A stretch of DNA of 64,000 nucleotides from Escherichia coli. GTDB taxonomy: Bacteria; Pseudomonadota; Gammaproteobacteria; Enterobacterales; Enterobacteriaceae. Where the stretch lies: the NCBI RefSeq assembly GCF_024502345.1, contig NZ_JALDNN010000001.1; one strand, given 5' to 3'. Of the stretch, positions 1 through 64,000 are shown in pieces (positions within the stretch are counted from its first letter, which is position 1; the number at the start of each line of letters is the position of its first letter). Below the pieces are notes generated by a model. The model did not search any database, was not told the DNA's origin, and saw only the letters and a list, made by a program, of their open reading frames with translations. The translations under genes and the position numbers were made by a program.

Positions 1-196
1 TTGTGAGATGAGTGTATTGAGATCCATAGGCCAGTCTGTCTCCCTTTGGTTGCCTGTAAGCATACACCCTGGAAATCATTCACGCTGAAAAAGGACATAC
101 ATCAGACGGTGCAAATTACATGGATGAACAAAAAATAATCACAAGCTGACTTATACTTGAACTGTCAGGTTCATGAACTCACAACAAGGGGGCGGT

Positions 197-784
197 ATGA
201 GCCATGTCTGGGGACTGTTTTCCCATCCCGATCGTGAAATGCAGGTGATTAATCGCGAAAACGAAACGATTTCTCACCATTACACCCACCACGTTTTGCT
301 GATGGCGGCGATTCCGGTGATTTGCGCCTTCATTGGCACTACACAGATTGGCTGGAATTTTGGCGATGGCACTATCCTGAAGTTATCCTGGTTTACCGGA
401 CTGGCGCTGGCTGTCCTGTTTTATGGCGTTATGCTGGCTGGGGTTGCGGTAATGGGGCGGGTCATCTGGTGGATGGCGCGTAATTATCCGCAGCGTCCGT
501 CACTTGCGCACTGCATGGTCTTCGCGGGCTACGTTGCAACTCCGCTGTTTTTAAGCGGTCTGGTGGCGCTTTATCCGCTGGTCTGGTTGTGTGCGCTGGT
601 CGGCACGGTGGCGCTGTTTTACACCGGCTACCTGCTTTACCTTGGTATTCCGAGCTTCCTGAATATCAACAAAGAGGAAGGCCTTAGCTTCTCTAGTTCG
701 ACGCTGGCGATTGGCGTGCTGGTACTGGAAGTGCTGCTCGCCCTAACCGTTATACTATGGGGCTACGGTTATCGTTTGTTCTAG
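197..784 (+). CDS. yohC: inner membrane protein YohC (Yip1 family-like)
   Basis: ORF 173..784 trimmed to MSHVWGLF start (195 aa); multi-TM hydrophobic protein; position next to pbpG. Confidence 0.8.
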   Translation: MSHVWGLFSHPDREMQVINRENETISHHYTHHVLLMAAIPVICAFIGTTQIGWNFGDGTILKLSWFTGLALAVLFYGVMLAGVAVMGRVIWWMARNYPQRPSLAHCMVFAGYVATPLFLSGLVALYPLVWLCALVGTVALFYTGYLLYLGIPSFLNINKEEGLSFSSSTLAIGVLVLEVLLALTVILWGYGYRLF

Positions 785-957
785 AAAGTTCTTTGACGTT
801 GCATTGCTGGCGTAAATGTCAGCAATGCAGCATTTCCTCACGATTCTCCTTTGACGATCGCACTTTTTGCTCGTTATGATGGCGTCGCTAGCCTCAGTAA
901 ATCCTTACTCCGGCGGTGCGCAACCCGTGCGCGTGAACCACTATCTGAATGCTCATC

Positions 958-1890
958 ATGCCGAAATTTCGAGTTTCTTTATTTAGCCTGGCCCTGATGC
1001 TGGCTGTGCCTTTGGCACCGCAGGCCGTTGCGAAAACGGCAGCCGCTACCACCGCTTCACAACCGGAAATTGCCTCCGGTAGCGCGATGATTGTTGATCT
1101 GAATACCAACAAAGTGATCTATTCGAACCACCCGGATCTGGTGCGTCCGATTGCGTCTATCAGCAAATTAATGACCGCGATGGTTGTGCTGGATGCACGA
1201 CTGCCGCTGGATGAAAAACTAAAAGTGGATATCAGCCAGACGCCGGAGATGAAAGGGGTCTATTCGCGCGTACGACTGAATAGCGAAATCAGCCGTAAAG
1301 ATATGCTGTTGCTGGCGCTGATGTCTTCAGAAAACCGCGCGGCGGCAAGCCTTGCGCACCATTATCCCGGTGGTTACAAAGCCTTTATTAAGGCAATGAA
1401 TGCGAAAGCGAAATCGCTCGGAATGAACAACACGCGCTTTGTTGAACCTACCGGATTGTCGGTGCATAACGTTTCAACTGCCCGTGACTTAACCAAACTG
1501 CTCATTGCCAGCAAACAATATCCGTTGATCGGGCAGTTAAGTACTACCCGGGAAGATATGGCAACCTTCTCTAACCCGACGTATACGCTGCCGTTCCGCA
1601 ATACTAATCATCTGGTGTATCGCGATAACTGGAATATTCAGTTAACCAAAACCGGCTTTACCAATGCGGCGGGCCATTGTCTGGTGATGCGTACGGTTAT
1701 CAATAATAAACCGGTGGCGCTGGTAGTGATGGACGCGTTTGGCAAATATACCCATTTTGCCGATGCCAGCCGCCTGCGTACCTGGATTGAAACCGGTAAA
1801 GTGATGCCTGTGCCGGCAGCAGCGTTGAGCTATAAAAAACAAAAAGCCGCCCAAATGGCGGCGGCGGGGCAGACGGCACAGAACGATTAA
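958..1890 (+). CDS. pbpG: D-alanyl-D-alanine endopeptidase PBP7
   Basis: ORF 949..1890, start trimmed to [11 protein letters not shown] signal peptide; SISK (SxxK) active-site motif and SEN motif; ~310 aa. Confidence 0.9.
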
Positions 1891-1898
1891 GTGAATTC

Positions 1899-1930
1899 GG
1901 ATGGCGATACTCTGCCATCCGTAATTTTTA
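1899..1930. terminator. bidirectional stem-loop between convergent pbpG and dld
   Basis: inverted repeat GGATGGC..GCCATCC followed by T-run; overlaps dld stop. Confidence 0.5.
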
Positions 1931-3643
1931 CTCCACTTCCTGCCAGTTTTTCCGTTTACTGGTTTTACCGATCCCCGGATTCATGCTGTTGGTCGGATCG
2001 TTCTCGCGATAGAACTTCTGCAACGTCTCCGGTGCTTTATACAAATGACCGACGTTATGCTCGGCAGGGTACTGCGCGCCGCGCTGCTGTAGCAGTTCCA
2101 GCATCTGTTCTTTTAACGCATGCACATCCACGCCTTTTTTCACTATGTAATCCTGATGGAAGACATAGCACATAAAATGGCCGTAATAGAGCTTGTGCAC
2201 CAGCTGGCTGTCGATCTCCGGCGGTAAATGCTCATACCACTCGGTGTCGTTACGCCGCAGAGCGATATCCAACGCCAGAATGTCTTCGACTTCATCGGAA
2301 TGCACCGCCTGATAACGAATTGCTGCGCCCGCAGCGGCGAAACGGTGTAAAAACGCTTTGCTGCCTTCCTCCGGCGTACAGACAAAGAAATCGCCTTCGG
2401 CCTGTTTGAAATAATCTACCAGCCACGATTTGGCTTCACCGACGCCATCGCCCGCCATTTTTAACAGCAGATGATGCTCGTATTTATCGCGCCAGTTTTT
2501 CATGCGCGGCGGTAAATGGCTGGGGAACAGGTGACCGAATTTTTGCATCGCACGGTCAGTAAAATGCGGACGGAAGAATTTCACTTTCTCCAGCATCGCA
2601 TCGGTGCGTCCCTTGAGATTAAAGAAGAACGGCATCTTGTCGGTGCCTAACTTATCAATCATCAGGAAGGTGTCTTTGCCGTATTTTTCCGCAATATCGT
2701 AGATATCCCGGTGCATATATTCCCCGGCAACCGGCAGATTTTCGAAGTTAGCCAGAATATGACGGCGGATTTCGGTCAGCACTTCCGGCTGGTTGGTGCC
2801 GATATAAAACACCTGCTGATTTTTTTCCGCCTCGAAGGTATCAAGACGTACTGCAAAGACGGCCAGCTTCCCGGCGCAACCAGAAGATTCAAATAACCGA
2901 TCCGGATCGGCGTTATAACGTGCGGGCGTGTCGGCTTCAATATCACGAACGCGGTGGACATAGTCATAATCGTGGGCGTGACGACCATCGTGACGCACAT
3001 CGTCATCTTTGATGCGATCATCATCCAGCTTGCTAAGGATCTGCTCCGGCGTTTCGCCCAGATCAATCCCCAGATGGTTCACCAGCGTCAGTTTGCCGTC
3101 TTCATTTATACGCGCGAATAACGACATTTCGGTATACGCCGGGCCACGTTGCACCAGCGAGCCGCCGGAGTTGTTACAAATACCACCGATGACCGATGCG
3201 CCTATACACGATGATCCAATCACTGAGTGCGGTTCGCGTCCCAGCGGTTTGAGGGCTTTTTCCAGCGAATAGAGCGTGGTGCCCGGATAGGCCAGCACCT
3301 GTTCGCCCTTGCCGAGAACGTGCAGCTTGTCGAGACGCAGGGTGCTGATGATCACGATATCGCGATCATAGTCGTTACCGTTTGGCGTCGATCCTTCGGT
3401 CAGGCCTGTATTGGCAGCCTGCATCAGAATAATTTTGTCGGCGGTGACGCAGGCTTTCAGCACCCGCCACAATTCCAGTAGTGAGCCAGGGAAAACGACA
3501 GCCAGCGCGTCGCCCTGACCAGAACGGAAGCCCTTGCGATAGCGAGCCGTTTTTGCGGGATCGGTGAGCAGGTGTGAATGACCGACCAGACGGGCAAGTT
3601 CATTCAAAAAGGCTTTATTATCAGTTGTTGTCATGGAAGACAT
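1928..3643 (-). CDS. dld: FAD-dependent D-lactate dehydrogenase
   Basis: ORF 1928..3676 trimmed to MSSMTTTDNKAFLNEL (571 aa), matching Dld as I recall it. Confidence 0.9.
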   Translation of the reverse strand: MSSMTTTDNKAFLNELARLVGHSHLLTDPAKTARYRKGFRSGQGDALAVVFPGSLLELWRVLKACVTADKIILMQAANTGLTEGSTPNGNDYDRDIVIISTLRLDKLHVLGKGEQVLAYPGTTLYSLEKALKPLGREPHSVIGSSCIGASVIGGICNNSGGSLVQRGPAYTEMSLFARINEDGKLTLVNHLGIDLGETPEQILSKLDDDRIKDDDVRHDGRHAHDYDYVHRVRDIEADTPARYNADPDRLFESSGCAGKLAVFAVRLDTFEAEKNQQVFYIGTNQPEVLTEIRRHILANFENLPVAGEYMHRDIYDIAEKYGKDTFLMIDKLGTDKMPFFFNLKGRTDAMLEKVKFFRPHFTDRAMQKFGHLFPSHLPPRMKNWRDKYEHHLLLKMAGDGVGEAKSWLVDYFKQAEGDFFVCTPEEGSKAFLHRFAAAGAAIRYQAVHSDEVEDILALDIALRRNDTEWYEHLPPEIDSQLVHKLYYGHFMCYVFHQDYIVKKGVDVHALKEQMLELLQQRGAQYPAEHNVGHLYKAPETLQKFYRENDPTNSMNPGIGKTSKRKNWQEVE

Positions 3644-3838
3644 TTTCCACTCCTTGTGGTGGCGAAAAAATATCACAAACTAGAATAGCGCCTTGTATGA
3701 CAATTCAGCGAGTGAATATTTTGAAAATTCAGACAATAAACTGAGCATTCTTTTTCTCTCTCCATCATGCTTATGGCAAACTACGGTTTTTGCACCATTT
3801 TCGCTGCCTCGTCGGGCAACAGAGGAAGAAAAATCCAT

Positions 3839-6136
3839 ATGAAATGGCTATGTTCAGTAGGAATCGCGGTGAGTCTGGCCCTGCAGCCAGCACTGGCGGA
3901 TGATTTATTCGGCAACCATCCATTAACGCCCGAAGCGCGGGATGCGTTCGTCACCGAACTGCTTAAGAAAATGACAGTTGATGAGAAAATTGGTCAGCTG
4001 CGCTTAATCAGCGTCGGCCCGGATAACCCGAAAGAGGCGATCCGCGAGATGATCAAAGACGGTCAGGTTGGGGCGATTTTCAACACCGTAACCCGTCAGG
4101 ATATCCGCGCCATGCAGGATCAGGTGATGGAATTAAGCCGCCTGAAAATTCCTCTTTTCTTTGCTTACGACGTGCTGCACGGTCAGCGCACGGTGTTCCC
4201 GATTAGCCTCGGTCTGGCCTCGTCTTTTAACCTCGATGCAGTGAAAACGGTCGGACGTGTCTCTGCTTATGAAGCGGCAGATGATGGCCTGAATATGACC
4301 TGGGCACCGATGGTCGATGTCTCGCGCGATCCGCGCTGGGGACGTGCTTCCGAAGGTTTTGGCGAAGATACGTATCTCACCTCAACAATGGGTAAAACCA
4401 TGGTGGAAGCGATGCAGGGTAAAAGCCCGGCAGATCGCTACTCGGTGATGACCAGCGTCAAACACTTTGCCGCATACGGCGCGGTAGAAGGCGGTAAAGA
4501 GTACAACACCGTCGATATGAGTCCGCAGCGCCTGTTTAATGATTATATGCCGCCGTACAAAGCGGGGCTGGACGCAGGCAGCGGCGCGGTGATGGTGGCG
4601 CTGAACTCGCTGAACGGCACGCCAGCCACCTCCGATTCCTGGCTGCTGAAAGATGTTCTGCGCGACCAGTGGGGCTTTAAAGGCATCACCGTTTCCGATC
4701 ACGGTGCAATCAAAGAGCTGATTAAACATGGCACGGCGGCAGACCCGGAAGATGCGGTGCGCGTGGCGCTGAAATCCGGAATCAACATGAGTATGAGCGA
4801 CGAGTACTACTCGAAGTATCTGCCTGGGTTGATTAAATCCGGTAAAGTGACGATGGCAGAGCTGGACGATGCTGCCCGCCATGTACTGAACGTTAAATAT
4901 GATATGGGGTTGTTTAACGACCCATACAGCCATCTCGGTCCGAAAGAGTCTGACCCGGTGGATACCAATGCCGAAAGCCGCTTGCACCGCAAAGAAGCGC
5001 GTGAAGTGGCGCGTGAAAGCCTGGTGTTGCTGAAAAACCGTCTCGAAACGTTACCGCTGAAAAAATCCGCAACCATTGCGGTGGTTGGCCCGCTGGCAGA
5101 CAGCAAGCGTGACGTGATGGGAAGCTGGTCGGCGGCAGGTGTTGCAGATCAATCCGTGACCGTGCTGACCGGGATTAAAAATGCCGTCGGTGAAAACGGT
5201 AAAGTGCTGTATGCCAAAGGGGCGAACGTTACCAGTGACAAAGGCATTATCGATTTCCTGAATCAGTATGAAGAAGCGGTCAAAGTCGATCCGCGTTCGC
5301 CGCAAGAGATGATTGATGAAGCGGTGCAGACGGCGAAACAATCTGATGTGGTGGTGGCTGTAGTCGGTGAAGCACAGGGGATGGCGCACGAGGCCTCCAG
5401 CCGTACCGATATTACTATTCCGCAAAGCCAACGTGACTTGATTGCGGCGCTGAAAGCCACCGGTAAACCGCTGGTGCTGGTGCTGATGAACGGGCGTCCG
5501 CTGGCGCTGGTGAAAGAAGATCAGCAGGCTGATGCGATTCTGGAAACCTGGTTTGCGGGGACTGAAGGCGGTAATGCAATTGCCGATGTGTTGTTTGGCG
5601 ATTACAACCCGTCCGGCAAGCTGCCGATGTCCTTCCCGCGTTCTGTCGGGCAGATCCCGGTGTACTACAGCCATCTGAACACCGGTCGTCCGTATAATGC
5701 CGACAAGCCGAACAAATACACTTCGCGTTATTTTGATGAAGCTAACGGGGCGCTTTATCCGTTCGGCTATGGTCTGAGCTATACCACTTTCACCGTCTCT
5801 GATGTGAAACTTTCTGCGCCGACCATGAAGCGTGACGGCAAAGTGACGGCCAGCGTGCAGGTGACGAACACCGGTAAACGCGAAGGGGCCACGGTAGTGC
5901 AGATGTACTTGCAGGATGTGACGGCTTCCATGAGTCGTCCGGTGAAACAGCTGAAAGGCTTTGAGAAAATCACCCTGAAACCGGGCGAAACTCAGACCGT
6001 TAGCTTCCCGATTGATATCGAGGCGCTGAAGTTCTGGAATCAACAGATGAGATATGACGCCGAGCCTGGCAAGTTCAATGTCTTTATCGGCACTGATTCC
6101 GCACGCGTTAAGAAAGGCGAGTTTGAGTTGCTGTAA
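3839..6136 (+). CDS. bglX: periplasmic beta-glucosidase (GH3)
   Basis: ORF 3767..6136 trimmed to MKWLCSVGIAVSLALQPALA signal peptide (765 aa); GH3 family sequence. Confidence 0.9.
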   Translation: MKWLCSVGIAVSLALQPALADDLFGNHPLTPEARDAFVTELLKKMTVDEKIGQLRLISVGPDNPKEAIREMIKDGQVGAIFNTVTRQDIRAMQDQVMELSRLKIPLFFAYDVLHGQRTVFPISLGLASSFNLDAVKTVGRVSAYEAADDGLNMTWAPMVDVSRDPRWGRASEGFGEDTYLTSTMGKTMVEAMQGKSPADRYSVMTSVKHFAAYGAVEGGKEYNTVDMSPQRLFNDYMPPYKAGLDAGSGAVMVALNSLNGTPATSDSWLLKDVLRDQWGFKGITVSDHGAIKELIKHGTAADPEDAVRVALKSGINMSMSDEYYSKYLPGLIKSGKVTMAELDDAARHVLNVKYDMGLFNDPYSHLGPKESDPVDTNAESRLHRKEAREVARESLVLLKNRLETLPLKKSATIAVVGPLADSKRDVMGSWSAAGVADQSVTVLTGIKNAVGENGKVLYAKGANVTSDKGIIDFLNQYEEAVKVDPRSPQEMIDEAVQTAKQSDVVVAVVGEAQGMAHEASSRTDITIPQSQRDLIAALKATGKPLVLVLMNGRPLALVKEDQQADAILETWFAGTEGGNAIADVLFGDYNPSGKLPMSFPRSVGQIPVYYSHLNTGRPYNADKPNKYTSRYFDEANGALYPFGYGLSYTTFTVSDVKLSAPTMKRDGKVTASVQVTNTGKREGATVVQMYLQDVTASMSRPVKQLKGFEKITLKPGETQTVSFPIDIEALKFWNQQMRYDAEPGKFNVFIGTDSARVKKGEFELL

Positions 6137-6210
6137 TGCTTTAGTAAGGGCGTGACATTTGCGCCCTTTGCCTGATGTTCATATCTTAACTTGCTGAATT
6201 TTCGCCCTTT

Positions 6211-6245
6211 GTAGGCCGGATAAGGCGCTCGCGCCGCATCCGGCA
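6211..6245. repeat. REP (repetitive extragenic palindromic) element
   Basis: GTAGGCCGGATAAGGCG...CGCCGCATCCGGCA motif in bglX-osmF intergenic. Confidence 0.7.
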
Positions 6246-6387
6246 GGAAACGCCGGACCGAATATGCCTCTTAAGTATTTATCTGATTCTGCAACTGAAT
6301 CCGTCCGCTCAGGCTAATCCCGCCATTATCAACTATGCTTTTCTCTTAATTCGCTGAAAACAACAGTAAAAGAATGAGGAAAGCATC

Positions 6388-7305
6388 ATGCCACTCTCAA
6401 AGGTCTGGGCAGGTTCACTGGTTTTGTTGGCAGCCGTGAGCCTGCCGCTGCACGCGGCTTCCCCCGTTAAAGTCGGTTCAAAAATCGATACTGAAGGCGC
6501 GCTGCTCGGCAATATCATTTTGCAGGTACTGGAAAGCCACGGCGTACCGACGGTCAATAAAGTGCAACTCGGAACGACTCCTGTGGTGCGCGGGGCGATT
6601 ACTTCCGGTGAACTGGATATCTATCCGGAATATACCGGCAATGGCGCGTTTTTCTTTAAAGATGAAAACGATGCAGCGTGGAAAAACGCGCAGCAAGGTT
6701 ACGAGAAAGTCAAAAAACTTGATGCAGAGCAAAACAAGTTAATCTGGCTGACGCCCGCACCTGCAAATAACACCTGGACCATCGCCGTGCGTCAGGATGT
6801 GGCAGAGAAAAACAAACTCACTTCGCTTGCTGACCTGAGTCGTTATCTGAAAGAGGGCGGCACCTTCAAACTGGCAGCCTCGGCAGAGTTTATCGAACGC
6901 GCCGATGCCTTACCCGCGTTTGAAAAAGCCTATGGCTTTAAGCTCGGTCAGGATCAGTTGCTGTCACTGGCTGGTGGCGACACGGCGGTGACGATTAAAG
7001 CCGCTGCCCAGCAAACTTCTGGCGTTAATGCCGCAATGGCTTACGGCACTGACGGTCCGGTCGCGGCGCTGGGGCTGCAAACCTTAAGCGATCCGCAAGG
7101 CGTGCAACCTATCTACGCGCCTGCACCAGTGGTGCGTGAGTCAGTGCTGAAAGAGTATCCGCAAATGGCACAGTGGCTACAGCCAGTCTTCGCCAGCCTC
7201 GATGCAAAAACATTGCAGCAACTGAATGCCAGCATTGCAGTGGAAGGACTGGATGCCAAAAAAGTGGCTGCCGACTACCTGAAACAAAAAGGGTGGGCGA
7301 AGTAA
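6388..7305 (+). CDS. osmF: glycine betaine-binding periplasmic protein of YehZYXW ABC transporter
   Basis: 305 aa with signal peptide; first gene of four-gene ABC transporter cluster. Confidence 0.85.
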   Translation: MPLSKVWAGSLVLLAAVSLPLHAASPVKVGSKIDTEGALLGNIILQVLESHGVPTVNKVQLGTTPVVRGAITSGELDIYPEYTGNGAFFFKDENDAAWKNAQQGYEKVKKLDAEQNKLIWLTPAPANNTWTIAVRQDVAEKNKLTSLADLSRYLKEGGTFKLAASAEFIERADALPAFEKAYGFKLGQDQLLSLAGGDTAVTIKAAAQQTSGVNAAMAYGTDGPVAALGLQTLSDPQGVQPIYAPAPVVRESVLKEYPQMAQWLQPVFASLDAKTLQQLNASIAVEGLDAKKVAADYLKQKGWAK

Positions 7306-7311
7306 TTTCCC

Positions 7312-8469
7312 GTGACTTATCTACGTATTAATCCTGTTCTGGCGCTGCTGCTGTTGCTGACGGCAATCGCAGCAGCGCTGCCGTTTATCAGCTACGCGCC
7401 TAATCGTTTAGTCTCGGGTGAAGGGCGTCATCTCTGGCAACTGTGGCCGCAAACGATCTGGATGCTGGTGGGCGTTGGTTGCGCCTGGCTGACAGCCTGT
7501 TTTATTCCCGCTAAAAAAGGCAGCATTTTTGCACTCATTCTGGCGCAATTCGTCTTCGTATTGCTGGTGTGGGGAGCTGGAAAGGCGGCGACCCAACTGG
7601 CGCAAAATGGCAGTGCGCTGGCGCGTACCAGCCTCGGCAGTGGTTTCTGGCTGGCTGCGGCGCTGGCATTGCTGGCCTGTAGCGATGCCATCCGCCGAAT
7701 CTCCACGCATCCGCTGTGGCGCTGGTTGTTGCATATGCAGATTGCCATTATTCCGCTGTGGTTGCTTTACTCCGGCACGCTTAACGATCTCTCGCTAATG
7801 AAAGAATACGCCAACCGTCAGGATGTGTTTGACGACGCGCTGGCTCAACATCTGACGTTGCTGTTTGGTGCGGTGCTGCCTGCGTTAGTGATTGGTGTGC
7901 CATTGGGCATCTGGTGCTACTTTTCCACCGCGCGGCAGGGGGCGATTTTTTCTCTGCTCAATGTCATTCAGACCGTGCCTTCGGTGGCGCTCTTTGGCCT
8001 GTTGATTGCGTCGCTTGCCGCGCTGGTGACGGCCTTTCCGTGGCTGGGGAAGCTCGGCATAGCAGGAACCGGAATGACACCCGCACTGATTGCGCTGGTG
8101 CTCTATGCCTTGCTGCCGCTGGTGCGCGGCGTGGTAGTAGGCTTGAACCAGATCCCGCGCGATGTGCTGGAGAGCGCCAGAGCGATGGGGATGAGCGGGG
8201 CGCAGCGATTCCTGCATGTTCAGTTACCGCTGGCGTTACCGGTATTTCTGCGCAGCCTGCGGGTGGTGATGGTGCAAACTGTAGGCATGGCGGTGATTGC
8301 GGCGTTAATCGGCGCAGGCGGTTTTGGTGCGCTGGTTTTCCAGGGGCTGCTAAGCAGCGCCATTGATTTAGTGTTGCTGGGGGTGATCCCGGTAATTGTT
8401 CTGGCGGTGCTGATCGATGCGCTGTTCGATTTACTTATCGCACTGTTGAAGGTGAAACGTAATGATTGA
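7312..8469 (+). CDS. yehY: ABC transporter permease
   Basis: 385 aa polytopic membrane protein, GTG start 7 bp after osmF stop. Confidence 0.85.
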
Positions 8470-9388
8470 ATTTAGCCATGTCAGCAAACTGTTTGGCGCA
8501 CAAAAAGCCGTTAACGATCTCAATCTCAATTTTCAGGAAGGGAGTTTTTCGGTGCTGATTGGCACATCTGGCTCCGGCAAATCCACCACCCTGAAAATGA
8601 TTAACCGCCTGGTGGAACATGACAGCGGAGAGATCCGCTTTGCCGGAGAAGAAATTCGCTCGCTGCCAGTACTGGAGTTGCGCCGCCGTATGGGCTATGC
8701 CATTCAATCTATTGGCCTGTTTCCCCACTGGAGCGTGGCACAAAACATTGCCACCGTGCCGCAATTACAAAAATGGTCGCGGGCGAGGATTGACGATCGT
8801 ATCGACGAATTAATGGCGCTACTGGGGCTGGAGTCAAATTTACGTGAGCGTTATCCGCATCAGCTTTCCGGTGGTCAGCAGCAACGTGTGGGAGTAGCGC
8901 GCGCACTGGCTGCCGATCCGCAAGTCTTACTGATGGATGAACCTTTTGGCGCACTGGACCCGGTAACGCGCGGCGCGTTGCAACAAGAGATGACGCGCAT
9001 TCACCGTTTGCTGGGGCGTACCATTGTGCTGGTCACTCATGATATTGATGAGGCGCTACGGCTGGCAGAACATCTGGTATTGATGGATCACGGTGAAGTG
9101 GTGCAGCAGGGGAATCCGCTGACGATGCTGACTCGTCCGGCGAATGATTTTGTCCGCCAGTTTTTTGGACGTAGTGAACTGGGTGTGCGCCTGCTTTCGT
9201 TACGTAGTGTGGCGGATTACGTGCGTCGCGAAGAACGGGCAGAAGGTGAGGCACTGGCAGAAGAGATGACGCTGCGCGATGCGCTCTCCCTGTTTGTCGC
9301 GCGGGGATGCGAGGTGCTGCCGGTGGTGAACACGCAGGGCCAGCCTAGCGGCACGCTGCATTTTCAGGATCTGCTGGAGGAGGCGTAA
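8462..9388 (+). CDS. yehX: ABC transporter ATP-binding protein
   Basis: Walker [13 protein letters not shown] signature LSGGQQQRV; 308 aa; overlaps yehY end. Confidence 0.9.
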
Positions 9389-9392
9389 GCGT

Positions 9393-10124
9393 ATGAAGAT
9401 GTTGCGCGATCCGCTGTTCTGGCTCATTGCTTTGTTTGTGGCACTGATTTTCTGGCTGCCTTACAGCCAGCCGCTGTTTGCTGCCTTGTTCCCACAACTG
9501 CCACGACCCGTTTATCAGCAAGAAAGTTTTGCCGCTCTGGCACTGGCTCATTTCTGGCTGGTGGGAATTTCGAGTTTGTTTGCGGTGATCATTGGTACTG
9601 GTGCCGGAATTGCTGTCACTCGCCCGTGGGGCGCGGAATTTCGCCCACTGGTGGAAACTATTGCCGCCGTTGGACAGACTTTTCCGCCCGTCGCAGTGCT
9701 GGCGATCGCCGTTCCGGTGATCGGGTTTGGTCTGCAACCAGCGATTATCGCCTTGATCCTTTACGGTGTGCTGCCCGTCCTGCAGGCGACACTTGCCGGG
9801 CTGGGAGCGATTGATGCCAGCGTGACAGAAGTTGCGAAAGGTATGGGAATGAGTCGTGGTCAGCGACTGCGTAAGGTCGAGCTACCGCTGGCGGCTCCGG
9901 TGATTCTGGCGGGCGTGCGAACTTCGGTGATTATCAACATTGGTACGGCGACGATCGCCTCAACGGTAGGGGCCAGCACGCTGGGTACGCCCATCATCAT
10001 CGGGCTTAGCGGATTTAATACCGCGTATGTGATCCAGGGGGCGTTACTGGTGGCACTGGCGGCGATCATCGCAGACCGCCTGTTTGAAAGGCTGGTGCAG
10101 GCGCTTAGCCAGCACGCAAAATAA
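9393..10124 (+). CDS. yehW: ABC transporter permease
   Basis: 243 aa membrane protein, 4 bp after yehX. Confidence 0.85.
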
Positions 10125-10212
10125 AGGTATAACCTGCGAGCATGACGCCACCAATTCCGCCTAACGCCATAAACAGGAACAGGGCGATGACCCCAATTTT
10201 AGCTATGCGCAT
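10105..10212 (-). CDS. yohO: small membrane protein (35 aa) [35 protein letters not shown]
   Basis: hand translation of minus strand; AAGGAG RBS 7 nt upstream of ATG; single TM helix; overlaps yehW 3' end; absent from ORF track (<60 aa). Confidence 0.75.
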
Positions 10213-10271
10213 AATGCACTCCTTATGTTAACGAAAGGATTGTACAGTAAAGCGCATTTGTTAACGAATCA

Positions 10272-11003
10272 TTAAATGCCGAGTGGGAAAATATCATAGC
10301 CTTGTTCTTGCCAACTGGTGAGTTGCTGTTGTTGGGCGGAGGTTCGATTTTCACCGCACCACACCAGCAATGTACGGCCTTCGAACAGTTCAGGGCGTAG
10401 TTGATTGAGCGAGTGGGCGAGGACATCAATGCGCCATCCTTGTTGACTGGCAATCCAGCCCTCCAGCCACAGACGGGTGGTATCGTGAATATTCCAGCCA
10501 ACCACCAGCGCATCTTTACCCTGTTTTTTACGTGCCGAAGCCAGACAGATGGCGATGTAGTTGATCAGTACGCCGTCGAGGATCGCCAGCAGCGCCTGGA
10601 GAGTCGGTTGTTGGCACTGAAGCCGTCGACGCAGAGGAATAAACAAATGCGTGGTGAGCGTCTGGGCGGGGTAATCCTGACCGCGCTCTTTGATCCACGT
10701 TCGCAGGCTATGCAGATTGCCGCTTTGCAAGTAAGTCAGTAATGTTTCTTGCTGATCGCGCCAGCCGTTCTGCACATCAACATTTTCATTACTGAGCAGC
10801 ATTTTAACTTTGCTGACCTGCACGCCGTTGTCGATCCAGCGTTTGATCTCGCGGATCCGGTCAATATCGGCATCGTTGAACAGCCGATGACCGCCGTCTG
10901 TCCGTTGCGGTTTCAGCAATCCGTAACGCCTCTGCCACGCGCGTAACGTGACAGGGTTAATATCACAAAGCAACGCCACTTCACCAATTGTGTAAAGCGC
11001 CAT
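10272..11003 (-). CDS. mlrA: MerR-family transcriptional regulator (csgD activator)
   Basis: 243 aa; N-terminal MerR HTH MALYTIGEVALLCDINPVTLRAWQRRYGLLKP. Confidence 0.9.
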   Translation of the reverse strand: MALYTIGEVALLCDINPVTLRAWQRRYGLLKPQRTDGGHRLFNDADIDRIREIKRWIDNGVQVSKVKMLLSNENVDVQNGWRDQQETLLTYLQSGNLHSLRTWIKERGQDYPAQTLTTHLFIPLRRRLQCQQPTLQALLAILDGVLINYIAICLASARKKQGKDALVVGWNIHDTTRLWLEGWIASQQGWRIDVLAHSLNQLRPELFEGRTLLVWCGENRTSAQQQQLTSWQEQGYDIFPLGI

Positions 11004-11224
11004 CGTCTCACCCTTGCTCGCGAGGTCCCGGTTTAACTTTAGACGCAGTTTTGCGAACCAGGTAGTTTTGCCCGTTTTTTGTGCATTTATAGGGTGATTT
11101 TATTTTTGCCAGGCGATTTTGAGTGATCGTACTCACGAATTCTCATTTTTCTGCAAGAGTTCAAAGAAAGTTAAACGCAGGCAATGTATGTTACGCGTTT
11201 TAAAGGGAAGTGTGGTTTGCGGGT

Positions 11225-12910
11225 ATGTACGATTTTAATCTAGTGTTGCTGCTGCTTCAGCAGATGTGCGTTTTTTTAGTCATTGCATGGTTAATGAGTA
11301 AAACGCCATTATTCATACCGTTAATGCAGGTCACGGTTCGTCTGCCGCATAAATTTCTCTGCTACATCGTCTTTTCCATCTTCTGCATCATGGGCACCTG
11401 GTTTGGGTTGCACATTGACGATTCTATTGCCAATACCCGTGCGATAGGCGCGGTAATGGGCGGCTTACTCGGCGGTCCGGTCGTCGGTGGGCTGGTTGGC
11501 CTGACCGGCGGGTTACATCGATATTCGATGGGGGGCATGACCGCGCTAAGTTGCATGATCTCGACCATCGTTGAAGGATTGCTCGGCGGCCTGGTACACA
11601 GCATCCTGATCCGTCGCGGGCGCACTGATAAAGTCTTTAACCCCATTACCGCCGGTGCCGTCACGTTCGTCGCTGAAATGGTGCAAATGTTGATCATCCT
11701 GGCGATCGCCCGACCTTATGAAGATGCGGTGCGTCTGGTGAGTAATATTGCTGCGCCAATGATGGTCACCAATACCGTCGGCGCGGCGCTGTTTATGCGT
11801 ATATTGCTCGATAAACGCGCGATGTTTGAAAAATACACTTCGGCTTTTTCTGCCACTGCGCTGAAAGTGGCTGCCTCGACGGAAGGCATTTTGCGCCAGG
11901 GGTTTAACGAAGTGAACAGCATGAAAGTGGCACAGGTGCTGTATCAGGAGCTGGATATTGGTGCAGTCGCGATTACCGATCGAGAGAAATTGCTGGCCTT
12001 TACCGGAATTGGTGACGACCACCATTTACCCGGCAAACCGATATCTTCGACTTACACCTTAAAAGCGATTGAAACCGGTGAAGTGGTCTACGCTGATGGC
12101 AACGAAGTACCTTATCGTTGCTCTTTGCATCCGCAATGCAAACTGGGGTCGACGCTGGTAATTCCGTTGCGTGGTGAAAATCAGCGGGTGATGGGCACCA
12201 TCAAATTGTATGAAGCCAAAAACCGTTTATTCAGTTCAATCAACCGCACGCTGGGCGAGGGGATTGCGCAACTGCTTTCGGCGCAGATCCTCGCCGGGCA
12301 ATATGAGCGGCAAAAAGCGATGCTCACCCAGTCAGAGATCAAACTGCTTCACGCCCAGGTGAACCCCCATTTTTTGTTTAATGCGCTTAACACCATTAAA
12401 GCGGTGATCCGTCGCGACAGCGAACAGGCCAGCCAGCTGGTGCAGTATCTTTCCACTTTTTTCCGCAAAAACTTAAAGCGGCCTTCGGAGTTTGTTACTC
12501 TCGCCGACGAAATTGAACATGTGAACGCTTATCTGCAAATTGAAAAGGCGCGCTTCCAGTCGCGGTTGCAGGTCAACATTGCTATTCCGCAAGAATTATC
12601 CCAGCAGCAATTGCCCGCGTTTACCCTGCAACCGATAGTGGAAAACGCCATTAAACATGGGACATCACAACTGCTGGATACAGGGCGAGTGGCAATCAGC
12701 GCCCGACGTGAGGGGCAACATTTGATGCTGGAGATCGAAGACAATGCCGGTTTGTATCAACCGGTAACCAATGCCAGTGGGCTGGGGATGAATCTGGTGG
12801 ATAAGCGTTTACGTGAACGGTTTGGCGATGACTATGGGATAAGCGTCGCCTGTGAGCCTGATAGTTACACCCGAATAACCTTACGACTACCATGGAGGGA
12901 CGAGGCATGA
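11225..12910 (+). CDS. btsS: LytS-type sensor histidine kinase
   Basis: ORF 11210..12910 trimmed to [13 protein letters not shown] (561 aa); 5TM-LytS N-terminus, GAF and HisKA_3/HATPase regions. Confidence 0.9.
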
Positions 12911-13626
12911 TTAAAGTCTTAATTGTCGATGATGAACCGTTAGCACGGGAGAACCTGCGCGTATTTTTGCAGGAGCAGAGCGATATTGAAATCGTTGGTG
13001 AGTGTTCAAACACCGTGGAAGGGATCGGCGCGGTGCATAAACTGCGCCCGGATGTGCTGTTTCTCGATATCCAGATGCCGCGCATCAGTGGTCTGGAAAT
13101 GGTGGGGATGCTCGACCCGGAACATCGTCCGTATATTGTTTTTCTCACCGCGTTTGACGAATACGCCATTAAAGCCTTTGAAGAACACGCCTTTGATTAT
13201 CTGCTGAAGCCAATTGATGAAGCGCGACTGGAGAAAACGCTGGCGCGTTTGCGGCAGGAACGCAGCAAGCAGGATGTTTCGCTGTTACCAGAAAATCAAC
13301 AGGCGCTGAAATTTATCCCTTGTACTGGGCATAGTCGGATTTATTTGCTGCAAATGAAAGATGTGGCATTTGTCAGCAGTCGGATGAGCGGTGTCTACGT
13401 TACCAGCCACGAAGGGAAAGAGGGCTTTACCGAATTGACATTACGTACCCTGGAAAGTCGTACACCACTACTGCGCTGCCATCGTCAGTATCTGGTTAAC
13501 CTCGCGCATTTACAGGAGATTCGTCTGGAAGATAACGGCCAGGCCGAGTTGATTTTGCGTAATGGCTTAACCGTGCCGGTCAGCCGCCGTTATCTGAAAA
13601 GCTTAAAAGAGGCGATTGGCCTGTAA
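12907..13626 (+). CDS. btsR: LytTR-family response regulator
   Basis: [11 protein letters not shown] receiver domain plus LytTR output; ATGA overlap with btsS. Confidence 0.9.
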
Positions 13627-13672
13627 AAGACTGCTAAAATGGCTTTTTGCCTCATCAACACCTGAAGGCCTC

Positions 13673-14143
13673 ATGCTAAGTAACGATATTCTGCGCAGCG
13701 TGCGCTACATTTTGAAAGCCAATAATAATGACCTGGTGCGTATTCTGGCGCTGGGTAATGTCGAAGCCACCGCGGAACAGATCGCCGTCTGGCTACGTAA
13801 AGAAGACGAAGAGGGTTTTCAGCGTTGTCCGGACATTGTTTTGTCGTCATTCCTCAATGGCCTGATTTATGAAAAACGCGGCAAGGATGAGTCTGCTCCG
13901 GCACTGGAGCCGGAACGTCGCATTAATAACAACATCGTGCTAAAAAAATTACGCATCGCGTTTTCGCTGAAAACCGATGACATTCTGGCGATCCTCACCG
14001 AACAGCAGTTCCGCGTTTCGATGCCGGAAATTACGGCGATGATGCGTGCACCGGATCATAAAAACTTCCGCGAATGCGGCGATCAATTTTTACGTTATTT
14101 TCTGCGTGGACTGGCAGCGCGCCAGCATGTGAAGAAAAGCTAA
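13673..14143 (+). CDS. yehS: DUF1456 protein YehS
   Basis: ORF trimmed to MLSNDILRSVRYILK (156 aa); position after btsR. Confidence 0.8.
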   Translation: MLSNDILRSVRYILKANNNDLVRILALGNVEATAEQIAVWLRKEDEEGFQRCPDIVLSSFLNGLIYEKRGKDESAPALEPERRINNNIVLKKLRIAFSLKTDDILAILTEQQFRVSMPEITAMMRAPDHKNFRECGDQFLRYFLRGLAARQHVKKS

Positions 14144-14150
14144 GACGGGT

Positions 14151-14180
14151 ATGGCGGCCATGCGAAACATGGCCGCCGAC
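14151..14180. terminator. bidirectional terminator between convergent yehS and yehR
   Basis: 10-bp perfect stem GGCGGCCATG / CATGGCCGCC with 5-nt loop. Confidence 0.6.
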
Positions 14181-14183
14181 AGA

Positions 14184-14645
14184 TTATTTCACTTCTTTAA
14201 AACCAGCGGCTTTCATCACCAGTTCCATTTGCGCCATAGTGATACCTTTTTTGGCATCTTCAGCAGAAACGTTGATTCCTGAAATACCCTGCAGGGCTTT
14301 AAAATCCACTTTTTCCATATCGATAGTCACGTTTTCCTGCGCGTAGGTATCGGTATAGGTTAATTTTTCTTCAACACCCGCGATGTTTTTGTATTTGGCG
14401 CTTAACGGCTCAAGTGTCTTGGCAGCGTCTTCTTTGGTGGTTGCACCAATAGAGGCAAATTGAATTTTGGTTTCTGAAGATTGCTTAAGCACCTTGTCAC
14501 CTTTGTAGACATAGGTAATGGCAATTTCAGTGCCGTTCAGATTGGCGCTGAATTTCTTCGATTCTTCTTTGTCACCGCAGCCAGCAAGAGAGAAAACCAG
14601 AACAGATGCAACAACAAGGGAAAACAGCTTATTGAAAGCCTTCAT
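14184..14645 (-). CDS. yehR: lipoprotein YehR (DUF1307)
   Basis: MKAFNKLFSLVVASVLVFSLAGC lipobox; ~153 aa. Confidence 0.85.
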   Translation of the reverse strand: MKAFNKLFSLVVASVLVFSLAGCGDKEESKKFSANLNGTEIAITYVYKGDKVLKQSSETKIQFASIGATTKEDAAKTLEPLSAKYKNIAGVEEKLTYTDTYAQENVTIDMEKVDFKALQGISGINVSAEDAKKGITMAQMELVMKAAGFKEVK

Positions 14646-14769
14646 GTAAAACTCCATTTTATTTAATCAAGGAACTGGTGACTCTCACCAGGGGCTATAT
14701 AGGATATGCCTAATACCGTGGTGTGAGCAGTCCGGAACTGGAGTAGAACTCTTAGTAAAAAGCACTATT

Positions 14770-16773
14770 TCATCCTTGTTGCTGAAGCATGGGGAATAAT
14801 TGTTCGCACAGCAAAACGCAGTTATTCATTGCTTCTACCCGTGCCTCGCTTTCTGTATTACGAAATTGTCCCAATACATGTGCCAGCCGATAAAAAACCA
14901 CCGCGGTGAGGTCATTCGCCAGCAACTCTGCCTGACCAATAGCACTCTGTTCCTGATAGCGCCAGCCGTTATGGAGCAGTTGAATAAGTAATGCCTGGCA
15001 GCGCATCAGCAACTGATGAGCAGTAGACGGCACAGGCAGAACGCTGACAGAAGGTAGTGATGCCACCACAGGCGCAGTTTCTGCGTCCAGCGCCCAGGCA
15101 CGAGTCTTTGTCATCATTACCTGTGGTTCCAGTGTCAATTGCCCATCAACAAAACTGACAAAGCCAGAAACCAGACACACGGGGTCGTCTGTTTGTTGCA
15201 AAAGCGCCGCCATGCGTTCAATGGCATAAGGCGCGCTGGCTGAGGCTGGCAGTGATAACGTCAGCAGATTATCTTCACCTTCGCCGCTGATTACCTGCGC
15301 ATCCAGCGTCTGGCGGCTGCTATCCCAACCGAGCGAAATACACTCAGCGACCGGCAGAATAAATAAGTTATCGACCTGATTAAGAGGCCGTATGCAGGAG
15401 GGGGGACGCTGGCGTAAATATTCCCGCAAAGCCACAATGCCCGGCTGGCGTAACGGCGCGCTCAACATTTGCCAGGCATCAGGCGACAGCGGCACAACGC
15501 TGCTTAAGCGGTTGCGGGTAGCTAACAGCAGCTCGCCATCGGCACTGCGTTTTGCTGCTTGTGAAACAATTTGCCCACCCGCCAGTGCGCCAGCCTGAAA
15601 ACTAAACAGCCGACGCGTAGCTGCCGGTGAGTTTTCCTGTTCACTTCGCGGCCAACTGCGCGAAAGGTGCAAAATACTGCCGGTGTCGGGATCGGTAAAC
15701 CAGATGCGTAAACCATAATGCTCAATATCCTGCCAGCAACGCATACCTAAAGACACCAGCCGCAGATGATCAAGCTTTGCTTCTCCGGCAATGCCAGAGC
15801 CAACGACCGTGCGCCACGGCACAGGAGGAACTTCACCAACACTGTCGCGCCGCGCCATCTCTTGTGCGCAATTTAATCGACTGTTTAATGCCGCAAGCTG
15901 ACGTAAGCATTCTCCGGCATGATAGTGGCTGGCGCGGGCGTGGAAGGCATCAACGCTGGCGCGCAGTTGCCGTAGCGATTCACTCACCCATCGCCAGTTG
16001 CAGCGTTCCGCTGCTTGCTGCGCGCGGCTGAAAGCGGCCTCGTAGTGAATAAGCGGCTGGCTGATGCCGCCCAGCCATAATGCCTGGCTTAGTTGCTGAA
16101 CATATTGACGACACGTTTTGCCTTCTTCGCTGGCAAACAGATCGTCAGATGATGTGACGTGTTCGCTGCGCATCTGCCAGATTAAATGAGTCAATTCCGG
16201 TTGCTGCGCTTTTGCCTGGACAAAGGCCTGTACTGCCAGTACGACATGTTCGCAAAGTGTGCCTTCAATACAATCACAACGGGCGAAACGAATGCTGCTA
16301 CGGGAATAAAAACGCACATCGCTCATCGGTAAGCGGGCAGAGGGAATTTCGCCCGGCGTACAGAACAACTCAATGGTGATGCCTTTAGCGACCAGCGCCT
16401 GCGCGCGTTTGCGGGTGGCATCGGGCAGGGTAGCCAGTTCTTCCAGCCAGATTGCCGGATCCCACTCTTCTTCTTTTTCTGTGGGCTGGACGGTGGCACA
16501 AAGTCGTTGATAACTTAACACCAGCATCACGCGATGACGGCACATGCCGCTGGCCCCGCAGCTGCACTGAGCCTCTTTCAGTGCCTGGCCGTTCGCCAGC
16601 TGGGTACGGACACCGTCACTGAAGGTGGCGATTAAAGCGCCGTTCTCATGGCTGATCTCCGGGACGTTGCCATTTTCCAGTTCCTTAAGACTGCGCTTAA
16701 CAAAACCGGCATTGCTTAACGCTGTCAGGGCCTGCGGTGTCAGTTCTAATAATTCCGGACGTAGTGAATTCAT
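14770..16773 (-). CDS. yehQ: SWIM zinc-finger domain protein
   Basis: CxC...CxH SWIM motif (QCSCGASGMCRHRVM); start chosen at ATGA overlap with yehP stop. Confidence 0.8.
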   Translation of the reverse strand: MNSLRPELLELTPQALTALSNAGFVKRSLKELENGNVPEISHENGALIATFSDGVRTQLANGQALKEAQCSCGASGMCRHRVMLVLSYQRLCATVQPTEKEEEWDPAIWLEELATLPDATRKRAQALVAKGITIELFCTPGEIPSARLPMSDVRFYSRSSIRFARCDCIEGTLCEHVVLAVQAFVQAKAQQPELTHLIWQMRSEHVTSSDDLFASEEGKTCRQYVQQLSQALWLGGISQPLIHYEAAFSRAQQAAERCNWRWVSESLRQLRASVDAFHARASHYHAGECLRQLAALNSRLNCAQEMARRDSVGEVPPVPWRTVVGSGIAGEAKLDHLRLVSLGMRCWQDIEHYGLRIWFTDPDTGSILHLSRSWPRSEQENSPAATRRLFSFQAGALAGGQIVSQAAKRSADGELLLATRNRLSSVVPLSPDAWQMLSAPLRQPGIVALREYLRQRPPSCIRPLNQVDNLFILPVAECISLGWDSSRQTLDAQVISGEGEDNLLTLSLPASASAPYAIERMAALLQQTDDPVCLVSGFVSFVDGQLTLEPQVMMTKTRAWALDAETAPVVASLPSVSVLPVPSTAHQLLMRCQALLIQLLHNGWRYQEQSAIGQAELLANDLTAVVFYRLAHVLGQFRNTESEARVEAMNNCVLLCEQLFPMLQQQG

Positions 16774-17906
16774 GACTGAAGATTCTCCGCAAGCCATGAT
16801 GCCAGTTCGCCCGGTGTCATGGCGGCTATTTGTGCGCCGACATTAACCAGCGCCTGGGCCGTATCGCGGTCATAGCAAGGCGTTGCTGTGCTATCGAGCG
16901 CCGCCAGTCCCAGCACTTTGATGCCGCTCTGGACACACTTTTTCACCTGATGCGTCAGCAATGATGATGAACCCCCTTCGTAAAAATCGCTCACGAGGAT
17001 AATGACGCTTTTTGCTGGTTGTTCAATAAGTTGCCGACCATATTCCACGGCACTGGCGATATTGGTCCCGCCGCCCAACTGTACTTTCATTAATAACTCT
17101 ACCGGATCGGCAACGTCTGCCGTGAGATCAACGACGCTTGTGTCAAACGCCACCAGATGGGTACGAATGCCGGGTAACTGCCACAAACAGGCCGCCATCA
17201 CCGCAGAGTGGATCACCGAGTCCACCATCGATCCGCTTTGATCAACCAGTAAGACCAGTTGCCATTGTTCACTGTGGCGTTTAATGCGGCTGTTAAAGCG
17301 GGGGGATTCGATATACAACTTGCCGTGTTGCGGGTGCCAGTGTTGCAGGTTGGCGCGCAGAGTACTTTTGAAATCAAAGTTTCGCGCCAGTGGAATAAAT
17401 GAGCGGCGACGGCGATCGCGGACACCAGAAAAAGCCTGACGAACTTCCTTTGCCAGTCGAGCCATAATTTCTTCAACAACCTGGCGCACTATCCGGCGGG
17501 CGGCAGCCAGTACTTCGGGGTTCATCAGATGTTTGGTGTGCAAAACGGCGCGTAGCAGACTTTCAGAAGGCTGCATACGTTCCAGCACGTCGAGATTCGT
17601 CACCACATCTTCAATGCCGTAGCGCAGTACGGCATCGCTTTCCAGCCGCTCAATCACCTGTTGCGGAAACAGCGTGTGAATACTGTTGATCCACTCAGGG
17701 GTGGTGAGATTTGAGCTACCTAATCCACCGGAACGTTCACCACGCTGGAGCCGTTCAGGATCGCGCCCATACAGCCACTCCAGCGCGTGGTCTATCTGCC
17801 GGGCGTTGTCATCCAGCCCACAAAGCGTCGTTTCTGCCGCTTCGCCAAGAATTAATCGCCAGCGTTGTAGCTCACGGGTGGTCAGAAGATCGTTCAGTTC
17901 AGACAT
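16770..17906 (-). CDS. yehP: von Willebrand factor A (VWA) domain protein
   Basis: MIDAS motif DQSGSM; ORF trimmed to MSELNDLL start, 5 bp from yehM stop. Confidence 0.85.
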   Translation of the reverse strand: MSELNDLLTTRELQRWRLILGEAAETTLCGLDDNARQIDHALEWLYGRDPERLQRGERSGGLGSSNLTTPEWINSIHTLFPQQVIERLESDAVLRYGIEDVVTNLDVLERMQPSESLLRAVLHTKHLMNPEVLAAARRIVRQVVEEIMARLAKEVRQAFSGVRDRRRRSFIPLARNFDFKSTLRANLQHWHPQHGKLYIESPRFNSRIKRHSEQWQLVLLVDQSGSMVDSVIHSAVMAACLWQLPGIRTHLVAFDTSVVDLTADVADPVELLMKVQLGGGTNIASAVEYGRQLIEQPAKSVIILVSDFYEGGSSSLLTHQVKKCVQSGIKVLGLAALDSTATPCYDRDTAQALVNVGAQIAAMTPGELASWLAENLQS

Positions 17907-20178
17907 GGAAAACTCCCCAGTTTTGCAGCGATGCCAGTGCCTGCTGTTCGAGTTGTTGATGATGTGCAATGGCTTGTGGTGGACAATGCAACGGCATTTG
18001 CAGCGCCGAAACGGGAAGTTGCGCCAGTTGATAATGCTCAAGCACCTGATGCGCCAGCGTCCCGCGTTCTCGTGGTGGTAGCCAGGCCATCGCCGCGCGT
18101 AAATCGGGCAGGGCATTGATAAAATTGGCATCACTCAGTTGATTTAAATGACTGCTGAAACCGGCGATAAATGCCGGCTGACAGGCCAGTTGATGGCGGG
18201 CCAGCGCCAGCAAACCGTGCAGCGCTTCGCCGGATTGTGCCGGGGATAACTGCGCCAGCATCGTCAGCGCCGCTTCGGCACTAGCGTTGGGATGTTCCAG
18301 ACGCATCAGTGCGCCAAGAGCCGCGCCGCGATCCAGCGCCGGGGCATGGATTGCCTGACTGCGTCGCTCCAGTAAGGCTACCGCCGCAGAAAGAGAAACG
18401 CCGGGTAAATTAACGCCGCTATATAGATCGCGCAGGATATGGCAAAGCGCCTGCCAGCTATGCATGTGAGCGTGAAACTCCTTTTCATCTGGTCTGCCGT
18501 TAGATTCACACAGCCACAGCGTGCGATCGATAGCCGCGCATAACGTCGTTTGTAATATCTGCGCGCCTTGCATACCGCTAATTTCATCCAGCCGCCATAA
18601 GGCATATAGCACTTCCAGCGCCTGGCCCATTTCGGCAAATTGATTTTCCTGGGCGATTAATAATGTGAGTTGCTCCAGTAATTGTTGACTGAAGGACGCC
18701 AGACCCGCTAACGCCGCCTGGCTAAGACATGTGGTGATACTGCCGATTCCACCCGCGTCCAGCATATCGGTTTCTAATTTATGGCGTGCGGCTTCCTGGA
18801 GTGTGGCACCAAAGCAGGCGGCCTCAATCAATGCCGCATGCTGGCTAAGCGGGCGGGTTAATTTCCAGCGTTCTTCACCGTTGCCTGCAAGTGTCAGTGT
18901 GCTTCCCTGCTGGCGTACAATCCCTGGGATCTCCAGTATTGCCAGCCGATGTAACACCTGACTTTGCGCTAGTCCATTGGGGTTAAAGCGATTTAAGGTA
19001 AGCTCCGCCGGAAGAGAGATTGCGGTACGTTCCAGTTCGCAGGTGACATCTTTTGGCAGAGGCGGTTGTGGCGTAGAAGGGGCAAGTTTACCGAATCCGT
19101 CACCCGCTAATGTGTCTATCAACGTTAGCAGAATCGGATCGGTATCGGGATGAATAACGCCGCGATAGCTCCATGGCAACGGCGCATTCAGGGATTCTTT
19201 AATCAGCGAGCCTGCTAAGGCATCCAGCCAGTCAGTGCGTAACGGTAGTGTATGACCGCGCAACTGTGCCAGCGCCATCGCATGCAGATGAGCGGCAGCC
19301 ATATCCGCGGTCGAAGCAGGCAAGTGGTGTTGGCGCAAACGGGTAAGAACCGTTTTTAGCAGTTGTTCTCCCGCCTGCTGTAAGCCCCACTGCCAGCACC
19401 AGCTTTGCCAGACCGGGGCAGGCATTCCTGAAAGGTATCCTGCCAGCACATCAAGGCGCTTTTCACTGTAGGGTGTGAGATAACAACCTGTAACGGCATC
19501 TGCCAGCGAGGGCAATTCTGGCTTGTTAATGTCCTGCGGACATTCGCGCCACATTTTTGCCAGTGCCGGAGCGTGCCAGCCACCGCAGACGACTAACACG
19601 TCGCCATTGTTTTGCTGCATCGCCCATGCAATCCAGCGGGCCATGAAGGCTTCGCGCTGACGATTGAGAGCATCTCCGGGGGAATCGCCCCGCAGTTGTG
19701 CAAAATAGTGCGCCAGCGCAGAGGGTAATGCAGTTTGCTGGCTTTCATCTTCGAATAAGTGATCCCACAGGGTATCGCTGTTATCCATGCGGGTGGCACG
19801 CAGCAGTAAGGTCTGGCTTTCATCTTGCGTATCAGGCGAATCGTTCTCTTCTTCACTCTGCGCCCAGCAAGGCAAATCGATGAAGTAAGTTTATGCCTGA
19901 ATACGACGTGCGGCTTGTAGCGCCTGCCACTCCGGCGAAAATTCAGCAAATGGCGTCCAGGCACCACGCCCGGGGGCCGCACCGTCCTGATACTGGCAAT
20001 AACTGTAAATAGCTACCGGAAGCTGGTGGGCTAAAAACAGTTCGTCTACCCGGTCATTAAAATCAGCCGGGCCTTCAATCAACACGTATCGTGGCCGCTG
20101 GCTTTCGATTAATGATTTGACCAGCCGGGCGCAGGCCGGGCTATGATGCCGGATGCCGACAATTAACGGCTCGCTCAT
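17899..20178 (-). pseudogene. yehM: yehM interrupted by in-frame TAA (codon ~97 of 760)
   Basis: ORFs 19891..20346 and 17899..19875 share one frame, separated only by TAA at 19891..19893; total span 2280 nt = 759 aa + stop. Confidence 0.75.
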
Positions 20179-20188
20179 GCATCTTTCC

Positions 20189-21277
20189 TCACGGCAGGCG
20201 GTGGCGGGCTTGATAATAAGCCTGCCAGTGAGCTTCTTTATGTGTGGCGACACGCTGTTCGAAGTAACGGCGCAGACGAGCGCGATCTTCTTCGTTATCT
20301 TTGACGATGGTTCCGGCAATACAGTCCACCAGATCGGCTGGCTCACCTGCGCGATTCGCTAAAAACCAGGCGCGGACGCCCACAGCGTGGGCCACGTTCA
20401 CGGCTTCAGCGGTGGACATAATCGCTGTTAGTGTATCCATTGACGTTTTCTTTTCGCCGTTGGCACGCAGATCGCGGAAGGTGCGGACCAGTAACTCCAG
20501 TACCGCGTCAGGCACTTTATGCGGAATACCGCTATGGGCCAGCAAACGCGCCGAAGCACTGGCGACAAGCTCCAGCTCCTGGGCGAAATCCATAATCGGA
20601 AAGACAGTTTCAAAATCGAAGCGACGCTTTAGCGCAGCACTCATTTCATTGACGCCGCGATCGCGGGTATTGGCAGTGGCAATAATATTAAAGCCTTCTC
20701 GCGCATAGAGCTGACTGGCTTCACCAGTGAGTTCCGGCACCGTCATCACCCTGTCAGAAAGCATACCTAACAGACAGTCTTGCACTTCCAGCGGTGTACG
20801 CGTTATCTCTTCAAAACGGACGATTTTGCCGTCGCGCATTCCCTGGTAAAGCGGGGCAGGGACCAGCGCTTCCGTTGATGGACCATGATTGATAAGCAGG
20901 GCGTAGTTCCAGCCGTACTTGATTTGATCTTCGGTAGTAGATGCGCCGCCCTGGATGGTTAACCCGGCATCGCCGCTAATAGAGGTTGCCAGTAATTCAG
21001 ACAGGAGAGATTTTGCGGTGCCAGGTTCCCCCACCAACATCAAACCGCGTCCGGTGGCAAGAGTGACTAACATACGTTCGACAGCGGAGGGACTAATCAC
21101 CACTTTACGGCTAATATTTTGCGCGCTATCGCCAAGGATAAAAGCACGGGCCGCAGGCAAACTTAACTGCCAACCGGGCGGGCAAGGTGCGTTATCATTT
21201 TGTTTTAATTTTGCCAGTTCATCGGCGTATAACACAGCAGCAGGCGGACGCTGCAGATGATTATTCTGCGGTGACAT
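20189..21277 (-). CDS. yehL: MoxR-family AAA+ ATPase
   Basis: Walker A GEPGTAKS, MoxR/CbbQ-like core; ORF trimmed to MSPQNNHLQ (362 aa). Confidence 0.85.
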   Translation of the reverse strand: MSPQNNHLQRPPAAVLYADELAKLKQNDNAPCPPGWQLSLPAARAFILGDSAQNISRKVVISPSAVERMLVTLATGRGLMLVGEPGTAKSLLSELLATSISGDAGLTIQGGASTTEDQIKYGWNYALLINHGPSTEALVPAPLYQGMRDGKIVRFEEITRTPLEVQDCLLGMLSDRVMTVPELTGEASQLYAREGFNIIATANTRDRGVNEMSAALKRRFDFETVFPIMDFAQELELVASASARLLAHSGIPHKVPDAVLELLVRTFRDLRANGEKKTSMDTLTAIMSTAEAVNVAHAVGVRAWFLANRAGEPADLVDCIAGTIVKDNEEDRARLRRYFEQRVATHKEAHWQAYYQARHRLP

Positions 21278-21385
21278 ATATTCATCCCTGAAATGTATTA
21301 ATGAAATAAACGATATTTTACGCGCAATAAATGTTTGGCGCATTAGTTGTTTGAGCGAAAAATATCTGGAAAGCAGATCACAGTA

Positions 21386-21471
21386 AATAAAAAAACCTGC
21401 TGGTGAGGCAGGTTCTTTTATTTACTATTTTCAGGCCTAACACCACAGCCTGTGCAACATCGTGTTCCAAC
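21386..21471 (-). ncRNA. candidate Orz-like antitoxin sRNA (copy 1)
   Basis: minus-strand promoter (-35 TTGCAA 21501..21506, 17-bp spacer, -10 TATAAT 21478..21483), intrinsic terminator at 21386..21413; 5' end complementary to zor 5'UTR 21618..21638. Confidence 0.55.
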
Positions 21472-21477
21472 GAACGA

Positions 21478-21528
21478 ATTATAACCACGGCTGGACCCCG
21501 TTGCAATTAAGATAATGAGATTTATAAT
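21478..21528. promoter_or_regulatory. divergent promoter pair sharing one palindromic -35 hexamer TTGCAA (copy 1)
   Basis: plus strand: TTGCAA-16 bp-TATAAT (21523..21528); minus strand: same TTGCAA-17 bp-TATAAT. Confidence 0.55.
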
Positions 21529-21709
21529 CCTGACTGTTGGGACGTTGCGCCGGATCGAACCTATTTCAAGTCCTGGCTACCGGACGGGGGGTGCTGCAGG
21601 TAGTGCCCTGATCCGGAGTGCAACATCGTGGTCCAACATACGTAAACCAGTATCGACAGGCAGTGTAAGGGTAAGGTGCTGGTGTTGCGCTCCTTAATAA
21701 GGAGAGCGG

Positions 21710-21799
21710 ATGGACTCGCTGACACAAAAGTTAACCGTGCTCATTGCTGTACTGGAGCTATTAGTGGCTCTGTTACGGTTGATTGATTTGTTGAAGTAA
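21710..21799 (+). CDS. type I toxin, 29 aa MDSLTQKLTVLIAVLELLVALLRLIDLLK (ZorO/ZorP-like)
   Basis: hand translation; GGAGAG RBS; single hydrophobic helix; ~174-nt leader from predicted TSS; near-identical copy 608 bp downstream. Confidence 0.7.
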   Translation: MDSLTQKLTVLIAVLELLVALLRLIDLLK

Positions 21800-21820
21800 C
21801 GGGCAAATTGAAACGCATCT

Positions 21821-21846
21821 AAGGGGGAAAACCGCTTCCCCCTTTA
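21821..21846 (+). terminator. intrinsic terminator of toxin mRNA copy 1
   Basis: GGGGGAA-loop-TTCCCCC hairpin followed by TTTAATAAA. Confidence 0.7.
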
Positions 21847-21995
21847 ATAAAATGATTACTGTTTTTATTAATTCATCATATAACTCATTTTTATTTATAA
21901 ATTCATCGATTTTATATTCAACGCACCATTTGACCGGGATGTGAATATTTATGTTGGGCTATTGGCAAAAAATATCTGGAAAGTAGATCGCAGAA

Positions 21996-22079
21996 AATAA
22001 AAAAACCTGCTGGTGAGGCAGGTTCTTTTATTTACTACAGTGACGCTAACTTGCTGATTGTGCAACATTTCGTACCAAC
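21996..22079 (-). ncRNA. candidate Orz-like antitoxin sRNA (copy 2)
   Basis: same promoter/terminator architecture as copy 1 (-35 22109..22114, -10 22086..22091, hairpin 22006..22022). Confidence 0.55.
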
Positions 22080-22085
22080 GAATAA

Positions 22086-22136
22086 ATTATATCCATATCC
22101 ACACTCCATTGCAATTCAGTGAGTGAGATTTATAAT
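22086..22136. promoter_or_regulatory. divergent promoter pair sharing palindromic TTGCAA (copy 2)
   Basis: TTGCAA 22109..22114; plus-strand TATAAT 22131..22136; minus-strand TATAAT (rc) 22086..22091. Confidence 0.55.
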
Positions 22137-22317
22137 CCTGCCCGTTGGGAGGTTGTGCCGGATCGGACCAATTTTAAGTCCTGGCTGCCGGACGGGTGGT
22201 GCCGCAGGCGGTGCCCTGATCCGGAGAGCAACGTTTCGTACCAACATACGTAAACCAGTATCAACAGGCAGTGTAAGGGTAAGGTGCTGGTGTTGCGCTC
22301 CTTAATAAGGAGAGCGG

Positions 22318-22407
22318 ATGGACACGCTGACACAAAAGTTAACCGTGCTCATTGCCGTACTGGAGTTATTAGTGGCTCTGTTACGGTTGATTGATTTGTT
22401 GAAGTAA
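22318..22407 (+). CDS. type I toxin, 29 aa MDTLTQKLTVLIAVLELLVALLRLIDLLK (ZorO/ZorP-like)
   Basis: hand translation; differs from copy 1 by S3T; same RBS and leader structure. Confidence 0.7.
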   Translation: MDTLTQKLTVLIAVLELLVALLRLIDLLK

Positions 22408-22428
22408 CGGGCAAATTGAAACGCATCT

Positions 22429-22454
22429 AAGGGGGAATACCGTTTCCCCCTTTA
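22429..22454 (+). terminator. intrinsic terminator of toxin mRNA copy 2
   Basis: GGGGGAA-loop-TTCCCCC hairpin + T-run. Confidence 0.7.
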
Positions 22455-22516
22455 AGAAAGCTATACTCGTCATACTTCAAGTTGCATGTGCTGCGACTTT
22501 AATTATCTAGAGTATA

Positions 22517-22834
22517 TTATTCTATTTCTTGGTTGAATATATTCTGTAGTTCACGATTAAAAATTGCTATTACAGTTTCAGGTGATTCACCTCGTAATTT
22601 CCGCTCATCAATACACTCATCTCTTATATAAATCAACGCATCATTTATTAGCGGGTCAGCATCTTCTCGATCACGTTGATGAAATGTTGGATGTAGCCGG
22701 AATCGCTCCAGTCGATAGACGGAACCTGTAAATAATTCAGAGCATTTATGGATCTCAAGTCTGAAGGAAAACGGATCTTCAGGTACAGGGACCTCATAAT
22801 CGTAAATAGCAACTAGCTCTTTTTGCACGATCAT
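22517..22834 (-). CDS. yehK: hypothetical protein YehK
   Basis: 105-aa ORF in syntenic position. Confidence 0.7.
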   Translation of the reverse strand: MIVQKELVAIYDYEVPVPEDPFSFRLEIHKCSELFTGSVYRLERFRLHPTFHQRDREDADPLINDALIYIRDECIDERKLRGESPETVIAIFNRELQNIFNQEIE

Positions 22835-22894
22835 CGCTTTCCCCGCTGGTAAGTCGTGTAGATAACGGGCAGTCGCATCACTGCCCGCTGTGTT

Positions 22895-25102
22895 TTAATG
22901 GAAAATGACGTCAGGTGCGCTTAACGCCTCACTCAAATCAAACACATCAAGTTCGGCAAAAGTGACGGATTTATTGTCACGGTACACTCGAAGAGAACGG
23001 AAGCTCATTAGCGCTTTGCTATCAACATTGTAGTGGTTAAAACCGGGTGAAAACTTAAGGACCAGCCGGTACTCGCCCAGGTCATAGACAAATGCATCCT
23101 CATAGCCTGACTCCCAGCCTTTGTATCGCATTCCCATAAGCTGCCCAACGGTAGCGGATTTACCTTCCCAGCGAGTCAGGCTGTTACTGGTTGACTCGTC
23201 AGGTGTGAGCAGCACCGTGCACCGCGCCAACTGGCGAAAAGGCGGCATAATTTCGTAATCGGCAAAAAGCTGTGCAAATTCACTGCGCATTTCTACTGTC
23301 ATTTCTAACGGGTGGGCAATGCCAATCAGAGCGTCCGCAGGCAGGTCAATTGGCTCATCTTGCGCATTGCAGAACTCCCCCTCTGCGGCCACACGAAAGG
23401 CGTTGAGTAAACAACGCGGTTCATTTGCCGGATAAGCCCCCCATATTAATCGCTGGGTAACCAGACGGGTAAAGGGATGATTAACAAACAGAGAATGAAA
23501 ATCTGCCAGCGACCAGCGTCGGGTGGTACGTAGGGCCGTTTCAAGACGCGGGAGCAGGTTTTTGCTCACCTGAGTGGCATCTTTTTTTAGCCCTTTTAGT
23601 CGGGCCAGTGCCTCGGGCGCTTTCAGTTGATCGTCATCGGCGCGCAACCGGGGAACGCTTTTCTGGCGAACGTTTTGCTGATCAAAGATAACCGGGTTGA
23701 GGTTTTCATCGAAGCGAACGGTAAACTGCCGGGGACCAAAATCAAAACTCAACGCCTGCGGATCATCAAGGCCCAGGGTTGGGACTAATCTGTCCGCTAG
23801 CTCTTCCTGGCTTAGCCCGCGATTTTCTGCGACCACCTGAAGAAATTCCGCCGCGTTATCACGTAAGGGGCGGGATTTCGCCCGTTGCGATATATGATGC
23901 AGCTGTATCAGCGCCATATCATTATTCATCAGGGTAAGGATGTTCAGGCCACTGACAGCACGGGCAGATTTGCCTTCTTGTGGCCAGCCGAGGATCTGTG
24001 TCGTTAGATCCCGTGCCGTGCTTTCGTCACCAAAGAGACTTAACGCCAGAAATGCCCAGTTGTCTTTTACGGGGGCACCAGCTTGTTGCCACGCAGTGAA
24101 GAGATCCCAGGCAAAAGCTGCCAGCGTTTGTGGCTGGCAGAACGTTTTCAGTTGTTCCAGCCCGCTATAAAAACGTCCCCCCTGGGTAAAGCGCAGCATT
24201 TCGCCGATAATTTCCAGAGCGTCATCGGTAACAGGTTGATTATTAGTGATAAGGCGCGGCCTGGACCACATTTGCGGATGCCAGAAATCAGGGGCTTTTG
24301 GAATGCGTGCCGGGTAAATCTCTATTGGACTCTGTTTAAGTAATTGTTCCAGGGCAGGCCATAGATCTGTACGCTGCCAACGATTGGCTACAGTTTGTAG
24401 CAATTCGCCATGCCCATGTTCGTAAAGTAAACGCAGGGCAAGTAATGCAGCTTCGCTTTTATCGCTAGATTTGGTGAAGACAAGAGGGATAAGTGCAGTA
24501 GCCGTATGTTCCGGCCATTGTAAAATCCACTGGCGAGCCAGATTACGCTGGCCCGCAAAACGCTGCCAGCAGCTTTCCTCTGCCAGAGAGAGATGCTTAC
24601 GCAGTCGGAGATCGAATTCGTTATAGGTTTCTGAGCGATAACCATAGCCATAATCCTCGTCCTGATACTGCAATGTCACTACCAGAGGATCACTCTCATA
24701 ACACCGCGCAATAAACTGGCGTGCAATCACCACCTCAGTCGCATATTCCAGCCCCTCTTGTTGGACGATTTCGTCGAGCAACTGTTGGCTGTCATTTTGC
24801 GCGATACAGGCTAGCGCCGCCATTGTCCGGGGCGGGATTGAGGGTTTGTGTTCGCCGATCAAGTTGATGGCCTGCGTGATGGCGGACTGCCACTCCAGTG
24901 AAAAATTTTCATAACGCCAGACAATGTTTTTTTTCTTCTCAGCTTTTTGTAGCAATTCATCACCCAGTGTCTGAATGATGCTTTCAGTGATAACAGGCAC
25001 TGGTTCGCCCGGCCAATTGCGATGGCTGAGTGGTGTTTTACCATTTTTATATTTCAGTTCCAGTTGGGCGTTATCAGCCAGCCACGGTAATTCCTTGTCC
25101 AT
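22895..25102 (-). CDS. yehI: DUF4132-type protein, shortened paralog of MolR
   Basis: 735 aa; C-terminal region clearly paralogous to MolR (FHSLFVNHPFTRLVTQRLIWGAY vs FQLFLVEHPLVRHLTRRLIWGVY); starts 10 bp after molR stop. Confidence 0.75.
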   Translation of the reverse strand: MDKELPWLADNAQLELKYKNGKTPLSHRNWPGEPVPVITESIIQTLGDELLQKAEKKKNIVWRYENFSLEWQSAITQAINLIGEHKPSIPPRTMAALACIAQNDSQQLLDEIVQQEGLEYATEVVIARQFIARCYESDPLVVTLQYQDEDYGYGYRSETYNEFDLRLRKHLSLAEESCWQRFAGQRNLARQWILQWPEHTATALIPLVFTKSSDKSEAALLALRLLYEHGHGELLQTVANRWQRTDLWPALEQLLKQSPIEIYPARIPKAPDFWHPQMWSRPRLITNNQPVTDDALEIIGEMLRFTQGGRFYSGLEQLKTFCQPQTLAAFAWDLFTAWQQAGAPVKDNWAFLALSLFGDESTARDLTTQILGWPQEGKSARAVSGLNILTLMNNDMALIQLHHISQRAKSRPLRDNAAEFLQVVAENRGLSQEELADRLVPTLGLDDPQALSFDFGPRQFTVRFDENLNPVIFDQQNVRQKSVPRLRADDDQLKAPEALARLKGLKKDATQVSKNLLPRLETALRTTRRWSLADFHSLFVNHPFTRLVTQRLIWGAYPANEPRCLLNAFRVAAEGEFCNAQDEPIDLPADALIGIAHPLEMTVEMRSEFAQLFADYEIMPPFRQLARCTVLLTPDESTSNSLTRWEGKSATVGQLMGMRYKGWESGYEDAFVYDLGEYRLVLKFSPGFNHYNVDSKALMSFRSLRVYRDNKSVTFAELDVFDLSEALSAPDVIFH

Positions 25103-25111
25103 GCTCTTTCC

Positions 25112-28100
25112 TTATTCAAACAGGGCTTCAATATCGTTAATTAGCTCGCTGGCGGTGATGGCATCGAGTACGGAGAGCTGCGCTTCCTGTGTTGAATTAC
25201 TCCCCCAGCCATAGCTTTCCGCTTTGCCTTCCCATAGCCACAGCTTGCTTAAGAGCTGCTCAGCGCTAAGTTCGGCTGGTGACATACCCACTGCAAAGCC
25301 TTCATCGATTTCCATGATTAACGACCAGCGGCCCAGAGGTTTGATCATCCAGCCGATCCAGCCTCCATCCTGTGGTTCGCCCTTTATCCAGCCTTTATTC
25401 GCCAGCCCCATTACCCGACCGCTCGGGCATTTTCTGCTTGCCCAGCGGGTCAGTTCGCTGGCATTGCGCTCGGTTTCTGTCAGGGCGTAACTGTTACGGT
25501 CGAGCTGGCGGAACGGCGGTAGCAGTTCGTAGTCGGCAAAAAGCTGCCCAAATGCGGCGGCATCCGTCGGTGATATTTCCAGAACGTGAGGAATACCAAC
25601 AGAGATATCGCCTTCCGGCAGGGTGAAAAGATCATCGTCAGCGGTGCTGTAGCTGTTATCTTCCGCTACGCGAAAGCAAGCCAGTAGCTGGTTTTCGGCG
25701 CTATAAACACCCCAAATCAGACGGCGGGTTAAGTGGCGAACCAACGGATGCTCAACCAGGAAGAGCTGGAAGTTTTCCGGCGACCAGCGGCGGCGCAGGC
25801 ACATGGCGGATTCCAGCCTTGCTACCTGCTGGGCGGCGACGGTACGCGCATCTTTTTTCAGCAATTTGTAGCGGTTAACCGCATCGTTCGCCTGTGATTC
25901 ATCATCGCTTTTATTGGGTTTAGGTAAGTCTTTCAGGCGGCTGCCGGAAACATCACGCACAAACGGTTTTAAGGTTTCATCAAAGCTGACGGTGAACTGG
26001 CGTGGGCCAAAATCCAGCAGCAACGAACCGTTATCATCCAGACCGAGATCCGGTGCTAACCGATCTTCAAGCTCCGCCACTGTCAGTTCGCGACTTTCGG
26101 CAATGTCGGCAATTTTCTCTTTCGCCCGCTCCTGTAATGCTTTGAATTTCAGTTTCTGGGCAATGCCGTTAAGCTGCATCAGGGCGATATCACTACCGAT
26201 AGCGGCGAGAATATCCAACCCAACGGTGGCGCGTTTATGCTGAGATTCGCCAGGCCAGGCGCGGATTAATGGCGTCAGTTTGCGGGCGGTGTCATCGTTG
26301 CCGAGAACACCTAACGCAATGAACGCCCAGCTTTCTTTCGATGGCGCGCCCGCAGTCAGCCAGGCGGTAAACAGATCCCAGGCAAATTCAGCCAGTGAGT
26401 CGGCGGTACAGGCATCTTTCACCTGCAATAATCCCGGATACAGAGCCTCTTCCTGAGGGAAGCGGAGCATTTCACCGAGGTGCTGGAGTGCGCTATCGGG
26501 CAGTGATTGGGCGTTTGCTTTTAATACCGGGCGCGTCCAGAGCGATGGCTGATAAAAGGCCGGAAGAGTGGGGATTTTTGTCGGGTGATTATCTAAGGGA
26601 TCGAGCGCAAGCAGAGCGTTCACCGCGTCTGTTACTTCCGGCTGGTTATAACGCCGGGCGATTTCTTGCAGTAATGGCTGATGACCATTTTCGGTAAGCA
26701 TACGCAAGGCAGCGCGGGCGTTATCCTGTGCTTCACCGGCTTTGCCGAGCGCCGCAGGCAGCAGGCCGGTAAGGGCATGTTCCGGGTATTTCAGCAGCCA
26801 GGTGCGGGCGTCTTGTCGTAGGGTTTTGAGTTTGTTGAAGGCGCGGGCGACGGCAGGAGCTAGCTCACTCGCTGCGAAGTAATTCGTGATGGGCAAGGCT
26901 TCCTGCGGATAGCGTGTAATTGAGTTAACTAAACCAGGTAAACCTTTGAGTCCAAAATGTAACATGGCGTATTCGGTATCGGTATGTGGAGATAGAGTAA
27001 GGGCATTCCATGCTTTTACTGCTTTCTCCAGCGGCAATGTTGTCAAAATCCCCAAATGCCAATAATGCCCGGTAGGTGAATGAAACACCTTAAATTCACT
27101 TATTAAGGTTGAATAATCTTCATTTAGCCATGCCTCAACTACCGCTTCGGGAGCTTTAATATATGTACCAGCGATCCGTCGTTGAAAACCCATCCTTGCC
27201 AACAGGTTGGTAGTACTTTCTTCATGGCTAACCGTGATGTGTTGTGAATACCAGATATATTTCGCCAAAAGTTGATTACTGATTTCTTCTGTCATATAAC
27301 AGATTGGCTCAATGCCTAATGGCGCTAAATCCAGCACCGGAATCGGCGATTTTTTCTTTTTCGAAAGCCATGGTGGGGAGACTACTATGGCAGGCAGTAG
27401 ATCGGCGCAGGCATGGTTTGAGGGCTGTGTCAGTTGTTGCTGGCATGATTTCAGTACGGCAACTGCGGGTGTCGAGAGCCAGGGAAGGACCTGTTCTGCC
27501 AGTGCTGGTTGTGAGATAAGCATTGTCATTAGCATAATGCGCCAACTGTTCTCTTCTTTTTGCCCAAGAAGTTCCGTCAGTGCCGCCATTGCTGCATGTG
27601 GGAACGCAGCAATGGCTTTCGTCATCCGATCGTGACAGCGTTTAGTTTGCCCGGCTACACGTATAAGCAGTGTCAATGCGACCGGATGATTGATATGACG
27701 CAACACATCGGCGCAGTAGTCACTTGCGGCATAGGGAGCAAATCGGGGCAGGGCTGCAACACCTTGCTCCTGTAATACGGTGGCTGACCATATCGCACCA
27801 CAATAGTAATCATCAAAAATGGCATATGGCTCGTGATATTTTTCTAATGAGGCAAGAATGTGCTCATCAGTCGCCACTATTTTTAACCACTCAAGCGAGG
27901 GTAATTTTTTTTGCCCCAGTAGACGCTGGGCAATTTCATGTGCAATTTCTGGTTTTTCGGGTAATAACAAAGCAATTAATGGTTGCCGCCATTCTGGAAT
28001 ATGTGGAATTGCGGCAATAAGTTTTTGTGCACATTTTTGCCAGAGAGACTCTTCCGCCAGTGATAAATGTTTACGTAGGCGTAATTCAAATCTGGAATAT

Positions 28101-28906
28101 TGCTCCAAGTAGTTAGGTGCAATGCCAGACGGCAGAATAATAATGACATTATTCGCATAATCCCATTCAATATCAATCTGTTGAAGGTGTATTATTACAT
28201 CAGTAGCATATGCCAGACCGCCTTCCTGGACGATCTGATCCATAACATCCTCACGCACTTTATATCTTGTGCATTTCATTTCAAGTGCCGTGAGTACAGC
28301 CATTACTGGTGATGGTAACTGTGTTGTTTTCAGGCCGTCGATCTGACTGATCGCCTGGGCGACGGTGTTTTGCCATTCTAAAGAACAGGCGCTGAAGTCA
28401 AATGTGGCTGTTTTATTATCCCGTTGCGACACACTACAGGCTAAGCGACGTAAGTGGGTCAATTTGTCTGCTTGCTGAACAGGAACTTCGGGAAAGCGGC
28501 GATGGCTTAACGTGGTGTGTACAACTTCGGGCGGAAAAACGACAGCAATATCTTTCGCCAGCCACGGTAAAACAGCATCTGTATTTTTGTCAGCCGCACG
28601 GGTTTCTGCTACGAAAGAGGGTTGTTCCTGAATAATGGTGGATAAGTCCGCTACCTTGAGAGAGCCCGTTACCGTTTGGGAAGGTTGCAAAGAATTATCC
28701 TTCGCTTGCTCCATATATCCCTTCTTCACCTTCTCCGCAATCAGCTTCAGTTCCGCTTTTGCCGCCGCTGCAGCATCTGCAAAGCTTTTTACCTGACTTT
28801 GCCCGTTAGTGCCGACTTTACCCCAGTTGATATGCAGCTCGTTGTCTTGCTGCTCCACCGCCCAGAATTTATGTGATTTTTCGTCCTGATAGATATAACT
28901 CTTCAT
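25112..28906 (-). CDS. molR: WGR-domain / DUF4132 protein MolR, intact 1264 aa
   Basis: N-terminal WGR-like motif (KFWAVEQQDNELHINWGKVG); internal duplicated modules; single uninterrupted ORF. Confidence 0.8.
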   Translation of the reverse strand: MKSYIYQDEKSHKFWAVEQQDNELHINWGKVGTNGQSQVKSFADAAAAAKAELKLIAEKVKKGYMEQAKDNSLQPSQTVTGSLKVADLSTIIQEQPSFVAETRAADKNTDAVLPWLAKDIAVVFPPEVVHTTLSHRRFPEVPVQQADKLTHLRRLACSVSQRDNKTATFDFSACSLEWQNTVAQAISQIDGLKTTQLPSPVMAVLTALEMKCTRYKVREDVMDQIVQEGGLAYATDVIIHLQQIDIEWDYANNVIIILPSGIAPNYLEQYSRFELRLRKHLSLAEESLWQKCAQKLIAAIPHIPEWRQPLIALLLPEKPEIAHEIAQRLLGQKKLPSLEWLKIVATDEHILASLEKYHEPYAIFDDYYCGAIWSATVLQEQGVAALPRFAPYAASDYCADVLRHINHPVALTLLIRVAGQTKRCHDRMTKAIAAFPHAAMAALTELLGQKEENSWRIMLMTMLISQPALAEQVLPWLSTPAVAVLKSCQQQLTQPSNHACADLLPAIVVSPPWLSKKKKSPIPVLDLAPLGIEPICYMTEEISNQLLAKYIWYSQHITVSHEESTTNLLARMGFQRRIAGTYIKAPEAVVEAWLNEDYSTLISEFKVFHSPTGHYWHLGILTTLPLEKAVKAWNALTLSPHTDTEYAMLHFGLKGLPGLVNSITRYPQEALPITNYFAASELAPAVARAFNKLKTLRQDARTWLLKYPEHALTGLLPAALGKAGEAQDNARAALRMLTENGHQPLLQEIARRYNQPEVTDAVNALLALDPLDNHPTKIPTLPAFYQPSLWTRPVLKANAQSLPDSALQHLGEMLRFPQEEALYPGLLQVKDACTADSLAEFAWDLFTAWLTAGAPSKESWAFIALGVLGNDDTARKLTPLIRAWPGESQHKRATVGLDILAAIGSDIALMQLNGIAQKLKFKALQERAKEKIADIAESRELTVAELEDRLAPDLGLDDNGSLLLDFGPRQFTVSFDETLKPFVRDVSGSRLKDLPKPNKSDDESQANDAVNRYKLLKKDARTVAAQQVARLESAMCLRRRWSPENFQLFLVEHPLVRHLTRRLIWGVYSAENQLLACFRVAEDNSYSTADDDLFTLPEGDISVGIPHVLEISPTDAAAFGQLFADYELLPPFRQLDRNSYALTETERNASELTRWASRKCPSGRVMGLANKGWIKGEPQDGGWIGWMIKPLGRWSLIMEIDEGFAVGMSPAELSAEQLLSKLWLWEGKAESYGWGSNSTQEAQLSVLDAITASELINDIEALFE

Positions 28907-29009
28907 CCGCGTTTCCTGTATTTATATCCAGTTATAAGCGGATGCTAGCAGTTAATGAAAAAAATTAAGAGCGTTGAACAAACAAGAAAACAACTTTAGG
29001 AATTTATAA

Positions 29010-29037
29010 AGAAAAGGCGCTGTCGATGCAGCGCCTT
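29010..29037 (-). terminator. intrinsic terminator downstream of metG
   Basis: 9-bp stem AAGGCGCTG/CAGCGCCTT followed by T-rich tract on minus strand. Confidence 0.65.
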
Positions 29038-29046
29038 GAAGGGGGA

Positions 29047-31080
29047 TTATTTCACCTGATGACCCGGTTTAGCACCAGCATCCGGGCTTAGCAGGAAAAT
29101 ATCTTTCCCGCCAGGACCGGCAGCCATCACCATGCCTTCGGAGATACCGAAGCGCATTTTACGTGGTGCCAGGTTAGCCACCATAATGGTGTGACGACCA
29201 ATCAGTGCCTGCGGATCCGGGTAAGCAGAACGAATGCCGGAGAAGACATTACGCTTTTCGCCGCCGAGATCCAGCGTCAGGCGTAGCAGTTTGTCAGAAC
29301 CTTCAACAAACTCTGCGTTTTCAATCAGCGCCACGCGCAGGTCAACTTTGGCGAAGTCGTCAAAGGTGATGGTTTCCTGAATCGGATCATCTGCCAGCGG
29401 GCCAGTTACCGGCGCGGCAGCTGCTTTCACTTCTTCTTTAGACGCTTCCACCAGTGCTTCAACCTGCTTCATATCTATGCGGTTATACAGCGCCTTGAAC
29501 GGATTCACTTTATGGCCCAGCAGCGGTTGCTGGATACCATCCCAGGTCAGTTCCGTATTAAGGAATGCTTCTGCGCGCTCGGTCAGTTTCGGCAGTACCG
29601 GCTTCAGGTAAGTCATCAGCACGCGGAACAGGTTTATGCCCATTGAGCAAATTGCCTGCAGGTCGGCATCGCGGCCTTCCTGTTTCGCTACCACCCACGG
29701 AGCCTGTTCATCGACATAGCGGTTAGCCAGATCAGCCAGCGCCATGATTTCGCGCACTGCTTTACCAAATTCGCGGCTTTCCCACGCTTCACCAATCACT
29801 TCAGCGGCATCAGTGAAGGTTCTGTACAACTGCGGGTCAGCCAGTTCGCTTGCCAGCACGCCGTCAAAACGCTTGTTGATAAAGCCCGCGTTGCGGGAGG
29901 CCAGGTTAACCACTTTGTTCACGATATCGGCATTCACGCGCTGAACGAAATCTTCCAGGTTGAGATCGATATCATCAATGCGCGAAGAGAGTTTCGCAGT
30001 GTAGTAGTAACGCAGGCTGTCGGCGTCAAAATGATTCAGCCAGGTGCTGGCTTTAATAAAGGTACCGCGAGACTTAGACATCTTCGCGCCGTTCACCGTC
30101 ACATAGCCATGAACAAACAGGTTGGTCGGCTTGCGGAAGTTGCTGCCTTCCAGCATTGCTGGCCAGAACAGACTGTGGAAGTAAACAATATCTTTACCGA
30201 TGAAGTGGTACAGCTCGGCGGTGGAGTCTTTCTTCCAGTATTCATCGAAGCTTACGCTGTCGCCGCGCTTGTCGCACAGATTCTTGAAAGAACCCATATA
30301 GCCAATCGGCGCATCTAGCCAGACGTAGAAATATTTACCCGGCGCGTTCGGAATTTCAAAACCGAAGTACGGCGCGTCGCGGGAGATATCCCACTGTTGC
30401 AGGCCAGATTCAAACCACTCCTGCATTTTATTTGCCACCTGCTCCTGCAACGCACCGCTGCGGGTCCATGCCTGCAACATTTCGCTGAAAGAGGGCAGAT
30501 CAAAGAAGAAGTGTTCAGAATCACGCATTACCGGCGTAGCGCCAGAAACCACCGATTTCGGCTCGATCAATTCAGTCGGGCTGTAGGTCGCGCCGCAGAC
30601 TTCGCAGTTATCGCCGTATTGATCCGGGGATTTACATTTCGGGCAGGTGCCTTTTACAAAACGGTCCGGCAGGAACATGCCTTTTTCCGGATCGTACAGC
30701 TGAGAGATGGTGCGGTTTTTAATAAAACCGTTTTCTTTCAGGCGAGAGTAGATAAGTTCTGACAACTGGCGGTTCTCTTCGCTGTGCGTCGAGTGATAGT
30801 TGTCATAGCTGATGTTAAAGCCTGCGAAATCAGTCTGATGCTCCTGACTCATTTCGCCAATCATCTGCTCCGGGGTGATACCAAGCTGCTGAGCTTTCAG
30901 CATGATCGGTGTACCGTGGGCATCGTCGGCGCAGATGAAGTTGACCTCGTGGCCGCGCATTCGCTGGTAACGGACCCAGACATCAGCCTGGATGTGCTCC
31001 AGCATATGGCCGAGGTGGATTGAGCCGTTAGCGTACGGCAGTGCGCACGTCACCAGAATTTTCTTCGCGACTTGAGTCAT
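29047..31080 (-). CDS. metG: methionyl-tRNA synthetase
   Basis: HIGH motif ([10 protein letters not shown]), KMSKS, C-terminal tRNA-binding domain; 677 aa from [11 protein letters not shown]. Confidence 0.95.
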
Positions 31081-31211
31081 AGTAGGCATTACTTCTTAAT
31101 AGTGAAAAGGGGTTAGATAGTACCAAATGGGAAAATGTTAAGTAAGTACTTCTCTATATTCTTCAGGTAAACTATCAGCTGATGGTTTATCTATACAAAA
31201 AAGGAGTCGGG

Positions 31212-32321
31212 ATGAACGAACAATCCCAGGCCAAATCACCAGAAGCCTTGCGCGCAATGGTCGCCGGGACACTGGCCAATTTTCAGCACCCAACCCTGAA
31301 GCATAACCTCACCACGCTGAAAGCGTTGCACCATGTCGCCTGGATGGACGACACGTTGCATGTGGAACTGGTTATGCCATTCGTCTGGCATAGCGCGTTT
31401 GAAGAGTTAAAAGAGCAATGTAGCGCCGAACTGCTGCGTATCACCGGGGCGAAAGCTATCGACTGGAAACTGTCGCACAATATCGCCACCTTAAAACGCG
31501 TGAAGAATCAGCCGGGTATTAATGGCGTGAAGAACATCATTGCGGTCAGTTCCGGTAAAGGCGGCGTGGGTAAATCCTCCACGGCGGTAAACCTGGCGCT
31601 GGCACTGGCGGCGGAAGGGGCGAAAGTCGGCATTCTGGACGCCGATATCTACGGCCCATCAATTCCCACCATGCTGGGCGCAGAAAATCAGCGTCCAACT
31701 TCGCCGGACGGTACCCATATGGCACCGATTATGTCTCATGGCCTGGCAACCAATTCAATTGGTTATCTGGTCACTGACGACAATGCGATGGTGTGGCGTG
31801 GACCGATGGCGAGCAAGGCGTTAATGCAGATGCTGCAGGAAACCTTGTGGCCGGATCTCGACTATCTGGTGCTTGATATGCCGCCAGGCACCGGTGACAT
31901 TCAATTGACGCTGGCGCAAAACATTCCAGTAACTGGTGCAGTCGTGGTCACCACCCCGCAGGACATCGCGTTGATCGATGCGAAAAAAGGCATTGTGATG
32001 TTCGAGAAAGTCGAGGTTCCGGTGCTCGGTATTGTCGAGAACATGAGTGTGCATATTTGCAGTAACTGTGGTCACCATGAACCGATTTTCGGTACCGGTG
32101 GTGCAGAGAAACTGGCTGAAAAATACCATACACAGCTGCTGGGGCAGATGCCGTTACACATCTCCTTACGTGAGGATCTCGATAAAGGCACGCCAACGGT
32201 TATCAGCCGTCCGGAGAGCGAATTTACCGCTATCTACCGCCAGCTGGCTGACCGCGTTGCAGCTCAGCTCTACTGGCAGGGTGAAGTCATTCCAGGCGAG
32301 ATTTCCTTCCGCGCGGTCTAA
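31212..32321 (+). CDS. mrp: Fe-S cluster carrier ATPase Mrp/ApbC
   Basis: deviant Walker A SGKGGVGKSS, CxxC motif; 369 aa from MNEQSQ. Confidence 0.9.
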   Translation: MNEQSQAKSPEALRAMVAGTLANFQHPTLKHNLTTLKALHHVAWMDDTLHVELVMPFVWHSAFEELKEQCSAELLRITGAKAIDWKLSHNIATLKRVKNQPGINGVKNIIAVSSGKGGVGKSSTAVNLALALAAEGAKVGILDADIYGPSIPTMLGAENQRPTSPDGTHMAPIMSHGLATNSIGYLVTDDNAMVWRGPMASKALMQMLQETLWPDLDYLVLDMPPGTGDIQLTLAQNIPVTGAVVVTTPQDIALIDAKKGIVMFEKVEVPVLGIVENMSVHICSNCGHHEPIFGTGGAEKLAEKYHTQLLGQMPLHISLREDLDKGTPTVISRPESEFTAIYRQLADRVAAQLYWQGEVIPGEISFRAV

Positions 32322-32583
32322 CGCCTATTAACCATTCTGGTTATTCTTCATACACCGCAGAGATGTTATATTGATGCGGTGTATTTGTTTTTGCCGCATT
32401 AATGAACACTTATTTAATACTGCGAATATTCTGCGGACCTTCGTCCGAAACTCTACAAAGTCGATTGATCGTACAGGCAATGCTTCATTATCATCCTTCG
32501 TGGCTGTGTAGTGGATGTACAGCTATAGTTTGTTATGCACTCATTCTATCCAGGCATAACCTTTACTACAGGGATAACGTTCA

Positions 32584-32865
32584 ATGAATAAGTATTGGCT
32601 GTCAGGAATTATTTTTCTTGCCTATGGATTGGCTTCTCCCGCGTTCTCTTCAGAGACTGCAACATTAACCATCAATGGCAGAATTAGTTCCCCTACATGC
32701 AGTATGGATGTTGTTAATAATCATCTTCAGCAACGTTGTGGGCAGTTGTTACAACGAGTTGAAACCAACTATCGTGCTTCTTCTACTGCAAAAGGCGTTA
32801 CGACAGAAGTGGTAACTGTGGGTAATAACGACAAACGCAAAATCGTGTTAAATCGCTACGATTAA
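32584..32865 (+). CDS. yehE: small secreted protein YehE
   Basis: 93 aa with signal peptide, upstream of yehD. Confidence 0.7.
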   Translation: MNKYWLSGIIFLAYGLASPAFSSETATLTINGRISSPTCSMDVVNNHLQQRCGQLLQRVETNYRASSTAKGVTTEVVTVGNNDKRKIVLNRYD

Positions 32866-55123: not shown

Positions 55124-56479
55124 ATGTTTTCAGAAGTCATGCGTTATATTCTCGACCTCGGCCCTACGGTGATGCTTCCGATTGTCATCATTATTTTTTC
55201 TAAAATATTAGGCATGAAGGCAGGCGATTGCTTTAAAGCGGGTCTGCATATCGGGATTGGCTTTGTTGGCATTGGCCTTGTGATTGGCTTAATGCTGGAT
55301 TCCATTGGTCCGGTGGCGAAAGCGATGGCGGAAAATTTCGACCTGAATCTGCATGTGGTCGATGTCGGCTGGCCGGGCTCTTCACCAATGACCTGGGCGT
55401 CGCAAATTGCGCTGGTGGCGATTCCGATTGCGATTCTGGTTAACGTGGCGATGTTACTGACCCGTATGACGCGGGTGGTAAATGTTGATATCTGGAATAT
55501 CTGGCATATGACCTTCACCGGCGCGTTGCTGCATCTGGCAACCGGTTCATGGATGATAGGGATGGCAGGTGTGGTAATTCACGCGGCGTTTGTTTATAAG
55601 CTCGGCGACTGGTTTGCCCGCGATACCCGAAATTTCTTTGAGCTGGAAGGTATTGCTATTCCGCACGGTACGTCGGCGTATATGGGGCCGATTGCGGTGC
55701 TGGTCGATGCTATCATCGAGAAAATCCCAGGCGTTAACCGAATTAAATTTAGCGCCGACGATATTCAGCGCAAATTTGGTCCGTTTGGCGAGCCTGTCAC
55801 CGTGGGTTTTGTGATGGGGCTGATTATCGGCATCCTCGCGGGTTACGATGTCAAAGGTGTATTGCAGCTGGCGGTAAAAACAGCGGCGGTGATGCTGCTG
55901 ATGCCACGGGTGATTAAACCCATCATGGATGGTTTAACGCCCATCGCTAAGCAGGCCCGTAGTCGTTTACAGGCGAAGTTCGGCGGTCAGGAGTTCCTGA
56001 TTGGCCTGGATCCCGCATTACTGCTGGGGCATACGGCGGTGGTATCGGCAAGCCTGATTTTTATCCCGCTCACCATTTTAATTGCTGTTTGTGTGCCGGG
56101 TAATCAAGTGCTGCCGTTTGGCGATCTTGCCACTATCGGCTTCTTTGTGGCGATGGCGGTCGCGGTGCATCGTGGAAATCTGTTCCGCACCTTAATCTCG
56201 GGTGTCATCATTATGAGCATCACCCTGTGGATCGCGACGCAAACTATTGGTTTGCACACCCAACTGGCGGCTAATGCTGGGGCGTTAAAAGCCGTGGGTA
56301 TGGTGGCTTCAATGGATCAGGGCGGTTCTCCCATTACCTGGTTACTGATTCAGGTTTTCTCCCCGCAAAATATTCCCGGTTTCATTATTATCGGCGCAAT
56401 TTATCTTACCGGTATTTTCATGACCTGGCGTAGAGCGCGTGGCTTTATTAAACAAGAGAAAGTCGTTCTCGCAGAATAA
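55124..56479 (+). CDS. gatC: galactitol PTS EIIC
   Basis: 451 aa polytopic membrane protein. Confidence 0.9.
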   Translation: MFSEVMRYILDLGPTVMLPIVIIIFSKILGMKAGDCFKAGLHIGIGFVGIGLVIGLMLDSIGPVAKAMAENFDLNLHVVDVGWPGSSPMTWASQIALVAIPIAILVNVAMLLTRMTRVVNVDIWNIWHMTFTGALLHLATGSWMIGMAGVVIHAAFVYKLGDWFARDTRNFFELEGIAIPHGTSAYMGPIAVLVDAIIEKIPGVNRIKFSADDIQRKFGPFGEPVTVGFVMGLIIGILAGYDVKGVLQLAVKTAAVMLLMPRVIKPIMDGLTPIAKQARSRLQAKFGGQEFLIGLDPALLLGHTAVVSASLIFIPLTILIAVCVPGNQVLPFGDLATIGFFVAMAVAVHRGNLFRTLISGVIIMSITLWIATQTIGLHTQLAANAGALKAVGMVASMDQGGSPITWLLIQVFSPQNIPGFIIIGAIYLTGIFMTWRRARGFIKQEKVVLAE

Positions 56480-56526
56480 TTTTTACCTGAGGGGGAGGTT
56501 ATCCCCCTTAACAATCAGGAGTTTTT

Positions 56527-57567
56527 ATGAAATCAGTGGTGAATGATACTGATGGTATCGTGCGCGTTGCAGAAAGCGTCATTCCTGAAATTAAACATCA
56601 GGATGAGGTGCGGGTAAAAATTGCCAGCTCGGGCTTATGTGGTTCCGATTTACCCAGGATATTTAAAAATGGTGCACATTATTATCCAATAACGTTAGGC
56701 CATGAATTTAGCGGCTATATTGATGCGGTGGGATCCGGTGTTGATGATTTACATCCTGGCGATGCGGTTGCCTGTGTGCCGTTATTACCCTGTTTTACTT
56801 GTCCAGAGTGTCTGAAAGGGTTTTATTCCCAGTGCGCAAAATATGATTTTATTGGCTCACGGCGTGATGGTGGATTTGCCGAATATATTGTCGTTAAGCG
56901 GAAAAATGTCTTTGCTCTACCCACGGATATGCCTATTGAGGATGGGGCTTTTATTGAACCGATTACCGTTGGCCTGCATGCTTTTCATTTAGCGCAAGGT
57001 TGTGAGAATAAAAACGTTATTATTATTGGTGCCGGAACCATTGGCCTGCTGGCTATTCAGTGCGCTGTCGCGCTGGGAGCAAAGAGTGTGACGGCGATCG
57101 ACATTAGCTCAGAAAAACTGGCACTGGCAAAATCTTTCGGTGCGATGCAAACATTTAACAGTAGCGAAATGAGCGCGCCGCAAATGCAGGGCGTTTTACG
57201 CGAGCTGCGCTTTAATCAGCTTATCCTCGATACGGCTGGCGTACCGCAAACTGTCGAACTGGCGGTAGAGATTGCCGGTCCTCATGCCCAACTGGCGCTG
57301 GTGGGGACGTTGCATCAGGATCTGCATTTAACATCGGCAACGTTTGGCAAAATATTGCGTAAAGAGCTGACGGTTATCGGCAGTTGGATGAACTACTCCA
57401 GCCCTTGGCCGGGGCAGGAGTGGGAAACGGCGAGCCGGTTGCTGACAGAACGTAAGTTAAGTCTGGAGCCATTAATCGCTCACCGTGGAAGCTTTGAAAG
57501 CTTCGCCCAGGCGGTGCGTGACATCGCTCGTAATGCTATGCCGGGCAAAGTGTTGCTCATTCCCTGA
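56527..57567 (+). CDS. gatD: galactitol-1-phosphate 5-dehydrogenase (Zn-ADH family)
   Basis: 346 aa; GHEFSG zinc-binding motif, GAGTIG NAD motif. Confidence 0.9.
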   Translation: MKSVVNDTDGIVRVAESVIPEIKHQDEVRVKIASSGLCGSDLPRIFKNGAHYYPITLGHEFSGYIDAVGSGVDDLHPGDAVACVPLLPCFTCPECLKGFYSQCAKYDFIGSRRDGGFAEYIVVKRKNVFALPTDMPIEDGAFIEPITVGLHAFHLAQGCENKNVIIIGAGTIGLLAIQCAVALGAKSVTAIDISSEKLALAKSFGAMQTFNSSEMSAPQMQGVLRELRFNQLILDTAGVPQTVELAVEIAGPHAQLALVGTLHQDLHLTSATFGKILRKELTVIGSWMNYSSPWPGQEWETASRLLTERKLSLEPLIAHRGSFESFAQAVRDIARNAMPGKVLLIP

Positions 57568-57672
57568 AACCGCGGGCCAGCGTGATGCTGGCCCGGTATT
57601 GTGCAAAACAGATCATTCACCAATGGTCCCCCTTCGTTTACACTAGCCACAATTGAATATGGGTAAATGACG

Positions 57673-58446
57673 ATGAATTCATTCGAGCGAAGGAATAAGA
57701 TCATCCAATTAGTGAATGAACAGGGAACCGTGCTTGTTCAGGATCTGGCGGGAGTATTTGCTGCCTCGGAAGCGACAATCCGTGCCGATTTGCGCTTTCT
57801 CGAACAAAAAGGCGTGGTTACGCGCTTTCATGGCGGTGCGGCGAAAATAATGTCCGGTAATAGTGAAACCGAGACCCAGGAAGTCGGGTTTAAAGAGCGA
57901 TTTCAGCTCGCCAGCGCGCCAAAAAACAGAATAGCGCAGGCGGCAGTCAAAATGATCCACGAAGGGATGACCGTTATTCTCGACAGCGGAAGTACGACAA
58001 TGCTTATCGCCGAAGGATTAATGACCGCCAAAAATATCACGGTGATTACCAACAGTCTCCCGGCAGCGTTTGCCCTTTCCGAAAATAAAGACATTACTCT
58101 GGTCGTCTGTGGTGGCACGGTCCGCCATAAAACGCGCTCGATGCATGGTTCCATTGCCGAGCGTTCATTGCAGGATATTAATGCCGATTTAATGTTTGTC
58201 GGTGCTGATGGTATTGATGCGGTTAATGGTATTACGACCTTTAATGAAGGTTATTCGATTAGCGGTGCGATGGTCACCGCCGCTAATAAAGTGATTGCCG
58301 TTCTCGATTCATCGAAATTTAATCGTCGCGGTTTTAATCAGGTACTGCCAATCGAAAAAATTGACATTATTATTACCGATGATGCTGTGTCAGAGGTGGA
58401 TAAACTGGCATTGCAGAAGACACGGGTAAAATTAATTACGGTGTAG
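57673..58446 (+). CDS. gatR: DeoR-family repressor of gat operon, uninterrupted
   Basis: DeoR HTH + sugar-binding domain; ~257 aa single ORF. Confidence 0.85.
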   Translation: MNSFERRNKIIQLVNEQGTVLVQDLAGVFAASEATIRADLRFLEQKGVVTRFHGGAAKIMSGNSETETQEVGFKERFQLASAPKNRIAQAAVKMIHEGMTVILDSGSTTMLIAEGLMTAKNITVITNSLPAAFALSENKDITLVVCGGTVRHKTRSMHGSIAERSLQDINADLMFVGADGIDAVNGITTFNEGYSISGAMVTAANKVIAVLDSSKFNRRGFNQVLPIEKIDIIITDDAVSEVDKLALQKTRVKLITV

Positions 58447-58458
58447 TATTGTTCTGTA

Positions 58459-58490
58459 TGCCGGATAAGGTGTTTACACCGCATCCGGCA
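58459..58490. repeat. REP element
   Basis: TGCCGGATAAGGTGTTTACACCGCATCCGGCA. Confidence 0.7.
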
Positions 58491-58527
58491 TTACGGATTC
58501 TCTCTGGTTCAAGAGAGAATAGTTTGA

Positions 58528-59427
58528 TTAACGCAATAATGGGCAATCTGGTGGTAATCGACAACGCAACGCCGCCGGAAGTATTTCAATATGGAAGTTT
58601 TGCCCACTCAACGGTTCGCCATCAAGATTAAAAGTGATTTCGTGTGGGGCTTGTATATCAAACCACGACGAAGCGCCTTCGATAATATTCGGGTTATCTT
58701 CGTCAGATTTTAAGGTTGATACGAGAGCTGGAAGAATTTCATCGCCGGTAAAAATGCGCAGTTGCAGCAAGCCATCGTTAATTAACGCGTTCGGACACAA
58801 TTGCTGACCGCCACCGGCCTGACGCCCGTTACCAATACCAATGACCAGGGCGTCACCTTGCCAGTGAAAGTTTTCACCGTGGATTTCACAACGGTCCGGT
58901 TGCAGAGTATCCATGCGCATTAAGCCATGAATGATATAAGAGACGCCACCCAGCGCGGCTTTTAATTTTTCCGGCGTTTCTGTGGTAATACGCGTCCCAA
59001 ATCCGCCTGTCGCCATATTAATAAAACAGGTTTGTTTGTTGACCTGCGCCATATCTATCGCAATGGCGTTACCGGCAATTGCCAGTTTCAGCGCCTTATC
59101 CAGTGCCTCAGGAATCCCTACACTGGTGGCAAAATCATTGGCGGTTCCTAATGGCAAAATTCCCAGCGCGGGTATGTTATCCCCCTCACACTGAATCAAC
59201 GCCGTAGAAACTTCATTAATGGTGCCATCGCCACCACCGGCAATCACCGTTGCGACGCCCAACTTCCGGGCCTCCTCTACATATCGTGCGGCATCGCCTT
59301 TCTCCCAGGTGACCCGCACATGGATCGTCATTCCTTCCTCACGCAACAGCATAATTGCTTCGCGCAATGGTAAATTGTCAGTACTTTTGCCATTAAGAAT
59401 CAGTAAGCTGGCGGGAAATTCTGCCAT
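58528..59427 (-). CDS. yegS: lipid kinase YegS (DAGK_cat family)
   Basis: 299 aa; GGDGT motif. Confidence 0.9.
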
Positions 59428-59840
59428 GATCGTATGTGCCTTTATGATTGGTCTGTAGATAGTGTAGAGCAGAAAAGAAAAGGTGGAGTCAGAACAGGAT
59501 GAAAGTCGGAGGATAAAAAGTCAGTTCAAGTATGGGGGATTCAGTGGTTACCACCAGGAGCTTGCAATGGGAACAGCGAATATTAACGGTAGCCACCGAT
59601 AAATTTCAAAAAAGAGCATATGCCTAATATTCAACCAAACAGTGGCATCTTAAATATACTATTCCAAATATATTAAAGTCCCATGGAGTTACCTGGAAAG
59701 GGCCTTCATGTCTGTAATTCCTACTTATGTAGGAAATGTTGTACAGAACATTTATTATAATCCTATTCAAATATAATAATCAGCCATTATTATATTTAAA
59801 CACTAGAGAGTGTCGTTGGTATTTAATGGGGAAAGGTGAG

Positions 59841-60158
59841 ATGAAAAAGATAGCTGCTATATCATTAATTAGTATTTTTCTTATGTCTGGTTGTGCTGTG
59901 CATAATGATGAGACAAGTATCGGTAAATTTGGTCTTGCATATAAAAGTAATATTCAGCGTAAACTCGATAACCAATACTACACCGAAGCCGAAGCTTCTT
60001 TAGCCAGGGGCAGAATATCTGGTGCAGAAAATATAGTAAAAAATGATGCAGCCCATTTCTGTGTTACTCAGGGCAAAAAAATGCAGATAGTTGACCTGAA
60101 GACAGAAGGTGCAGGATTACATGGCGTCGCTCGTCTGACATTCAAATGTGGAGAGTGA
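59841..60158 (+). CDS. yegR: small lipoprotein YegR
   Basis: ORF trimmed to MKKIAAISLISIFLMSGC lipobox (105 aa). Confidence 0.75.
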   Translation: MKKIAAISLISIFLMSGCAVHNDETSIGKFGLAYKSNIQRKLDNQYYTEAEASLARGRISGAENIVKNDAAHFCVTQGKKMQIVDLKTEGAGLHGVARLTFKCGE

Positions 60159-60316
60159 GAATATTTTTTGGTAAGCGTCAAACATGCGCGTTCTGGTTGT
60201 GCTTAGCCGGAACCTGTGCGAGCACGATGCCGTTACGTGAAAGGCATCGTGCTATGAAGGGAGATTCTATCGATGTGGTCAATGGAAGACGGTGGCCAGG
60301 GATAGGGCTTATGCAT

Positions 60317-60343
60317 AAAAAATAAGCCCGTGTAAGGGAGATT
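60317..60343. other. P2 attachment core AAAAAATAAGCCCGTGTAAGGGAGATT (attL)
   Basis: exact 27-mer match to the P2 att core as I recall it; located 80 bp from int 3' end. Confidence 0.85.
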
Positions 60344-60422
60344 TAGGGTGTCACCAGTAGGGGCTTTCAACGGTACAATGCGGGTTTGAGCGGCATAAAT
60401 TACCACTGAAAGCCCTTAAACG

Positions 60423-61436
60423 TTACTCTACTGTGGACACTGTGTGGACACTCTCGGCCTCAGTACCACCTCTTAGCGGATTAAGAGAAATGGCGTCCTG
60501 AAGGTACTCTGGCGCAAAATGAGCGTAAACCATAGTTTGCTCAATCCGCGTGTGACCTAGTATCCGTTGTAGCGTGATAATACTTCCTCCATTAATCATG
60601 AAATGAGTGGCAAAGCTGTGCCTTAGTGCATGTGTGGCTTGCCCCATTGGCAAATCCGGTTTTATTGCTTTCATTGTTCGTCTGAAGCGAGGGTAATCAG
60701 CATCAGGGAATAAAAAACCTCGTTTGTTATCCGCGATCATTTTGGCAACAGCCTCTGAGATCGGGACGGTGCGTGGTTTGTTTGTTTTCGTTTTAACAAA
60801 CGTGACGCGGTTATGGATGATATTTTCTGCTTTCAAACGAGCTGCTTCTCCCCAACGCGCTCCTGTACTCAGGCAAAGAATCGCAATCTTTTTATTGTCG
60901 CCGTCAAGTGCTGCAAGCAGTAAGGCAATTTCTTCCTGTGTGAGATAGCCTGTTTCTGGTTTTTCCTCCTTAAGCCTCTTTGTCCCTCTGATAGGGTGCT
61001 CACCAAAGAATAACTCCGCTTCAATCAGGGCTGTAAACATGCCGCTAATACATGTTAAATCACGATTGATACTCGAAGGTTTAATACCCTGACTTCTTCG
61101 GGTGGCGCAGTACTGGCTGATAAGGGATTTCGTGATTTGAAATGCGCATGGGTCATTCGTTATTTTTGTGAAGATTTCAATTTTTCCAAGATTAGATTTC
61201 CCATGCTCTTCGTGTTTACCCTTTAAATCCCACCAGATCTGTGTCAGTTCCGACAGACGTCGTTTGTCTGTTGGTTTTGATAGCCATTCTTTATTGTGGT
61301 GGTTGTACAACGTGTATTTTTCGAAAGCGACAGCTTCGCTTTTCTTATCAAATTTCCTACGGATGCGTTTTCCGTTACGTCCAGTAGGGCGGATGTCCAC
61401 TTCATATCGACCATCATCGAGTTTTTTGATTGCCAT
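60423..61436 (-). CDS. int: P2-type tyrosine integrase
   Basis: 337 aa; C-terminal HxxR...Y catalytic motifs (HALRHSFATHF...YAHF). Confidence 0.95.
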   Translation of the reverse strand: MAIKKLDDGRYEVDIRPTGRNGKRIRRKFDKKSEAVAFEKYTLYNHHNKEWLSKPTDKRRLSELTQIWWDLKGKHEEHGKSNLGKIEIFTKITNDPCAFQITKSLISQYCATRRSQGIKPSSINRDLTCISGMFTALIEAELFFGEHPIRGTKRLKEEKPETGYLTQEEIALLLAALDGDNKKIAILCLSTGARWGEAARLKAENIIHNRVTFVKTKTNKPRTVPISEAVAKMIADNKRGFLFPDADYPRFRRTMKAIKPDLPMGQATHALRHSFATHFMINGGSIITLQRILGHTRIEQTMVYAHFAPEYLQDAISLNPLRGGTEAESVHTVSTVE

Positions 61437-61551
61437 CAGAAAACCCTCCGAGTGGTACTTTTTTTTGCTACTACTAATCGCTTTTTTCGTGGTGGCTGAA
61501 ATTTAGCCACCAATAGTAGGCACTTGTGATGAATATATTCACGATAAATTG

Positions 61552-61851
61552 TTAACCAGTCTTTTGACCGGAGTGGGGCGACGTTGTTTCGTTTTGCCCA
61601 AAGTGTGCGAGAGCGGGCGCAATTTGCCCGGCTTCTGGAGCTACCTGATCAGTCATGAACCACAAAGTATATTTAGTAAATCTAGGATGTTGTAAGACCT
61701 TCATTATGGCTTCAACTCCAGCGTTTTTTGACCGGCTCTCATAGCTCGAAAGTGAGCTGTAGGCTACACCAGTTAATTCACTGAATTCTTTACGGTTTAA
61801 CCTTTCAGATTCACGGATTAGCTTCAACTTCTCCGAAACGTCTATTGACAT
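61552..61851 (-). CDS. C: P2-type immunity repressor C
   Basis: 99 aa from MSIDVSEKLKLIRESE; HTH; divergent from cox. Confidence 0.85.
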   Translation of the reverse strand: MSIDVSEKLKLIRESERLNRKEFSELTGVAYSSLSSYESRSKNAGVEAIMKVLQHPRFTKYTLWFMTDQVAPEAGQIAPALAHFGQNETTSPHSGQKTG

Positions 61852-61972
61852 AATTACTCCGATTGCGTAATTTCTTGCTGATAGTGTGAAATGTTGTGCT
61901 TCTGGAGTTATCCTTTTAGGCAATAATTAGCCATTAGGAGCCATTAGAAGCACTAAGGGAGAATCGTAGCAG

Positions 61973-62248
61973 ATGAATAGACAGCTTGTAAGCGTGACTG
62001 ATGCCGTGCCTTATCAGGAGTTTGCAAAACTCATTGGTAAAACTCCAAGAGCTGTAAGGGGCATGATTGAGAAAGGGAAATTACCAGTTATTGAGATTAC
62101 TGACCCTCAGTCAGTATCGGGGCGTGCTGGTGAATATTGGGTATACCTTCCGGCATGGAATAACGGACTAAAACTGGCTTATGAAAGCCGTCCTAAAGAG
62201 ATTCGTGACGGCTGGTTGATGTGGTTAGGTCTCGGTGAACCACGTTAA
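61973..62248 (+). CDS. cox: Cox excisionase/early repressor
   Basis: 91 aa, divergent from C. Confidence 0.85.
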   Translation: MNRQLVSVTDAVPYQEFAKLIGKTPRAVRGMIEKGKLPVIEITDPQSVSGRAGEYWVYLPAWNNGLKLAYESRPKEIRDGWLMWLGLGEPR

Positions 62249-62258
62249 GGAGAACCGT

Positions 62259-62429
62259 ATGAATGAGCCGCGTTGTATTGCTCAGTTATTGCGTAACGAA
62301 AGCCCCAGGGCGATTGACTTCACCATCACCCACGGGAAGGGACGCAAGGGAATCATTATCCGCACCAAAAAACAGAGTCCGTTAAAGAAGGCTCTGACCT
62401 TTCTGAAAAGCCGGAGGGTCTGGAAATGA
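62259..62429 (+). CDS. P2 orf78-like small protein
   Basis: 56 aa from MNEPRCIAQ; position between cox and B. Confidence 0.6.
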   Translation: MNEPRCIAQLLRNESPRAIDFTITHGKGRKGIIIRTKKQSPLKKALTFLKSRRVWK

Positions 62430-62926
62430 CAGTGATGACGCTCAATCTCGTTGAAAAACAGCCAGCAGCTATGCGCCGGATAATTGGTAAGCATCTTGCC
62501 GTCCCTCGCTGGCAGGAGACATGTGATTATTATAATCAGATGATGGAACGTGAACGGCTAACGGTTTGCTTCCATGCGCAGTTAAAACAACGTCACGCAA
62601 CGATGCGTTTCGAAGAAATGAACGATGTCGAACGTGAACGGCTGGTTTGTGCAATTGATGAATTGCGTGGGGCATTCTCAAAACGCCGTCAGGTCGGTGC
62701 AAGTGAGTATGCATATATTAGTTTTTTAACAGTCAGTCAGCGTCGTACTTTATTTATGCATGCCGGATTGACTGAAAAAGAATTCAACCAGCCATACTGG
62801 CGAATTAATGAAGAATCATGTTACTGGCGTGATGCTTTATTCCGTGCATTACGTGAATTATTCAGCCTGTTTGAGTATGCACCGACAATTCTGACGTCGG
62901 TAAAACCAGAGCAATATCTGCATTAA
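62426..62926 (+). CDS. B: P2 replication protein B (helicase loader)
   Basis: 166 aa in P2 order. Confidence 0.8.
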   Translation: MTVMTLNLVEKQPAAMRRIIGKHLAVPRWQETCDYYNQMMERERLTVCFHAQLKQRHATMRFEEMNDVERERLVCAIDELRGAFSKRRQVGASEYAYISFLTVSQRRTLFMHAGLTEKEFNQPYWRINEESCYWRDALFRALRELFSLFEYAPTILTSVKPEQYLH

Positions 62927-62989
62927 GTAATTAACCAGAGTTTTTAACGCACTTAATTGTGCGGGGCTTCTTTTTGCCTGGAGAAAGTC

Positions 62990-63214
62990 ATGCATACAGT
63001 TTCTGAAAATCAGTGCGGTAAATACGCATTACTGCTGCAACAGGCCAGAACCGAAGCACAGGCCGACGCAGCGACGCGCTTTTCTTCTCATCTTGACGCC
63101 ATGATTCGCCACATCACAAAGGCGGAGTTATCCCGCGTGGAGATAGTCGAGCTGCTCAGTCAGGAGTCGGAAAAATTTCACAATATCGGATTGTCTCGCG
63201 GGGAGGTACTTTGA
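62990..63214 (+). CDS. P2 orf80-like
   Basis: small ORF in P2 early operon; start uncertain. Confidence 0.55.
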
Positions 63215-63513
63215 TGTCCTGTTCTCATTCAGTTGTATTACTGAATAACGCCTTAAAAATCGCCGTTATGGAAAATGGTGATTTGTCTCTTATTCAACTT
63301 GGTCTTGATAAAGAAAAACGCGACATCACTGAATCTGTTATCGCGATTTATCAGAATGAATTAAACCTCCTGTCTGATGTGGTCAATTTACTTGTTAAAC
63401 GCGCTGTATTCCACAAGCAAATTTCCTCAGTGGATGAACTGACAAAATTAACGACAGAACTTGCCTGTTATTGCGCTGATGTATCCAGGAAACTTAACGA
63501 TAAAAGGAGCTGA
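63211..63513 (+). CDS. P2 orf81-like
   Basis: 100 aa, overlapping start/stop with neighbours. Confidence 0.6.
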
Positions 63514-63515
63514 TA

Positions 63516-63740
63516 ATGCCGGACAACGTAGATTTTATTCAGGAACAACAGGCTGAATTACTGGAGCGCCAGATTAACGCGGCAAGGGGTAAACATTGCG
63601 GTGTTTCTGCGCTGGTTTGCGAAGAGTGTGATGCGCCAATACCTGCTGCCCGTCGTGCGGCTTATCCGTCAGCCACGCGTTGTGTTTCCTGTCAGTCAGT
63701 CTTTGAAGCAAAAAACAAACATTACCGGAGAACGGCATGA
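63516..63740 (+). CDS. TraR/DksA-family C4 zinc-finger protein (P2 orf82-like)
   Basis: CEECDAPIP...CVSC four-Cys motif; 74 aa. Confidence 0.75.
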   Translation: MPDNVDFIQEQQAELLERQINAARGKHCGVSALVCEECDAPIPAARRAAYPSATRCVSCQSVFEAKNKHYRRTA

Positions 63741-64000
63741 GTATTCGTATTGAAATTGGCGAACGTTATGTCGTTACCAGTGACAGCTTTCAGTTTATTC
63801 TCCACGAGAAAAAGAGAGCGGAAAGCGGTAAAAACGCCGGTCAGGAATGGCTGGCGGTGGTTGGTTATTACCCGAAATTAAGCCAGCTCGTTTCCGGCCT
63901 GATGCATCACGATATTCTGACCGGAAGCGCAAAATCTTTTGCTGATTTAAACGCGCAGGTTGAGCAACTCAGCAAGCGTTGTTCTGAGGCTTTTGGCTCA
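63737..64000 (+). CDS. P2 orf83-like (3' end beyond window)
   Basis: ORF starting MSIRIEIGERYVV, runs to window edge. Confidence 0.55.
   Translation, partial: MSIRIEIGERYVVTSDSFQFILHEKKRAESGKNAGQEWLAVVGYYPKLSQLVSGLMHHDILTGSAKSFADLNAQVEQLSKRCSEAFGS

Follow-up and report, generated by a model that had tools for sequence, protein, structure and literature searches.

The 35-codon reading frame convergent with yehW in Escherichia coli is yohO, a conserved gene for a predicted single-helix membrane protein

Identification of the reading frame

The 35-codon reading frame facing the 3′ end of yehW in the 64,000-nucleotide stretch of Escherichia coli DNA analyzed here (hereafter the window) is the already catalogued gene yohO, and it is not a new gene. 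That the feature is yohO, a translated gene for a single-pass membrane protein, is virtually certain. We also have high confidence in the wider explanation developed below, in which a strong ribosome-binding site drives translation of yohO to give a one-helix protein, the gene is probably transcribed from a promoter-like block of its own, and the helix may act by packing against a partner protein or against itself. The gene and its immediate neighbors are as follows.

10105..10212, minus strand: yohO, coding sequence of the single-pass membrane protein YohO (UPF0387), from the ORF, RefSeq, NF010225, and YOHO_ECOLI
9393..10124, plus strand: yehW, which encodes a 243-aa permease and closes the operon osmF-yehYXW of a glycine betaine ABC transporter, from the ORF and RefSeq
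10272..11003, minus strand: mlrA, gene for a MerR-family regulator, in the same orientation as yohO and ending 59 nt before it, from the ORF and annotation

Read from the window sequence, the frame runs from an ATG start codon (10210-10212) through 35 codons to a TAA stop codon, and its translation is exactly the one proposed in an earlier note on this DNA, which had been made from the sequence without database searches. RefSeq annotates "yohO: protein YohO" (WP_001216963.1) at identical coordinates, and yehW is likewise overlapped by 20 nt in that annotation. The NCBIfam equivalog NF010225 "protein YohO" matched with 80.1 bits against a cutoff of 57 (E = 8.8e-23), and the alignment is end to end, residues 1-35 of the protein pairing with profile positions 1-35 of 35. 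An exact-sequence look-up returned "UPF0387 membrane protein YohO" (YOHO_ECOLI), and more than 1000 contigs carry the identical protein. The gene that the earlier note had called "yohO-like" is, by the RefSeq record, the equivalog, and the exact match, yohO itself, and the comparison with known small proteins that the note had suggested thus gave both an exact match and a profile score above cutoff.

When the window gene is set against the YohO/UPF0387 family as represented by E. coli K-12 yohO, the sequence, the length, the position between mlrA and yehW, and the geometry of the overlap are all identical; no difference was found, the window protein being the type sequence. Of 5426 complete E. 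coli genomes, 5423 contain an 801-nt stretch around yohO. Homologs of YohO carry the precomputed Pfam label PF27791 UPF0387_membrane, and a Pfam profile search with YohO itself returned no family match; a sub-threshold match to B12D (Pfam) was considered and rejected as due to chance.

The gene order in this part of the window is yehY (7312-8469, plus), yehX (8462-9388, plus), yehW, yohO, mlrA, and btsS (ending at 12910, plus). The longest ORF for btsS starts at a GTG at 11210 (566 aa) and the RefSeq start lies 15 nt downstream (window position 11225, 561 aa), which is a matter of start-codon choice only.

As a discovery, yohO adds nothing, since virtually all E. coli genomes carry its annotation and both the annotation and the experimental detection of its product go back years. 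Its recovery is better regarded as a positive control, in that an unaided reader of the DNA found a real 35-codon gene lying below ORF-length cutoffs.

Evidence for a coding gene

One could read the feature as a chance open frame antisense to yehW, with no gene present, given that it is short and that 574 ATG-initiated ORFs of 20-50 aa arise by chance in the 64-kb window. However, a strong Shine-Dalgarno pentamer 4-9 nt upstream is found for only three of those 574 ORFs, yohO among them, and this signal is conserved in related loci. The match to a curated equivalog also speaks against chance, as do the comparative and published data that follow.

Via homologs of MlrA, we fetched 80 loci from Escherichia, Citrobacter, Salmonella, Enterobacter, Leclercia, Lelliottia, Kosakonia, Phytobacter, Pluralibacter, Buttiauxella, Cedecea, Atlantibacter, Franconibacter, Yokenella, and others. 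In every one of them (80/80), mlrA is closely followed by a YohO-like frame, which is intact in 79, where it begins with ATG, follows an (A/G)GGAG-type Shine-Dalgarno sequence, and encodes 35-37 aa. When all related loci are taken together, the frame is kept in 91 of 91 and intact in 90, across about 30 genera of the Enterobacteriaceae and Erwiniaceae. The earlier note had held that the gene would be refuted if no known small protein matched and if the frame were not conserved in relatives; the opposite was found on both counts.

The sole broken frame among the 80 is that of Citrobacter amalonaticus AUH_CA_2023_1 (L008:3793-3900), which has a frameshift in its N-terminal part, retains the reading frame for residues 12-35, and may reflect a sequencing or assembly error.

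The frame varies in the manner of a coding sequence. Over 79 distinct nucleotide sequences, the three codon positions have mean column entropies of 0.54 (position 1), 0.26 (position 2), and 1.18 (position 3); residues A16, G19, V23, and G27 are invariant in this 79-sequence set while each is encoded by four synonymous codons; and dN/dS is about 0.17 (Nei-Gojobori) over codons 2-28, all of which lie outside the yehW overlap. Judged by these substitution patterns, the YohO frame is under purifying selection. Only 20 of the 108 nt of yohO are antisense to yehW, and since the other 88 nt lie outside that gene, yehW cannot be the source of the coding-type conservation. The family is nonetheless a narrow one, for an exhaustive phmmer search yielded only 17 clusters at 50% identity, several to many of which are frameshifted or chimeric YohO variants.

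Expression of the protein is documented in published work. YohO was detected by top-down mass spectrometry (PMC12529367), and ribosome profiling, which the earlier note had suggested as a check, is represented by Ribo-seq coverage of the yohO frame displayed in a bioRxiv preprint (10.1101/2020.05.05.079178). The preprint also describes YohO as "membrane-bound", with Hemm et al. 2008 cited as the source. With the equivalog match, the conserved ribosome-binding site, the coding-type substitution pattern, and the published detection all against it, a chance frame has, in our judgment, practically no likelihood.

Linkage of yohO to yehW rather than mlrA

The two most divergent intact members of the YohO family were found in Shimwellia blattae and Mangrovibacter, and in these the gene upstream of yohO is not mlrA. 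In Shimwellia, its place is taken by a gene for a TonB-dependent receptor, and in Mangrovibacter, by metG or a gene for an ArsR-type regulator. In both, yohO still overlaps by 20 nt, in convergent orientation, the permease gene that closes an OpuAC/permease/ATPase/permease operon, which corresponds to osmF-yehYXW.

We extended the comparison through searches for homologs of YehW. With the E. coli protein as query, all matches listed had at least 78% identity, and with the Mangrovibacter protein as query, the search reached the Erwiniaceae. Among the lineages reached by these searches, in the Enterobacteriaceae and Erwiniaceae, no lineage with yehW but without yohO was found. Mixta (Erwiniaceae) has a 35-aa yohO ORF with a 20-nt yehW overlap, in Erwinia the ORF is 34 aa long and shares 14 nt with yehW, and Pantoea alhagi (CP019706.1, L092:3716-3823, minus strand) has a 35-aa YohO homolog, MNWQKFLVGTLFFIMAVGGTGGLMLVGYTIILHSR, with a 20-nt overlap, which is absent from the annotation. 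The arrangement of the genes is unchanged in these three. From these sequence comparisons, the YohO family extends into the Erwiniaceae and is under-annotated there, and the constant neighbor of yohO, as judged by gene order across the loci, is yehW and not mlrA.

The sole exception to this linkage is Escherichia sp. MOD1-EC7003 (L002:3789-4300), in which osmF-yehYX and most of yehW are deleted. The yehW homology breaks off about 75 nt after the stop codon of yohO, where REP-like sequence follows, while yohO is intact and differs by two synonymous changes only. The deletion may simply be recent, and it argues weakly against an obligate partnership between YohO and the transporter.

Transcription and translation signals upstream of yohO

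We examined the 130 nt upstream of yohO and aligned 22 diverse upstream regions (alignment A1). The elements recognized in the window are listed here.

10219..10224, minus strand: Shine-Dalgarno sequence AAGGAG, from the sequence and alignment A1
10226..10235, minus strand: second copy of TTCGTTAACA, 33 nt further downstream than the copy at 10259-10268 and between the -10 hexamer and the Shine-Dalgarno sequence, from the sequence and A1
10239..10244, minus strand: inferred promoter-like -10 hexamer TACAAT (TATAAT in most genera), from A1
10259..10268, minus strand: first copy of TTCGTTAACA, within the upstream block, from the sequence
10259..10275, minus strand: inverted repeat TTAATG-N3-C(A/G)TTAA followed by CA, over the mlrA stop codon, a candidate regulator site or weak -35 zone, from the sequence and its cross-genus conservation

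The earlier note had reported an AAGGAG ribosome-binding site at ideal spacing, and this motif indeed lies 6 nt before the ATG. An (A/G)GGAG-type motif occupies the matching position in nearly all related loci, with G70 of A1 invariant and the adjoining columns at least 90% conserved. Further upstream, the TA-A-T positions of the -10 hexamer (T47, A48, A50, and T52) are invariant in A1, and the hexamer belongs to a longer block conserved across genera, namely CATTTAATG-N3-CATTAACA, 14 nt, TATAAT, about 6 nt, and GTTAACA-(N)-AGGAG. The two copies of TTCGTTAACA flank the -10 hexamer in E. coli, and their core TTAACA is at least 90% conserved (A1 columns T61-A65). The repeat TTAATG-N3-CATTAA, at 10261-10275 in the window, is imperfect in E. 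coli. Sites of the MlrA, Fur, ArcA, and TorR types were considered for the upstream palindrome, and none was a convincing match.

Shimwellia and Mangrovibacter, in which other genes precede yohO, have the upstream block as well, and its retention there points to yohO having its own promoter; on this comparative ground, yohO is probably transcribed from a promoter just upstream of it. The -35 region is weak, the best candidate being TTCATT at 18 nt, and for this reason a consensus promoter scan missed the candidate.

Some loci depart from the common spacing. In the Citrobacter freundii group (L009, L010, L012-L015, L018, L019, and L023), the conserved TTAACA lies 8 bp closer to the -10 hexamer than it does elsewhere among the genera, so that TTAATA stands at a canonical 17-nt spacing from TACAAT. 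The spacers between mlrA and yohO measure 199 nt in L015 and 109 nt in L016, with the promoter block still adjoining yohO.

A terminator scan of the 59-nt spacer between mlrA and yohO (10213-10271) found no terminator-like hairpin, and the same scan near the yohO/yehW junction found only weak hairpins, probably due to chance, with none convincing for either gene. As a result, read-through from mlrA into yohO and mutual antisense transcription of yohO and yehW are both plausible; yohO may thus receive additional transcription from mlrA. Its transcript runs into the 3′ end of the convergent yehW. Two further published data sets mention this locus. In an anaerobiosis-response table for Shigella flexneri, yohO is given a log2FC of -2.96 in a column that, by analogous headings, appears to compare the wild type without O2 to the wild type with O2 (PMC4229854), and a genomic SELEX peak of a minor sigma factor lies inside yehW, beside yohO (PMC5493296).

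The overlap of yohO and yehW

The two coding sequences share the following stretch, which was defined by the coordinates of both genes and compared in related loci.

10105..10124, both strands: convergent coding-sequence overlap of yohO and yehW, 20 nt

The earlier note had estimated that about the last six codons of yohO overlap yehW, in good agreement with the 20 nt observed, which comprise the stop codon, the last five codons, and 2 nt of codon 30. From the coordinates, codon positions 1, 2, and 3 of yohO lie opposite positions 1, 3, and 2 of yehW. The overlap measures 20, 23, 26, or 14 nt in 87 of the 88 loci scored. In the 20-nt class, mean per-site entropy is 0.72 for the YohO tail as opposed to 1.25 for the YehW tail, and in the 26-nt class, the corresponding values are 0.11 and 0.75. 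Going by these entropies, selection within the shared nucleotides favors the frame of YohO over that of YehW.

Since the coding sequences overlap, the mature mRNAs of yohO and yehW must overlap by at least 20 nt, and the arrangement could matter primarily at the level of RNA. The locus would then be a convergent excludon, a concept said to go back to Sesto et al. in 2013, in which yohO (with mlrA) and osmF-yehYXW oppose each other through transcriptional interference, RNase III-sensitive double-stranded RNA, or both, such that strong expression on either side would reduce the other, with the protein secondary. Consistent with this, the junction combines a coding-sequence overlap with the lack of a convincing intrinsic terminator for either gene, and an overlap of 14-26 nt is conserved across two bacterial families. 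The transcript overlap of yohO and yehW has already been published as an excludon, being among 165 convergent excludons that ExcludonFinder detected in no fewer than 50% of 58 RNA-seq samples of MG1655 (PMC12288877).

The locus resembles other convergent excludons in its convergent, overlapping transcripts and in its place in this E. coli excludome. Unlike in the usual case, the coding sequences themselves overlap and not the UTRs only, and mutually exclusive expression is putative for this pair, which is one entry in the list of PMC12288877. Moreover, an RNA-level role gives no account of the purifying selection on YohO outside the overlap, with its low dN/dS and turnover of synonymous codons, nor of the YohO tail being better conserved than the YehW tail. 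We therefore consider it rather unlikely, though not negligibly so, that the excludon is the primary role with the protein secondary. The excludon reading and the protein-level explanation can coexist, and it is the latter, a conserved membrane protein with a proposed packing helix, that we pursue below.

Predicted structure and properties of YohO

The single transmembrane helix proposed in the earlier note is borne out by prediction. The best 19-residue Kyte-Doolittle window scores 2.41, the GRAVY value of the protein is 1.58, and AlphaFold2, run with a 24-sequence alignment, predicts one helix spanning residues 4-34 with a mean pLDDT of 86. No chain matching YohO was found in the PDB. Asp and Glu are absent from all 50 unique YohO homologs. 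The basic residues number one or two at the N-terminus, usually with one Arg or His near the C-terminus, and Lys and Arg together average 1.7 in the N-terminal six residues as opposed to 0.7 in the C-terminal tail. Membrane orientation can be read from the distribution of basic residues by the positive-inside rule, which here weakly suggests that the N-terminus is inside and the C-terminus outside.

A small and very hydrophobic protein with a strong Shine-Dalgarno sequence and an overlapping antisense transcript could also be a type I toxin-like peptide whose synthesis is repressed by the yehW transcript through its antisense 3′ end. Type I toxins, however, typically have a patchy, multi-copy distribution, whereas yohO is a single-copy gene that has been inherited vertically and keeps the same position in about 30 genera. 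Its antisense overlap involves the 3′ end and not the ribosome-binding site or 5′ UTR, and an Rfam search of 9300-11300 matched no family, so that neither an Rfam family nor a dedicated antisense sRNA was found in this region. Lacking both an sRNA over the 5′ UTR or ribosome-binding site and a patchy or multi-copy distribution, yohO is unlikely to belong to a type I toxin-antitoxin system. The native protein is also detectable by mass spectrometry in ordinary cultures. Finally, an ASKA clone of yohO grew when induced with IPTG in an Ala-Ala resistance screen, where it was selected in round one but not retained in round two (PMC10299036), and overexpression of YohO is thus tolerated. Overall, we judge the toxin reading to be very improbable.

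The conservation along the helix offers a clue to how YohO may act. In the 24-sequence alignment, M1, G19, G22, M24, L25, G27, Y28, and I31 are invariant, and K5, M15, A16, I20, and V23 are at least 90% conserved. The most conserved part of the protein is the mid-helix core M-A-x-(G/S)-G-I-(G/S)-G-V-M-L-x-G-Y, and small residues of the helix occupy positions 18, 19, 22, 26, and 27. These residues form a surface of the small-xxx-small kind, which mediates close helix-helix packing in membrane proteins, and the pattern of selection on the glycine-rich mid-helix face makes such packing the most economical mechanism. In the proposed sequence of events, YohO would be made from its strong ribosome-binding site and form a single transmembrane helix, which would then pack in the inner membrane, either by self-association or by binding a larger membrane protein. 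On whether tight helix-helix packing is the mode of action of YohO, as it is for other bacterial small membrane proteins, we are evenly divided.

Candidate partners of YohO

Our literature search found no functional study of YohO and no paper assigning it a function. If the helix binds a larger membrane protein, the first candidate would be YehW/YehY, the permease of the glycine betaine ABC transporter OsmF-YehYXW, since no neighbor other than yehW is kept in every lineage. This linkage may be purely mechanical, however, as overlapping genes cannot be separated without truncating one of them, and we regard YehW/YehY as an unlikely partner.

Several small proteins set a precedent for such a role. 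KdpF (of KdpFABC), AcrZ (of AcrB), MgtS (of MgtA), and CydX (of cytochrome bd) are single-helix accessory or regulatory proteins of membrane complexes. YohO appears comparable to these in its length of about 30-50 aa, its one predicted transmembrane helix, its restricted taxonomic range, and its conserved adjacency to a transporter gene, a likeness that serves as a working analogy and is drawn from genomic linkage to yehW. In contrast to kdpF within kdpFABC, yohO is convergent with the transporter operon and not co-transcribed with it, and unlike accessory subunits, it persists in one genome (Escherichia sp. MOD1-EC7003) after loss of the transporter genes. The broader proposition that YohO is tied to OsmF-YehYXW, either as a dedicated small subunit or regulator of YehW/YehY or through an overlap that would act, in the manner of an excludon, as a switch between mlrA-yohO on one side and the transporter operon on the other, likewise seems to us unlikely.

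The comparative results provide a first functional hypothesis for YohO along with targets for mutagenesis, namely the linkage to yehW, the private promoter block, the glycine-rich face of the helix, and the tail of YohO.

Tandem small ORFs elsewhere in the window

Apart from yohO, just two small ORFs of the window have a strong Shine-Dalgarno sequence. They are tandem, near-identical, and hydrophobic, encode 29 aa each, and have AGGAG 5 nt before the ATG.

21710-21799, plus strand: first 29-aa ORF, MDSLTQKLTVLIAVLELLVALLRLIDLLK
22318-22407, plus strand: second 29-aa ORF, MDTLTQKLTVLIAVLELLVALLRLIDLLK

Among RefSeq records matching window positions 21500-22600, yehK alone is annotated under the match, and parts of this region recur about five times per genome. 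The two ORFs may be similar to ZorO/ZorP, which are type I toxins of pathogenic E. coli.

Follow-up and report, generated by a model that had tools for sequence, protein, structure and literature searches.

On sequence grounds, yehLMPQ together with molR and yehI is one five-component, ATP-driven protein module of Escherichia coli rather than a four-gene system. The window analysed here is a stretch of 64,000 nucleotides of E. coli DNA; the features of interest are as follows.

14770-16773, minus strand: yehQ, 667 aa
16770-17906, minus strand: yehP, 378 aa
17899-20178, minus strand: yehM, 759 codons
20189-21277, minus strand: yehL, 362 aa; intact in the window
22517-22834, minus strand: annotated as yehK, 105 aa, between yehI and yehL
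22895-25102, minus strand: yehI, 735 aa in the window; a DUF4132 paralogue without WGR
25112-28906, minus strand: molR-like gene, 1264 aa, WGR and DUF4132; intact in the window
28914-28933, minus strand: LexA (SOS) box AACTGGATATAAATACAGGA, ending 7 nt upstream of the molR ATG

A first-pass annotation described yehLMPQ as four translationally coupled minus-strand genes encoding a MoxR ATPase, a large protein, a VWA protein and a SWIM protein. This observation is confirmed: the ORFs match the RefSeq annotation of genome L001 (99.9 % identical), motifs and Pfam agree with the MoxR, VWA/MIDAS and SWIM assignments, and the translational coupling is borne out. yehL and yehM are separated by a 10-bp gap and yehP and yehQ overlap by 4 bp (ATGA), both as first described; the yehM/yehP overlap is 8 bp (ATGTCTGA) and not 5 bp. 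The accompanying interpretation is partly supported. The span given to the system stopped short of yehK, yehI and molR (22517-28906) and of the LexA box, and the four-gene arrangement does not hold in a wider survey.

YehM was used to retrieve 80 loci for this survey, spread over six phyla-level groups. All 80 have YehL; YehP occurs in 77, YehQ in 75 and DUF4132 proteins in 73. The genes are almost always on one strand, in the order DUF4132 (one to three copies, usually fused to WGR), L, M, P, Q; a 4-bp overlap is the commonest junction (M/P 43/65, P/Q 46/60). Permuted orders with all five parts are found on a Sinorhizobium plasmid, where the DUF4132 gene is inside the operon (L-M-I-P-Q), and in Burkholderia (L-M-P-Q-I). 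A WGR-DUF4132 gene lies directly upstream of L-M-P-Q in most loci, and WGR is found in 52 of the 73 DUF4132-bearing loci; molR is the E. coli orthologue of this fifth, usually operon-first, component. No further gene family is common to the flanks of the 80 loci beyond within-genus synteny. yehK was found by phmmer in a single locus of the 80, that of Escherichia whittamii; it is Escherichia-restricted and probably not a core component.

The module is conserved from E. coli to actinomycetes. That the four genes co-occur across phyla decisively disposes of the possibility, raised in the first-pass annotation, that they keep company only in E. coli. Of 5426 complete E. coli genomes, 5202 carry the yehLMPQ block, and dN/dS is 0.03-0.18 across its four genes; together with the same gene order and 4-bp overlaps in distant phyla, this is far more than chance would produce. 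The low dN/dS also indicates that the module is functional in Escherichia generally. No functional study of the module was found in the literature searched, in keeping with the earlier statement that it has no assigned function: the YehL subfamily is uncharacterised, PADLOC has no model for any of the proteins, and Kaur et al. 2020, on MoxR-vWA conflict systems, leave YehL, MolR, DUF4132, SWIM and WGR unmentioned.

YehL is an AAA_5 protein (Pfam, E = 1.6e-33) of the MoxR class, and GEPGTAKS can be read from its sequence. It is the type member of the 'YehL subfamily', an uncharacterised group of MoxR ATPases named after it. Among PDB structures, midasin AAA modules match it best by sequence (E down to 5e-10), and the bpMoxR Pfam model gives a marginal match (E = 0.002, 52 residues). 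Conservation in 81 sequences is at least 97 % for Walker A (G83-S90), R154-F-E-E157 at the Walker-B position, N203 and R218/R219; every motif of an active MoxR AAA+ ATPase is shown by alignment to be present. Median identity to E. coli YehL across phyla is 72 %, and dN/dS is 0.03-0.04. YehP belongs to Pfam VWA_CoxE (E = 6.4e-72) and carries the MIDAS sequence DQSGSM. Across 75 sequences, D222-Q-S224-G-S226, T281 and D307 show at least 97 % conservation; by this alignment, the MIDAS site is shown to be complete. The N-terminus of YehP is a conserved helical region of roughly 150 aa.

YehM was first described as having no recognisable domain; it is assigned to Pfam DUF5682 (E = 9e-99), and its structural model shows an N-terminal TIKI/TraB/ChaN/erythromycin-esterase-like alpha/beta domain (about residues 1-240) followed by a C-terminal alpha-solenoid of roughly 500 residues. 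The N-terminal domain contains a helical insert of roughly 90 residues. G8xxH11, E35 and G199xxH202 are at least 97 % conserved, with median YehM identity at 41 %; in the model, the two GxxH motifs and the Glu sit at the ends of core strands, as in active TIKI-superfamily members. Some TIKI-fold proteins are non-catalytic: ChaN is a haem binder, and PMT lacks the motif. Sequence-profile searches gave no match of YehM to TraB or TIKI. Judging by the spacing, YehM apparently keeps one of the two catalytic Glu residues while the other is replaced. The domain is probably a TIKI/TraB-type hydrolase with an invariant His-Glu-His set, which would cleave a peptide or ester bond; a His/Glu set is used by active members of the superfamily (PMC6254334).

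YehQ matches Pfam SWIM (E = 1e-3) and contains CxCx5CxH twice; the residues of the first SWIM are at least 97 % conserved, and median identity is 33 %. The model begins at the N terminus with two SWIM-like modules and a helical bundle, continues with a tandem OB-fold region (about residues 330-560) and closes with a second helical bundle at the C terminus. The OB folds resemble those of the DNA binders RPA (RPA70) and HIN, with borderline matches (E = 1e-3 to 1e-2). OB folds may also bind protein or sugar.

In MolR, Pfam places WGR at residues 8-69 (E = 2.4e-17) and DUF4132 at residues 988-1173 (E = 1.3e-50); DUF4132 is also found in intact YehI. dN/dS is 0.15 for molR and 0.25 for yehI. The function of WGR in bacteria is extrapolated from PARPs. 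The LexA box of molR matches TACTGTATATATATACAGTA at 16 of 20 positions and keeps CTG-N10-CAG (pattern match), and a published list of E. coli genes with a 'known SOS box' includes molR (PMC6590174). The Klebsiella grimontii orthologue has a similar box, CTGGATAAAAACACAG, 9 nt upstream of its ATG and so close to the E. coli position. This box was seen in Escherichia and Klebsiella only; simple scans upstream of the module found no LexA-type box in Burkholderiales, Xanthomonadales, Actinomycetota or Myxococcota. The DdrO targets of Deinococcus include a DUF4132 protein and a WGR protein, both induced by mitomycin C.

Two observations make SOS induction of the whole module less certain. Firstly, molR-yehI-yehK and yehLMPQ are 0.3-1.2 kb apart in E. 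coli. Secondly, yehL and yehM respond to loss of H-NS/StpA. In this strain, the gap contains two hairpin-plus-T-run sites, registered on the plus strand by the scan, at the 3' ends of minus-strand matches to OrzO-P.

The reading we favour, still tentatively, is that yehLMPQ and molR/yehI encode a self-contained five-component machine acting on DNA or on DNA-bound proteins. WGR, the SWIM and OB folds, the LexA box and, in Deinococcus, the control of DUF4132 and WGR genes by DdrO all point towards a remodeller directed at DNA, driven by AAA+ and MIDAS components and equipped with a hydrolase. By analogy with other MoxR-VWA pairs and midasin, YehP would be the adaptor that grips the target, and YehM may serve as scaffold through its alpha-solenoid. 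YehM is likely to be physically coupled to YehP, as natural YehM-YehP fusion proteins occur and the two genes overlap. Targeting would fall to the WGR-DUF4132 protein(s) MolR and YehI and to YehQ, the latter through one conserved SWIM zinc finger and its predicted RPA/HIN-like tandem OB folds; DNA ends, nicks or single-stranded DNA may be what they recognise. Since molR, the first gene, is under LexA control, at least the sensor component would be made after DNA damage, while yehLMPQ has a separate, H-NS-silenced promoter. The predicted DNA-binding and hydrolase parts suggest action on damaged or foreign DNA. As to biological role, we prefer a response to DNA damage or foreign DNA, with a protein at DNA being removed or processed through hydrolysis and ATP-driven pulling.

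The module is broken in this strain. Where L001 has CAA as codon 96 of yehM, the window has TAA (19891-19893), through a G-to-A change at 19893 on the plus strand, so the premature stop reported earlier is real. In addition, yehI has an in-frame internal deletion of about 475 residues relative to the 1210-aa form: in BLASTP against the intact YehI of genome L002, residues 1-185 align with 1-185 and 171-735 with 646-1210. The earlier judgement that the system is likely inactive here was therefore right. Among six sampled E. coli genomes, yehI is annotated as frameshifted in three and yehLMPQ is intact in five; CV601 has a stop in yehQ and a frameshift in molR.

Such lesions, together with H-NS silencing, the disrupted molR of K-12 and the resistance transposon tolerated in the DUF4132 region by an ST131 sublineage, might mean that the E. 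coli locus is silenced and decaying, left over from a horizontally acquired element and now without function. This is improbable given the low dN/dS of yehLMPQ, molR and yehI and the intact block in most sampled genomes; moreover, full-length YehM clusters (759 aa) number more than 19,000 member sequences, compared with a few thousand for the truncated forms, and the LexA box is kept between Escherichia and Klebsiella although dS is saturated. It is also quite unlikely that the module is a dedicated chaperone that matures a client enzyme, either by fitting it with a metal or cofactor or by activating it. The models for this are CoxD/CoxE, NorQ/NorD, CbbQ/CbbO and chelatases such as BchI/BchD, which likewise pair an AAA+ protein with a VWA/MIDAS protein; most characterised MoxR-VWA pairs are of this kind. 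The old name of MolR, 'molybdate metabolism regulator', would fit, as would the VWA_CoxE assignment of YehP, the fold that the YehM N-terminal domain has in common with haem-binding ChaN, and weak matches of YehP to a cobaltochelatase model and of YehL to GvpN. However, these NCBIfam scores are far under cut-off (17.9 bits against 779; 32.9 against 267). The known pairs are encoded beside their client enzymes, whereas a conserved adjoining client gene is found in 0 of 80 loci. Cofactor insertion has no place for WGR, SWIM, tandem OB folds or LexA control; molybdenum genes did not respond in the Deinococcus study, and K-12 already has a disrupted molR.

An anti-phage or anti-plasmid defence (conflict) system is a stronger rival than these two, if still rather unlikely. 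On this reading, nucleic acid from an invader would be detected by the DUF4132/WGR and SWIM/OB proteins, with MoxR-VWA imposing a threshold that depends on ATP. YehM would supply the effector in its TIKI-fold domain, for instance a protease leading to abortive infection; toxin-type TIKI relatives (RRSP, HopBA1) exist. The vWA-MoxR-VMAP 'ternary' conflict systems (Kaur, Burroughs, Iyer, Aravind 2020) are similarly multi-component and NTPase-centred, with a MoxR and vWA core, large extra proteins and hydrolytic effector domains. In those systems, however, the third component is VMAP, iSTAND, FtsH or a beta-propeller and the vWA protein itself bears the fused effectors; YehP carries no such fusion, its partners are DUF5682 (TIKI fold), SWIM-OB and WGR-DUF4132 proteins, and SWIM, WGR, YehL, MolR and DUF4132 are absent from the text of that paper. 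Loci differ in how many DUF4132 paralogues they have (one to at least three), and the DUF4132 proteins and YehQ evolve fastest; median identity is 33 % for YehQ and 41 % for YehM against 72 % for YehL. The 72 % identity of YehL between E. coli and actinomycetes suggests horizontal spread, and G+C is 0.53-0.59 in the H-NS-silenced yehLMPQ genes against 0.41-0.50 in the flanks. On a mobilisable plasmid of Iodobacter, the module adjoins a type I R-M system and IS elements; one lineage has a Bro-N gene between L and M. The conflict reading offered in the first-pass annotation is thus possible, but context disfavours it. Six proteins tested in PADLOC gave no match. The locus occupies a single chromosomal site in about 96 % of E. 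coli, syntenic with Klebsiella (yehR and yehS included), and flanks are housekeeping or metabolic in 8/9 contexts inspected. The module is essentially absent from phages, only 38 of 72,556 plasmid records carry it (mostly chromids or mis-assigned chromosomes), and the low dN/dS gives no sign of diversifying selection.

Several other known systems share parts of the favoured DNA-directed machine. RavA-ViaA, the other MoxR system of E. coli, also has a MoxR AAA+ ATPase gene adjoining a VWA/MIDAS gene. It belongs to the RavA subfamily and not to YehL, is a two-gene operon without DUF5682, SWIM or DUF4132/WGR, and interacts with respiratory complexes; nothing comparable is known for the module. 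The two GxxH motifs and Glu of YehM are those of the TIKI/TraB/PrgY/erythromycin-esterase/ChaN superfamily, from which YehM differs in its helical insert, solenoid fusion and AAA+ context. YehQ shares the CxCxnCxH zinc finger with ZSWIM8 and other SWIM proteins and its tandem OB region resembles RPA70/HIN domains, while the WGR of MolR resembles that of PARP; these are single-domain likenesses to proteins that partner no MoxR-VWA pair, and DNA binding by YehQ and MolR is a prediction. Midasin/Rea1 combines an AAA_5-type ATPase, a MIDAS domain and helical-repeat scaffolds, as the module does. This eukaryotic protein pulls assembly factors off pre-60S particles and is a single chain of 4,700-4,900 residues with six fused AAA modules; in the module, ATPase, MIDAS and scaffold are on separate proteins and the accessory domains are of DNA type.

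Four minus-strand ORFs at 14770-21277 match the RefSeq genes yehQ, yehP, yehM and yehL in an E. coli chromosome of 99.9 % identity, as the first-pass annotation had read them:

14770-16773, minus strand: yehQ
16770-17906, minus strand: yehP
17899-20178, minus strand: yehM
20189-21277, minus strand: yehL

The motifs quoted for YehL, YehP and YehQ in that annotation are all found in the sequence. Two of its three junctions hold, namely the 10-bp gap between yehL and yehM and the 4-bp ATGA overlap between yehP and yehQ; the overlap of yehM and yehP is 8 bp (ATGTCTGA) rather than 5 bp. Its four-gene unit is incomplete: L-M-P-Q are coupled, and a DUF4132 relative of the MolR/YehI type is a fifth part, present at 73 of the 80 loci analysed. 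Two such genes lie next to the operon in the window:

25112-28906: molR (= yehH), intact, 1264 aa, WGR + DUF4132; the fifth module component
22895-25102: yehI, 735 aa instead of 1210 aa; a DUF4132 paralogue of molR without WGR

The module is broken in this strain. The premature stop reported in yehM is present: codon 96 changes from CAA to TAA through a G to A substitution at 19893 (plus strand) relative to the near-identical genome. It is real and recent, being one of just six substitutions in 6.7 kb between the two. YehI lacks some 475 residues (approximately 182-656) through an in-frame internal deletion. Both breakpoints fall within short stretches that resemble each other, LSLAEESCWQR and LALPVAHVWRR, a hint that DUF4132 proteins may contain an internal repeat; in three of six other sampled E. 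coli genomes, yehI carries an annotated frameshift. The reading frames of yehL, yehP, yehQ, yehK and molR are open. With both lesions, the module almost certainly does not work in this strain, as had been supposed from the yehM stop, and the loss is strain-specific. All five coding differences from the 99.9 % relative are non-synonymous, a number too small to conclude that selection is relaxed.

Elsewhere in the species, yehLMPQ is maintained and is not junk. The block occupies a single chromosomal site in 5202 of 5426 complete E. coli genomes, and is intact in five of six sampled; the K-12-like genome in this sample carries a stop in yehQ. Strains such as GmM062 and 806883-11-2019 have every gene from molR to yehQ intact. 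All four genes are under purifying selection (dN/dS = 0.03-0.18 by Nei-Gojobori, comparing E. coli with E. coli, E. whittamii and Klebsiella grimontii). The G+C content of the operon is 0.53-0.59 against 0.41-0.50 in its flanks. In hns/stpA mutants yehL and yehM are up-regulated, and H-NS occupies the intergenic stretch upstream (PMC3686432). The G+C contrast, H-NS silencing and conservation fit an old horizontal acquisition which is now silent under laboratory conditions.

The four genes also co-occur outside E. coli; their absence there was what the first-pass annotation had said would count against a system. An alignment of 28 YehM homologues was used to scan one genome per species in 100,044 species; at least 529 of the first 600 pattern matches encode a YehM relative, and the best-scoring 80 of those loci were analysed. 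They span Enterobacterales, Burkholderiales, Xanthomonadales, Myxococcota, Actinomycetota and Acidobacteriota. In phmmer searches with the E. coli proteins, relatives of YehL were found at all 80, of YehP at 77, of YehQ at 75 and of YehI (DUF4132) at 73. The prevailing order is DUF4132 (one to at least three tandem copies)-L-M-P-Q on one strand throughout, and the most frequent junction is a 4-bp overlap (M/P 43/65, P/Q 46/60). At 52 of 73 loci the DUF4132 partner has a WGR domain at its N terminus, near-constantly where it is single-copy. Independent gene calls with precomputed Pfam matches give the same string of WGR+DUF4132, AAA_5, DUF5682, VWA_CoxE and SWIM-like domains in Variovorax, a myxobacterium, Burkholderia, Catellatospora and Microbispora. 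All five parts are kept in permuted orders on a conjugative Sinorhizobium plasmid (L-M-I-P-Q, where I is the DUF4132 gene) and in Burkholderia (L-M-P-Q-I); a few lineages have L-M-P alone. Clustering of the other ORFs flanking the 80 loci gave no common family, and no conserved client or effector gene, beyond within-genus synteny.

Some loci carry additional genes. In Variovorax sp. PAMC26660 a 145-aa gene (L083 8387-8824) lies between the WGR-DUF4132 and AAA_5 genes, the position of yehK; it has no Pfam match and no detectable sequence similarity to YehK. YehK itself, encoded between molR/yehI and yehL, is confined to Escherichia. Bro-N is a phage-associated DNA-binding domain; a 281-aa Bro-N gene lies between the AAA_5 and DUF5682 genes in Betaproteobacteria bacterium MS502-89 (L093 9163-10008) and at two further loci (L029, L036), and no VWA, SWIM or DUF4132 gene follows in this lineage as far as the contig end.

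YehL is a bona fide MoxR ATPase (Pfam AAA_5, E = 1.6e-33). Its Walker A (GEPGTAKS), Walker B (R154-F-E-E157), sensor 1 (N203) and arginine finger (R218/R219) are at least 97 % conserved. It is the type of the YehL subfamily of MoxR ATPases (PMC3893208), and its nearest solved relative is midasin. YehP is a bona fide VWA/MIDAS protein of 378 aa with no extra domain (Pfam VWA_CoxE, E = 6.4e-72). Among 75 sequences, conservation of its MIDAS residues D222, S224, S226, T281 and D307 is at least 97 %, and its gene lies two genes downstream of yehL on the same strand at 77 of the 80 best loci. To our knowledge, E. coli has only two MoxR ATPases, of which YehL is one. An NCBIfam search of the module proteins gave only sub-threshold matches to GvpN, MadB, McrB and cobaltochelatase, and a PDB sequence search with YehM, YehP, YehQ and YehI gave no match.

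YehM was described as having no recognisable domain, which no longer stands: Pfam returns DUF5682 (E = 9e-99), and a fold search returns TIKI/TraB proteins and HEAT-like repeats. Structural statements on YehM and YehQ throughout refer to predicted models.

Leading fold-search matches of YehM (match, score)
TraB-family protein, 11.4
ChaN, 10.1
erythromycin-esterase-like 2rad, 10.1
HopBA1, 9.6
erythromycin-esterase-like 2qgm, 8.4

EreC, RRSP and the PMT C1/C2 domain follow at lower ranks; the rest are HEAT/ARM-type solenoids. In the predicted model, the N-domain has the core parallel beta-sheet alpha/beta fold of the TIKI/TraB/erythromycin-esterase/ChaN superfamily. At least 97 % conserved in 80 YehM sequences are G8-x-x-H11(H12), E35, H51, D101 and G199-x-x-H202, which are placed at the C-terminal ends of the core strands, as are the GxxH…E…GxxH motifs of the superfamily. 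The superfamily also has non-catalytic members. Active members use a His/Glu set to hydrolyse peptide or ester bonds (PMC6254334). The first catalytic Glu appears to be replaced by R10 in YehM. Sequence profiles give no link: DUF5682 alone was returned by Pfam, with no match to TraB, Tiki or Erythro_esteras, and in the PDB, at E <= 10, a profile of 28 YehM sequences matched no TIKI-type chain, its only matches being spurious helical ones to ATP-synthase subunit b. Despite this and the seeming loss of one Glu, the modelled fold and the conserved residues at the core-strand ends make the N-domain a probable hydrolase.

A YehM profile search of 1.84 billion cluster representatives gave 3353 relatives. 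Among them, P0349, P0365 and about six other representatives of 1,140-1,220 aa are candidate DUF5682-VWA single-chain fusions. The two checked are YehM-YehP fusions, with a VWA part 52-55 % identical to E. coli YehP. Natural fusions and gene overlaps tie YehM to YehP, and the fusions support a physical coupling of the scaffold/hydrolase protein with the MIDAS protein.

The SWIM signature of YehQ, C70-x-C72-x5-C78-x-H80, is at least 97 % conserved (Pfam SWIM, E = 1e-3); the E. coli protein has another copy at residues 160-183, which is not conserved. The YehQ model (pLDDT 90.4, built from 27 sequences) consists, from N to C terminus, of two SWIM-like modules (1-200), a helical bundle, a beta-rich region (~330-560) and a C-terminal helical bundle. 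Foldseek against the PDB returned a strikingly uniform set of tandem-OB nucleic-acid binders: p202 HIN1 with dsDNA, baculovirus LEF-3, RPA70 with ssDNA, CST, the MNDA and AIM2 HIN domains, POT1 and bacterial SSBs.

The fifth component is linked to DNA damage. The start codon of molR follows a 20-bp LexA box, AACTGGATATAAATACAGGA (28914-28933), at a distance of 7 nt; the box matches the LexA consensus at 16 of 20 positions and keeps CTG-N10-CAG. In Klebsiella grimontii, CTGGATAAAAACACAG lies 9 nt upstream of the start codon of the molR orthologue (L004 1461-1476), near the E. coli position, and is kept despite saturated synonymous sites between the two species. E. coli molR itself is in a list of genes with a 'known SOS box' (PMC6590174). 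Membership of the LexA (SOS) regulon applies to molR only; no LexA box was found upstream of yehL in the window. Scans upstream of the module at all loci with simple motifs (CTGT-N8-ACAG, AT-rich CTG-N10-CAG, GAAC-N4-GTTC) were positive only in Escherichia and Klebsiella, many actinobacterial loci ending before the first DUF4132 gene and so lying outside the scan; a LexA-like site 80 nt upstream of the Undibacterium module is doubtful. BglJ-RcsB is a further activator of the molR promoter; in K-12 the gene is disrupted (PMC3950696). In Deinococcus radiodurans, DRA0166 (DUF4132) and DR2173 (WGR) are DdrO targets and rise after mitomycin C in an IrrE-dependent manner (PMC8533742); in a distant phylum, the same domains are therefore induced by damage as well, under another regulator. 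The LexA box in the window has the metG terminator region just upstream of it.

On this composition, the module may well be a DNA-directed remodeller or hydrolase, a tentative reading that falls just short of being probable. YehL, probably as a hexamer, and YehP would act as an ATP-driven puller, by analogy with other MoxR-VWA pairs and midasin. YehM, going by its model, would supply a platform and a hydrolytic activity, while MolR/YehI through WGR and YehQ through SWIM and OB folds would direct the machine to DNA structures. The first possible purpose is a damage response, in its most interesting form the removal of proteins trapped on DNA. In that form WGR-DUF4132 and SWIM/OB would locate breaks, gaps or trapped proteins, YehL-YehP would extract and YehM would cleave; such a damage-inducible clearing machine would be a functional analogue, built from unrelated parts, of the eukaryotic p97/Cdc48-SPRTN/Wss1 DNA-protein crosslink pathway. 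This specific form is quite unlikely.

In favour of defence against invading DNA are the multi-component, NTPase-centred logic, the variable DUF4132 copy number, the faster evolution of YehQ and YehM than of YehL and YehP, the atypically high G+C, the H-NS silencing and a plasmid copy adjoining a type I R-M system. However, PADLOC-DB 2.0 (2023) returned no family at E <= 0.01 for YehL, YehM, YehP, YehQ, YehK or YehI, the locus is fixed in nearly all E. coli with low dN/dS, and the flanks are housekeeping in eight of nine inspected contexts. A search for phage carriage found essentially none, and true plasmids are rare carriers. We consider defence unlikely, though a serious candidate. A chaperone for cofactor insertion is very unlikely; it has no conserved client gene, and it leaves the DNA-type domains unexplained.

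The module differs from the MoxR-VWA systems with which it was compared. RavA-ViaA involves a different MoxR subfamily and two genes only; the yeh module belongs to the YehL subfamily. In vWA-MoxR-VMAP ternary systems the third part is VMAP, iSTAND, FtsH or a beta-propeller, with effectors fused to vWA, whereas the yeh partners are DUF5682, SWIM and DUF4132 proteins and YehP has no effector fusion; the module is not such a system, and its domains are unmentioned in the source paper. Nor is it a three-subunit chelatase (BchI/D/H, CobS/T/N): YehP reaches 17.9 bits in the cobaltochelatase model, whose cut-off is 779, and YehM as a CobN/BchH-like subunit was rejected, its fold search having given no CobN or BchH match and TIKI/TraB proteins with HEAT-like repeats instead. 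Full-text searches on gene and domain names, a corpus which excludes most subscription journals, gave no functional study, in line with the first-pass annotation; the literature found covers regulation (H-NS, LexA, BglJ-RcsB) and the MoxR subfamily naming.

For decades no function has been assigned to YehL and its partners, in part owing to the disruption of molR in K-12. With five components, one a known SOS gene, these 'y-genes' and DUFs become a testable system with identified intact natural alleles and residues to mutate. A DNA-directed machine would give a role to bacterial WGR domains, DUF4132, DUF5682 and the SOS-regulon gene molR; defence would mean a new MoxR-VWA-based immune system within the core genome. 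Either would be a new bacterial use of a midasin-like AAA+/MIDAS motor.

In E. coli, yehLMPQ is set apart from molR-yehI-yehK by a gap, which is 1.2 kb in the window and about 0.3 kb in other E. coli. The window gap contains a tandem duplication of about 610 bp (21355-22480; start-to-start distance 608-610 bp), with repeat families 86 % and 95 % identical. Its features are:

21389-21464, minus strand: OrzO-P antitoxin RNA, copy 1 (Rfam, 99.9 bits)
21999-22072, minus strand: OrzO-P antitoxin RNA, copy 2 (Rfam, 88.8 bits)
21710-21799, plus strand: 29-aa ORF MDSLTQKLTVLIAVLELLVALLRLIDLLK, in the first repeat copy
22318-22407, plus strand: 29-aa ORF MDTLTQKL..., in the second repeat copy

These are the zorO/orzO-zorP/orzP type I toxin-antitoxin pair, whose duplication explains the length of the gap. 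Two hairpin and T-run sites lie where the OrzO-P matches of the minus strand have their 3' ends; the scan places these sites on the plus strand.

The mobilisable Iodobacter fluviatilis plasmid pl1 (L088, 76.8 kb) carries a complete module at 1345-14593, in which IS200/IS605 and IS3 elements interrupt one DUF4132 gene and two ORFs share the SWIM gene between them; immediately downstream is a type I R-M system. In E. coli strain 148 an IS1A element lies between yehR and yehQ (L084 8720-9417), and the blaCTX-M-15 transposon TnMB1860 is found in the metG/DUF4132/yeh region of an ST131 sublineage (PMC9334617); the yeh locus therefore tolerates insertions.

Follow-up and report, generated by a model that had tools for sequence, protein, structure and literature searches.

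A rare ochre codon that likely makes yehM a pseudogene in a small clone of Escherichia coli

Results

An internal stop codon in the yehM reading frame

In the window, the 64-kb stretch of Escherichia coli DNA analysed here, the reading frame of yehM (17899..20178 on the minus strand, 759 codons plus stop) is interrupted by a premature ochre stop, TAA, which occupies codon 96 (19891..19893, minus strand). We regard it as highly probable that this codon arose by a C>T transition from CAA to TAA, that the change is real, recent and fixed in a small clone, and that yehM has thereby been made a pseudogene. The stop allele is private to this small E. coli clone.

When positions 20178 to 17899 are translated in one frame, 760 codons are obtained, of which two are stops, an internal one at codon 96 and the normal terminal one. 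The minus strand around the site reads CGT ATT CAG GCA TAA ACT TAC TTC ATC GAT TTG CCT, and the translation across it runs AARRIQA*TYFIDLPCW. In the list of open reading frames the gene appears as two pieces in the same frame: 19891..20346, which covers the still translatable N-terminal fragment of 95 codons (19894..20178, minus strand), and 17899..19875 (minus strand), which starts with TTG at codon 102 and encodes 658 amino acids. The sequence-only reading had proposed that an in-frame TAA splits yehM here and that it arose by a single-base nonsense change, not by an indel. Both statements hold, the first by the single-frame translation and the second by comparison with the intact yehM of the closest complete genomes, MLI023K1 and MLI023K2 (Mali) and PRO_A-1412-6M-A_ESBL (Tanzania), whose product, WP_097505501.1, is annotated as intact. 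There is one difference in 2280 bases, C>T on the coding strand at yehM nt 286, which on the plus strand is G>A at window position 19893. Because yehM of these three complete genomes is identical except at this one base, the split frame is no chance pattern. The same reading had placed the truncation at residue 96; the position of the stop stands, but the predicted product comprises 95 residues, since the stop itself is codon 96. A Dcm hot spot was considered for the mutated C and rejected, as its context is GCACAAA and not CCWGG. Judged by its reading frame, a full-length and otherwise collinear yehM with a single in-frame stop is likely to be a nonsense-mutation pseudogene.

Ancestral codon and distribution of the stop

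From the sequence of the window six codons had been put forward as possible ancestors of the TAA, and comparison with other E. coli selects one of them, CAA (Gln), which is found at codon 96 in all 13 other E. coli genomes that were read (identities 95.5% to 99.8%). A 401-bp query around the site found a match in 5217 of 5426 complete E. coli genomes, every match falling under a gene annotated as yehM (DUF5682 family protein); the best three were 99.8% identical and none reached 100%. Orthologues that end at this position and are followed by a separate downstream gene, the arrangement named beforehand as contrary to a nonsense mutation, were sought and none was found, and a 61-mer centred on the stop and carrying the TAA matched exactly in 0 of the approximately 4900 complete genomes aligning to it.

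Both the exact 95-residue peptide and the exact 658-residue product starting at the TTG are present in a collection of 15 billion proteins. A look-up of the 658-residue product in an index of 153 billion genes places the allele on only two other contigs, and these alone truly carry the stop: JBAOKM010000034.1 (GCA_050022275.1) and a contig of the Logan assembly of SRR24000611. In both, yehM matches that of the window at every base, stop included, and over 20.3 kb and 11.5 kb each of the two sister assemblies differs from the window at two positions, none of them in common. These unshared positions indicate that GCA_050022275.1 and SRR24000611 are separate assemblies of a tight clone, their independence being at the level of the assembly and not of proven lineages, since the two may stem from re-sequencing of near-identical isolates. 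The 95-residue peptide is listed for 27 contigs, which we considered as wide support for the stop and rejected, since 8 of the 10 contigs shown just end at yehM nt 285-287. Contigs that end there show C wherever the next base is visible. A nearby polymorphism behind these ends was likewise discarded, none being present at that point in 13 sampled sequences, and the ends are best explained as chance truncations selected by an exact-length look-up in a very large pool.

The background divergence from MLI023K1 is about 1 SNP per kb outside a recombinant patch, so that the window carries a few dozen recent differences, the stop among them. The patch, at 2417-7143, holds about 80 SNPs relative to MLI023K1 and is probably a recombination tract, judging from this SNP density, in the pbpG-dld-bglX region. 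The window also contains two insertion sequences that are absent from MLI023K1. At 33929-34695 there is a 767-bp IS1 copy (InsA/InsB ORFs, NCBIfam transpos_IS1), which by its coordinates lies within the yehABCD operon, inside the gene for the fimbrial chaperone. At 36319-37375, within the usher gene yehB, an IS5-family element of about 1057 bp and IS903-like appearance is flanked by terminal GGCTTTGTTGAATAAATC inverted repeats and an apparent GGTGCGAGC duplication. Just past the collinear region, at 60344-64000, there is sequence that MLI023K1 does not have at this site. Among its ORFs are one for a tyrosine integrase (60423..61436, minus strand), one that is repressor-like and some small ones; we take the sequence to resemble the end of an inserted, putatively P2-like prophage.

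The YehM protein and the predicted effect of the stop

Intact YehM matches the Pfam family DUF5682 (PF18934) over residues 20-715 with an E-value of 9e-99, and both yehM fragments are labelled PF18934 in precomputed hits. The Pfam search returned no family besides DUF5682, with neither the TraB nor the Erythro_esteras profile matched, a phmmer search of YehM against PDB sequences found no relative, and a literature search on DUF5682 gave no paper on the family. Homologues of YehM in other genera, including Klebsiella, Erwinia, Serratia, Massilia, Variovorax and Burkholderia (Enterobacterales and Betaproteobacteria), are all single proteins of approximately 760-830 amino acids with 99-100% query coverage, and none of the homologues examined is naturally split at the site of the stop. 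Aligning 27 sequences showed 35 invariant positions within the first 95 of YehM, amongst them G8, R10, H11, S13-A17, V32-P37 with E35, D39 and W74; invariant positions past the stop include C198-G199-G200 and H202.

An AlphaFold2 model of YehM (mean pLDDT 83, pTM 0.77) features an N-terminal alpha/beta domain with strands at residues 5-9, 31-37, 55-63, 71-77, 96-101, 194-199 and 228-236 and, beyond it, a long helical C-terminal region of approximately 500 residues. According to this model, the N-terminal domain has a TIKI/TraB/erythromycin-esterase-like fold, sharing a parallel beta-sheet core with solved members of that superfamily; the fold comparison gave values of 11.6 for a TraB family protein, 10.6 for ChaN, 10.4 for 2rad, 10.1 for HopBA1, 8.8 for 2qgm, 8.2 for both PMT and EreC, and 7.2 for RRSP. 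The TIKI superfamily groups these proteins, in which catalysis relies on His-Glu pairs in the core of the sheet (PMC6254334). H11, E35 and H202 of YehM are invariant, and in the model each of them lies at the end of a core strand or directly behind one; we infer that they make one putative active site. The first 95 residues form strands 1-4 of the modelled domain, and residue 96 is the start of the core strand 96-101, which holds the invariant F99 and D101. The stop thus parts the invariant H11 and E35 from GGxH202.

Translation of the mutated gene would stop after 95 residues, corresponding to the first half of the TIKI/TraB-like N-terminal domain with H11 and E35 included, while the remaining N-terminal domain with GGxH202 and the long helical C-terminal region would no longer be made. 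The nearest in-frame start past the stop is the TTG at 19875 (codon 102, 15 nt after the stop), and a product restarted there would be without residues 1-101. Anti-Shine-Dalgarno duplex energies give no Shine-Dalgarno sequence upstream of this TTG (+1.6 kcal/mol, compared with -6.2 for the native yehM start and -7.9 for yehP), and the 658-residue ORF is probably not translated. As the only nearby in-frame start is without a ribosome-binding site, the downstream part of YehM would not be produced. With no restart signal, part of a conserved domain lost and homologues that are single proteins in the other genera examined, loss of YehM function is likely, and it would be lost from within the yehLMPQ operon (MoxR ATPase, DUF5682, VWA, SWIM).

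This reading has to be weighed against others in which YehM is still made or the stop is not real. At a low level, E. coli ribosomes do reinitiate close behind a stop codon even where no Shine-Dalgarno sequence is present, and two domain fragments can sometimes reassemble. The gene could then be functionally split, the 95-residue peptide and the TTG-restarted product assembling into an active two-piece YehM, as might be suggested by the position of the TTG in the same frame so shortly past the stop and by the fact that gene callers predict both pieces. We consider this very improbable, because the TTG is devoid of a Shine-Dalgarno sequence, residues 96-101 with their invariant positions would be missing from the core of the sheet, no orthologue is divided at the same point, and the allele occurs on a mere two further contigs in the gene index. 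Full-length YehM might instead be maintained by readthrough of the TAA, be it through an ochre suppressor tRNA or programmed. Natural isolates rarely carry ochre suppressors, which are costly, and UAA is the most efficient terminator in E. coli. The 64-kb window contains no tRNA gene, and the stop is absent at this site from every relative and orthologue examined, so that there is no conserved recoding site; together these two observations leave recoding without support, and readthrough appears improbable in the extreme. Finally, the single base that separates the window from its nearest complete genomes could be a sequencing or assembly error of the source genome, the true base being C. The same T is present in two other accessions, one an NCBI assembly and the other a Logan assembly of an SRA run, and relative to the window either carrier has two further differences that the other lacks, which renders an error highly improbable. 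The recent nonsense mutation is the reading that we follow below.

The yehLMPQ operon and its surroundings

Upstream of yehM lies yehL, encoding a MoxR-type AAA+ ATPase (AAA_5, PF07728; 20189..21277, minus strand), which is intact and identical to that of MLI023K1. Downstream follow yehP, encoding a VWA-domain protein (PF05762/PF13519; 16770..17906, minus strand), also intact, and yehQ, encoding a SWIM zinc-finger protein (14770..16773, minus strand), with its reading frame intact. With yehL (AAA_5) and yehP (VWA) on the same strand, the locus shows the MoxR-VWA arrangement, and the RefSeq annotation agrees. That yehL, yehP and yehQ are all intact fits a recent stop mutation. The sequence-only reading had also suggested that the truncation could affect yehP and yehQ, by polarity or by loss of coupling. 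The stop of yehM and the ATG of yehP do share an overlap of 8 nt, but yehP has a strong Shine-Dalgarno sequence of its own, GGGGAG. Rho-dependent polarity on untranslated message is established in E. coli, and the approximately 2 kb of untranslated yehM message may lower expression of yehP and yehQ by this route; by analogy, polarity on these two genes is plausible. In K-12 the operon is silenced by H-NS (PMC3686432).

Compared with MLI023K1, yehP and yehQ together show 4 differences, all of them non-synonymous; three are derived in MLI023K1, where yehM is intact, and one, YehQ G626V (GGT>GTT), is derived in the clone of the window. G626V is common to the window and both sister assemblies, is absent from MLI023K1, O157, UTI89 and HNSQ2209, and is the sole other derived change of the clone in yehMPQ. 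Relaxed selection in yehP and yehQ after the stop was considered as well, and the comparison is uninformative in this respect, G626V being the only change derived in the clone. In searches against known systems, the PADLOC-DB v2 defence models gave no match for YehL, YehM, YehP, YehQ, YehI, YehK or the upstream DUF4132 protein, NCBIfam produced nothing better than weak sub-threshold matches for the operon, and a literature search on DUF4132, MoxR, SWIM and vWA returned nothing treating the yehLMPQ operon.

The gap between yehK and yehL varies among strains from approximately 300 bp to 1240 bp; in the window it measures about 1.2 kb and contains two direct repeats of about 500 bp (21351-21851 and 21962-22459) that are approximately 88% identical. 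Further upstream, yehI (DUF4132; 22895-25102, minus strand) encodes 735 amino acids here; compared with MLI023K1 it carries an in-frame deletion of 1425 bp (475 codons), whose junction, near 24559-24569, shows about 11 bp of overlap. The 735-residue form is also present in GCA_050022275.1, and yehI is frameshifted in MLI023K1 and PRO_A-1412 and has an internal stop in HNSQ2209.

Other inactivated yehM alleles and selection on the gene

Independent inactivation of yehM is common in E. coli, and among the genes of this region yehM is one of those more frequently inactivated in this way. In O157:H7 F7386 the gene (E4U67_RS09400) is annotated by RefSeq as a pseudogene. As in the window, a Gln codon has been turned into a stop by C>T (CAG>TAG, Q510*) with yehL, yehP and yehQ intact; the two alleles differ in that the O157:H7 stop is an amber at codon 510, its exact 61-mer present in 300 of 5426 complete genomes, whereas the ochre at codon 96 is in none. 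UTI89 and the type strain ATCC 11775 likewise carry an independent inactivation near the 5' end of yehM with the neighbouring genes intact, caused by repeat slippage and not, as in the window, by base substitution: one copy of a tandem 7-bp repeat, CGGCATC (nt 21-34), is lost, an allele found in 131 complete genomes. The tandem repeat CGGCATC CGGCATC is intact in the window (20145-20158, minus strand; yehM nt 21-34), and by its sequence it could be a slippage-prone site able to switch yehM off recurrently. In SCEC020007 the gene is stopped at codon 224 (TCG>TAG, S224*), and in HNSQ2209 it is interrupted by an IS5 insertion. Lineages 2 and 3 of Shigella sonnei have yehM and yehL deleted (PMC12795559), and Shigella flexneri records include a 73-residue N-terminal YehM fragment on contigs of up to 1.8 Mb. 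In an evenly spaced sample of 8 genomes yehM was a pseudogene in one; the neighbouring genes yehI and yehK are also often pseudogenes.

Where yehM is intact, its dN/dS between lineages is approximately 0.13-0.15, compared with approximately 0.06 for yehL and yehP; the comparison of yehQ with UTI89 was put out of register by indels and its dN/dS was not used. These values indicate that intact yehM is normally under purifying selection, and that many lineages maintain the Yeh system and others can dispense with it.

One explanation for the recurrent losses would be that they are adaptive, YehM or the whole YehLMPQ machine being costly or harmful in some niches and knock-outs being selected repeatedly. 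It could account for at least 5 other independent inactivations (Q510*, the 7-bp slippage, S224*, IS5 and the S. sonnei deletion), for the intact yehL, yehP and yehQ in the three knock-out genomes whose neighbours were viewed, and for a gene that, with an omega of about 0.15 where it is intact, is not simply junk. Nevertheless, the frequent pseudogenes of yehI and yehK together with the H-NS silencing in K-12 (PMC3686432) are consistent with relaxed selection across the whole locus, no other gene of the operon is as long as yehM, which makes it the largest mutational target, and the sample of inactivated alleles is small and partly non-random. On balance we hold adaptive loss to be unlikely. 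A more specific form of this idea, which we put forward as quite doubtful speculation, is that the recurrent knock-outs reflect selection against a costly TIKI/TraB-like hydrolase, plausibly the effector of a MoxR-VWA-SWIM machine.

Discussion

The stop in the window adds a new, rare allele to a familiar class of event, the nonsense pseudogene, in a gene that already has a pseudogene annotation in hundreds of genomes. For the small clone that carries it, the stop serves as a private marker, and the appropriate annotation of the locus is that of a yehM pseudogene interrupted by an internal stop.

The components of the operon can be placed relative to characterised systems. Among the seven subfamilies of MoxR AAA+ proteins, the YehL subfamily has YehL as its type member, and E. 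coli K-12 has two MoxR proteins, of which YehL is one (PMC3893208). Together with YehP it resembles the MoxR AAA+/VWA pairs RavA-ViaA and NorQ-NorD, and the genes of both adjoin yehM; in contrast, neither the RavA nor the NorQ system has an equivalent of YehM or YehQ. The modelled N-terminal domain of YehM has the fold of the TIKI/TraB/ChaN/erythromycin-esterase superfamily, but unlike the proteins of that superfamily YehM has the helical C-terminal region of approximately 500 residues and is encoded in a MoxR-VWA-SWIM operon.

Of the MoxR systems in E. coli, that of YehL is the last still to be characterised, and the predicted fold of DUF5682 with its invariant His and Glu residues leads to a testable hypothesis, namely that YehM has hydrolase or protease activity. 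If the recurrent losses did reflect selection against such an enzyme, the yehM locus would amount to a natural experiment, one hinting at a function that is costly and possibly related to conflict. One or the other of just two other yehM null alleles is present in at least 431 of 5426 complete genomes. Strain differences in YehLMPQ are thus common, and should be weighed before results obtained with K-12 are generalised to the species.

Follow-up and report, generated by a model that had tools for sequence, protein, structure and literature searches.

What is encoded by two long direct repeats that lie, free of annotated genes, between yehL and yehK in an Escherichia coli genome? The question is raised by a stretch of 64,000 nucleotides (contig NZ_JALDNN010000001.1; hereafter the window), in which the repeats are flanked by yehL (a 362-aa ATPase; 20189..21277, minus strand) and yehK (22517..22834, minus strand). 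A preliminary description had proposed that positions 21380-22460 hold a tandem pair of Zor/Orz-like type I toxin-antitoxin modules “hidden below the ORF-size cutoff.” This phrase is fair, since nothing is annotated by RefSeq in the region. As to its content, the region is almost certainly the chromosomal zor-orz locus, in which two type I toxin-antitoxin modules lie in tandem between yehL and yehK: orzP/zorP is copy 1, and orzO/zorO is copy 2.

The tandem pair is an already described element, correctly recognized, and not a new one: zor-orz was discovered in 2010 (Fozo et al., 2010, NAR 38:3743) and later dissected in at least four papers, and the locus, its mechanism, the specificity determinants and the distribution over thousands of E. 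coli genomes have all been published. In what follows, toxicity, repression, RNase III dependence, processing and the standby effect are taken from publications on strain EDL933, while sequence identity, anatomy, and the pairing potential of cognate versus non-cognate partners come from this analysis.

Identity of the Two Repeats

The tandem direct repeats of about 600 bp in the preliminary description are real, with a spacing of 608-610 nt. Between the copies, identity is 86% over 300 nt aligned without gaps in one repeat family and 95% in a second one, a 73-nt block containing the orz terminator. In a gapped alignment of the two copies, homology extends from about 21355/21965 through the terminators at about 21847/22455. 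Each repeat in the yehL-yehK intergenic region carries one 29-codon ORF on the plus strand and one divergent sRNA gene on the minus strand.

The two ORFs had been claimed at 21710..21799 (copy 1) and 22318..22407 (copy 2, MDTLTQ...), and both are found there. By exact look-up in UniProt, the copy-1 peptide, MDSLTQKLTVLIAVLELLVALLRLIDLLK, is “Small toxic protein ZorP” (ZORP_ECO57) and the copy-2 peptide is “Small toxic protein ZorO” (ZORO_ECO57); ZorP is defined as ZorO with T3S (PMC11264685). The copy-2 ORF is also identical to the ZorO sequence printed in PMC6669753. On the minus strand, both units match the full-length Rfam model of the OrzO-P antitoxin (RF02083) with 99.9 and 88.8 bits, where the gathering score is 60. 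The proposal of tandem Zor/Orz-like modules is thus borne out by the RF02083 matches, the exact UniProt peptides and the yehL-yehK site.

Which copy is which can be read from the V1 triplet at +9..+11 of the sRNA. The copy-1 sRNA starts with GUUGGAAC-ACG, with ACG as in OrzP, and the copy-2 sRNA starts with GUUGGUAC-GAA, with GAA as in OrzO. Therefore, copy 1 is orzP/zorP and copy 2 is orzO/zorO, and the peptides agree with this. The resemblance to ZorO/ZorP that had been pointed out in the preliminary description turned out to be exact for both peptides, with the assignment corrected to P for copy 1 and O for copy 2.

The likeness to the zorO-orzO/zorP-orzP pair in strain EDL933 of E. coli O157:H7 (Fozo et al., 2010; Wen et al., 2014, PMC3919570; Wen et al., 2017, PMC5397157; RF02083) goes further. 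The peptides are identical, and the Orz pairing segments, V1 triplets, promoter hexamers, UTR length and RBS position are alike, as are the tandem layout and the yehL-yehK site. In a BLAST search against complete E. coli genomes, the top full-length matches have yehL/yehK flanks, O157:H7 among them; according to RefSeq annotation, these flanks are common to O157:H7, O26 and the closest-genome matches.

Short ORFs in a duplicated intergenic repeat might also arise by chance in non-coding DNA. In every frame, many overlapping ORFs are as short as these or longer, each leader having one of 60 aa; the region has no RefSeq gene, and NCBIfam has no model for the peptides. The exact matches to the curated ZorO and ZorP entries, however, speak against this reading. 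The 29-codon ORF is the best-conserved part of the repeat in the alignment of the copies, with 4 substitutions in 90 nt of which only one is non-synonymous, and AAGGAG stands upstream at optimal spacing. Furthermore, toxicity and detection by FLAG-tag have been published, so that a chance origin is refuted by experiments on the identical ZorO peptide, and its probability is practically negligible. Nothing contradicts the identification as zor-orz.

Anatomy of the zorP-orzP and zorO-orzO Modules

The features of copy 1 are as follows.

21389..21471, minus strand: orzP antitoxin sRNA gene, about 81-83 nt, with the 5′ end placed at 21471; RF02083 99.9 bits at 21389..21464
21394..21414, minus strand: orzP terminator hairpin (−15.0 kcal/mol), then a U run
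21478..21528, both strands: divergent overlapping promoters, orzP (minus, 21506..21478) and zorP (plus, 21501..21528), each TTGCAA/TATAAT
21536..21709, plus strand: zorP 5′ UTR, 174 nt, with the transcription start placed at 21536
21615..21620, plus strand: zorP standby-like motif GGAGTG within the 5′ UTR
21618..21637, plus strand: OrzP target in the zorP leader, 19 Watson-Crick pairs out of 20
21699..21704, plus strand: zorP RBS AAGGAG, +164..+169 with a 174-nt UTR, the same position as in published zorO
21710..21799, plus strand: zorP CDS, 29-aa membrane toxin, the T3S variant of ZorO; exact match to ZORP_ECO57
21821..21847, plus strand: zorP terminator hairpin, AAGGGGGAA...TTCCCCCTT then TTT, −14.6 kcal/mol

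Those of copy 2 are the following.

21999..22079, minus strand: orzO antitoxin sRNA gene, about 81 nt, with the 5′ end placed at 22079; RF02083 88.8 bits at 21999..22072
22086..22136, both strands: divergent overlapping promoters, orzO (minus, 22114..22086) and zorO (plus, 22109..22136), each TTGCAA/TATAAT
22144..22317, plus strand: zorO 5′ UTR, 174 nt, with the start placed at 22144
22216..22245, plus strand: zorO EAP region, +73..+102
22223..22228, plus strand: zorO standby-like motif GGAGAG within the 5′ UTR
22228..22245, plus strand: OrzO target in the zorO leader, +85..+102, 18 contiguous pairs including one G·U
22307..22312, plus strand: zorO RBS AAGGAG, +164..+169
22318..22407, plus strand: zorO CDS, 29-aa membrane toxin; exact match to ZORO_ECO57
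22429..22455, plus strand: zorO terminator hairpin, −17.6 kcal/mol, then TTT

We infer the transcription start sites, and expression, in the source strain: the starts at 21536 and 22144 were counted 174 nt back from the ATGs, which is 8 nt past the −10 boxes, and the 5′ ends of the sRNAs were placed 7 nt downstream of their −10 boxes. In the promoter scan, the orzP −10 box ends at 21478, 7 nt upstream of the predicted 5′ end, and the orzO −10 box ends at 22086. The spacer between TTGCAA and TATAAT is 16-17 nt on both strands of both copies, and at least 99% of zor/orz loci are reported to keep these hexamers (PMC11264685, Table 3). The orzO gene ends, like orzP, with a hairpin of −15.0 kcal/mol by folding and a U run. 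That each copy has a divergent minus-strand unit with its own promoter and terminator, as had been proposed, agrees with both the promoter scan and the folding. The predicted size of these sRNAs needs revision to about 81-83 nt from the earlier about 85 nt. As whole molecules, the Orz sRNAs fold modestly better than shuffled sequences (z about −1.95).

The published zorO leader is 174 nt long, with the RBS at +164..+169 and the EAP region at +73..+102 with the OrzO site at its 3′ end (PMC5397157), and a GGAG(T/A)G standby-like motif is conserved (PMC11264685). The leader of about 174 nt in the preliminary description matches this published UTR and puts AAGGAG exactly at +164..+169. An RBS is present as had been stated, but the published one is AAGGAG, which overlaps the GGAGAG that had been named. 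The predicted zorO transcript runs from 22144 to about 22455, i.e., about 312 nt, or about 284 nt without the first 28 nt, in agreement with the published zorO transcripts of about 310 and about 280 nt. The zor terminators had been described as strong: their hairpins are strong indeed (−14.6 and −17.6 kcal/mol), but the T tract is weak, consisting only of TTT. In the terminator scan, the orz hairpins came up solely in their plus-strand reading, and both zor terminators were missed. The short T run explains the latter, and direct folding confirmed the hairpins.

Several other candidates in the region were set aside. The 60-aa leader ORFs (21515..21697 and 22123..22305) and other overlapping small ORFs were rejected as genes, their presence being explained by the conserved UTR. 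The sub-threshold Rfam matches (STnc370, Thr and Trp leaders, a plus-strand OrzO-P match of 25 bits, and isrH at 22462..22516) are far under the gathering scores and were judged to be chance or terminator look-alikes; all of them except isrH sit on the orz terminator hairpins.

Cognate Pairing and Insulation

In each copy, the 5′ segment of the sRNA recurs in the cognate leader with one difference: 21452..21471 against 21618..21637 in copy 1, and 22062..22079 against 22228..22245 in copy 2. Copy 1 departs from full complementarity by an A·G mismatch, copy 2 by a G·U wobble. An antisense segment of about 20 nt with one mismatch or wobble, as had been noticed before, is therefore present, but the 5′ end of the copy-2 sRNA is 22079, not 22080. 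The predicted duplexes are as follows.

OrzO with zorO: 18 contiguous pairs including one G·U, −31.3 kcal/mol
OrzP with zorP: 6 pairs, one A·G mismatch and 13 pairs (19 pairs in all), −34.0 kcal/mol
OrzP with zorO: 15 pairs in the first 18, G·U counted, −20.1 kcal/mol
OrzO with zorP: 15 Watson-Crick pairs and one G·U over 20 nt with 4 mismatches, −24.4 kcal/mol

With G·U included, the counts agree with the literature, where “18 nt” is given for OrzO:zorO and “15 nt” for OrzP:zorO. In the published rule, at least 15 continuous pairs, or at least 17 with one internal mismatch, are sufficient for repression (PMC3919570; PMC11264685); applied to the present sequences, this rule is satisfied by both cognate pairs and by neither of the non-cognate pairs. 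The duplex prediction that had been suggested as a check separates them in the same way, with −34.0 and −31.3 kcal/mol for the cognate and −20.1 and −24.4 kcal/mol for the non-cognate combinations.

The V1 triplet at Orz +9..+11 is GAA in OrzO and ACG in OrzP, and zorO is not repressed by OrzP (PMC3919570). What keeps the two pairs apart is the divergence of their pairing segments, namely, at the V1 triplet (GAA versus ACG) and adjoining positions; here, the cognate pairing potential was computed, and the insulation itself is published, as OrzP does not rescue zorO. Control by the cognate antitoxin through these differences, which had been suggested from the letters, is the same as the published V1 result (PMC3919570).

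Leader Folding and the Proposed Mechanism

In EDL933, zorO repression by OrzO runs through the first 18 nt of the sRNA and does not depend on Hfq, and rescue from ZorO toxicity needs RNase III (PMC3919570). At the EAP region, OrzO is also able to prevent translation of zorO; the full-length zorO leader hinders translation, and the form shortened by 28 nt enhances it (PMC5397157). The ZorO toxin of EDL933 is located in the inner membrane; it causes depolarization of the membrane and a fall in ATP (PMC6669753).

Based on these reports, zor would be transcribed with a structured 174-nt leader in which the RBS is sequestered. Loss of the first 28 nt would, according to the literature, open the EAP region (+73..+102), and the GGAG(T/A)G motif there, a proposed ribosome standby site, would promote translation of the 29-aa inner-membrane toxin. 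Pairing with Orz would then block the standby site and trigger RNase III-dependent cleavage.

In the folding of the window sequences, the RBS is predicted to be paired in both zor mRNAs, with a probability of being unpaired of 0.07-0.11 over the full-length and 28-nt-shortened forms (0.07 in zorP). In zorP, the probability that the pairing site is unpaired is 0.29 in the full-length form and 0.49 once 28 nt are removed; in zorO, the values are 0.35 and 0.47. This predicted opening after processing is in the same direction as the published probing data, and the effect is modest.

An analogous system is tisB-istR1 of E. coli, in which a divergent sRNA has a short complementarity to a long structured toxin leader, and 5′ processing of the leader exposes a ribosome standby site that the sRNA occludes (PMC5397157). 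The sequences are, however, unrelated, and tisB is under LexA control. Moreover, the full-length mRNA is inert in translation for tisB but supports weak translation for zorO (PMC5397157). shoB-ohsC of E. coli is an organizational analogue with a like divergent arrangement and limited (<20 nt) trans-type pairing (PMC3919570). Its toxin and sRNA are unrelated to those of zor-orz, and an OhsC chimera acts on zorO only when it has the first 18 nt of OrzO (PMC3919570).

In the publications consulted, the experiments concern zorO-orzO; toxicity of ZorP, or repression or rescue of zorP by OrzP, was not found in them. By homology with the O pair, ZorP is assumed to be toxic and OrzP is assumed to repress zorP.

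Distribution, Strain Differences and the K-12 Locus

zor-orz is found in most E. coli and Shigella. A 2024 survey reported its conservation and copy number in 2,212 assemblies, 42% of which have two copies, and about 30% of E. coli are “orz-only,” having no zor but retaining orz (PMC11264685). In our BLAST searches, the region was present in 5,232 of 5,426 complete E. coli genomes. The query was covered to at least 80% in 3,388 genomes and to about 39% in most of the others, and this split fits the published fraction of “orz-only” strains.

Compared with the O157:H7 strain Z1832, the region has 7 differences in 1141 nt, none of which touches a pairing segment or alters a peptide. None of the complete E. 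coli genomes matched 100% over the 1141 nt; the best matches, of 99.7%, are O26 and O103 strains. Over 24 kb, the closest genome (99.9%) is that of a Tanzanian human faecal isolate. Two SNPs of the window have no counterpart in O157:H7, O26 or the closest genome, namely, a G>A change at 21602, which is zorP +67, and an A>T change at 22092. The position 21602 is just upstream of the EAP region, and 22092 is immediately upstream of the orzO −10 hexamer.

E. coli K-12 is a case of the “orz-only” type. Between yehL and yehK of MG1655 (positions 2550..2625 of the K-12 locus, L002), an orzP-type gene without a toxin was found with 99.9 bits. This K-12 locus (OrzPmg, PMC11264685) is at the same site as the window locus, and its Rfam alignment over the 76-nt model is identical to that of the window orzP. 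The zor ORF and the Orz pairing site are missing, and only the first 27-29 nt of the zor UTR are left (PMC11264685), in contrast to the two complete modules of the window. The earlier statement that the locus is absent from K-12 is thus true of the toxin genes, but an orzP-type antitoxin gene, OrzPmg, is still there.

Could the modules in the window be decaying relics, with transcription or regulation broken like the toxin half in K-12-type strains? Loss of zor with retention of orz in about 30% of E. coli (PMC11264685) and the K-12 remnant set a precedent. The adjoining yehM (a nonsense codon) and yehI (a 1425-bp deletion) are damaged in the window, and of the two window-specific SNPs, one falls in the zorP leader and the other next to the orzO −10 box. 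Against this, each copy retains an intact ORF, RBS, pairing segment, pair of promoters and pair of terminator hairpins, and every functional element examined is identical to that of O157:H7 and O26. Decay is therefore very improbable, and the locus is better regarded as two complete modules.

Either the strain SNPs at 21602 and 22092 may shift the balance of toxin and antitoxin, or the little-studied zorP-orzP pair may behave unlike zorO-orzO, for example with leakier repression or extra OrzP targets. The zorP-orzP duplex has its A·G mismatch at Orz position 7, and the retention of orzP only in about 30% of E. coli hints that the P pair may behave differently from the O pair. We consider the chance of either to be slim.

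Neighboring Genes

In the window, zor-orz lies inside a cluster (14770..28906) consisting of yehLMPQ (AAA ATPase, DUF5682, VWA and SWIM zinc finger) and yehI/molR-like (DUF4132) genes. A PADLOC scan of YehL, YehP, YehQ, YehK, YehI and the MolR-like DUF4132 protein for a defence island gave no match.

Two genes of the cluster are altered. yehI (22895..25102, minus strand) has an internal in-frame deletion of 1,425 bp (475 codons) compared with the closest genome, giving 735 aa versus 1210 aa. The deletion junction (24559..24569) is in a near-identical repeat of about 11 nt (AACGCTGCCAG), which suggests a microhomology-mediated deletion. yehM (DUF5682) is split after about 95 codons by an in-frame stop (minus strand, 19891..19893), with which a G>A change at 19893 relative to the closest genome coincides; yehM of the O157:H7 strain Z1832 is also annotated with an internal stop.

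Farther away, the sequence past about 33,930 (to about 34700) is multicopy in E. coli, with 82,953 places, 14,087 of them on plasmids, matched by a query that ends at 34000. This stretch, which includes a 167-aa ORF at 34178..34681, is probably an insertion sequence that breaks up the yeh fimbrial cluster. Elsewhere in the window, three plus-strand Rfam matches are above the gathering score: a Peptidase-S11 RNA motif at 873..953 (72.8 bits), a TPP riboswitch at 43981..44077 (71.2 bits) just upstream of an ORF at 44112, and naRNA4/CssrE at 51923..51993 (68.3 bits).

Physiological Role

Growth in aminoglycosides is better when zor-orz is present in multiple copies, and this benefit does not depend on toxicity, as it is also seen with a non-toxic ZorO variant. 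It has to be considered whether the main role of the locus is something other than toxin-antitoxin control, with the Orz sRNAs or stable zor mRNAs acting on other targets and the toxin being incidental. The “orz-only” loci are widespread and expressed (PMC11264685), and growth in kanamycin is still improved by the multicopy locus with the non-toxic ZorO R23L, as this idea would have it. However, neither Orz 5′ segment has a further match with up to 3 mismatches in the 64-kb window (0.00 and 0.05 expected by chance), and repression of zorO by OrzO has been shown experimentally. A main role on other targets is accordingly judged unlikely. It concerns, in any case, the physiological role and not the identity of the element, which is that of two type I toxin-antitoxin modules.

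A Validated System Missing from Annotation

For 21340..22480 and its counterparts, none of zorO, zorP, orzO and orzP is present as a CDS or ncRNA in the four RefSeq (PGAP) records inspected, and nearly all rows of the BLAST tables have no annotated feature under the match. A scan of both peptides against NCBIfam gave no family, which reflects a missing model and not the absence of a family. With neither RefSeq annotation nor an NCBIfam model, standard pipelines leave this 1.1-kb region blank in thousands of genomes. The zor-orz locus is thus a validated toxin-antitoxin system with a systematic annotation gap, and here it was recovered from raw sequence alone.

Follow-up and report, generated by a model that had tools for sequence, protein, structure and literature searches.

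In the zor-orz type I toxin-antitoxin locus of Escherichia coli, the data support a single palindromic hexamer, TTGCAA, as the sole plausible -35 element for both of the mapped divergent promoters, one producing the toxin mRNA and the other the antitoxin sRNA, in each of the two copies of the locus. Our main reading of the 51-bp segment at positions 21478-21528, to which we give a probability of roughly 0.55, goes further: the segment would be a back-to-back sigma-70 promoter core, built around one -35 hexamer, that RNA polymerase binds exclusively in one direction or the other, with the toxin:antitoxin ratio set by the two on-rates. All positions refer to the window, the whole 64,000-nt stretch of E. 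coli DNA that was analyzed.

The zor-orz locus and its promoter core

The locus is the known, tandemly duplicated E. coli type I toxin-antitoxin system zorP-orzP / zorO-orzO, located between yehL and yehK, and the copy at 21478-21528 is of the zorP/orzP type, encoding ZorP (MDS...), not zorO. E. coli chromosomes match a 1.25-kb region here, between the same two genes, with 3,389 genomes covering at least 80% of it; this position, the yehI/yehK-yehL intergenic region, was reported earlier along with a frequent tandem duplication (Fozo 2010, PMC2887945). The duplication takes in the whole toxin-antitoxin unit (21355-22445, outer limits placed by eye) with a period of 608-610 bp, and is detected as two repeat families, D1, of 300 nt at 86% identity, and D2, of 73 nt at 95%. 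The zorP gene, on the plus strand, consists of a 174-nt 5' UTR (21536-21709) with a ribosome-binding site, AAGGAG, at 21699-21704, followed by a 29-residue ORF (21710-21799) translated as MDSLTQKLTVLIAVLELLVALLRLIDLLK. The zorO gene has the same layout on the same strand (22144-22407, including a 174-nt 5' UTR), with AAGGAG at 22307-22312 and an ORF at 22318-22407 that encodes 29 residues, MDTLTQKLTVLIAVLELLVALLRLIDLLK. The two small hydrophobic peptides are ZorP, the T3S variant so named in PMC11264685, and ZorO, as that study describes them.

Both antitoxin sRNAs lie on the minus strand, upstream of their respective zor genes, and match the Rfam family OrzO-P (RF02083, gathering score 60): OrzP (21389-21471) scores 99.9 bits at 21389-21464, and OrzO (21999-22079) scores 88.8 bits at 21999-22072. 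OrzP starts at G 21471, pairs through its 5' end with the zorP leader, and ends in a terminator hairpin at 21394-21414. The pairing can be followed by eye: positions 21453-21472 are repeated with one mismatch at 21619-21638, in the Orz-pairing region of the zorP leader (~21618-21638), and positions 22060-22079 recur in the zorO leader near 22227-22246, again with one mismatch, which is a G-U pair in the RNA. The positions of these pairing regions agree with PMC2887945. The toxicity of Zor and its rescue by Orz were established experimentally in strain EDL933 (PMC2887945, PMC3919570), whose zor-orz locus has the same 29-residue toxins, Orz sRNAs, yehL-yehK site, tandem duplication, 174-nt leader and -10/-35 assignments. 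The two loci differ at 22092, beside the orzO -10, where the window reads GGATATAAT, whereas GGTTATAAT is found in strain E2865 and in a primer used to clone from EDL933; the window thus derives from a close relative of EDL933 and not from that strain.

The promoter core of the P copy is built around the palindromic TTGCAA at 21501-21506, common to zorP on the plus strand and orzP on the minus strand, an assignment that rests on the sequence, on a promoter scan and on Table 3 of PMC11264685. The zorP -10 (TATAAT, 21523-21528, plus strand) lies 16 bp to one side, and the orzP -10 (TATAAT on the minus strand, ATTATA on the plus strand, 21478-21483) lies 17 bp to the other. A reading of the sequence alone had proposed exactly this arrangement, and it is borne out here, as is its claim of an identical second core. 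In the O copy, TTGCAA at 22109-22114, likewise placed by sequence and promoter scan as common to zorO and orzO, is flanked by the zorO -10 (TATAAT, 22131-22136, plus strand) at 16 bp and the orzO -10 (TATAAT, 22086-22091, minus strand) at 17 bp. The motif ATTATA-N17-TTGCAA-N16-TATAAT thus occupies 21478-21528 and 22086-22136, and this core occurs twice because the zor-orz locus is tandemly duplicated. When both spacers were relaxed to 15-19 bp, the window still contained exactly two matches, against 0.00 in 100 dinucleotide-preserving shuffles. A promoter scan of 21200-22600 found four sites, all built on these two TTGCAA hexamers and each with 10/12 matches; all four promoters have both the -10 and -35 hexamers of sigma-70 promoters and a spacer of 16 or 17 bp. 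Neither promoter carries an extended -10 TG, and no alternative -35-like hexamer was seen at 16-18 bp in either direction. TTG is the best-conserved part of the sigma-70 -35 element. No hexamer other than TTGCAA has TTG as its first three letters on either strand alike, so that none could serve better as a -35 that is read both ways.

The starts of both zor mRNAs and both Orz sRNAs were mapped by primer extension (Fozo 2010, PMC2887945), and the zorO leader is described as 174 nt long with a ribosome-binding site at +164 to +169 (Wen 2017). When the published UTR and RBS figures are converted to window coordinates, the zor starts fall on G 21536 for zorP and G 22144 for zorO, each 8 nt beyond its TATAAT, and both leaders are 174 nt long. 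The toxin start had been expected near 21535 from sequence, and the published zorP start agrees with this, so that a distant toxin start is not seen. On the antitoxin side, the pBR-plac cloning primers carry an AatII site fused to the 5' end of the sRNA (...GGTTATAAT-GACGTC-GTTGGAACACG; Wen 2014, primer EF541). By this design, transcription on the minus strand begins at G 21471 for OrzP and G 22079 for OrzO, in each case 7 nt past the TATAAT of that strand (for OrzO, the one at 22086-22091). All four starts are therefore 7-8 nt downstream of their -10 elements, inside the 6-9 nt range of sigma-70 promoters. The divergent starts of each zor/orz pair are 65 bp apart, a distance at which the two -35 positions must coincide.

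Conservation and published record of the shared hexamer

Eleven distinct zor/orz sequences from seven strains (the window and six others) were compared, including P, O and Q types, one further variant and the K-12-type orz-only locus. All three hexamers and the 17- and 16-bp spacings are invariant in 11/11 sequences. The spacers themselves vary at 12 of 17 positions on the orz side and 4 of 16 on the zor side, which gives 0/18 variable hexamer positions against 16/33 variable spacer positions (Fisher p = 0.0003). This pattern supports selection on the hexamers and their geometry, and its weight is limited because the compared copies are all from E. coli and closely related; in a plasmid collection, zor-orz copies were likewise found in E. 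coli alone. The conservation of TTGCAA does not distinguish a -35 needed by one promoter from a -35 needed by both.

The orz-only locus of the K-12 type (E. coli O16:H48) retains orz, the shared -35, both -10 elements and roughly 48 nt from the start of the zor leader, and a deletion joins this truncated leader to sequence found near position 22500 of the window. A toxin promoter thus persists there in the absence of the toxin. The zor -10 is given as intact in 100% of 656 orz-only loci in the survey PMC11264685.

The promoter elements of zor-orz are already known, since the hexamer assignments are in print. The predicted -35 and -10 elements are boxed in Fig. 1A of Wen 2014, and Table 3 of a 2024 mSystems survey of 2,439 loci (PMC11264685) lists the -35 (TTGCAA) as conserved in 99.4% for zor and 99.4% for orz, and the -10 (TATAAT) in 100% and 99.8%. 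The two -35 figures are equal because they describe one and the same hexamer. In the searchable text of the zor-orz papers searched, "shared" is used of the intergenic region alone, and no discussion was found of hexamer sharing, RNA polymerase competition or ratio control at this locus. Looking more widely for -35 elements that overlap or are shared, and for promoters placed back to back, gave no relevant match, which is weak evidence, given that "-35" cannot be matched within a phrase.

Other type I loci of K-12, shoB-ohsC, tisB-istR-1 and dinQ-agrB, resemble zor-orz in having a divergent sRNA whose pairing site lies far upstream within a long toxin leader. At shoB-ohsC, a -35-like overlap (TTGTAA on the plus strand, TTTACA on the minus strand) with the 65-bp geometry was considered and dropped, because the shoB promoter described in print (GTGACC-18-TAAAAT) and the ohsC start are separated by 143 bp. 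No shared -35 was seen at tisB-istR or dinQ-agrA/B, dinQ-agrA being judged by sequence. Transcription of tisAB and istR-2 starts ~80 bp apart, and each has a -35 region of its own. TTGCAA is the -35 of agrA as well, but on the dinQ side the closest -10-like hexamer is 14 bp from it. Sharing is evidently not required in such toxin-antitoxin systems, since shoB-ohsC and tisB-istR work without it and none is apparent by sequence at dinQ-agrA.

Two further observations concern these loci. TTGCAA turns up again as a -35 in other promoters of type I antitoxin sRNAs: those of the K-12 sRNAs AgrA and AgrB read TTGCAA-N17-TAGCAT and TTGCAA-N17-TAGTAT, although in the agr case the hexamer is not placed for sharing with dinQ. 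Separately, the zorO leader at 22174-22207 (+31 to +64) and the K-12 tisB mRNA (about +44 to +76) have in common a near-identical block of ~33 nt, TAAGTCCTGGCTG..ACGGGTGGTGCCG.CAG, with a local alignment score of 40 against 16.8 +/- 2.2 (maximum 25) in dinucleotide shuffles. The block starts just past the positions at which the processed mRNAs that are active in translation begin (zorO delta-28, tisB +42). An alignment of the tisB and shoB leaders is likewise above the null (z = 6.2), and a 2020 paper calls these loci non-homologous.

Probable shared -35 elements in other genomes and viral contigs

Species-representative genomes were scanned for ATTATA-N16-18-TTGCAA-N16-18-TATAAT, which yielded at least 120 loci, mostly in metagenome-assembled genomes of Firmicutes. 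Among the matches listed, 60/120 have the 17/17 spacing, where 11% would be expected were spacing of no consequence; after loci with related flanking proteins were merged, 17/17 spacing is still found in 43 of the 92 clusters among these matches (p = 1e-17 against 11%). Hairpins or simple palindromes were rejected as a cause of this excess, since the other equal spacings are rare among the matches listed (five for 16/16 and one for 18/18, against 60 for 17/17). The flanking ORFs, from a crude ORF call on the matches listed, are divergent in 50 cases, convergent in 2 and tandem in 32 (p = 2e-11 against 25% divergent). Of these two lines of evidence, spacing is the cleaner, because AT-rich divergent intergenic regions would favor any AT-rich pattern. 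A cluster of 13 Clostridia genomes, defined by similar flanking proteins among the matches listed, keeps the 17/17 design throughout while its spacers have diverged; its flanks are CCA tRNA nucleotidyltransferase-like and YegS-family lipid kinase genes, according to a family search in one genome and similar ORFs in a few others.

In viral contigs, where spacers of 11-23 bp were allowed, 11 of 124 sites have the 17/17 spacing; a uniform distribution would give 0.7, and about three would be expected if only one side were a real promoter (Poisson p = 0.0003). This excess of 11 over ~3 argues that both sides of the viral 17/17 sites are usually real promoters. With the control center TTCGAA, the 17/17 spacing occurred in one of 135 sites in the viral contigs (Fisher p = 0.002). 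Judged by these pattern statistics, with 17/17 over-represented in both bacterial genomes and viral contigs and not with TTCGAA, the sharing of a -35 looks recurrent and is probably a selected promoter design.

Close divergent promoters at which a polymerase on one hinders the other include Pant/Pmnt of phage P22 and PR/PRM of lambda. These overlap through other parts of the promoter or stand side by side (the PR and PRM starts are 82 bp apart), and they are governed by repressors; to our knowledge, neither pair has a single palindromic -35 in common. Closer in principle are the bidirectional promoters of Warman et al. 2020/2021 and PMC12825309 (2026), in which a two-fold-symmetric core element is read both ways, one polymerase excludes the other, and the outputs can be coupled. 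Those promoters share the -10, with starts 7-25 bp apart (most often 18), whereas zor-orz shares the -35, has starts 65 bp apart and keeps its own -10 for each direction. Under the definition of Warman and Grainger, zor-orz falls outside the bidirectional promoters and among separate divergent promoters, given its 65-bp distance and separate -10 elements. The nearest described analogue is a shared TATA box in Thermococcus kodakarensis, with starts 52 bp apart, where an upstream element is likewise common to divergent starts; it relies on TBP/TFB instead of sigma-70 and has no link to toxin-antitoxin systems. The engineered promoter BDP-01 (Yang, Sleight and Sauro 2013, PMC3592475) resembles zor-orz in that overlapping elements tie the mutational fate of two divergent transcripts, but there the forward -35 overlaps the -10 of the reverse promoter instead of its -35. 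Such a tied fate may be one thing that a toxin-antitoxin pair gains from sharing a -35.

Proposed polymerase exclusion and the toxin:antitoxin ratio

The sequence-only reading held that RNA polymerase would have to choose between toxin and antitoxin transcription, and the geometry bears this out by inference: both promoters use the same hexamer, and their nominal polymerase footprints (-55 to +20) overlap by 46 bp in window coordinates. Two polymerases should be unable to sit together on the pair, since they would contend for the same 6-bp major-groove site of sigma region 4 in addition to the 46-bp overlap, and only one at a time would then occupy it. Both promoters would also rely on a single -35, so that a mutation or a factor acting there would affect toxin and antitoxin transcription together. 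In an occupancy model of this arrangement, the initiation frequency of each promoter would be f = k_on / (1 + sum of k_on x residence time), with the sum taken over both promoters. If binding is exclusive, the zor:orz initiation ratio is therefore the ratio of the two on-rates, and it would be insensitive to polymerase concentration, promoter saturation and the residence time of the complexes; independent promoters would lose a constant ratio on saturation. Mutual inhibition would be confined to high occupancy, and the 17-bp spacer on the orz side, compared with 16 bp on the zor side, would favor the antitoxin. Built-in control of the toxin:antitoxin ratio by the shared -35, which the sequence-only reading had raised as a possibility, is a reasonable hypothesis on these grounds. 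The main control of the toxin stays post-transcriptional, through pairing of Orz with the leader, RNase III cleavage of the duplex, and the full-length leader blocking its own translation.

The sharing may also be real but without functional effect, a product of maximal packing in which the promoters are rarely occupied and transcribed independently, and the ratio is set post-transcriptionally. We consider this possible, though somewhat unlikely. It fits the published regulation of zor-orz, which is entirely post-transcriptional (RNase III, leader processing and standby translation; Wen 2014, Wen 2017), as well as shoB-ohsC and tisB-istR, which do without a shared -35, and dinQ-agrA, where none is apparent by sequence. 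It also fits the behavior of the -10-sharing promoters: steric polymerase competition has been demonstrated there experimentally, and in five natural examples lowering one direction left the other no higher, their basal activity being too low, with competition seen only after strong activation of one direction (PMC12825309). The zor and orz promoters, however, each have a -10 without mismatch, a -35 that contains TTG and a spacer of near-optimal length, which makes high occupancy plausible, and a 17/16 geometry that stays invariant while the spacers diverge, together with the over-representation of the same design elsewhere, speaks against an absence of effect. A different possibility is that TTGCAA truly serves one promoter, the other running on its consensus -10 alone at a coincidental spacing. 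Substantial activity is possible from a consensus -10 even where the -35 is weak, and conservation of the hexamer is silent on which promoter needs it; the lack of an extended -10 TG and of any other -35-like hexamer at 16-18 bp, together with the 11 viral 17/17 sites where ~3 were expected, nevertheless leaves this only a slim chance.

We give the least credence to a shared region that acts as an operator for a common transcription factor, or to positive coupling of the two promoters, either by the negative supercoiling that divergent transcription generates or with each -10 serving as an UP-like element for the other. The segment GATAATGAGATTTATAATC at 21511-21529, which covers part of the zorP spacer and its -10, matches the Fur-box consensus at 15/19 positions, a level reached by three sites in the whole 64 kb, this one included; the zorO copy, by manual count, matches at 12/19, and we treat the putative Fur box as a lead, not a finding. 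Each A/T-rich -10 lies, by coordinates, at about -52 to -58 of the opposite promoter, where an UP element would sit, and both Orz sRNAs fall in stationary phase (PMC2887945). Against this, the zor-orz papers searched report no regulator of zor-orz transcription, and coupling by supercoiling needs no shared hexamer.

Exclusive binding at one -35, the reading we prefer, would bear on how the toxin escapes its antitoxin. If the two promoters are coupled in this way, the toxin:antitoxin initiation ratio would be hard-wired, and toxin escape would therefore depend on leader processing or on decay of the RNAs. Speaking against this reading, decay strongly shapes the Orz and zor RNA levels that are observed (Wen 2014). 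A -35 mutation that kills the antitoxin promoter would also silence the toxin. More tentatively, and with appreciable doubt, palindromic -35 pairs (TTGCAA, ideally with 17/17 spacing and starts ~65 bp apart) may form a widespread, selected class, distinct from the -10-sharing promoters, that fixes transcript ratios, through obligatory exclusive binding, regardless of polymerase availability, and zor-orz may thereby hold antitoxin transcription in constant excess. The scans suggest that bidirectional promoters are commonly built by sharing a -35, at least among low-GC bacteria and the phages that infect them. Genome-wide work on bacterial bidirectional promoters would have missed a class of this kind, because it has so far examined starts 7-25 bp apart.

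Follow-up and report, generated by a model that had tools for sequence, protein, structure and literature searches.

In the stretch of Escherichia coli DNA analyzed here (64,000 nucleotides of contig NZ_JALDNN010000001.1, referred to below as the window), the gene molR is a single open reading frame and the adjacent related gene yehI is much shorter than its counterpart in K-12. This raises the questions of how yehI became short, whether its product could still be of use, and in what kind of system the two genes take part. The reading that we favor, with a probability of about 75%, is that yehI suffered a microhomology deletion in one clone and that MolR and YehI are parts of a gene cassette headed by an SOS box.

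Organization of the molR-yehI region

The region has the ordinary E. coli chromosomal order metG - molR - yehI - yehK - zor/orz - yehLMPQ (Table 1). A sequence-only reading of this DNA had described an uninterrupted molR of 1264 codons with a WGR-like N-terminus, lying with yehI beside the zor/orz toxins and yehLMPQ. This layout was borne out by the Pfam matches, by Rfam RF02083 and by the 29-aa ORFs. MolR of the window falls in the 1264-aa allele class, and an identical protein is present in NCBI. The name yehK was taken from the annotation in relatives; Pfam, NCBIfam and PADLOC scans revealed no recognizable domain in its product. The zor-orz pair, inserted between yehK and yehL, does not belong to the cassette. 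The gene call of 667 aa for yehQ was also present in L003 and L004.

Table 1. Positions of the features of the molR-yehI region in the window
Feature	Position	Strand	Description
LexA (SOS) box	28914..28933	-	AACTGGATATAAATACAGGA; core CTG-N10-CAG; end 7 nt upstream of the molR ATG
molR	25112..28906	-	intact ORF, 1264 aa; N-terminal WGR, long middle predicted to be helical, C-terminal DUF4132
yehI	22895..25102	-	735 aa (normally 1210 aa); 1425-bp in-frame deletion, DUF4132 kept
yehI deletion junction	24559..24569	-	reads CTGGCAGCGTT in coding orientation
yehK	22517..22834	-	ORF, 105 aa; 60 bp downstream of yehI
zor-orz	21389..22407	.	two tandem type I toxin-antitoxin units
ZorO/ZorP	21710-21799 and 22318-22407	+	29-aa ORFs
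OrzO-P RNAs	21389-21464 and 21999-22072	-	Rfam RF02083, 99.9 and 88.8 bits
yehL	20189..21277	-	intact, 362 aa; MoxR-type AAA+ ATPase, YehL subfamily; Pfam AAA_5, E 1e-33
yehM (DUF5682)	17899..20178	-	pseudogene in the window; CAA to TAA at codon 96, stop at 19891-19893
yehP	16770..17906	-	intact, 378 aa; VWA (CoxE-like); Pfam VWA_CoxE, E 4e-72
yehQ	14770..16773	-	intact, 667 aa; SWIM zinc-finger; Pfam SWIM, E 7e-8

Deletion within yehI

Compared with the closest complete genomes (99.9% identical), yehI of the window was without exactly 1425 bp (475 codons). The missing part corresponds to residues ~182-656 of the K-12 protein, whereas residues 1-~181 and ~657-1210 were kept; 475 residues of the full 1210-residue YehI are thus absent from the collinear coverage, and the reading frame continues past the deletion to the native yehI stop. 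The parental sites were located at yehI nt 534-544 (CTGGCAGCGTT) and nt 1959-1969 (CTGGCACCGTT), 1425 nt apart and in the same codon phase. They agree at 10/11 positions, with 4 bp perfect at the crossover when read at base level, and the BLAST pieces on either side of the junction overlapped by 11 bases. Within yehI, 119 comparable 11-mer pairs were counted (36-72 in shuffles), 67 of them in frame. A loss of 1425 bp between two near-identical 11-bp sites is what replication slippage, or illegitimate recombination across a microhomology, typically leaves behind.

A search of 5,426 complete E. coli genomes did not turn up the junction. An identical 735-aa YehI (WP_060659351.1 / KUG75173.1 / MCQ7034325.1) was encoded by three independent assemblies 99.99% identical to the window, namely GCA_050022275.1, GCA_001484085.1 and the Logan assembly of SRR24000611, and one contig was found in four samples. 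The absence of the junction from the complete genomes, together with the same protein in three assemblies, indicates that the short yehI is real and confined to one clone. The locus itself is near-universal, being found at a fixed chromosomal site in 5330/5426 complete E. coli genomes, and full-length YehI of 1210 aa is the norm in K-12 and species-wide, partial yehI occurring in only ~2% of genomes. In MG1655, yehI is intact with 3633 bp (1210 aa, not ~735 aa) and molR is annotated as 'frameshifted; internal stop', in agreement with what the sequence-only reading had stated of both K-12 genes.

Three other accounts of the short gene were weighed. Since the end-points share a short repeat, the sequence might have been collapsed during assembly from a real full-length gene, but an 11-bp repeat with one mismatch is far too short for such a collapse and the identical protein and its flanks recur in the three assemblies, which makes an artefact extremely improbable. 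The repeat structure of the locus had also been proposed to make it prone to recombinational deletion. Homologous recombination, between internal modules or between molR and yehI, would suit two genes that are adjacent and in the same orientation; a second in-frame deletion allele is known (MolR of 1162 aa, on 43 contigs), and one Escherichia sp. locus (L011) carries a chimeric or shortened MolR. However, BLASTP and profile comparison detected no internal duplication, the DNA shared by molR and yehI amounts to three stretches only (49-143 bp, 67-82% identity; the longest, 143 bp, at 67%), the deletion starts and stops within yehI at sites with 10/11 bases in common, in a gene that holds 119 such pairs, and partial yehI is as rare as stated above. 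The proposed proneness was thus not upheld, and homologous recombination is highly improbable as the origin of the deletion. A functional and possibly selected 'mini-YehI' has more in its favor. About 22 helices were cut from the middle of the alpha-solenoid, leaving the N-terminal module and a conserved C-terminal half that carries DUF4132, the frame is preserved to the native stop, the retained C-terminal half is the best-conserved part of the family, and AlphaFold folds both retained modules (pLDDT 82). Yet the in-frame state is weak evidence, since 67/119 of the comparable repeat pairs are in frame, and residues 179-186 at the junction are modelled at pLDDT <50. The allele is moreover limited to one clone in which the partner gene yehM is also knocked out, and two IS insertions in the neighboring yeh fimbrial operon point to general decay. 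A functional short form is therefore unlikely. The truncated YehI has probably lost its function, although the in-frame product is modelled as folded on either side of the junction, and the allele is ordinary, clone-specific gene decay.

Other lesions and decay of the cluster in E. coli

Apart from the nonsense codon (Q96*), yehM is the same as in the sister strain MLI023K1, where it is intact, and the split was also called in an independent assembly (L003). Import of this stop from an O157-like allele was considered and rejected, the O157 stop lying at codon 510 and that of 14EC007 at codon 138. Intact reading frames for all cassette components were consequently not found in the window, with yehM stopped at codon 96 and yehI short of 475 codons, and the occurrence of the yehM nonsense codon beside the yehI deletion makes it most likely that the entire cluster no longer works in this clone. 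Of the two IS insertions in the fimbrial operon, at least the IS1 was absent from the sister strain. The sequence-only reading mentioned neither the yehM nonsense codon nor the LexA box upstream of molR.

Of ten sampled E. coli loci, nine had one or more lesions within the cluster, including four separate yehM lesions; certain frameshifts in this tally, from genomes other than that of the window, fall in homopolymers and may be sequencing errors. The K-12 locus has the same genes, order and neighbors (metG upstream; yehK and yehLMPQ downstream) and its proteins are ~95-96% identical to those of the window, but the decay is reversed: molR and yehQ are broken in K-12 and yehI is intact, whereas the window has intact molR and yehQ together with the yehI deletion and the yehM nonsense codon. 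Strain SFE8 carries an intact locus. Another natural disruption of the same region is the insertion of TnMB1860 in the metG/DUF4132/yeh region of E. coli ST131 sublineage L1a (184 isolates; PMC9334617). That case concerns a successful lineage and a resistance transposon, in contrast to the microhomology deletion and point nonsense mutation of the window, and its occurrence in 184 isolates indicates that the genes of the region are dispensable in nature. Over the long term, purifying selection acted on molR and yehI, with dN/dS of 0.15-0.22 compared to 0.014 for metG.

LexA box upstream of molR

A CTG-N10-CAG box with an AT-rich spacer, as in genes of the LexA regulon, was read from the sequence upstream of molR. 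The box is conserved: ahead of the first DUF4132 gene, a box with this core occupies the corresponding position in K-12, E. whittamii, Escherichia sp. E1V33, K. oxytoca and K. grimontii. The molR box differs from the 20-mer LexA consensus at 4 positions and so escaped a search that allowed 3 mismatches. The gene molR is listed among the LexA-regulated genes with a known SOS box (PMC6590174, Table 1), and in Deinococcus, DUF4132 and WGR genes belong to the DdrO DNA-damage regulon (PMC8533742). The Bacillus and Sinorhizobium cassettes are also preceded by candidate LexA-type boxes, which were set aside because each has a chance expectation of ~3%. The gap between molR and yehI is 9 bp and has no terminator-like site, which suggests that the two genes may be co-transcribed. 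In the window, yehK and yehL are separated by the two-unit zor-orz insert over about 1.2 kb, which counts against assuming SOS control of yehLMPQ.

Domain architecture of MolR and YehI

In MolR, Pfam identified WGR at residues 8-69 (E 8e-18, 64.7 bits; cut-off 22) and DUF4132 (PF13569) at residues 988-1173 (E 7e-51, 173 bits; cut-off 27). The domain search thus placed both proposed domains in MolR and DUF4132 alone in the truncated YehI (residues 479-663, 159 bits; cut-off 27). The proteins are paralogs with 37% identity over ~1185 residues, which agrees with the proposal that the 735-aa YehI is a shortened relative of MolR. The lack of WGR had been counted as part of the truncation, but WGR (PF05406) is absent from YehI whether truncated or full-length, and in all strains the start of the full-length protein corresponds to about MolR residue 110. 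Internally duplicated modules had been proposed for MolR as well; self-BLASTP of the MolR and YehI proteins gave the self-match only, DNA self-BLAST was negative, and hhalign among five segments gave probabilities <1%, so that no sequence-level repeat was detected.

AlphaFold models (pLDDT 79-82) consist of an alpha-solenoid followed by a C-terminal alpha/beta domain. Their structural matches were weak and HEAT-like only; Pfam HEAT had no match in the E. coli proteins, and a Bacillus homologue gave a sub-threshold HEAT_2 match. The predicted architecture is of a generic helical-repeat (HEAT-like) type. Compared with HEAT/ARM scaffolds such as karyopherins, CAND1 and Integrator subunits, however, the TM-scores were only ~0.12, MolR and YehI have no sequence-level repeat, and the alpha/beta DUF4132 domain gave no informative match. 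No enzymatic fold was detectable in MolR or YehI. The PDB sequence search with MolR found only the WGR domain of an uncharacterized Bacteroides protein (2ra8), and the NCBIfam scan returned only WGR-level and generic AAA matches far below the cut-offs. MolR residues 8-69 match the same Pfam domain as PARP1/2/3, whose WGR is described in PMC6294510 as recognizing DNA breaks, and molR is itself DNA-damage inducible as a listed LexA-regulated gene. The PARPs differ from MolR in having an ADP-ribosyltransferase catalytic domain, and WGR is missing altogether from YehI. An exhaustive representative search, used for family size and extent of conservation only, yielded 8,422 DUF4132 representatives at E<=0.001, with the C-terminal half best conserved. 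A word-indexed homologue search was dominated by E. coli alleles.

A conserved five-gene cassette

The cassette consists of a DUF4132 protein, usually with an N-terminal WGR, the MoxR-type AAA+ protein YehL, the DUF5682 protein YehM, the VWA protein YehP and the SWIM protein YehQ. All five families are adjacent and co-oriented in the window. Using plasmid tblastn, we found the same five families adjacent on plasmids of Sinorhizobium (where the operon encloses the DUF4132 gene), Streptomyces, Bacillus mycoides and Iodobacter, so that conservation of the cassette extends over Proteobacteria, Actinomycetota and Bacillota, and the WGR+DUF4132 architecture is kept in these distant plasmid cassettes. 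At 2/6 distant plasmid loci examined, a solo DUF4132 gene occurred without the cassette. In Escherichia and Klebsiella, yehLMPQ follow a tandem array of two or three DUF4132 paralogs. The contig profile scan used patterns from the MolR/YehI alignment that are specific to enterobacteria and returned only five Escherichia and Klebsiella loci; these supplied the third paralog and the LexA-box comparison, and the distant context came from the plasmid tblastn.

YehL has an AAA_5-type ATPase domain and a neighboring VWA gene (yehP), as in the YehL subfamily of MoxR ATPases so named in PMC3893208. As in RavA-ViaA, CoxD-CoxE, NorQ-NorD and CbbQ-CbbO, a MoxR AAA+ protein (YehL) is encoded with a CoxE-like VWA protein (YehP), but the characterized pairs have no counterpart of DUF5682, of SWIM or of the one to three WGR/DUF4132 solenoid proteins. 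Judged by gene neighborhood, MolR and YehI would be components of the cassette and not stand-alone regulators. Literature searches found no publication on interaction of the five cassette proteins and no functional study of yehI, yehLMPQ, DUF4132 or DUF5682.

Possible function of the cassette

We tentatively propose that after DNA damage the solenoid proteins serve as adaptors or sensors, delivering a target to a YehL-YehP AAA+/VWA remodelling machine. DNA damage would lift LexA repression of molR; MolR, with its WGR as a putative nucleic-acid-binding head, would recruit the target, YehI would serve as a second adaptor without WGR, and the solenoid proteins would hand the target over to YehL-YehP. 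A bolder version, which we regard as rather doubtful, is that the cassette is a horizontally mobile, DNA-damage-triggered system in which variable-copy WGR-solenoid-DUF4132 sensors feed a damaged or foreign nucleic-acid target to a MoxR-VWA-SWIM machine, the frequent knock-outs reflecting fitness cost or conflict dynamics. If this were true, the frequent knock-outs in E. coli would be more than mere neutrality, and the double lesion of the window would be one more instance of such selection.

Other functions fit the data less well. The historical gene name, and records that say 'MolR family transcriptional regulator', make MolR a transcription factor regulating molybdate metabolism, and YehP is a CoxE-like VWA protein, CoxD/CoxE being maturation factors for a Mo-Cu enzyme in other bacteria. 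But Pfam and NCBIfam gave WGR and DUF4132 only, with no DNA-binding regulator domain such as a helix-turn-helix, the MolR model is a helical solenoid with an alpha/beta domain, and molR is a pseudogene in K-12 and embedded in an AAA+/VWA cassette, so that a molybdate regulator is very unlikely. Defence against phages or mobile elements, with the frequent inactivation as the usual turnover of defence genes, would agree with the occurrence of the cassette on plasmids in four phyla or classes, with the type I restriction-modification system adjoining the Iodobacter cassette, and with the toxin-antitoxin genes around solo DUF4132 genes. The sensor-like paralogs ranging from one to three copies and the recurrent independent lesions at 9/10 sampled loci would also agree, and described conflict systems include MoxR-VWA pairs (Pfam bpMoxR matched weakly, E 0.001). 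Against this, PADLOC-DB 2.0 matched 0/7 proteins (MolR, YehI, YehK, YehL, YehM, YehP and YehQ; E<=0.01), nothing resembling an effector fold (nuclease, protease, pore or NADase) turned up, and the locus occupies a near-universal fixed chromosomal site under purifying selection. A defence role is on balance unlikely.

Significance for E. coli

The yehI lesion itself matters little, as it is a clone-specific change in a non-essential gene whose truncated protein is already public as WP_060659351.1. More important, molR is an E. coli SOS-box gene under the misleading name 'molybdate metabolism regulator', and the comparative data place MolR and YehI in a conserved five-gene AAA+/VWA cassette that has been broken again and again in natural E. 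coli, K-12 among them. Since the cassette is broken there, K-12 is a poor strain for finding its function, and strains whose locus is intact, for example SFE8, are better suited.

The molR-yehI pair

The molR and yehI genes are co-oriented and separated by 9 bp, and both ORFs were found as the sequence-only reading had placed them. When the interval was compared with 5426 complete E. coli genomes, it matched metG-to-yehK chromosomal DNA in 5421, where the annotation gives a DUF4132 protein (molR) and yehI. In K-12 MG1655, yehI is intact at 3633 bp (1210 aa, not ~735 aa) and molR is annotated 'frameshifted; internal stop', in agreement with that reading.

Features of the molR-yeh region and the adjacent fimbrial genes in window coordinates
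Feature	Position	Strand	Description
yehM	17899-20178	minus	DUF5682; CAA to TAA at codon 96 (Q96*), stop at 19891-19893
zor-orz units	21389-22407		Two tandem type I toxin-antitoxin units between yehL and yehK; 29-aa ZorO/ZorP ORFs, two Rfam OrzO-P RNAs
yehI	22895-25102	minus	ORF of 735 aa
G run in yehI	~23430-23440		G6
Deletion junction in yehI	24559-24569		Break in pairwise BLAST
molR	25112-28906	minus	ORF of 1264 aa
LexA box	28914-28933		AACTGGATATAAATACAGGA; its end lies 7 nt before the molR ATG
IS1	33929-34696		768 bp, interrupts fimbrial chaperone gene yehC; 9-bp target duplication CAGGGAAAC
IS903-like element	36319-37375		1057 bp, in fimbrial usher gene yehB; 9-bp target duplication GGTGCGAGC
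DDE_Tnp_1 transposase ORF	36351-37319		Within the IS903-like element

MolR carries a WGR domain (residues 8-69) and a DUF4132 domain (988-1173), while DUF4132 (479-663) is the sole domain of the 735-aa YehI. Full-length YehI was 37% identical to MolR over ~1185 residues and its start corresponded to MolR residue ~110, indicating that the absence of WGR is a family feature of YehI and not, as had been supposed, a part of its shortening. YehI of E. whittamii and Klebsiella was also without WGR. A '90% identity' protein cluster with MolR (21,639 members) also held 1210-aa YehI sequences; since the two proteins are only 37% identical, this cluster is heterogeneous.

Self-BLASTP of MolR and YehI returned the self-match alone, and hhalign among five segments of a 14-sequence alignment gave probabilities below 1%, so that the internally duplicated modules read into MolR were not detectable by either method. 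Comparison of molR with yehI DNA yielded just three stretches of 49-143 bp with 67-82% identity. The suggestion of a recombination-prone repeat structure was therefore wrong, as none of these comparisons revealed long repeats through which homologous deletion could proceed.

The AlphaFold models had a pLDDT of 79 for K-12 YehI (residues 1-1200) and 82 for truncated YehI, and showed helical hairpins stacked between ~160 and ~915, with an alpha/beta domain at the C-terminus. The structural matches were weak HEAT/ARM solenoids and nothing else. Judged from these predicted folds, the sole repeat-like property of MolR and YehI is architectural. No enzymatic fold was visible in MolR or YehI, and Pfam and NCBIfam scans found no DNA-binding regulator domain in them.

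Deletion in yehI

The closest complete genomes were NCTC9064, MLI023K1/K2 and PRO_A-1412-6M-A (99.9% identity), in which the 6012-base query extended over 7438 bases. Pairwise BLAST broke the window into two pieces overlapping by 11 bases, which places 1425 bp (475 codons) as missing from yehI. In coding orientation, the upstream parental site is yehI nt 534-544, CTGGCAGCGTT (…C-W-Q-R-C…), and the downstream one nt 1959-1969, CTGGCACCGTT (…V-W-H-R-F…); their spacing is exactly 1425 nt and they share the same codon phase. Because the variant retained in the window is the upstream one, the crossover lay within the shared CGTT. The product fuses K-12 YehI residues 1-~181 to ~657-1210 and reaches the native stop. 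About 22 helices are lost, from the stretch of YehI that is modelled with least confidence and is least conserved, and in the truncated model pLDDT fell below 50 only at junction residues 179-186.

When 241 bases centred on the junction were searched against the 5,426 complete E. coli genomes, none gave a match at 80% coverage or more, and each matched only one half of the query per place. Collapse of the assembly at the two sites was considered and rejected, because the 11-bp imperfect repeat is too short and three independent assemblies (GCA_050022275.1, GCA_001484085.1 and the Logan assembly of SRR24000611) encode the same 735-aa YehI, with 99.99% identity to the window over 11-21 kb. The exact protein is present in NCBI as WP_060659351.1, KUG75173.1, KUG75877.1 and MCQ7034325.1, so public records already contain the truncated allele. 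The deletion is genuine and limited to one small clone. Among the 5426 genomes, yehI was present in 5330 and at least 80% complete in 5223 of those; large truncations are uncommon (about 2%), yet not without precedent.

Intact yehI contained 119 11-mer pairs with at most one mismatch, compared to 36-72 in shuffled sequence. With so many comparable pairs the deletion end-points are unexceptional microhomologies, and as 67 of the 119 are in frame, the in-frame outcome is only weak evidence of selection. The shortened yehI, correctly observed from the sequence, is thus an ordinary clone-specific deletion.

Other lesions in the same clone

A second lesion, overlooked before, is the nonsense codon in yehM. 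Q96* alone distinguishes yehM here from the intact copy in sister strain MLI023K1; independent assemblies of the clone carry it too, one of them with the gene called as split. The IS1 in yehC was absent from NCTC9064 and from MLI023K1, whose stretch covers the site, and same-clone short-read contigs terminate inside it. The IS903-like element has 18-bp inverted repeats GGCTTTGTTGAATAAATC; it was not found in NCTC9064, and the MLI023K1 stretch stops short of its insertion site in yehB. With both elements, the yeh fimbrial operon has been hit twice. The clone is accumulating lesions around this neighbourhood. At zor-orz, NCTC9064 was ~931 bp shorter and hence has one unit, and MLI023K1 has both.

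A conserved five-gene cassette

Downstream of yehI are yehK, which has no recognisable domain, yehL (AAA_5 domain), yehM, yehP (CoxE-like VWA) and yehQ (SWIM zinc-finger). YehL is the namesake of the YehL subfamily of MoxR AAA+ ATPases (PMC3893208). The DUF4132-protein family comprised 8,422 representatives (50% clustering, E≤0.001), typically of 1100-1300 aa, and its C-terminal half was the most widely alignable part. Using the conserved C-terminal part of MolR in tblastn against plasmids, homologues were found at 25-56% identity. In four of the six distant plasmid loci inspected, genes of the five families (DUF4132, AAA, DUF5682, VWA and SWIM) were adjacent and co-oriented. The Sinorhizobium plasmid has the order AAA - DUF5682 - DUF4132 - VWA - SWIM, with the DUF4132 gene nested in the operon, and the cassette was also present on Streptomyces and Bacillus mycoides plasmids. 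In the Iodobacter plasmid cassette, which adjoins a type I restriction-modification system, there are two DUF4132 genes, and IS elements interrupt one. Solo DUF4132 genes amid toxin-antitoxin genes were found on the Rhodococcus and Acetobacter plasmids. WGR and DUF4132 occur together, as in MolR, in the Sinorhizobium and Streptomyces proteins, whereas the Bacillus protein is without WGR, as in YehI. None of the seven cluster proteins matched PADLOC defence models. On the strength of gene order, MolR and YehI are best regarded as members of a conserved five-gene cassette and not as a 'molybdate regulator'.

Escherichia sp. E1V33 has a shortened or chimeric gene at the MolR position (8456-11485 of its locus). 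Its N-terminal ~510 residues were 44% identical to MolR and its C-terminal part (770-1264) 94%, which suggests deletion or recombination between paralogs in that lineage.

SOS regulation and a possible mechanism

A CTG-N10-CAG box was present at the same position before the first DUF4132 paralog in K-12, E. whittamii, Escherichia sp. E1V33, K. oxytoca and K. grimontii. A published table of genes under LexA control lists molR as having a known SOS box (PMC6590174, Table 1, after Fernandez De Henestrosa 2000 and Courcelle 2001), and BglJ-RcsB also activates the molR promoter (PMC3950696). No terminator-like site was found in the molR-yehI gap. In Deinococcus, genes with DUF4132 (DRA0166) and WGR (DR2173) belong to the DdrO DNA-damage regulon and show strong de-repression (PMC8533742). 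In PARPs, WGR is the domain that recognises DNA breaks (PMC6294510). Sequences similar to the LexA boxes of the respective host phyla were also seen upstream of the cassettes of the Bacillus mycoides plasmid (GAACATACGTTT, L014 9709-9720) and the Sinorhizobium plasmid (GAACAGGCGATGAAC, L012 5384-5398, ~690 bp from the first gene), each with a chance expectation of roughly 3%.

Starting from the cassette membership and SOS box seen in the sequences, we propose an interaction and an activity. DNA damage would lift LexA repression of molR-yehI, and the solenoid proteins would act as adaptors or sensors for a YehL-YehP AAA+/VWA remodelling machine, MolR through its WGR head and YehI as a second adaptor that lacks WGR. 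We put the probability of the whole mechanism at about 35%.

Decay of the cluster in E. coli

The annotated cluster state was compared in ten loci, comprising an evenly spread sample, relatives and the window. At least one annotated lesion in molR-yehI-yehK-yehLMPQ was found in nine; SFE8 alone was fully intact. In K-12 MG1655 molR is broken and yehQ has an internal stop. O157:H7 E32511 has a stop at codon 243 of a third paralog, a fragmented molR and a yehM stop at codon 510. Strain 14EC007 has a yehM stop at codon 138, O22:H8 RM10809-3 a yehM frameshift and 400625 a yehK frameshift. The window itself has the yehI deletion and yehM Q96*, bringing the independent yehM lesions to four. NCTC9064 (position 6543 of its locus) and MLI023K1 share a yehI frameshift at a run that is G6 in the window and K-12 and G7 in these two strains; a 1066-aa YehI product fitting it occurred on 15 contigs. 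Either a genuine slippage allele or an error in sequencing the homopolymer could account for G7. Sequencing error may explain some homopolymer frameshifts, but not the nonsense codons. A 1162-aa form of MolR, which lacks 102 residues in frame (…PDSAL|MQLNG…) ahead of DUF4132, was found on 43 E. coli contigs, and in ST131 sublineage L1a a blaCTX-M-15 transposon lies in the molR/yeh region (184 isolates, PMC9334617). Decay of the cluster is the rule in E. coli.

For intact alleles, dN/dS was 0.15-0.22 for molR and yehI, 0.11 for yehM and 0.03 for yehL, against 0.014 for metG. These low values indicate that the genes were constrained long term and that the lesions are recent, on terminal branches. 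Such lesions fit conditional dispensability and selection for loss alike.

Prior knowledge covers the genes and their domains, the pseudogene state of molR in K-12 and the SOS box. The locus is of moderate interest for its five-gene cassette, conserved LexA box, variable paralog number and frequent independent knock-outs. For functional work on molR as an SOS-box gene, our results suggest that strains with an intact locus are advisable over K-12.

Follow-up and report, generated by a model that had tools for sequence, protein, structure and literature searches.

In the window, as we call the whole stretch of 64,000 nucleotides of Escherichia coli DNA analyzed here, the galactitol genes lie in the order gatY-gatZ-gatA-gatB-gatC-gatD-gatR-yegS. 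The same order is found in strains MLI023K1, HS, NCM3722, and MG1655, which makes the gatR of the window a positional orthologue of theirs. The gene is one unbroken open reading frame on the plus strand that ends in a stop codon at 58446 and offers two in-frame ATG codons, at 57667 and 57673 (ORF list). A Shine-Dalgarno-like GGGT at 57661-57664 stands 8 nt from the ATG at 57673 and merely 3 nt from the ATG at 57667, and because of this spacing the downstream start is the more likely of the two. The coding sequence then spans 57673-58446 on the plus strand (257 codons and a stop), where the alternative start at 57667 would yield a product of 259 amino acids. The 105-bp gatD-gatR intergenic region (57568-57672, plus strand) contains a hairpin with an 8-bp stem at 57574-57594 that lacks a T-run, and it is 100% identical to the spacers of HS and of K-12 strain NCM3722. 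On the other side, gatR converges with yegS (58528-59427, minus strand; ORF list) across an intergenic region at 58447-58527, whose sequence contains a REP-like palindrome and a terminator-like hairpin at 58497-58520.

The product has the two-part architecture of a DeoR-family regulator. An N-terminal helix-turn-helix DNA-binding domain (HTH_DeoR, PF08220) is encoded at 57688-57846 on the plus strand, residues 8-60 of the 259-amino-acid form, and matches the Pfam profile with E=1.3e-16 and 60.5 bits against a cut-off of 21. A C-terminal sensor, or effector-binding, domain (DeoRC, PF00455) follows at 57919-58380, also on the plus strand (residues 85-238 of the same form), with E=2.5e-51 and 174.2 bits against a cut-off of 31.8, and covers profile positions 5-159 of 160. 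Both scores are far above the gathering scores, so the reading frame is not a chance one, and the presence of both domains places the product in the DeoR family. Among solved structures, the DeoR C-terminal domain 7l6l comes closest in sequence (E=1.9e-11). The sequence-only reading, which had described gatR as a single uninterrupted DeoR-family ORF, was thus accurate on this point.

Positions 57400-58700 of the window are 100% identical at the DNA level in MLI023K1, the closest complete genome. The RefSeq coding sequence of that strain maps to 57673-58446 and encodes the 257-amino-acid protein WP_001295426.1, annotated as ‘DeoR/GlpR family DNA-binding transcription regulator’ and called ‘DeoR family galactitol utilization operon repressor’ by sources in a protein collection. 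GatR of E. coli HS bears the same accession and is identical to the window protein at 257/257 residues, as direct translation also shows; the two alleles are separated by seven synonymous nucleotide differences and none at the protein level. The same 257-amino-acid sequence, at the same place between gatD and yegS, is found in NCM3722 and in most natural isolates.

The IS3E site and the distribution of uninterrupted gatR

In MG1655 and NEB5-alpha, gatR consists of a 300-nt and a 477-nt piece parted by a 1258-bp IS3 (IS3E). The MG1655 annotation places IS3E at 2170171-2171428, with insE5/insF5, within gatR b4498, where it splits the gene in the DeoRC domain. That K-12 gatR is broken by an insertion element and the operon thereby made constitutive was the premise of the sequence-only reading, and the literature agrees: constitutive or high gat expression is ascribed to the broken K-12 gene in three studies (PMC5850726; PMC3045373; bioRxiv 10.64898/2026.01.05.697630). 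At the NEB5-alpha junctions, ...GGGATGAC adjoins TGATCCTACCC... on one side of the element and ...GGGTAAGATCA adjoins GACCGTT on the other, the IS3 ends being TGATCC...AAGATCA. The K-12 point of entry corresponds to window positions 57969-57971, at codons M99/T100 inside the DeoRC domain, with a 3-bp GAC duplication. In contrast to MG1655 and the DH5alpha-type strains, where duplicated GAC flanks the IS3, the window carries a single copy of GAC at 57969-57971 (plus strand) and reads continuously across the site as GGGATGACCGTT; neither IS3 nor a GAC duplication was found at codons 99/100.

To compare the coding sequences, the two K-12 halves were joined minus the IS3 and one GAC copy, which gives a gene of 774 nt. 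The rebuilt K-12 GatR is the same protein as that of the window, and the genes differ at seven true nucleotide positions, all of them synonymous. An apparent eighth difference, at nt 300, is the edge of the annotated fragment, which takes in the first IS3 base. In other words, the b4498 and NEB5-alpha pseudogenes occupy the same locus and have the same coding potential as the window gene once IS3E and one GAC are removed. Alignment with HS GatR and with the reconstructed K-12 protein revealed no frameshift or truncation, the outcome on which the earlier claim of an intact repressor gene had been made to depend.

An uninterrupted gatR is in no way distinctive among E. coli. A gatR match was found in 5109 of 5426 complete genomes, and in 4756 of the 5426 it is full-length and in one piece; in uninterrupted genomes megablast returns a single match over 100% of the query. 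About 350 records match in two places. In the sampled rows, all of these split records break at query position 297, which is the K-12 IS3 site, and most are recognizable laboratory strains (e.g. ER1709, AML003_par, NEB5-alpha). About 300 complete genomes are without gatR and match yegS only. In a large protein collection, the exact window GatR occurs on at least 1000 contigs. The unbroken gene is the species norm and the IS3E-broken gene the exception; the intact state is ancestral and the break secondary. Because K-12 strain NCM3722 is without IS3E, the break is confined to part of the K-12 strains.

NCM3722 also settles the proposal that an intact gatR marks a sequence as non-K-12, which does not hold: this K-12 strain has an uninterrupted gene encoding WP_001295426.1, and Lyons et al. 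had already explained why MG1655 expresses gat more highly than NCM3722 by a gatR disruption ‘only in this strain’ (PMC3045373). All that an intact gatR rules out is a K-12 strain with IS3E in the gene, MG1655 or one of its derivatives for instance, and on its own it is no basis for calling a sequence ‘non-K-12’. Better evidence is provided by the seven synonymous gatR SNPs and by a P2-like prophage beyond yegR; each gat enzyme of the window also differs from that of K-12 by several amino acids. As a side observation, the MG1655 reference has gatC annotated as a pseudogene besides gatR::IS3E and is thus doubly atypical at the gat locus, and NEB5-alpha and NCM3722 carry the intact common GatC allele.

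Control of the galactitol operon

The structural genes that GatR would control, gatYZABCD, occupy 52198-57567 on the plus strand, as located by tblastn with the HS proteins. Each is full length: gatY (52198-53052), gatZ (53081-54343), gatA (54353-54805), gatB (54836-55120), gatC (55124-56479), and gatD (56527-57567), all on the plus strand, with gap-free alignments over the full length of the HS proteins at 98.9-99.6% identity. Ahead of gatY lies a promoter and regulatory region at 52120-52197 (plus strand), delimited by promoter scan, repeats, and alignment and presumed to be the GatR target. The scan gave a CRP-like site TGTGATCGCTATCTCG at 52120-52135 (half-site pair TGTGA-N6-TCTCG), a -35 element TCGACA at 52133-52138, and a -10 element CATTAT at 52157-52162. 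A perfect 9-nt direct repeat, AAAACAAAT, is present on the plus strand at 52143-52151 and 52175-52183, its copies 32 bp apart and so placed that the -10 element and the presumed start both lie between them. These repeats are the most likely candidates for GatR operators. The fbaB terminator (52054-52075) is upstream of the gatY promoter elements, and further upstream of both, in the fbaB-gatY intergenic region, we observed an Rfam match to naRNA4, a REP-derived nucleoid-associated RNA, at 51923-51993 (plus strand).

A second operator-like pattern, AAAACARATCATT, matches the window at just two places, one ahead of gatY and one ahead of gatR, where 0.36 matches would be expected, a count that is circular in that the pattern was built from the same two sites that it matches. 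The gatY copy is not kept in K-12 and HS, where AAATAATT is found in its place, and AAAACARATCATT as a shared operator motif is a weak lead. A related AAAACAGATCATT at 57605, upstream of gatR, could point to autoregulation, with the same circularity of the motif and the same variation of the gatY copy in K-12 and HS.

Experiments in other strains indicate what such an allele does. Sousa et al. swapped the MG1655 gatR pseudogene for the HS sequence, using primers in yegS and gatD, and obtained a strain that still consumed galactitol and in which the operon was regulated; constitutive mutants arose again in mice when IS elements newly inserted into the restored gene (PMC5850726). CRISPRi against gatR had a strong effect in the natural isolates LF82 and CFT073, as opposed to no effect in MG1655, where the gene is described as ‘broken due to an insertion of IS3E’ (bioRxiv 10.64898/2026.01.05.697630). 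In Salmonella Typhimurium, GatR is described as repressing the gat promoters via its helix-turn-helix (PMC7972205); this is another species with a different gat cluster.

We conclude, with a probability of roughly 0.88, that 57673-58446 is a wild-type, functional gatR encoding the DeoR-family repressor of the galactitol operon. The gene is intact and has both domains, its product is identical to that of an allele with demonstrated regulation, the region upstream of it is identical as well, and its target genes are intact. Because the HS-identical protein restored regulation, the gatD-gatR spacer is the same, and gatYZABCD are full length, there is good reason to expect that the operon can be repressed and induced here, on the strength of experiments that come from other strains. 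Besides the GatC substitutions described below, one point counts against the functional reading: regulation was shown on the K-12/HS gatY promoter, and the promoter-proximal 100 bp of the window carry four substitutions relative to K-12 and HS, the one at 52128 being private to the window in an alignment with MLI023K1, HS, and K-12.

Hypothetically, regulation would proceed as follows. We infer that the N-terminal winged helix-turn-helix of GatR recognizes operator sites in the gatY promoter, for which the AAAACAAAT repeats around the -10 element are the probable candidates, and that binding there would keep gatYZABCD off. The GatABC phosphotransferase system would import and phosphorylate galactitol, giving a phosphorylated intermediate. 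By analogy with other DeoR-family sugar-phosphate repressors, galactitol-1-phosphate or tagatose-6-phosphate may be the inducer, which would bind the DeoRC domain and release the repressor. cAMP-CRP at the adjoining CRP-like site would add catabolite control.

This is the ordinary wild-type regulatory arrangement of the galactitol operon, and the finding has little value for discovery. The prediction of the sequence-only reading that galactitol catabolism is inducible can be upheld insofar as regulated expression is reasonable for an HS-identical repressor with the same spacer and full-length structural genes. As a prediction of growth it goes too far: inducibility in that sense requires that the GatABC transporter work, and the phenotype is not readable from gatR alone in a strain with an A64V/G391V GatC.

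The GatC allele and competing readings

The most serious competing explanation leaves the repressor active and places the defect in transport. The GatC of the window, the IIC component of the PTS, departs from WP_000490679.1, the near-universal allele common to HS, K-12, and MLI023K1, at exactly two residues, A64V and G391V (nt 55314 and 56295), and this exact sequence occurs on one contig among some 15 billion proteins. Both positions are invariant in 133/133 other homologues, down to 69% identity, in a set of Gat-family IIC proteins from Escherichia, Cronobacter, Kluyvera, Klebsiella, Kosakonia, Salmonella, and Gilliamella. If the two changes impaired uptake, no phosphorylated inducer would be formed, galactitol would not be used, and the operon would remain repressed and non-inducible. 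There is a precedent of a kind, as gat-negative mutants with changes in, for example, gatA or gatC are readily selected in the mouse gut (PMC5094792; PMC5850726). However, that selection is reported in constitutive, gatR-broken strains and not in regulated ones (PMC5850726). The gatC gene is also full length and in frame, and the change from alanine to valine is conservative. Furthermore, the homologue set is invariant at 48% of GatC positions, so that two random missense changes would both fall on invariant sites about 23% of the time; because so many columns are invariant, in a set reaching only to 69% identity, the coincidence is not significant. The double substitution is thus suggestive and might impair uptake, and we regard the reading in which a defective GatC keeps the operon repressed as possible but unlikely.

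For the strain itself, we infer only tentatively that natural variation may have left it galactitol-negative or altered in transport, with its repressor retained, an outcome that we consider rather improbable. In that case the strain could mirror in nature the gat polymorphism for which evolution experiments in the mouse gut select time and again. Prediction of the galactitol phenotype needs the whole operon, especially the unusual GatC allele, besides the repressor.

The recent history of these substitutions can be followed against MLI023K1. Over the 16 kb of positions 44399-60343, the two sequences differ at eight sites, all within 52128-57032: one in the gatY promoter, three in gatZ, three in gatC, and one in gatD, with five of the seven coding changes non-synonymous. 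The three gatC changes (two missense, one synonymous) are derived in the window, and MLI023K1 has the derived states gatZ V101/K322 and gatD V169. We considered the cluster as an anomaly and rejected this, since its density of 0.16% is within the background patchiness elsewhere in the window (0.06-0.43%); it may be just a recombination patch.

A second alternative holds that the gatR ORF, while intact, is silent or non-functional, which would leave the operon constitutive as in MG1655. No consensus sigma-70 promoter was found by promoter scan in the 105-bp gatD-gatR spacer, and the hairpin 3' of gatD has no T-run; gatR may be transcribed from a promoter of its own or by read-through from gatD. 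Yet the protein and the spacer DNA are those of HS and NCM3722, a yegS-to-gatD fragment of HS sufficed to restore regulation in MG1655 (PMC5850726), and gat expression in NCM3722 is lower than in MG1655 (PMC3045373). A silent gatR is very improbable.

That the ORF is instead another DeoR-family paralogue, of AgaR or SrlR type, has next to nothing in its favor, as its best NCBIfam scores (AgaR, NF040755, 232.9 bits; SrlR, NF007753, 226.3 bits) are under the curated cut-offs of 260 and 350, the gene stands directly after gatD at the place of MG1655 b4498, and the protein is identical to one that sources name the galactitol utilization operon repressor. NCBIfam holds no equivalog specific for GatR. 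The wild-type repressor that we favor shares its HTH_DeoR and DeoRC architecture with AgaR, SrlR, GlpR, DeoR, and UlaR of E. coli and resembles AgaR and SrlR over its whole length; as it falls below every equivalog cut-off, it is a separate paralogue devoted to gat.

Other features of the window

The end of a P2-like prophage occupies 60344-64000, between yegR and yegQ. Its genes encode an integrase (60423-61436, minus strand), a repressor-like helix-turn-helix protein (61552-61923, minus strand), proteins resembling Cox (61973-62248) and replication protein B (62426-62926), and a small zinc-finger protein (63516-63740). About 740 complete genomes carry this arrangement, whereas K-12 has only an ogrK and D' remnant at the site and MLI023K1 has nothing there.

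Two tandem Rfam matches to the OrzO-P antitoxin RNA are found on the minus strand, at 21389-21464 and 21999-22072 (99.9 and 88.8 bits). They belong to units of about 500 bp that are about 88% alike, implying a putative duplicated zor-orz type I toxin-antitoxin locus. A TPP riboswitch ahead of thiM (43981-44077, plus strand) and a Peptidase-S11 cis-regulatory RNA motif ahead of pbpG (873-953, plus strand) are both expected for the region. Structural differences from MLI023K1, in the yehI region and the yeh fimbrial region, are at 24559-24569, where MLI023K1 has about 1.4 kb extra, and at 33928-34696 and 36318-37376, where the alignment breaks.

Follow-up and report, generated by a model that had tools for sequence, protein, structure and literature searches.

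The classical chromosomal site of phage P2, named locI, lies at the 3′ end of cyaR, an sRNA gene, and the P2 Hy dis immunity type has been characterized biochemically since 2001–2007. Under the entry "cyaR RNA," the site is listed as one used by P2-type elements in the E. coli strains W, K-12, and B (PMC3032704). In K-12, the locus is annotated as the cryptic prophage PR-X (ogrK-yegZ), located between cyaR and yegR, which agrees with the P2 remnant stated for K-12 in an earlier reading of this DNA from sequence only (hereafter, the sequence-only reading). PR-X occupies this attachment site too, its ogr end lying directly beside cyaR, and contains only ogr and a D′ pseudogene (yegZ); on its attL side, D′ is joined to a partial core of 22 of 27 nucleotides (19 of them contiguous), and a deletion has taken out everything from int up to and including most of D. 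P2 Hy dis obtained its immunity from the defective P2-type prophage of strain B (REL606 2100282–2122454, "P2*B") (PMC11126057 table S2). Relatives of the prophage described here also have a variable cargo locus, the gpA-gpQ defense hotspot (Rousset et al. 2022, PMC9122126).

Within the window (the whole 64,000-nt stretch of E. coli DNA analyzed), we assign positions 60317–64000, with a probability of about 95%, to an attL followed by the genes for integration, immunity, and early replication of a P2-type (Peduovirus) prophage at cyaR, an assignment that no observation contradicts. The sequence directly shows an exact core, host DNA on one side that matches an empty site throughout, phage DNA on the other that matches P2 attP throughout, and nine intact early genes in P2 order, whereas the steps of recombination, repression, and excision are extrapolated from the known biology of P2. 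Nothing here is out of the ordinary or new: this is the left end of a P2-family prophage in the classical site of P2, one more instance of a best-studied temperate phage family, and of little weight as a discovery. Its value would lie in annotation, as it supplies an exact boundary, a predicted Hy dis-type immunity, and a pointer to where variable defense cargo would be located.

The left junction and the cyaR site

The 27-mer AAAAAATAAGCCCGTGTAAGGGAGATT at 60317–60343 (+ strand) is the attL copy of the att core and, as the sequence-only reading claimed, an exact match to the attP core annotated in the P2 genome (NC_001895 24356–24382). It is present in a single copy; with up to three mismatches allowed, no further copies were found in the window, nor any in 100 dinucleotide-preserving shuffles of the window. 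On the host side, the gene nearest the junction is yegR (59841–60158, +), an ORF for a 105-aa lipoprotein that is annotated yegR in relatives and has the Pfam domain PF27694 (YegR) in them. The intergenic DNA that follows (60159–60316) is identified by its identity to an empty site as the bacterial (B) arm of attL. The 175 nt to the left of the core (60142–60316) match the empty site in E. coli MLI023K1, the closest host relative, at every position (175/175), versus 46/175 matches to P2; the host backbone of MLI023K1 is 99.9% identical to that of the window. To the right of the core, the P′ arm (60344–60463) is identical to P2 attP (120/120), versus 21/120 matches to the empty site. Transfer of P2 coordinates (+35,961) predicts a Cox-binding region at 60360–60433 and an Int arm-type site at 60431–60457 in this arm. 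The core with its flanks is a textbook attL; the element starts at the core, and the exact boundary of the prophage is position 60317. Of the span 60159–64000 originally assigned to the prophage, the part from the core onward stands, and 60159–60316 is reassigned to the host.

The reverse complement of the core corresponds to nt 61–87 of K-12 cyaR, at the very end of this 87-nt sRNA gene, and the site is therefore the known cyaR/locI site of P2. The earlier description of an insertion next to yegR holds insofar as yegR adjoins the prophage, and the attB is more exactly the terminator end of cyaR. Judged from these matches, the prophage is placed between yegR and yegQ/trhP, with its core forming the 3′ half of the cyaR terminator. 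At the attR of the PEC1011 prophage, all 87 of 87 nt of cyaR are present, and the Rfam CyaR model scores 100.7 bits across the junction. A scan of window positions 59400–64000 against Rfam at E ≤ 1 gave no match because the 27-nt fragment of cyaR is too short. A functional copy of cyaR would be expected at the far end of the prophage, a point of use in annotation. An sRNA derived from the 3′ UTR of int and ending in the CyaR terminator at attL was considered and dropped, as the 5′ half of the stem is absent there; the orphan core at attL can form an alternative hairpin with the host flank, GGGCUUAU...AUAAGCCC.

The same junction, from yegS and yegR through the core and int to orf83, is present in 736 of 5,426 complete E. 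coli genomes (∼14%), which bears out the suggestion that this is a recurrent site of integration for the P2 family.

Integrase and early genes

All nine ORFs belong to the expected PHROGs families (integrase, the regulator family phrog_147, Cox-like excisionase, and DksA-like zinc finger among them), and the order proposed from sequence only, int (337 aa), C, cox, orf78, B, and orf80–83, as in P2, is confirmed by ORFs at the claimed places with matches to P2 and PHROGs. The int gene (60423–61436, −) adjoins att, is transcribed toward it, and encodes a P2 tyrosine integrase identical to P2 Int at 337 of 337 residues (phrog_1 integrase, E 6.5e-86). Its 10 nucleotide differences from P2 int are all in third codon positions, and all are synonymous (10 synonymous, 0 nonsynonymous). 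On the opposite strand and beyond cox, orf78 (62259–62429, +) encodes a protein identical to P2 Orf78 (56/56 aa), and B (62426–62926, +), predicted to act in lagging-strand synthesis during replication, one that is 98.8% identical to P2 gpB. A terminator-like hairpin after B (62948–62963, +), found in a terminator scan, matches a putative P2 terminator (26980–27007). The proteins encoded by orf80 (DUF2732; 62990–63214, +), orf81 (DUF5405; 63214–63513, +), and orf82 (a DksA/TraR-like zinc finger, phrog_54; 63516–63740, +) are 98.6%, 87.9%, and 97.3% identical to those of P2, respectively, and the exact Orf81 protein is located at the same chromosomal site in 10 of 10 retrieved contigs. The last gene, orf83 (DUF5405; 63737–64000, +), is cut by the end of the window after 87 of its 91 codons and matches P2 at 86 of 87 residues. 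Position 64000 aligns to P2 position 28032, and gene A of P2 starts at 28034; the window therefore stops 2 nt before gene A, consistent with the earlier statement that it ends before this gene.

Identities to P2 (NC_001895/AF063097) are thus not uniform along the block. The 27-bp core, the 120-nt P′ arm, Int, and Orf78 are the same, as are gene order, the face-to-face C/Cox switch, and the chromosomal site at the 3′ end of cyaR. The B, Orf80, Orf82, and Orf83 proteins are near (97–99%), with Orf81 at 87.9%. Gene by gene, identity to P2 is 88–100%, except for C (64.6%) and Cox (83.5%), and the early region outside of a replaced stretch of 313 bp is 95% identical to P2. What differs is this stretch, the immunity cassette, which has been replaced and has operators of another sequence. 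In a collection of 50,697 phage records, Escherichia phage vB_EcoM-720R8 (ON470606) is the sole record with a 100% identical C; it matches window positions 60300–64000 at 98.1% over 100% of the length, a nucleotide divergence of 1.9%.

Immunity specificity

The alignment of the window to P2 by blastn stops at 61681 and restarts at 61995. The intervening 313-bp immunity cassette (61682–61994), without blastn homology to P2, includes the half of C that encodes its N terminus, Pe, Pc, and operators, and the first codons of cox. It is present in 348 of 5,426 complete E. coli genomes, with 337 records at ≥99% identity. The C immunity repressor (61552–61851, −; 99 aa; phrog_147) is 64.6% identical to P2 C, from which its N-terminal half has diverged, 48.5% identical to WPhi C, and 100% identical to C of the REL606 and PEC1011 prophages. 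Cox (61973–62248, +; phrog_272), to which the functions of excisionase and Pc repressor are assigned from P2, is 83.5% identical to P2 Cox, 40.4% to WPhi Cox, and 100% to Cox of the REL606 prophage. Across the switch, identity to REL606 is complete (C, 99/99; Cox, 91/91; C-cox spacer, 121/121). The REL606 prophage also shares the insertion site and orientation; it differs in being deleted (22.1 kb core to core), in a 1-nt change in its attL core, and at two residues of Int.

The operator of P2 Hy dis consists of 8-bp direct half-sites located 26 bp apart around the −35 element of Pe, with a natural mismatch in O2 (PMC1904268, PMC2995052). A candidate C operator in the window (61829–61862, +) has half-sites TTCTCCGA (61829–61836) and TACTCCGA (61855–61862), 26 bp apart center to center, which flank the Pe −35 element TTGACA (61845–61850) and are followed by a putative −10 element, TAATTT (61868–61873). 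They are the sole pair of 8-mers with this spacing and at most one mismatch in 61800–61900. The candidate fits the operator geometry as described in print for Hy dis, and the published Hy dis primer A3-44 matches the window. The operator of P2, in contrast, has two copies of GTTTAGAT, 22 bp apart and flanking the −10 element of Pe, and this half-site is absent from the 121-bp C-cox spacer of the window. The position of Pe comes from its counterpart in the P2 alignment and from the match to TTGACA-17-TAATTT; a consensus promoter scan picked up neither Pe nor Pc. Near the start of cox, a tandem direct repeat of AGCCATTAG (two copies with 10-bp spacing; 61929–61947, +) aligns with the Pc/Cox-box stretch of P2. 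These repeats are probably Cox boxes over Pc; Cox boxes are spaced 10–11 bp apart (PMC3936717). The same study gives T25 and E33 for the Cox of Hy dis (PMC3936717), and by plain numbering Cox of the window has E33 and T24-P25.

Comparison of C and Cox with P2, 186, and WPhi, which had been proposed for defining the type of immunity, yielded none of the three and a match to the E. coli B prophage instead. On these identities, the predicted immunity specificity is not that of P2 and is of the P2 Hy dis/E. coli B prophage type, an assignment made through published descriptions and with E. coli B as a proxy for the P2 Hy dis reference sequence (AJ306907). A lysogen with this type of immunity should therefore resist Hy dis-type phages and not P2 or WPhi.

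The similarities to P2 could mean that the prophage simply is P2 and shares its immunity, as it might in a laboratory lysogen, given the complete identity of Int (100%), Orf78 (100%), the att core, and the P′ arm. We nevertheless consider this extremely improbable. Immunity groups have C proteins that are ≥95% identical within a group (PMC3448106), far above the 64.6% found here; the GTTTAGAT half-site is missing from the C-cox spacer; and a 313-bp stretch lacks homology by blastn in an early region that is otherwise 95% identical. The C identity and the missing half-site rule out homoimmunity with P2. Early-gene families shared across Peduoviridae (DUF2732, DksA-like, and DUF5405) would also be compatible with a relative of WPhi or 186 (Eganvirus) type rather than P2 type, an assignment that has next to no chance of being correct: Int is 49.6% identical to that of WPhi, with C and Cox at 48.5% and 40.4%, and only 37% identical to that of 186. 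The latter phage integrates in tRNA-Ile and features CI (about 190 aa), Apl, and CII, and searches of the window detected no significant similarity of C to 186 CI or of Cox to Apl and no significant cII homolog. Nor is it credible, beyond the slightest chance, that the junction is an assembly chimera or that its core is a chance match, as the junction recurs in 736 complete genomes, its breakpoints relative to the empty site and attP are exactly at the edges of the core, and the core is absent from all shuffles.

For a P2-type prophage at cyaR, Int (with IHF) would recombine attP with attB inside the core. Since these 27 nt are also part of the phage, attR would again have a complete cyaR, and attL would keep only an orphan 27-nt copy. 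C would be transcribed leftward from Pc together with int, and C bound to the two direct 8-bp half-sites flanking the Pe −35 element would silence cox-orf78-B-orf80–83-A. Cox, conversely, is predicted to repress Pc and, when bound to Cox boxes of the P′ arm, to direct excision.

Completeness, cargo, and turnover beyond the window

Full-length relatives measure 32,062 bp (H10) and 33,321 bp (PEC1011) from core to core, with the second core beside cyaR-yegQ. In both, gene A, cos, the late operons, ogr, and an attR with the second core are present. A defective remnant beyond position 64000, P2-like only at its left end because of an internal deletion or IS disruption, is a tentative possibility that we regard as unlikely. 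Of four relatives spanned core to core, one is intact (H10), one is interrupted by an IS (PEC1011, with an IS66 element inside gpO), and two are deleted: that of REL606 to 22,146 bp, along with the 1-nt change in its attL core, and that of GCA_033843585.1 to 9,219 bp, where an IS fragment joins the hotspot to gene D. K-12, in turn, retains only ogrK and D′ at the same site. Against a remnant, all nine visible genes are intact, int has only synonymous changes relative to P2, and 12 of 13 other occupied loci, viewed with 10-kb flanks, run on normally into A, the hotspot, and Q/P/O.

It is doubtful, and in our estimation quite improbable, that the gpA-gpQ (tin/old) or Z/fun hotspot of the prophage harbors an uncharacterized system against phages or some other cargo. 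The gpA-gpQ hotspot begins ∼2.3 kb past the end of the window, and thus no part of it is visible. The early region is no guide to cargo either: other strains have early regions only 3 of 3,684 nt different from this one, yet their cargo differs. In relatives, genes located between gpA and gpQ include those with HEPN, SIR2, SIR2 and DUF87 (HerA-like), AAA_13, ABC-three-component, reverse-transcriptase, DUF4238, and nuclease-domain annotations.

The comparative data illustrate fast turnover at the cyaR site. Among complete RefSeq genomes of E. coli, the best match to the junction is 98.8%. Some contigs have a phage part with mismatches at 3 of 3,684 nt relative to the window, but in a different host. 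Within the host lineage whose flanks are 99.9% identical to those of the window, some strains have no insertion at the site, and others hold between them at least three further P2-type prophages. Separately, a 60-mer around a window-specific SNP at position 63070 was found, among species-representative genomes, only in an unrelated P2-like contig of Escherichia sp. MOD1-EC7003.

The attL junction and the cyaR site

The 27-mer AAAAAATAAGCCCGTGTAAGGGAGATT is single-copy in the 64-kb window (60317-60343, + strand) and matches the annotated P2 attP core (NC_001895 24356-24382) exactly, as the sequence-only reading had claimed. Allowing up to three mismatches yields no further copies in the window and no matches in 100 dinucleotide-preserving shuffles. 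When four sequences are aligned by anchoring on the core, the 175 nt to its left match the empty site throughout (175/175, versus 46/175 for P2), whereas the 120 nt to its right match P2 attP throughout (120/120, versus 21/120 for the empty site). The empty site is that of E. coli MLI023K1, in which yegQ directly follows yegR; this strain and two sister assemblies are 99.9% identical to the host part of the window at 36000-60316. By these alignments, the junction is a textbook attL consisting of bacterial arm, core, and P' arm. The arm identities also mark 60159-60316 as host intergenic DNA, so the prophage, previously placed at 60159-64000, holds from 60317 on, with the core as the start of the element. 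Transfer of P2 annotations (window = P2 + 35,961) locates the Cox-binding region at 60360-60433 and an Int arm-type site at 60431-60457, both within the 120 nt identical to P2.

In K-12 (L003), the core in reverse complement (7175-7201) forms the 3'-terminal 27 nt of cyaR, an sRNA gene of 87 nt (7115-7201). The annotated K-12 'cryptic prophage PR-X' (ogrK and the D' pseudogene yegZ) starts within cyaR, confirming that this strain has only a P2 remnant at the locus, as had been noted; Barreiro and Haggard-Ljungquist (1992) reportedly described it. Integration next to yegR was thus correct as to site, with attB being more exactly the 3' end of cyaR. In the lysogenic relative PEC1011, a second core is located 33,321 bp downstream within an 87/87 copy of cyaR (opposite strand; 100.7 bits versus Rfam CyaR), beside ogr and yegQ. 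Integration would therefore regenerate cyaR at attR, much as tRNA-targeting phages regenerate their tRNA. As expected, attL in the window holds only an orphan 27-nt cyaR copy. Lacking the 5' half of the stem, this copy does not form the CyaR terminator again, and Rfam gives no match over 59400-64000. The cyaR site is locI, the preferred site of P2 in E. coli C. P2-type insertion at cyaR has been described before, with 'cyaR RNA' given in the E. coli W genome paper for Wphi2 (W), ogr-D' (K-12), and P2*B (B) (PMC3032704).

Several smaller features adjoin the site. The host intergenic sequence between yegR and the core (60170-60316) has an unusually stable + strand fold (-58.7 kcal/mol, z = -3.9) with two long hairpins, one being GAGCACGATGCC...GGCATCGTGCT. 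Because the sequence is identical in the empty site, the folding belongs to the host, perhaps as the terminator region of yegR or as an unannotated RNA. An 8-bp inverted repeat at 60305-60329 crosses the attB boundary: one arm, GGGCTTAT, is host flank, and the other, ATAAGCCC, belongs to the core. Read on the cyaR strand, the repeat allows the CyaR terminator end to pair with downstream host sequence. In some lysogens the attL core alone differs by 1 nt, attR being exact: C to T in GCA_042761665.1 (L007, equivalent to window 60329) and AATATCCC... in REL606 (L017 32428-32454). Just past attR, between yegQ and yegP, relatives carry a ParD/ParE toxin-antitoxin pair (L001 37427-38021, L005 5754-6348, L030 7082-7676) that is absent in K-12.

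Early genes and immunity type

The ORFs are exactly those that had been listed, in P2 order, and PHROGs assigns 9 of 9 products to the expected P2 families. On the - strand are int (60423-61436; 337 aa, 337/337 to P2 Int) and C (61552-61851; 99 aa, 64.6% to P2 C). On the + strand are cox (61973-62248; 83.5%), orf78 (62259-62429; 56/56), B (62426-62926; 98.8%), orf80 (62990-63214; 98.6%), orf81 (63214-63513; 87.9%), orf82 (63516-63740; 97.3%), and orf83 (63737 to the window end; 98.9%). The ten nucleotide differences between int and its P2 counterpart are all at third codon positions. Position 64000 aligns to P2 28032. With the start of P2 gene A at 28034, the window ends, as had been noted, before gene A, by two bases. 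The visible 3.7 kb is nothing new and already known.

Differences of C and Cox from P2 are mostly in their N-terminal DNA-binding halves. DNA homology to P2 breaks off at 61681 and restarts at 61995, and the 313-bp cassette between these breaks takes in the N-terminal part of C, the promoter/operator spacer, and the first cox codons. In P2, the operator half-site GTTTAGAT occurs twice at 22-bp spacing; the 121-bp C-cox spacer of the window has no copy of it. A single 8-mer pair occurs at 26-bp spacing, TTCTCCGA at 61829-61836 and TACTCCGA at 61855-61862, with TTGACA (61845-61850) between them and TAATTT 17 nt later. The same geometry is published for P2 Hy dis, a P2 derivative with immunity donated by the defective P2-type prophage of E. 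coli B: 8-bp half-sites 26 bp (2.5 turns) apart flank the Pe -35, with a natural O2 mismatch (PMC1904268; PMC2995052). Primer A3-44, used to amplify the Hy dis operator (PMC1904268), matches 61801-61816 exactly. In E. coli B REL606, the prophage occupies this site as well, and C, Cox, and the 121-bp spacer there all show 100% identity to their counterparts in the window. Judged by the replaced cassette, operator geometry, and REL606 identities, the prophage is predicted to be heteroimmune to P2 and of the characterised Hy dis immunity type.

The proposed comparison of C and cox with P2, 186, and WPhi thus ends in none of these three. Identities to WPhi (Int 49.6%, C 48.5%, Cox 40.4%) rule out that type, and the 186 type is ruled out by 37% identity in Int and by no similarity to 186 CI, Apl, or CII in the early region of the window. 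One detail disagrees with the Hy dis type: Hy dis Cox is stated to have T25 and E33 (PMC3936717), but Cox in the window has E33 and T24-P25. Hy dis Cox is also reported to complement a cox mutant of P2 (PMC3936717), which fits a Hy dis-type Cox acting on the P2-identical att region. Likely Cox boxes over Pc are the tandem AGCCATTAG repeats at 61929-61947, which have a 10-bp spacing.

By analogy with P2, Int and IHF would exchange strands within the 27-bp core. C, expressed from Pc along with int, would sit on both half-sites flanking the Pe -35 and silence cox-orf78-B-orf80-83-A, so that the lysogen would be immune only to phages of the Hy dis type. Cox, once made, would turn off Pc and drive excision via its P' arm boxes. 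P2-type C proteins are not known to contain a RecA-cleavable domain, and SOS is therefore not expected to induce the prophage.

Occurrence, cargo, and completeness among relatives

Among 5,426 complete E. coli genomes, 736 (13.6%) have the arrangement yegS-yegR-core-int...orf83 as a single locus covered to 80% or more, in support of the suggestion of a recurrent P2-family integration site. A junction-centred query finds 748 genomes; in a sample of its ranking, most remaining genomes match only 94 nt of host flank plus the core, which is the empty site, and K-12-like strains match 85 nt of the junction, followed by D'. The Hy dis-type cassette is in 348 genomes. In a collection of 50,697 phage records, the C protein of the window is found in one isolated phage only, vB_EcoM-720R8 (98.1% to the whole 3.7 kb). 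P2-like prophages are reported in ~30% of ECOR strains, with seven immunity classes defined (PMC1904263; PMC3448106).

Contigs encoding an identical Orf81 have the same chromosomal context in 10 of 10 cases. The two best have 3 differences in 3,684 nt from the phage part of the window, are in different host backgrounds (96.9-98.6%), and have different A-to-Q genes, with a 783-aa AAA_13 protein in one and, on the opposite strand, a 735-aa AAA_13/AAA_23 protein in the other. Among contigs of the host lineage of the window (L018, L019, L021, L024, L025; 8-15 mismatches in 10.8 kb), some have an empty cyaR site. Others hold Hy dis-type prophages, with either an ABC-three-component system or reverse-transcriptase cargo, or a prophage of P2 immunity that carries an Exo_endo_phos gene. 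The prophage of the window differs again from these three. As read from these comparisons, the lineage shows rapid prophage turnover at the cyaR site. Cargo in other relatives is HEPN, SIR2, SIR2+DUF87 (HerA-like), DUF4238, or a SacI-like nuclease. This variety agrees with the gpA-gpQ hotspot of Rousset et al., who counted 1,650 arrangements across 18,150 loci (PMC9122126).

The cargo lies outside the window, and a window-specific 60-mer matched only one unrelated P2-like contig among species-representative genomes. Completeness of the prophage cannot be assumed, given core-to-core distances in four fully spanned relatives of 32,062 bp (H10, intact gene set), 33,321 bp (PEC1011, IS66 inside gpO), 22,146 bp (REL606, deleted), and 9,219 bp (GCA_033843585.1, remnant).

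Other features of the window

In comparison with the closest relative, MLI023K1, yehB, which encodes a fimbrial usher, is broken by a 1,057-bp IS5-family element at 36319-37375. The element is bounded by terminal inverted repeats, is flanked by a target duplication of 9 bp (GGTGCGAGC; 36310-36318 and 37376-37384), and encodes a transposase (ORF 36351-37319; NCBIfam transpos_IS5_2, 357 bits); in size and duplication length, it resembles IS903. Two Rfam OrzO-P antitoxin RNAs ~600 bp apart on the - strand (21389-21464 and 21999-22072; 99.9 and 88.8 bits) suggest tandem zor-orz type I toxin-antitoxin loci. The gatR gene (57667-58446), split by IS3E in K-12 MG1655, is an intact 259-aa ORF. Other matches at Rfam gathering thresholds are a Peptidase-S11 RNA motif (873-953), a TPP riboswitch upstream of thiM (43981-44077), and naRNA4 (CssrE; 51923-51993).
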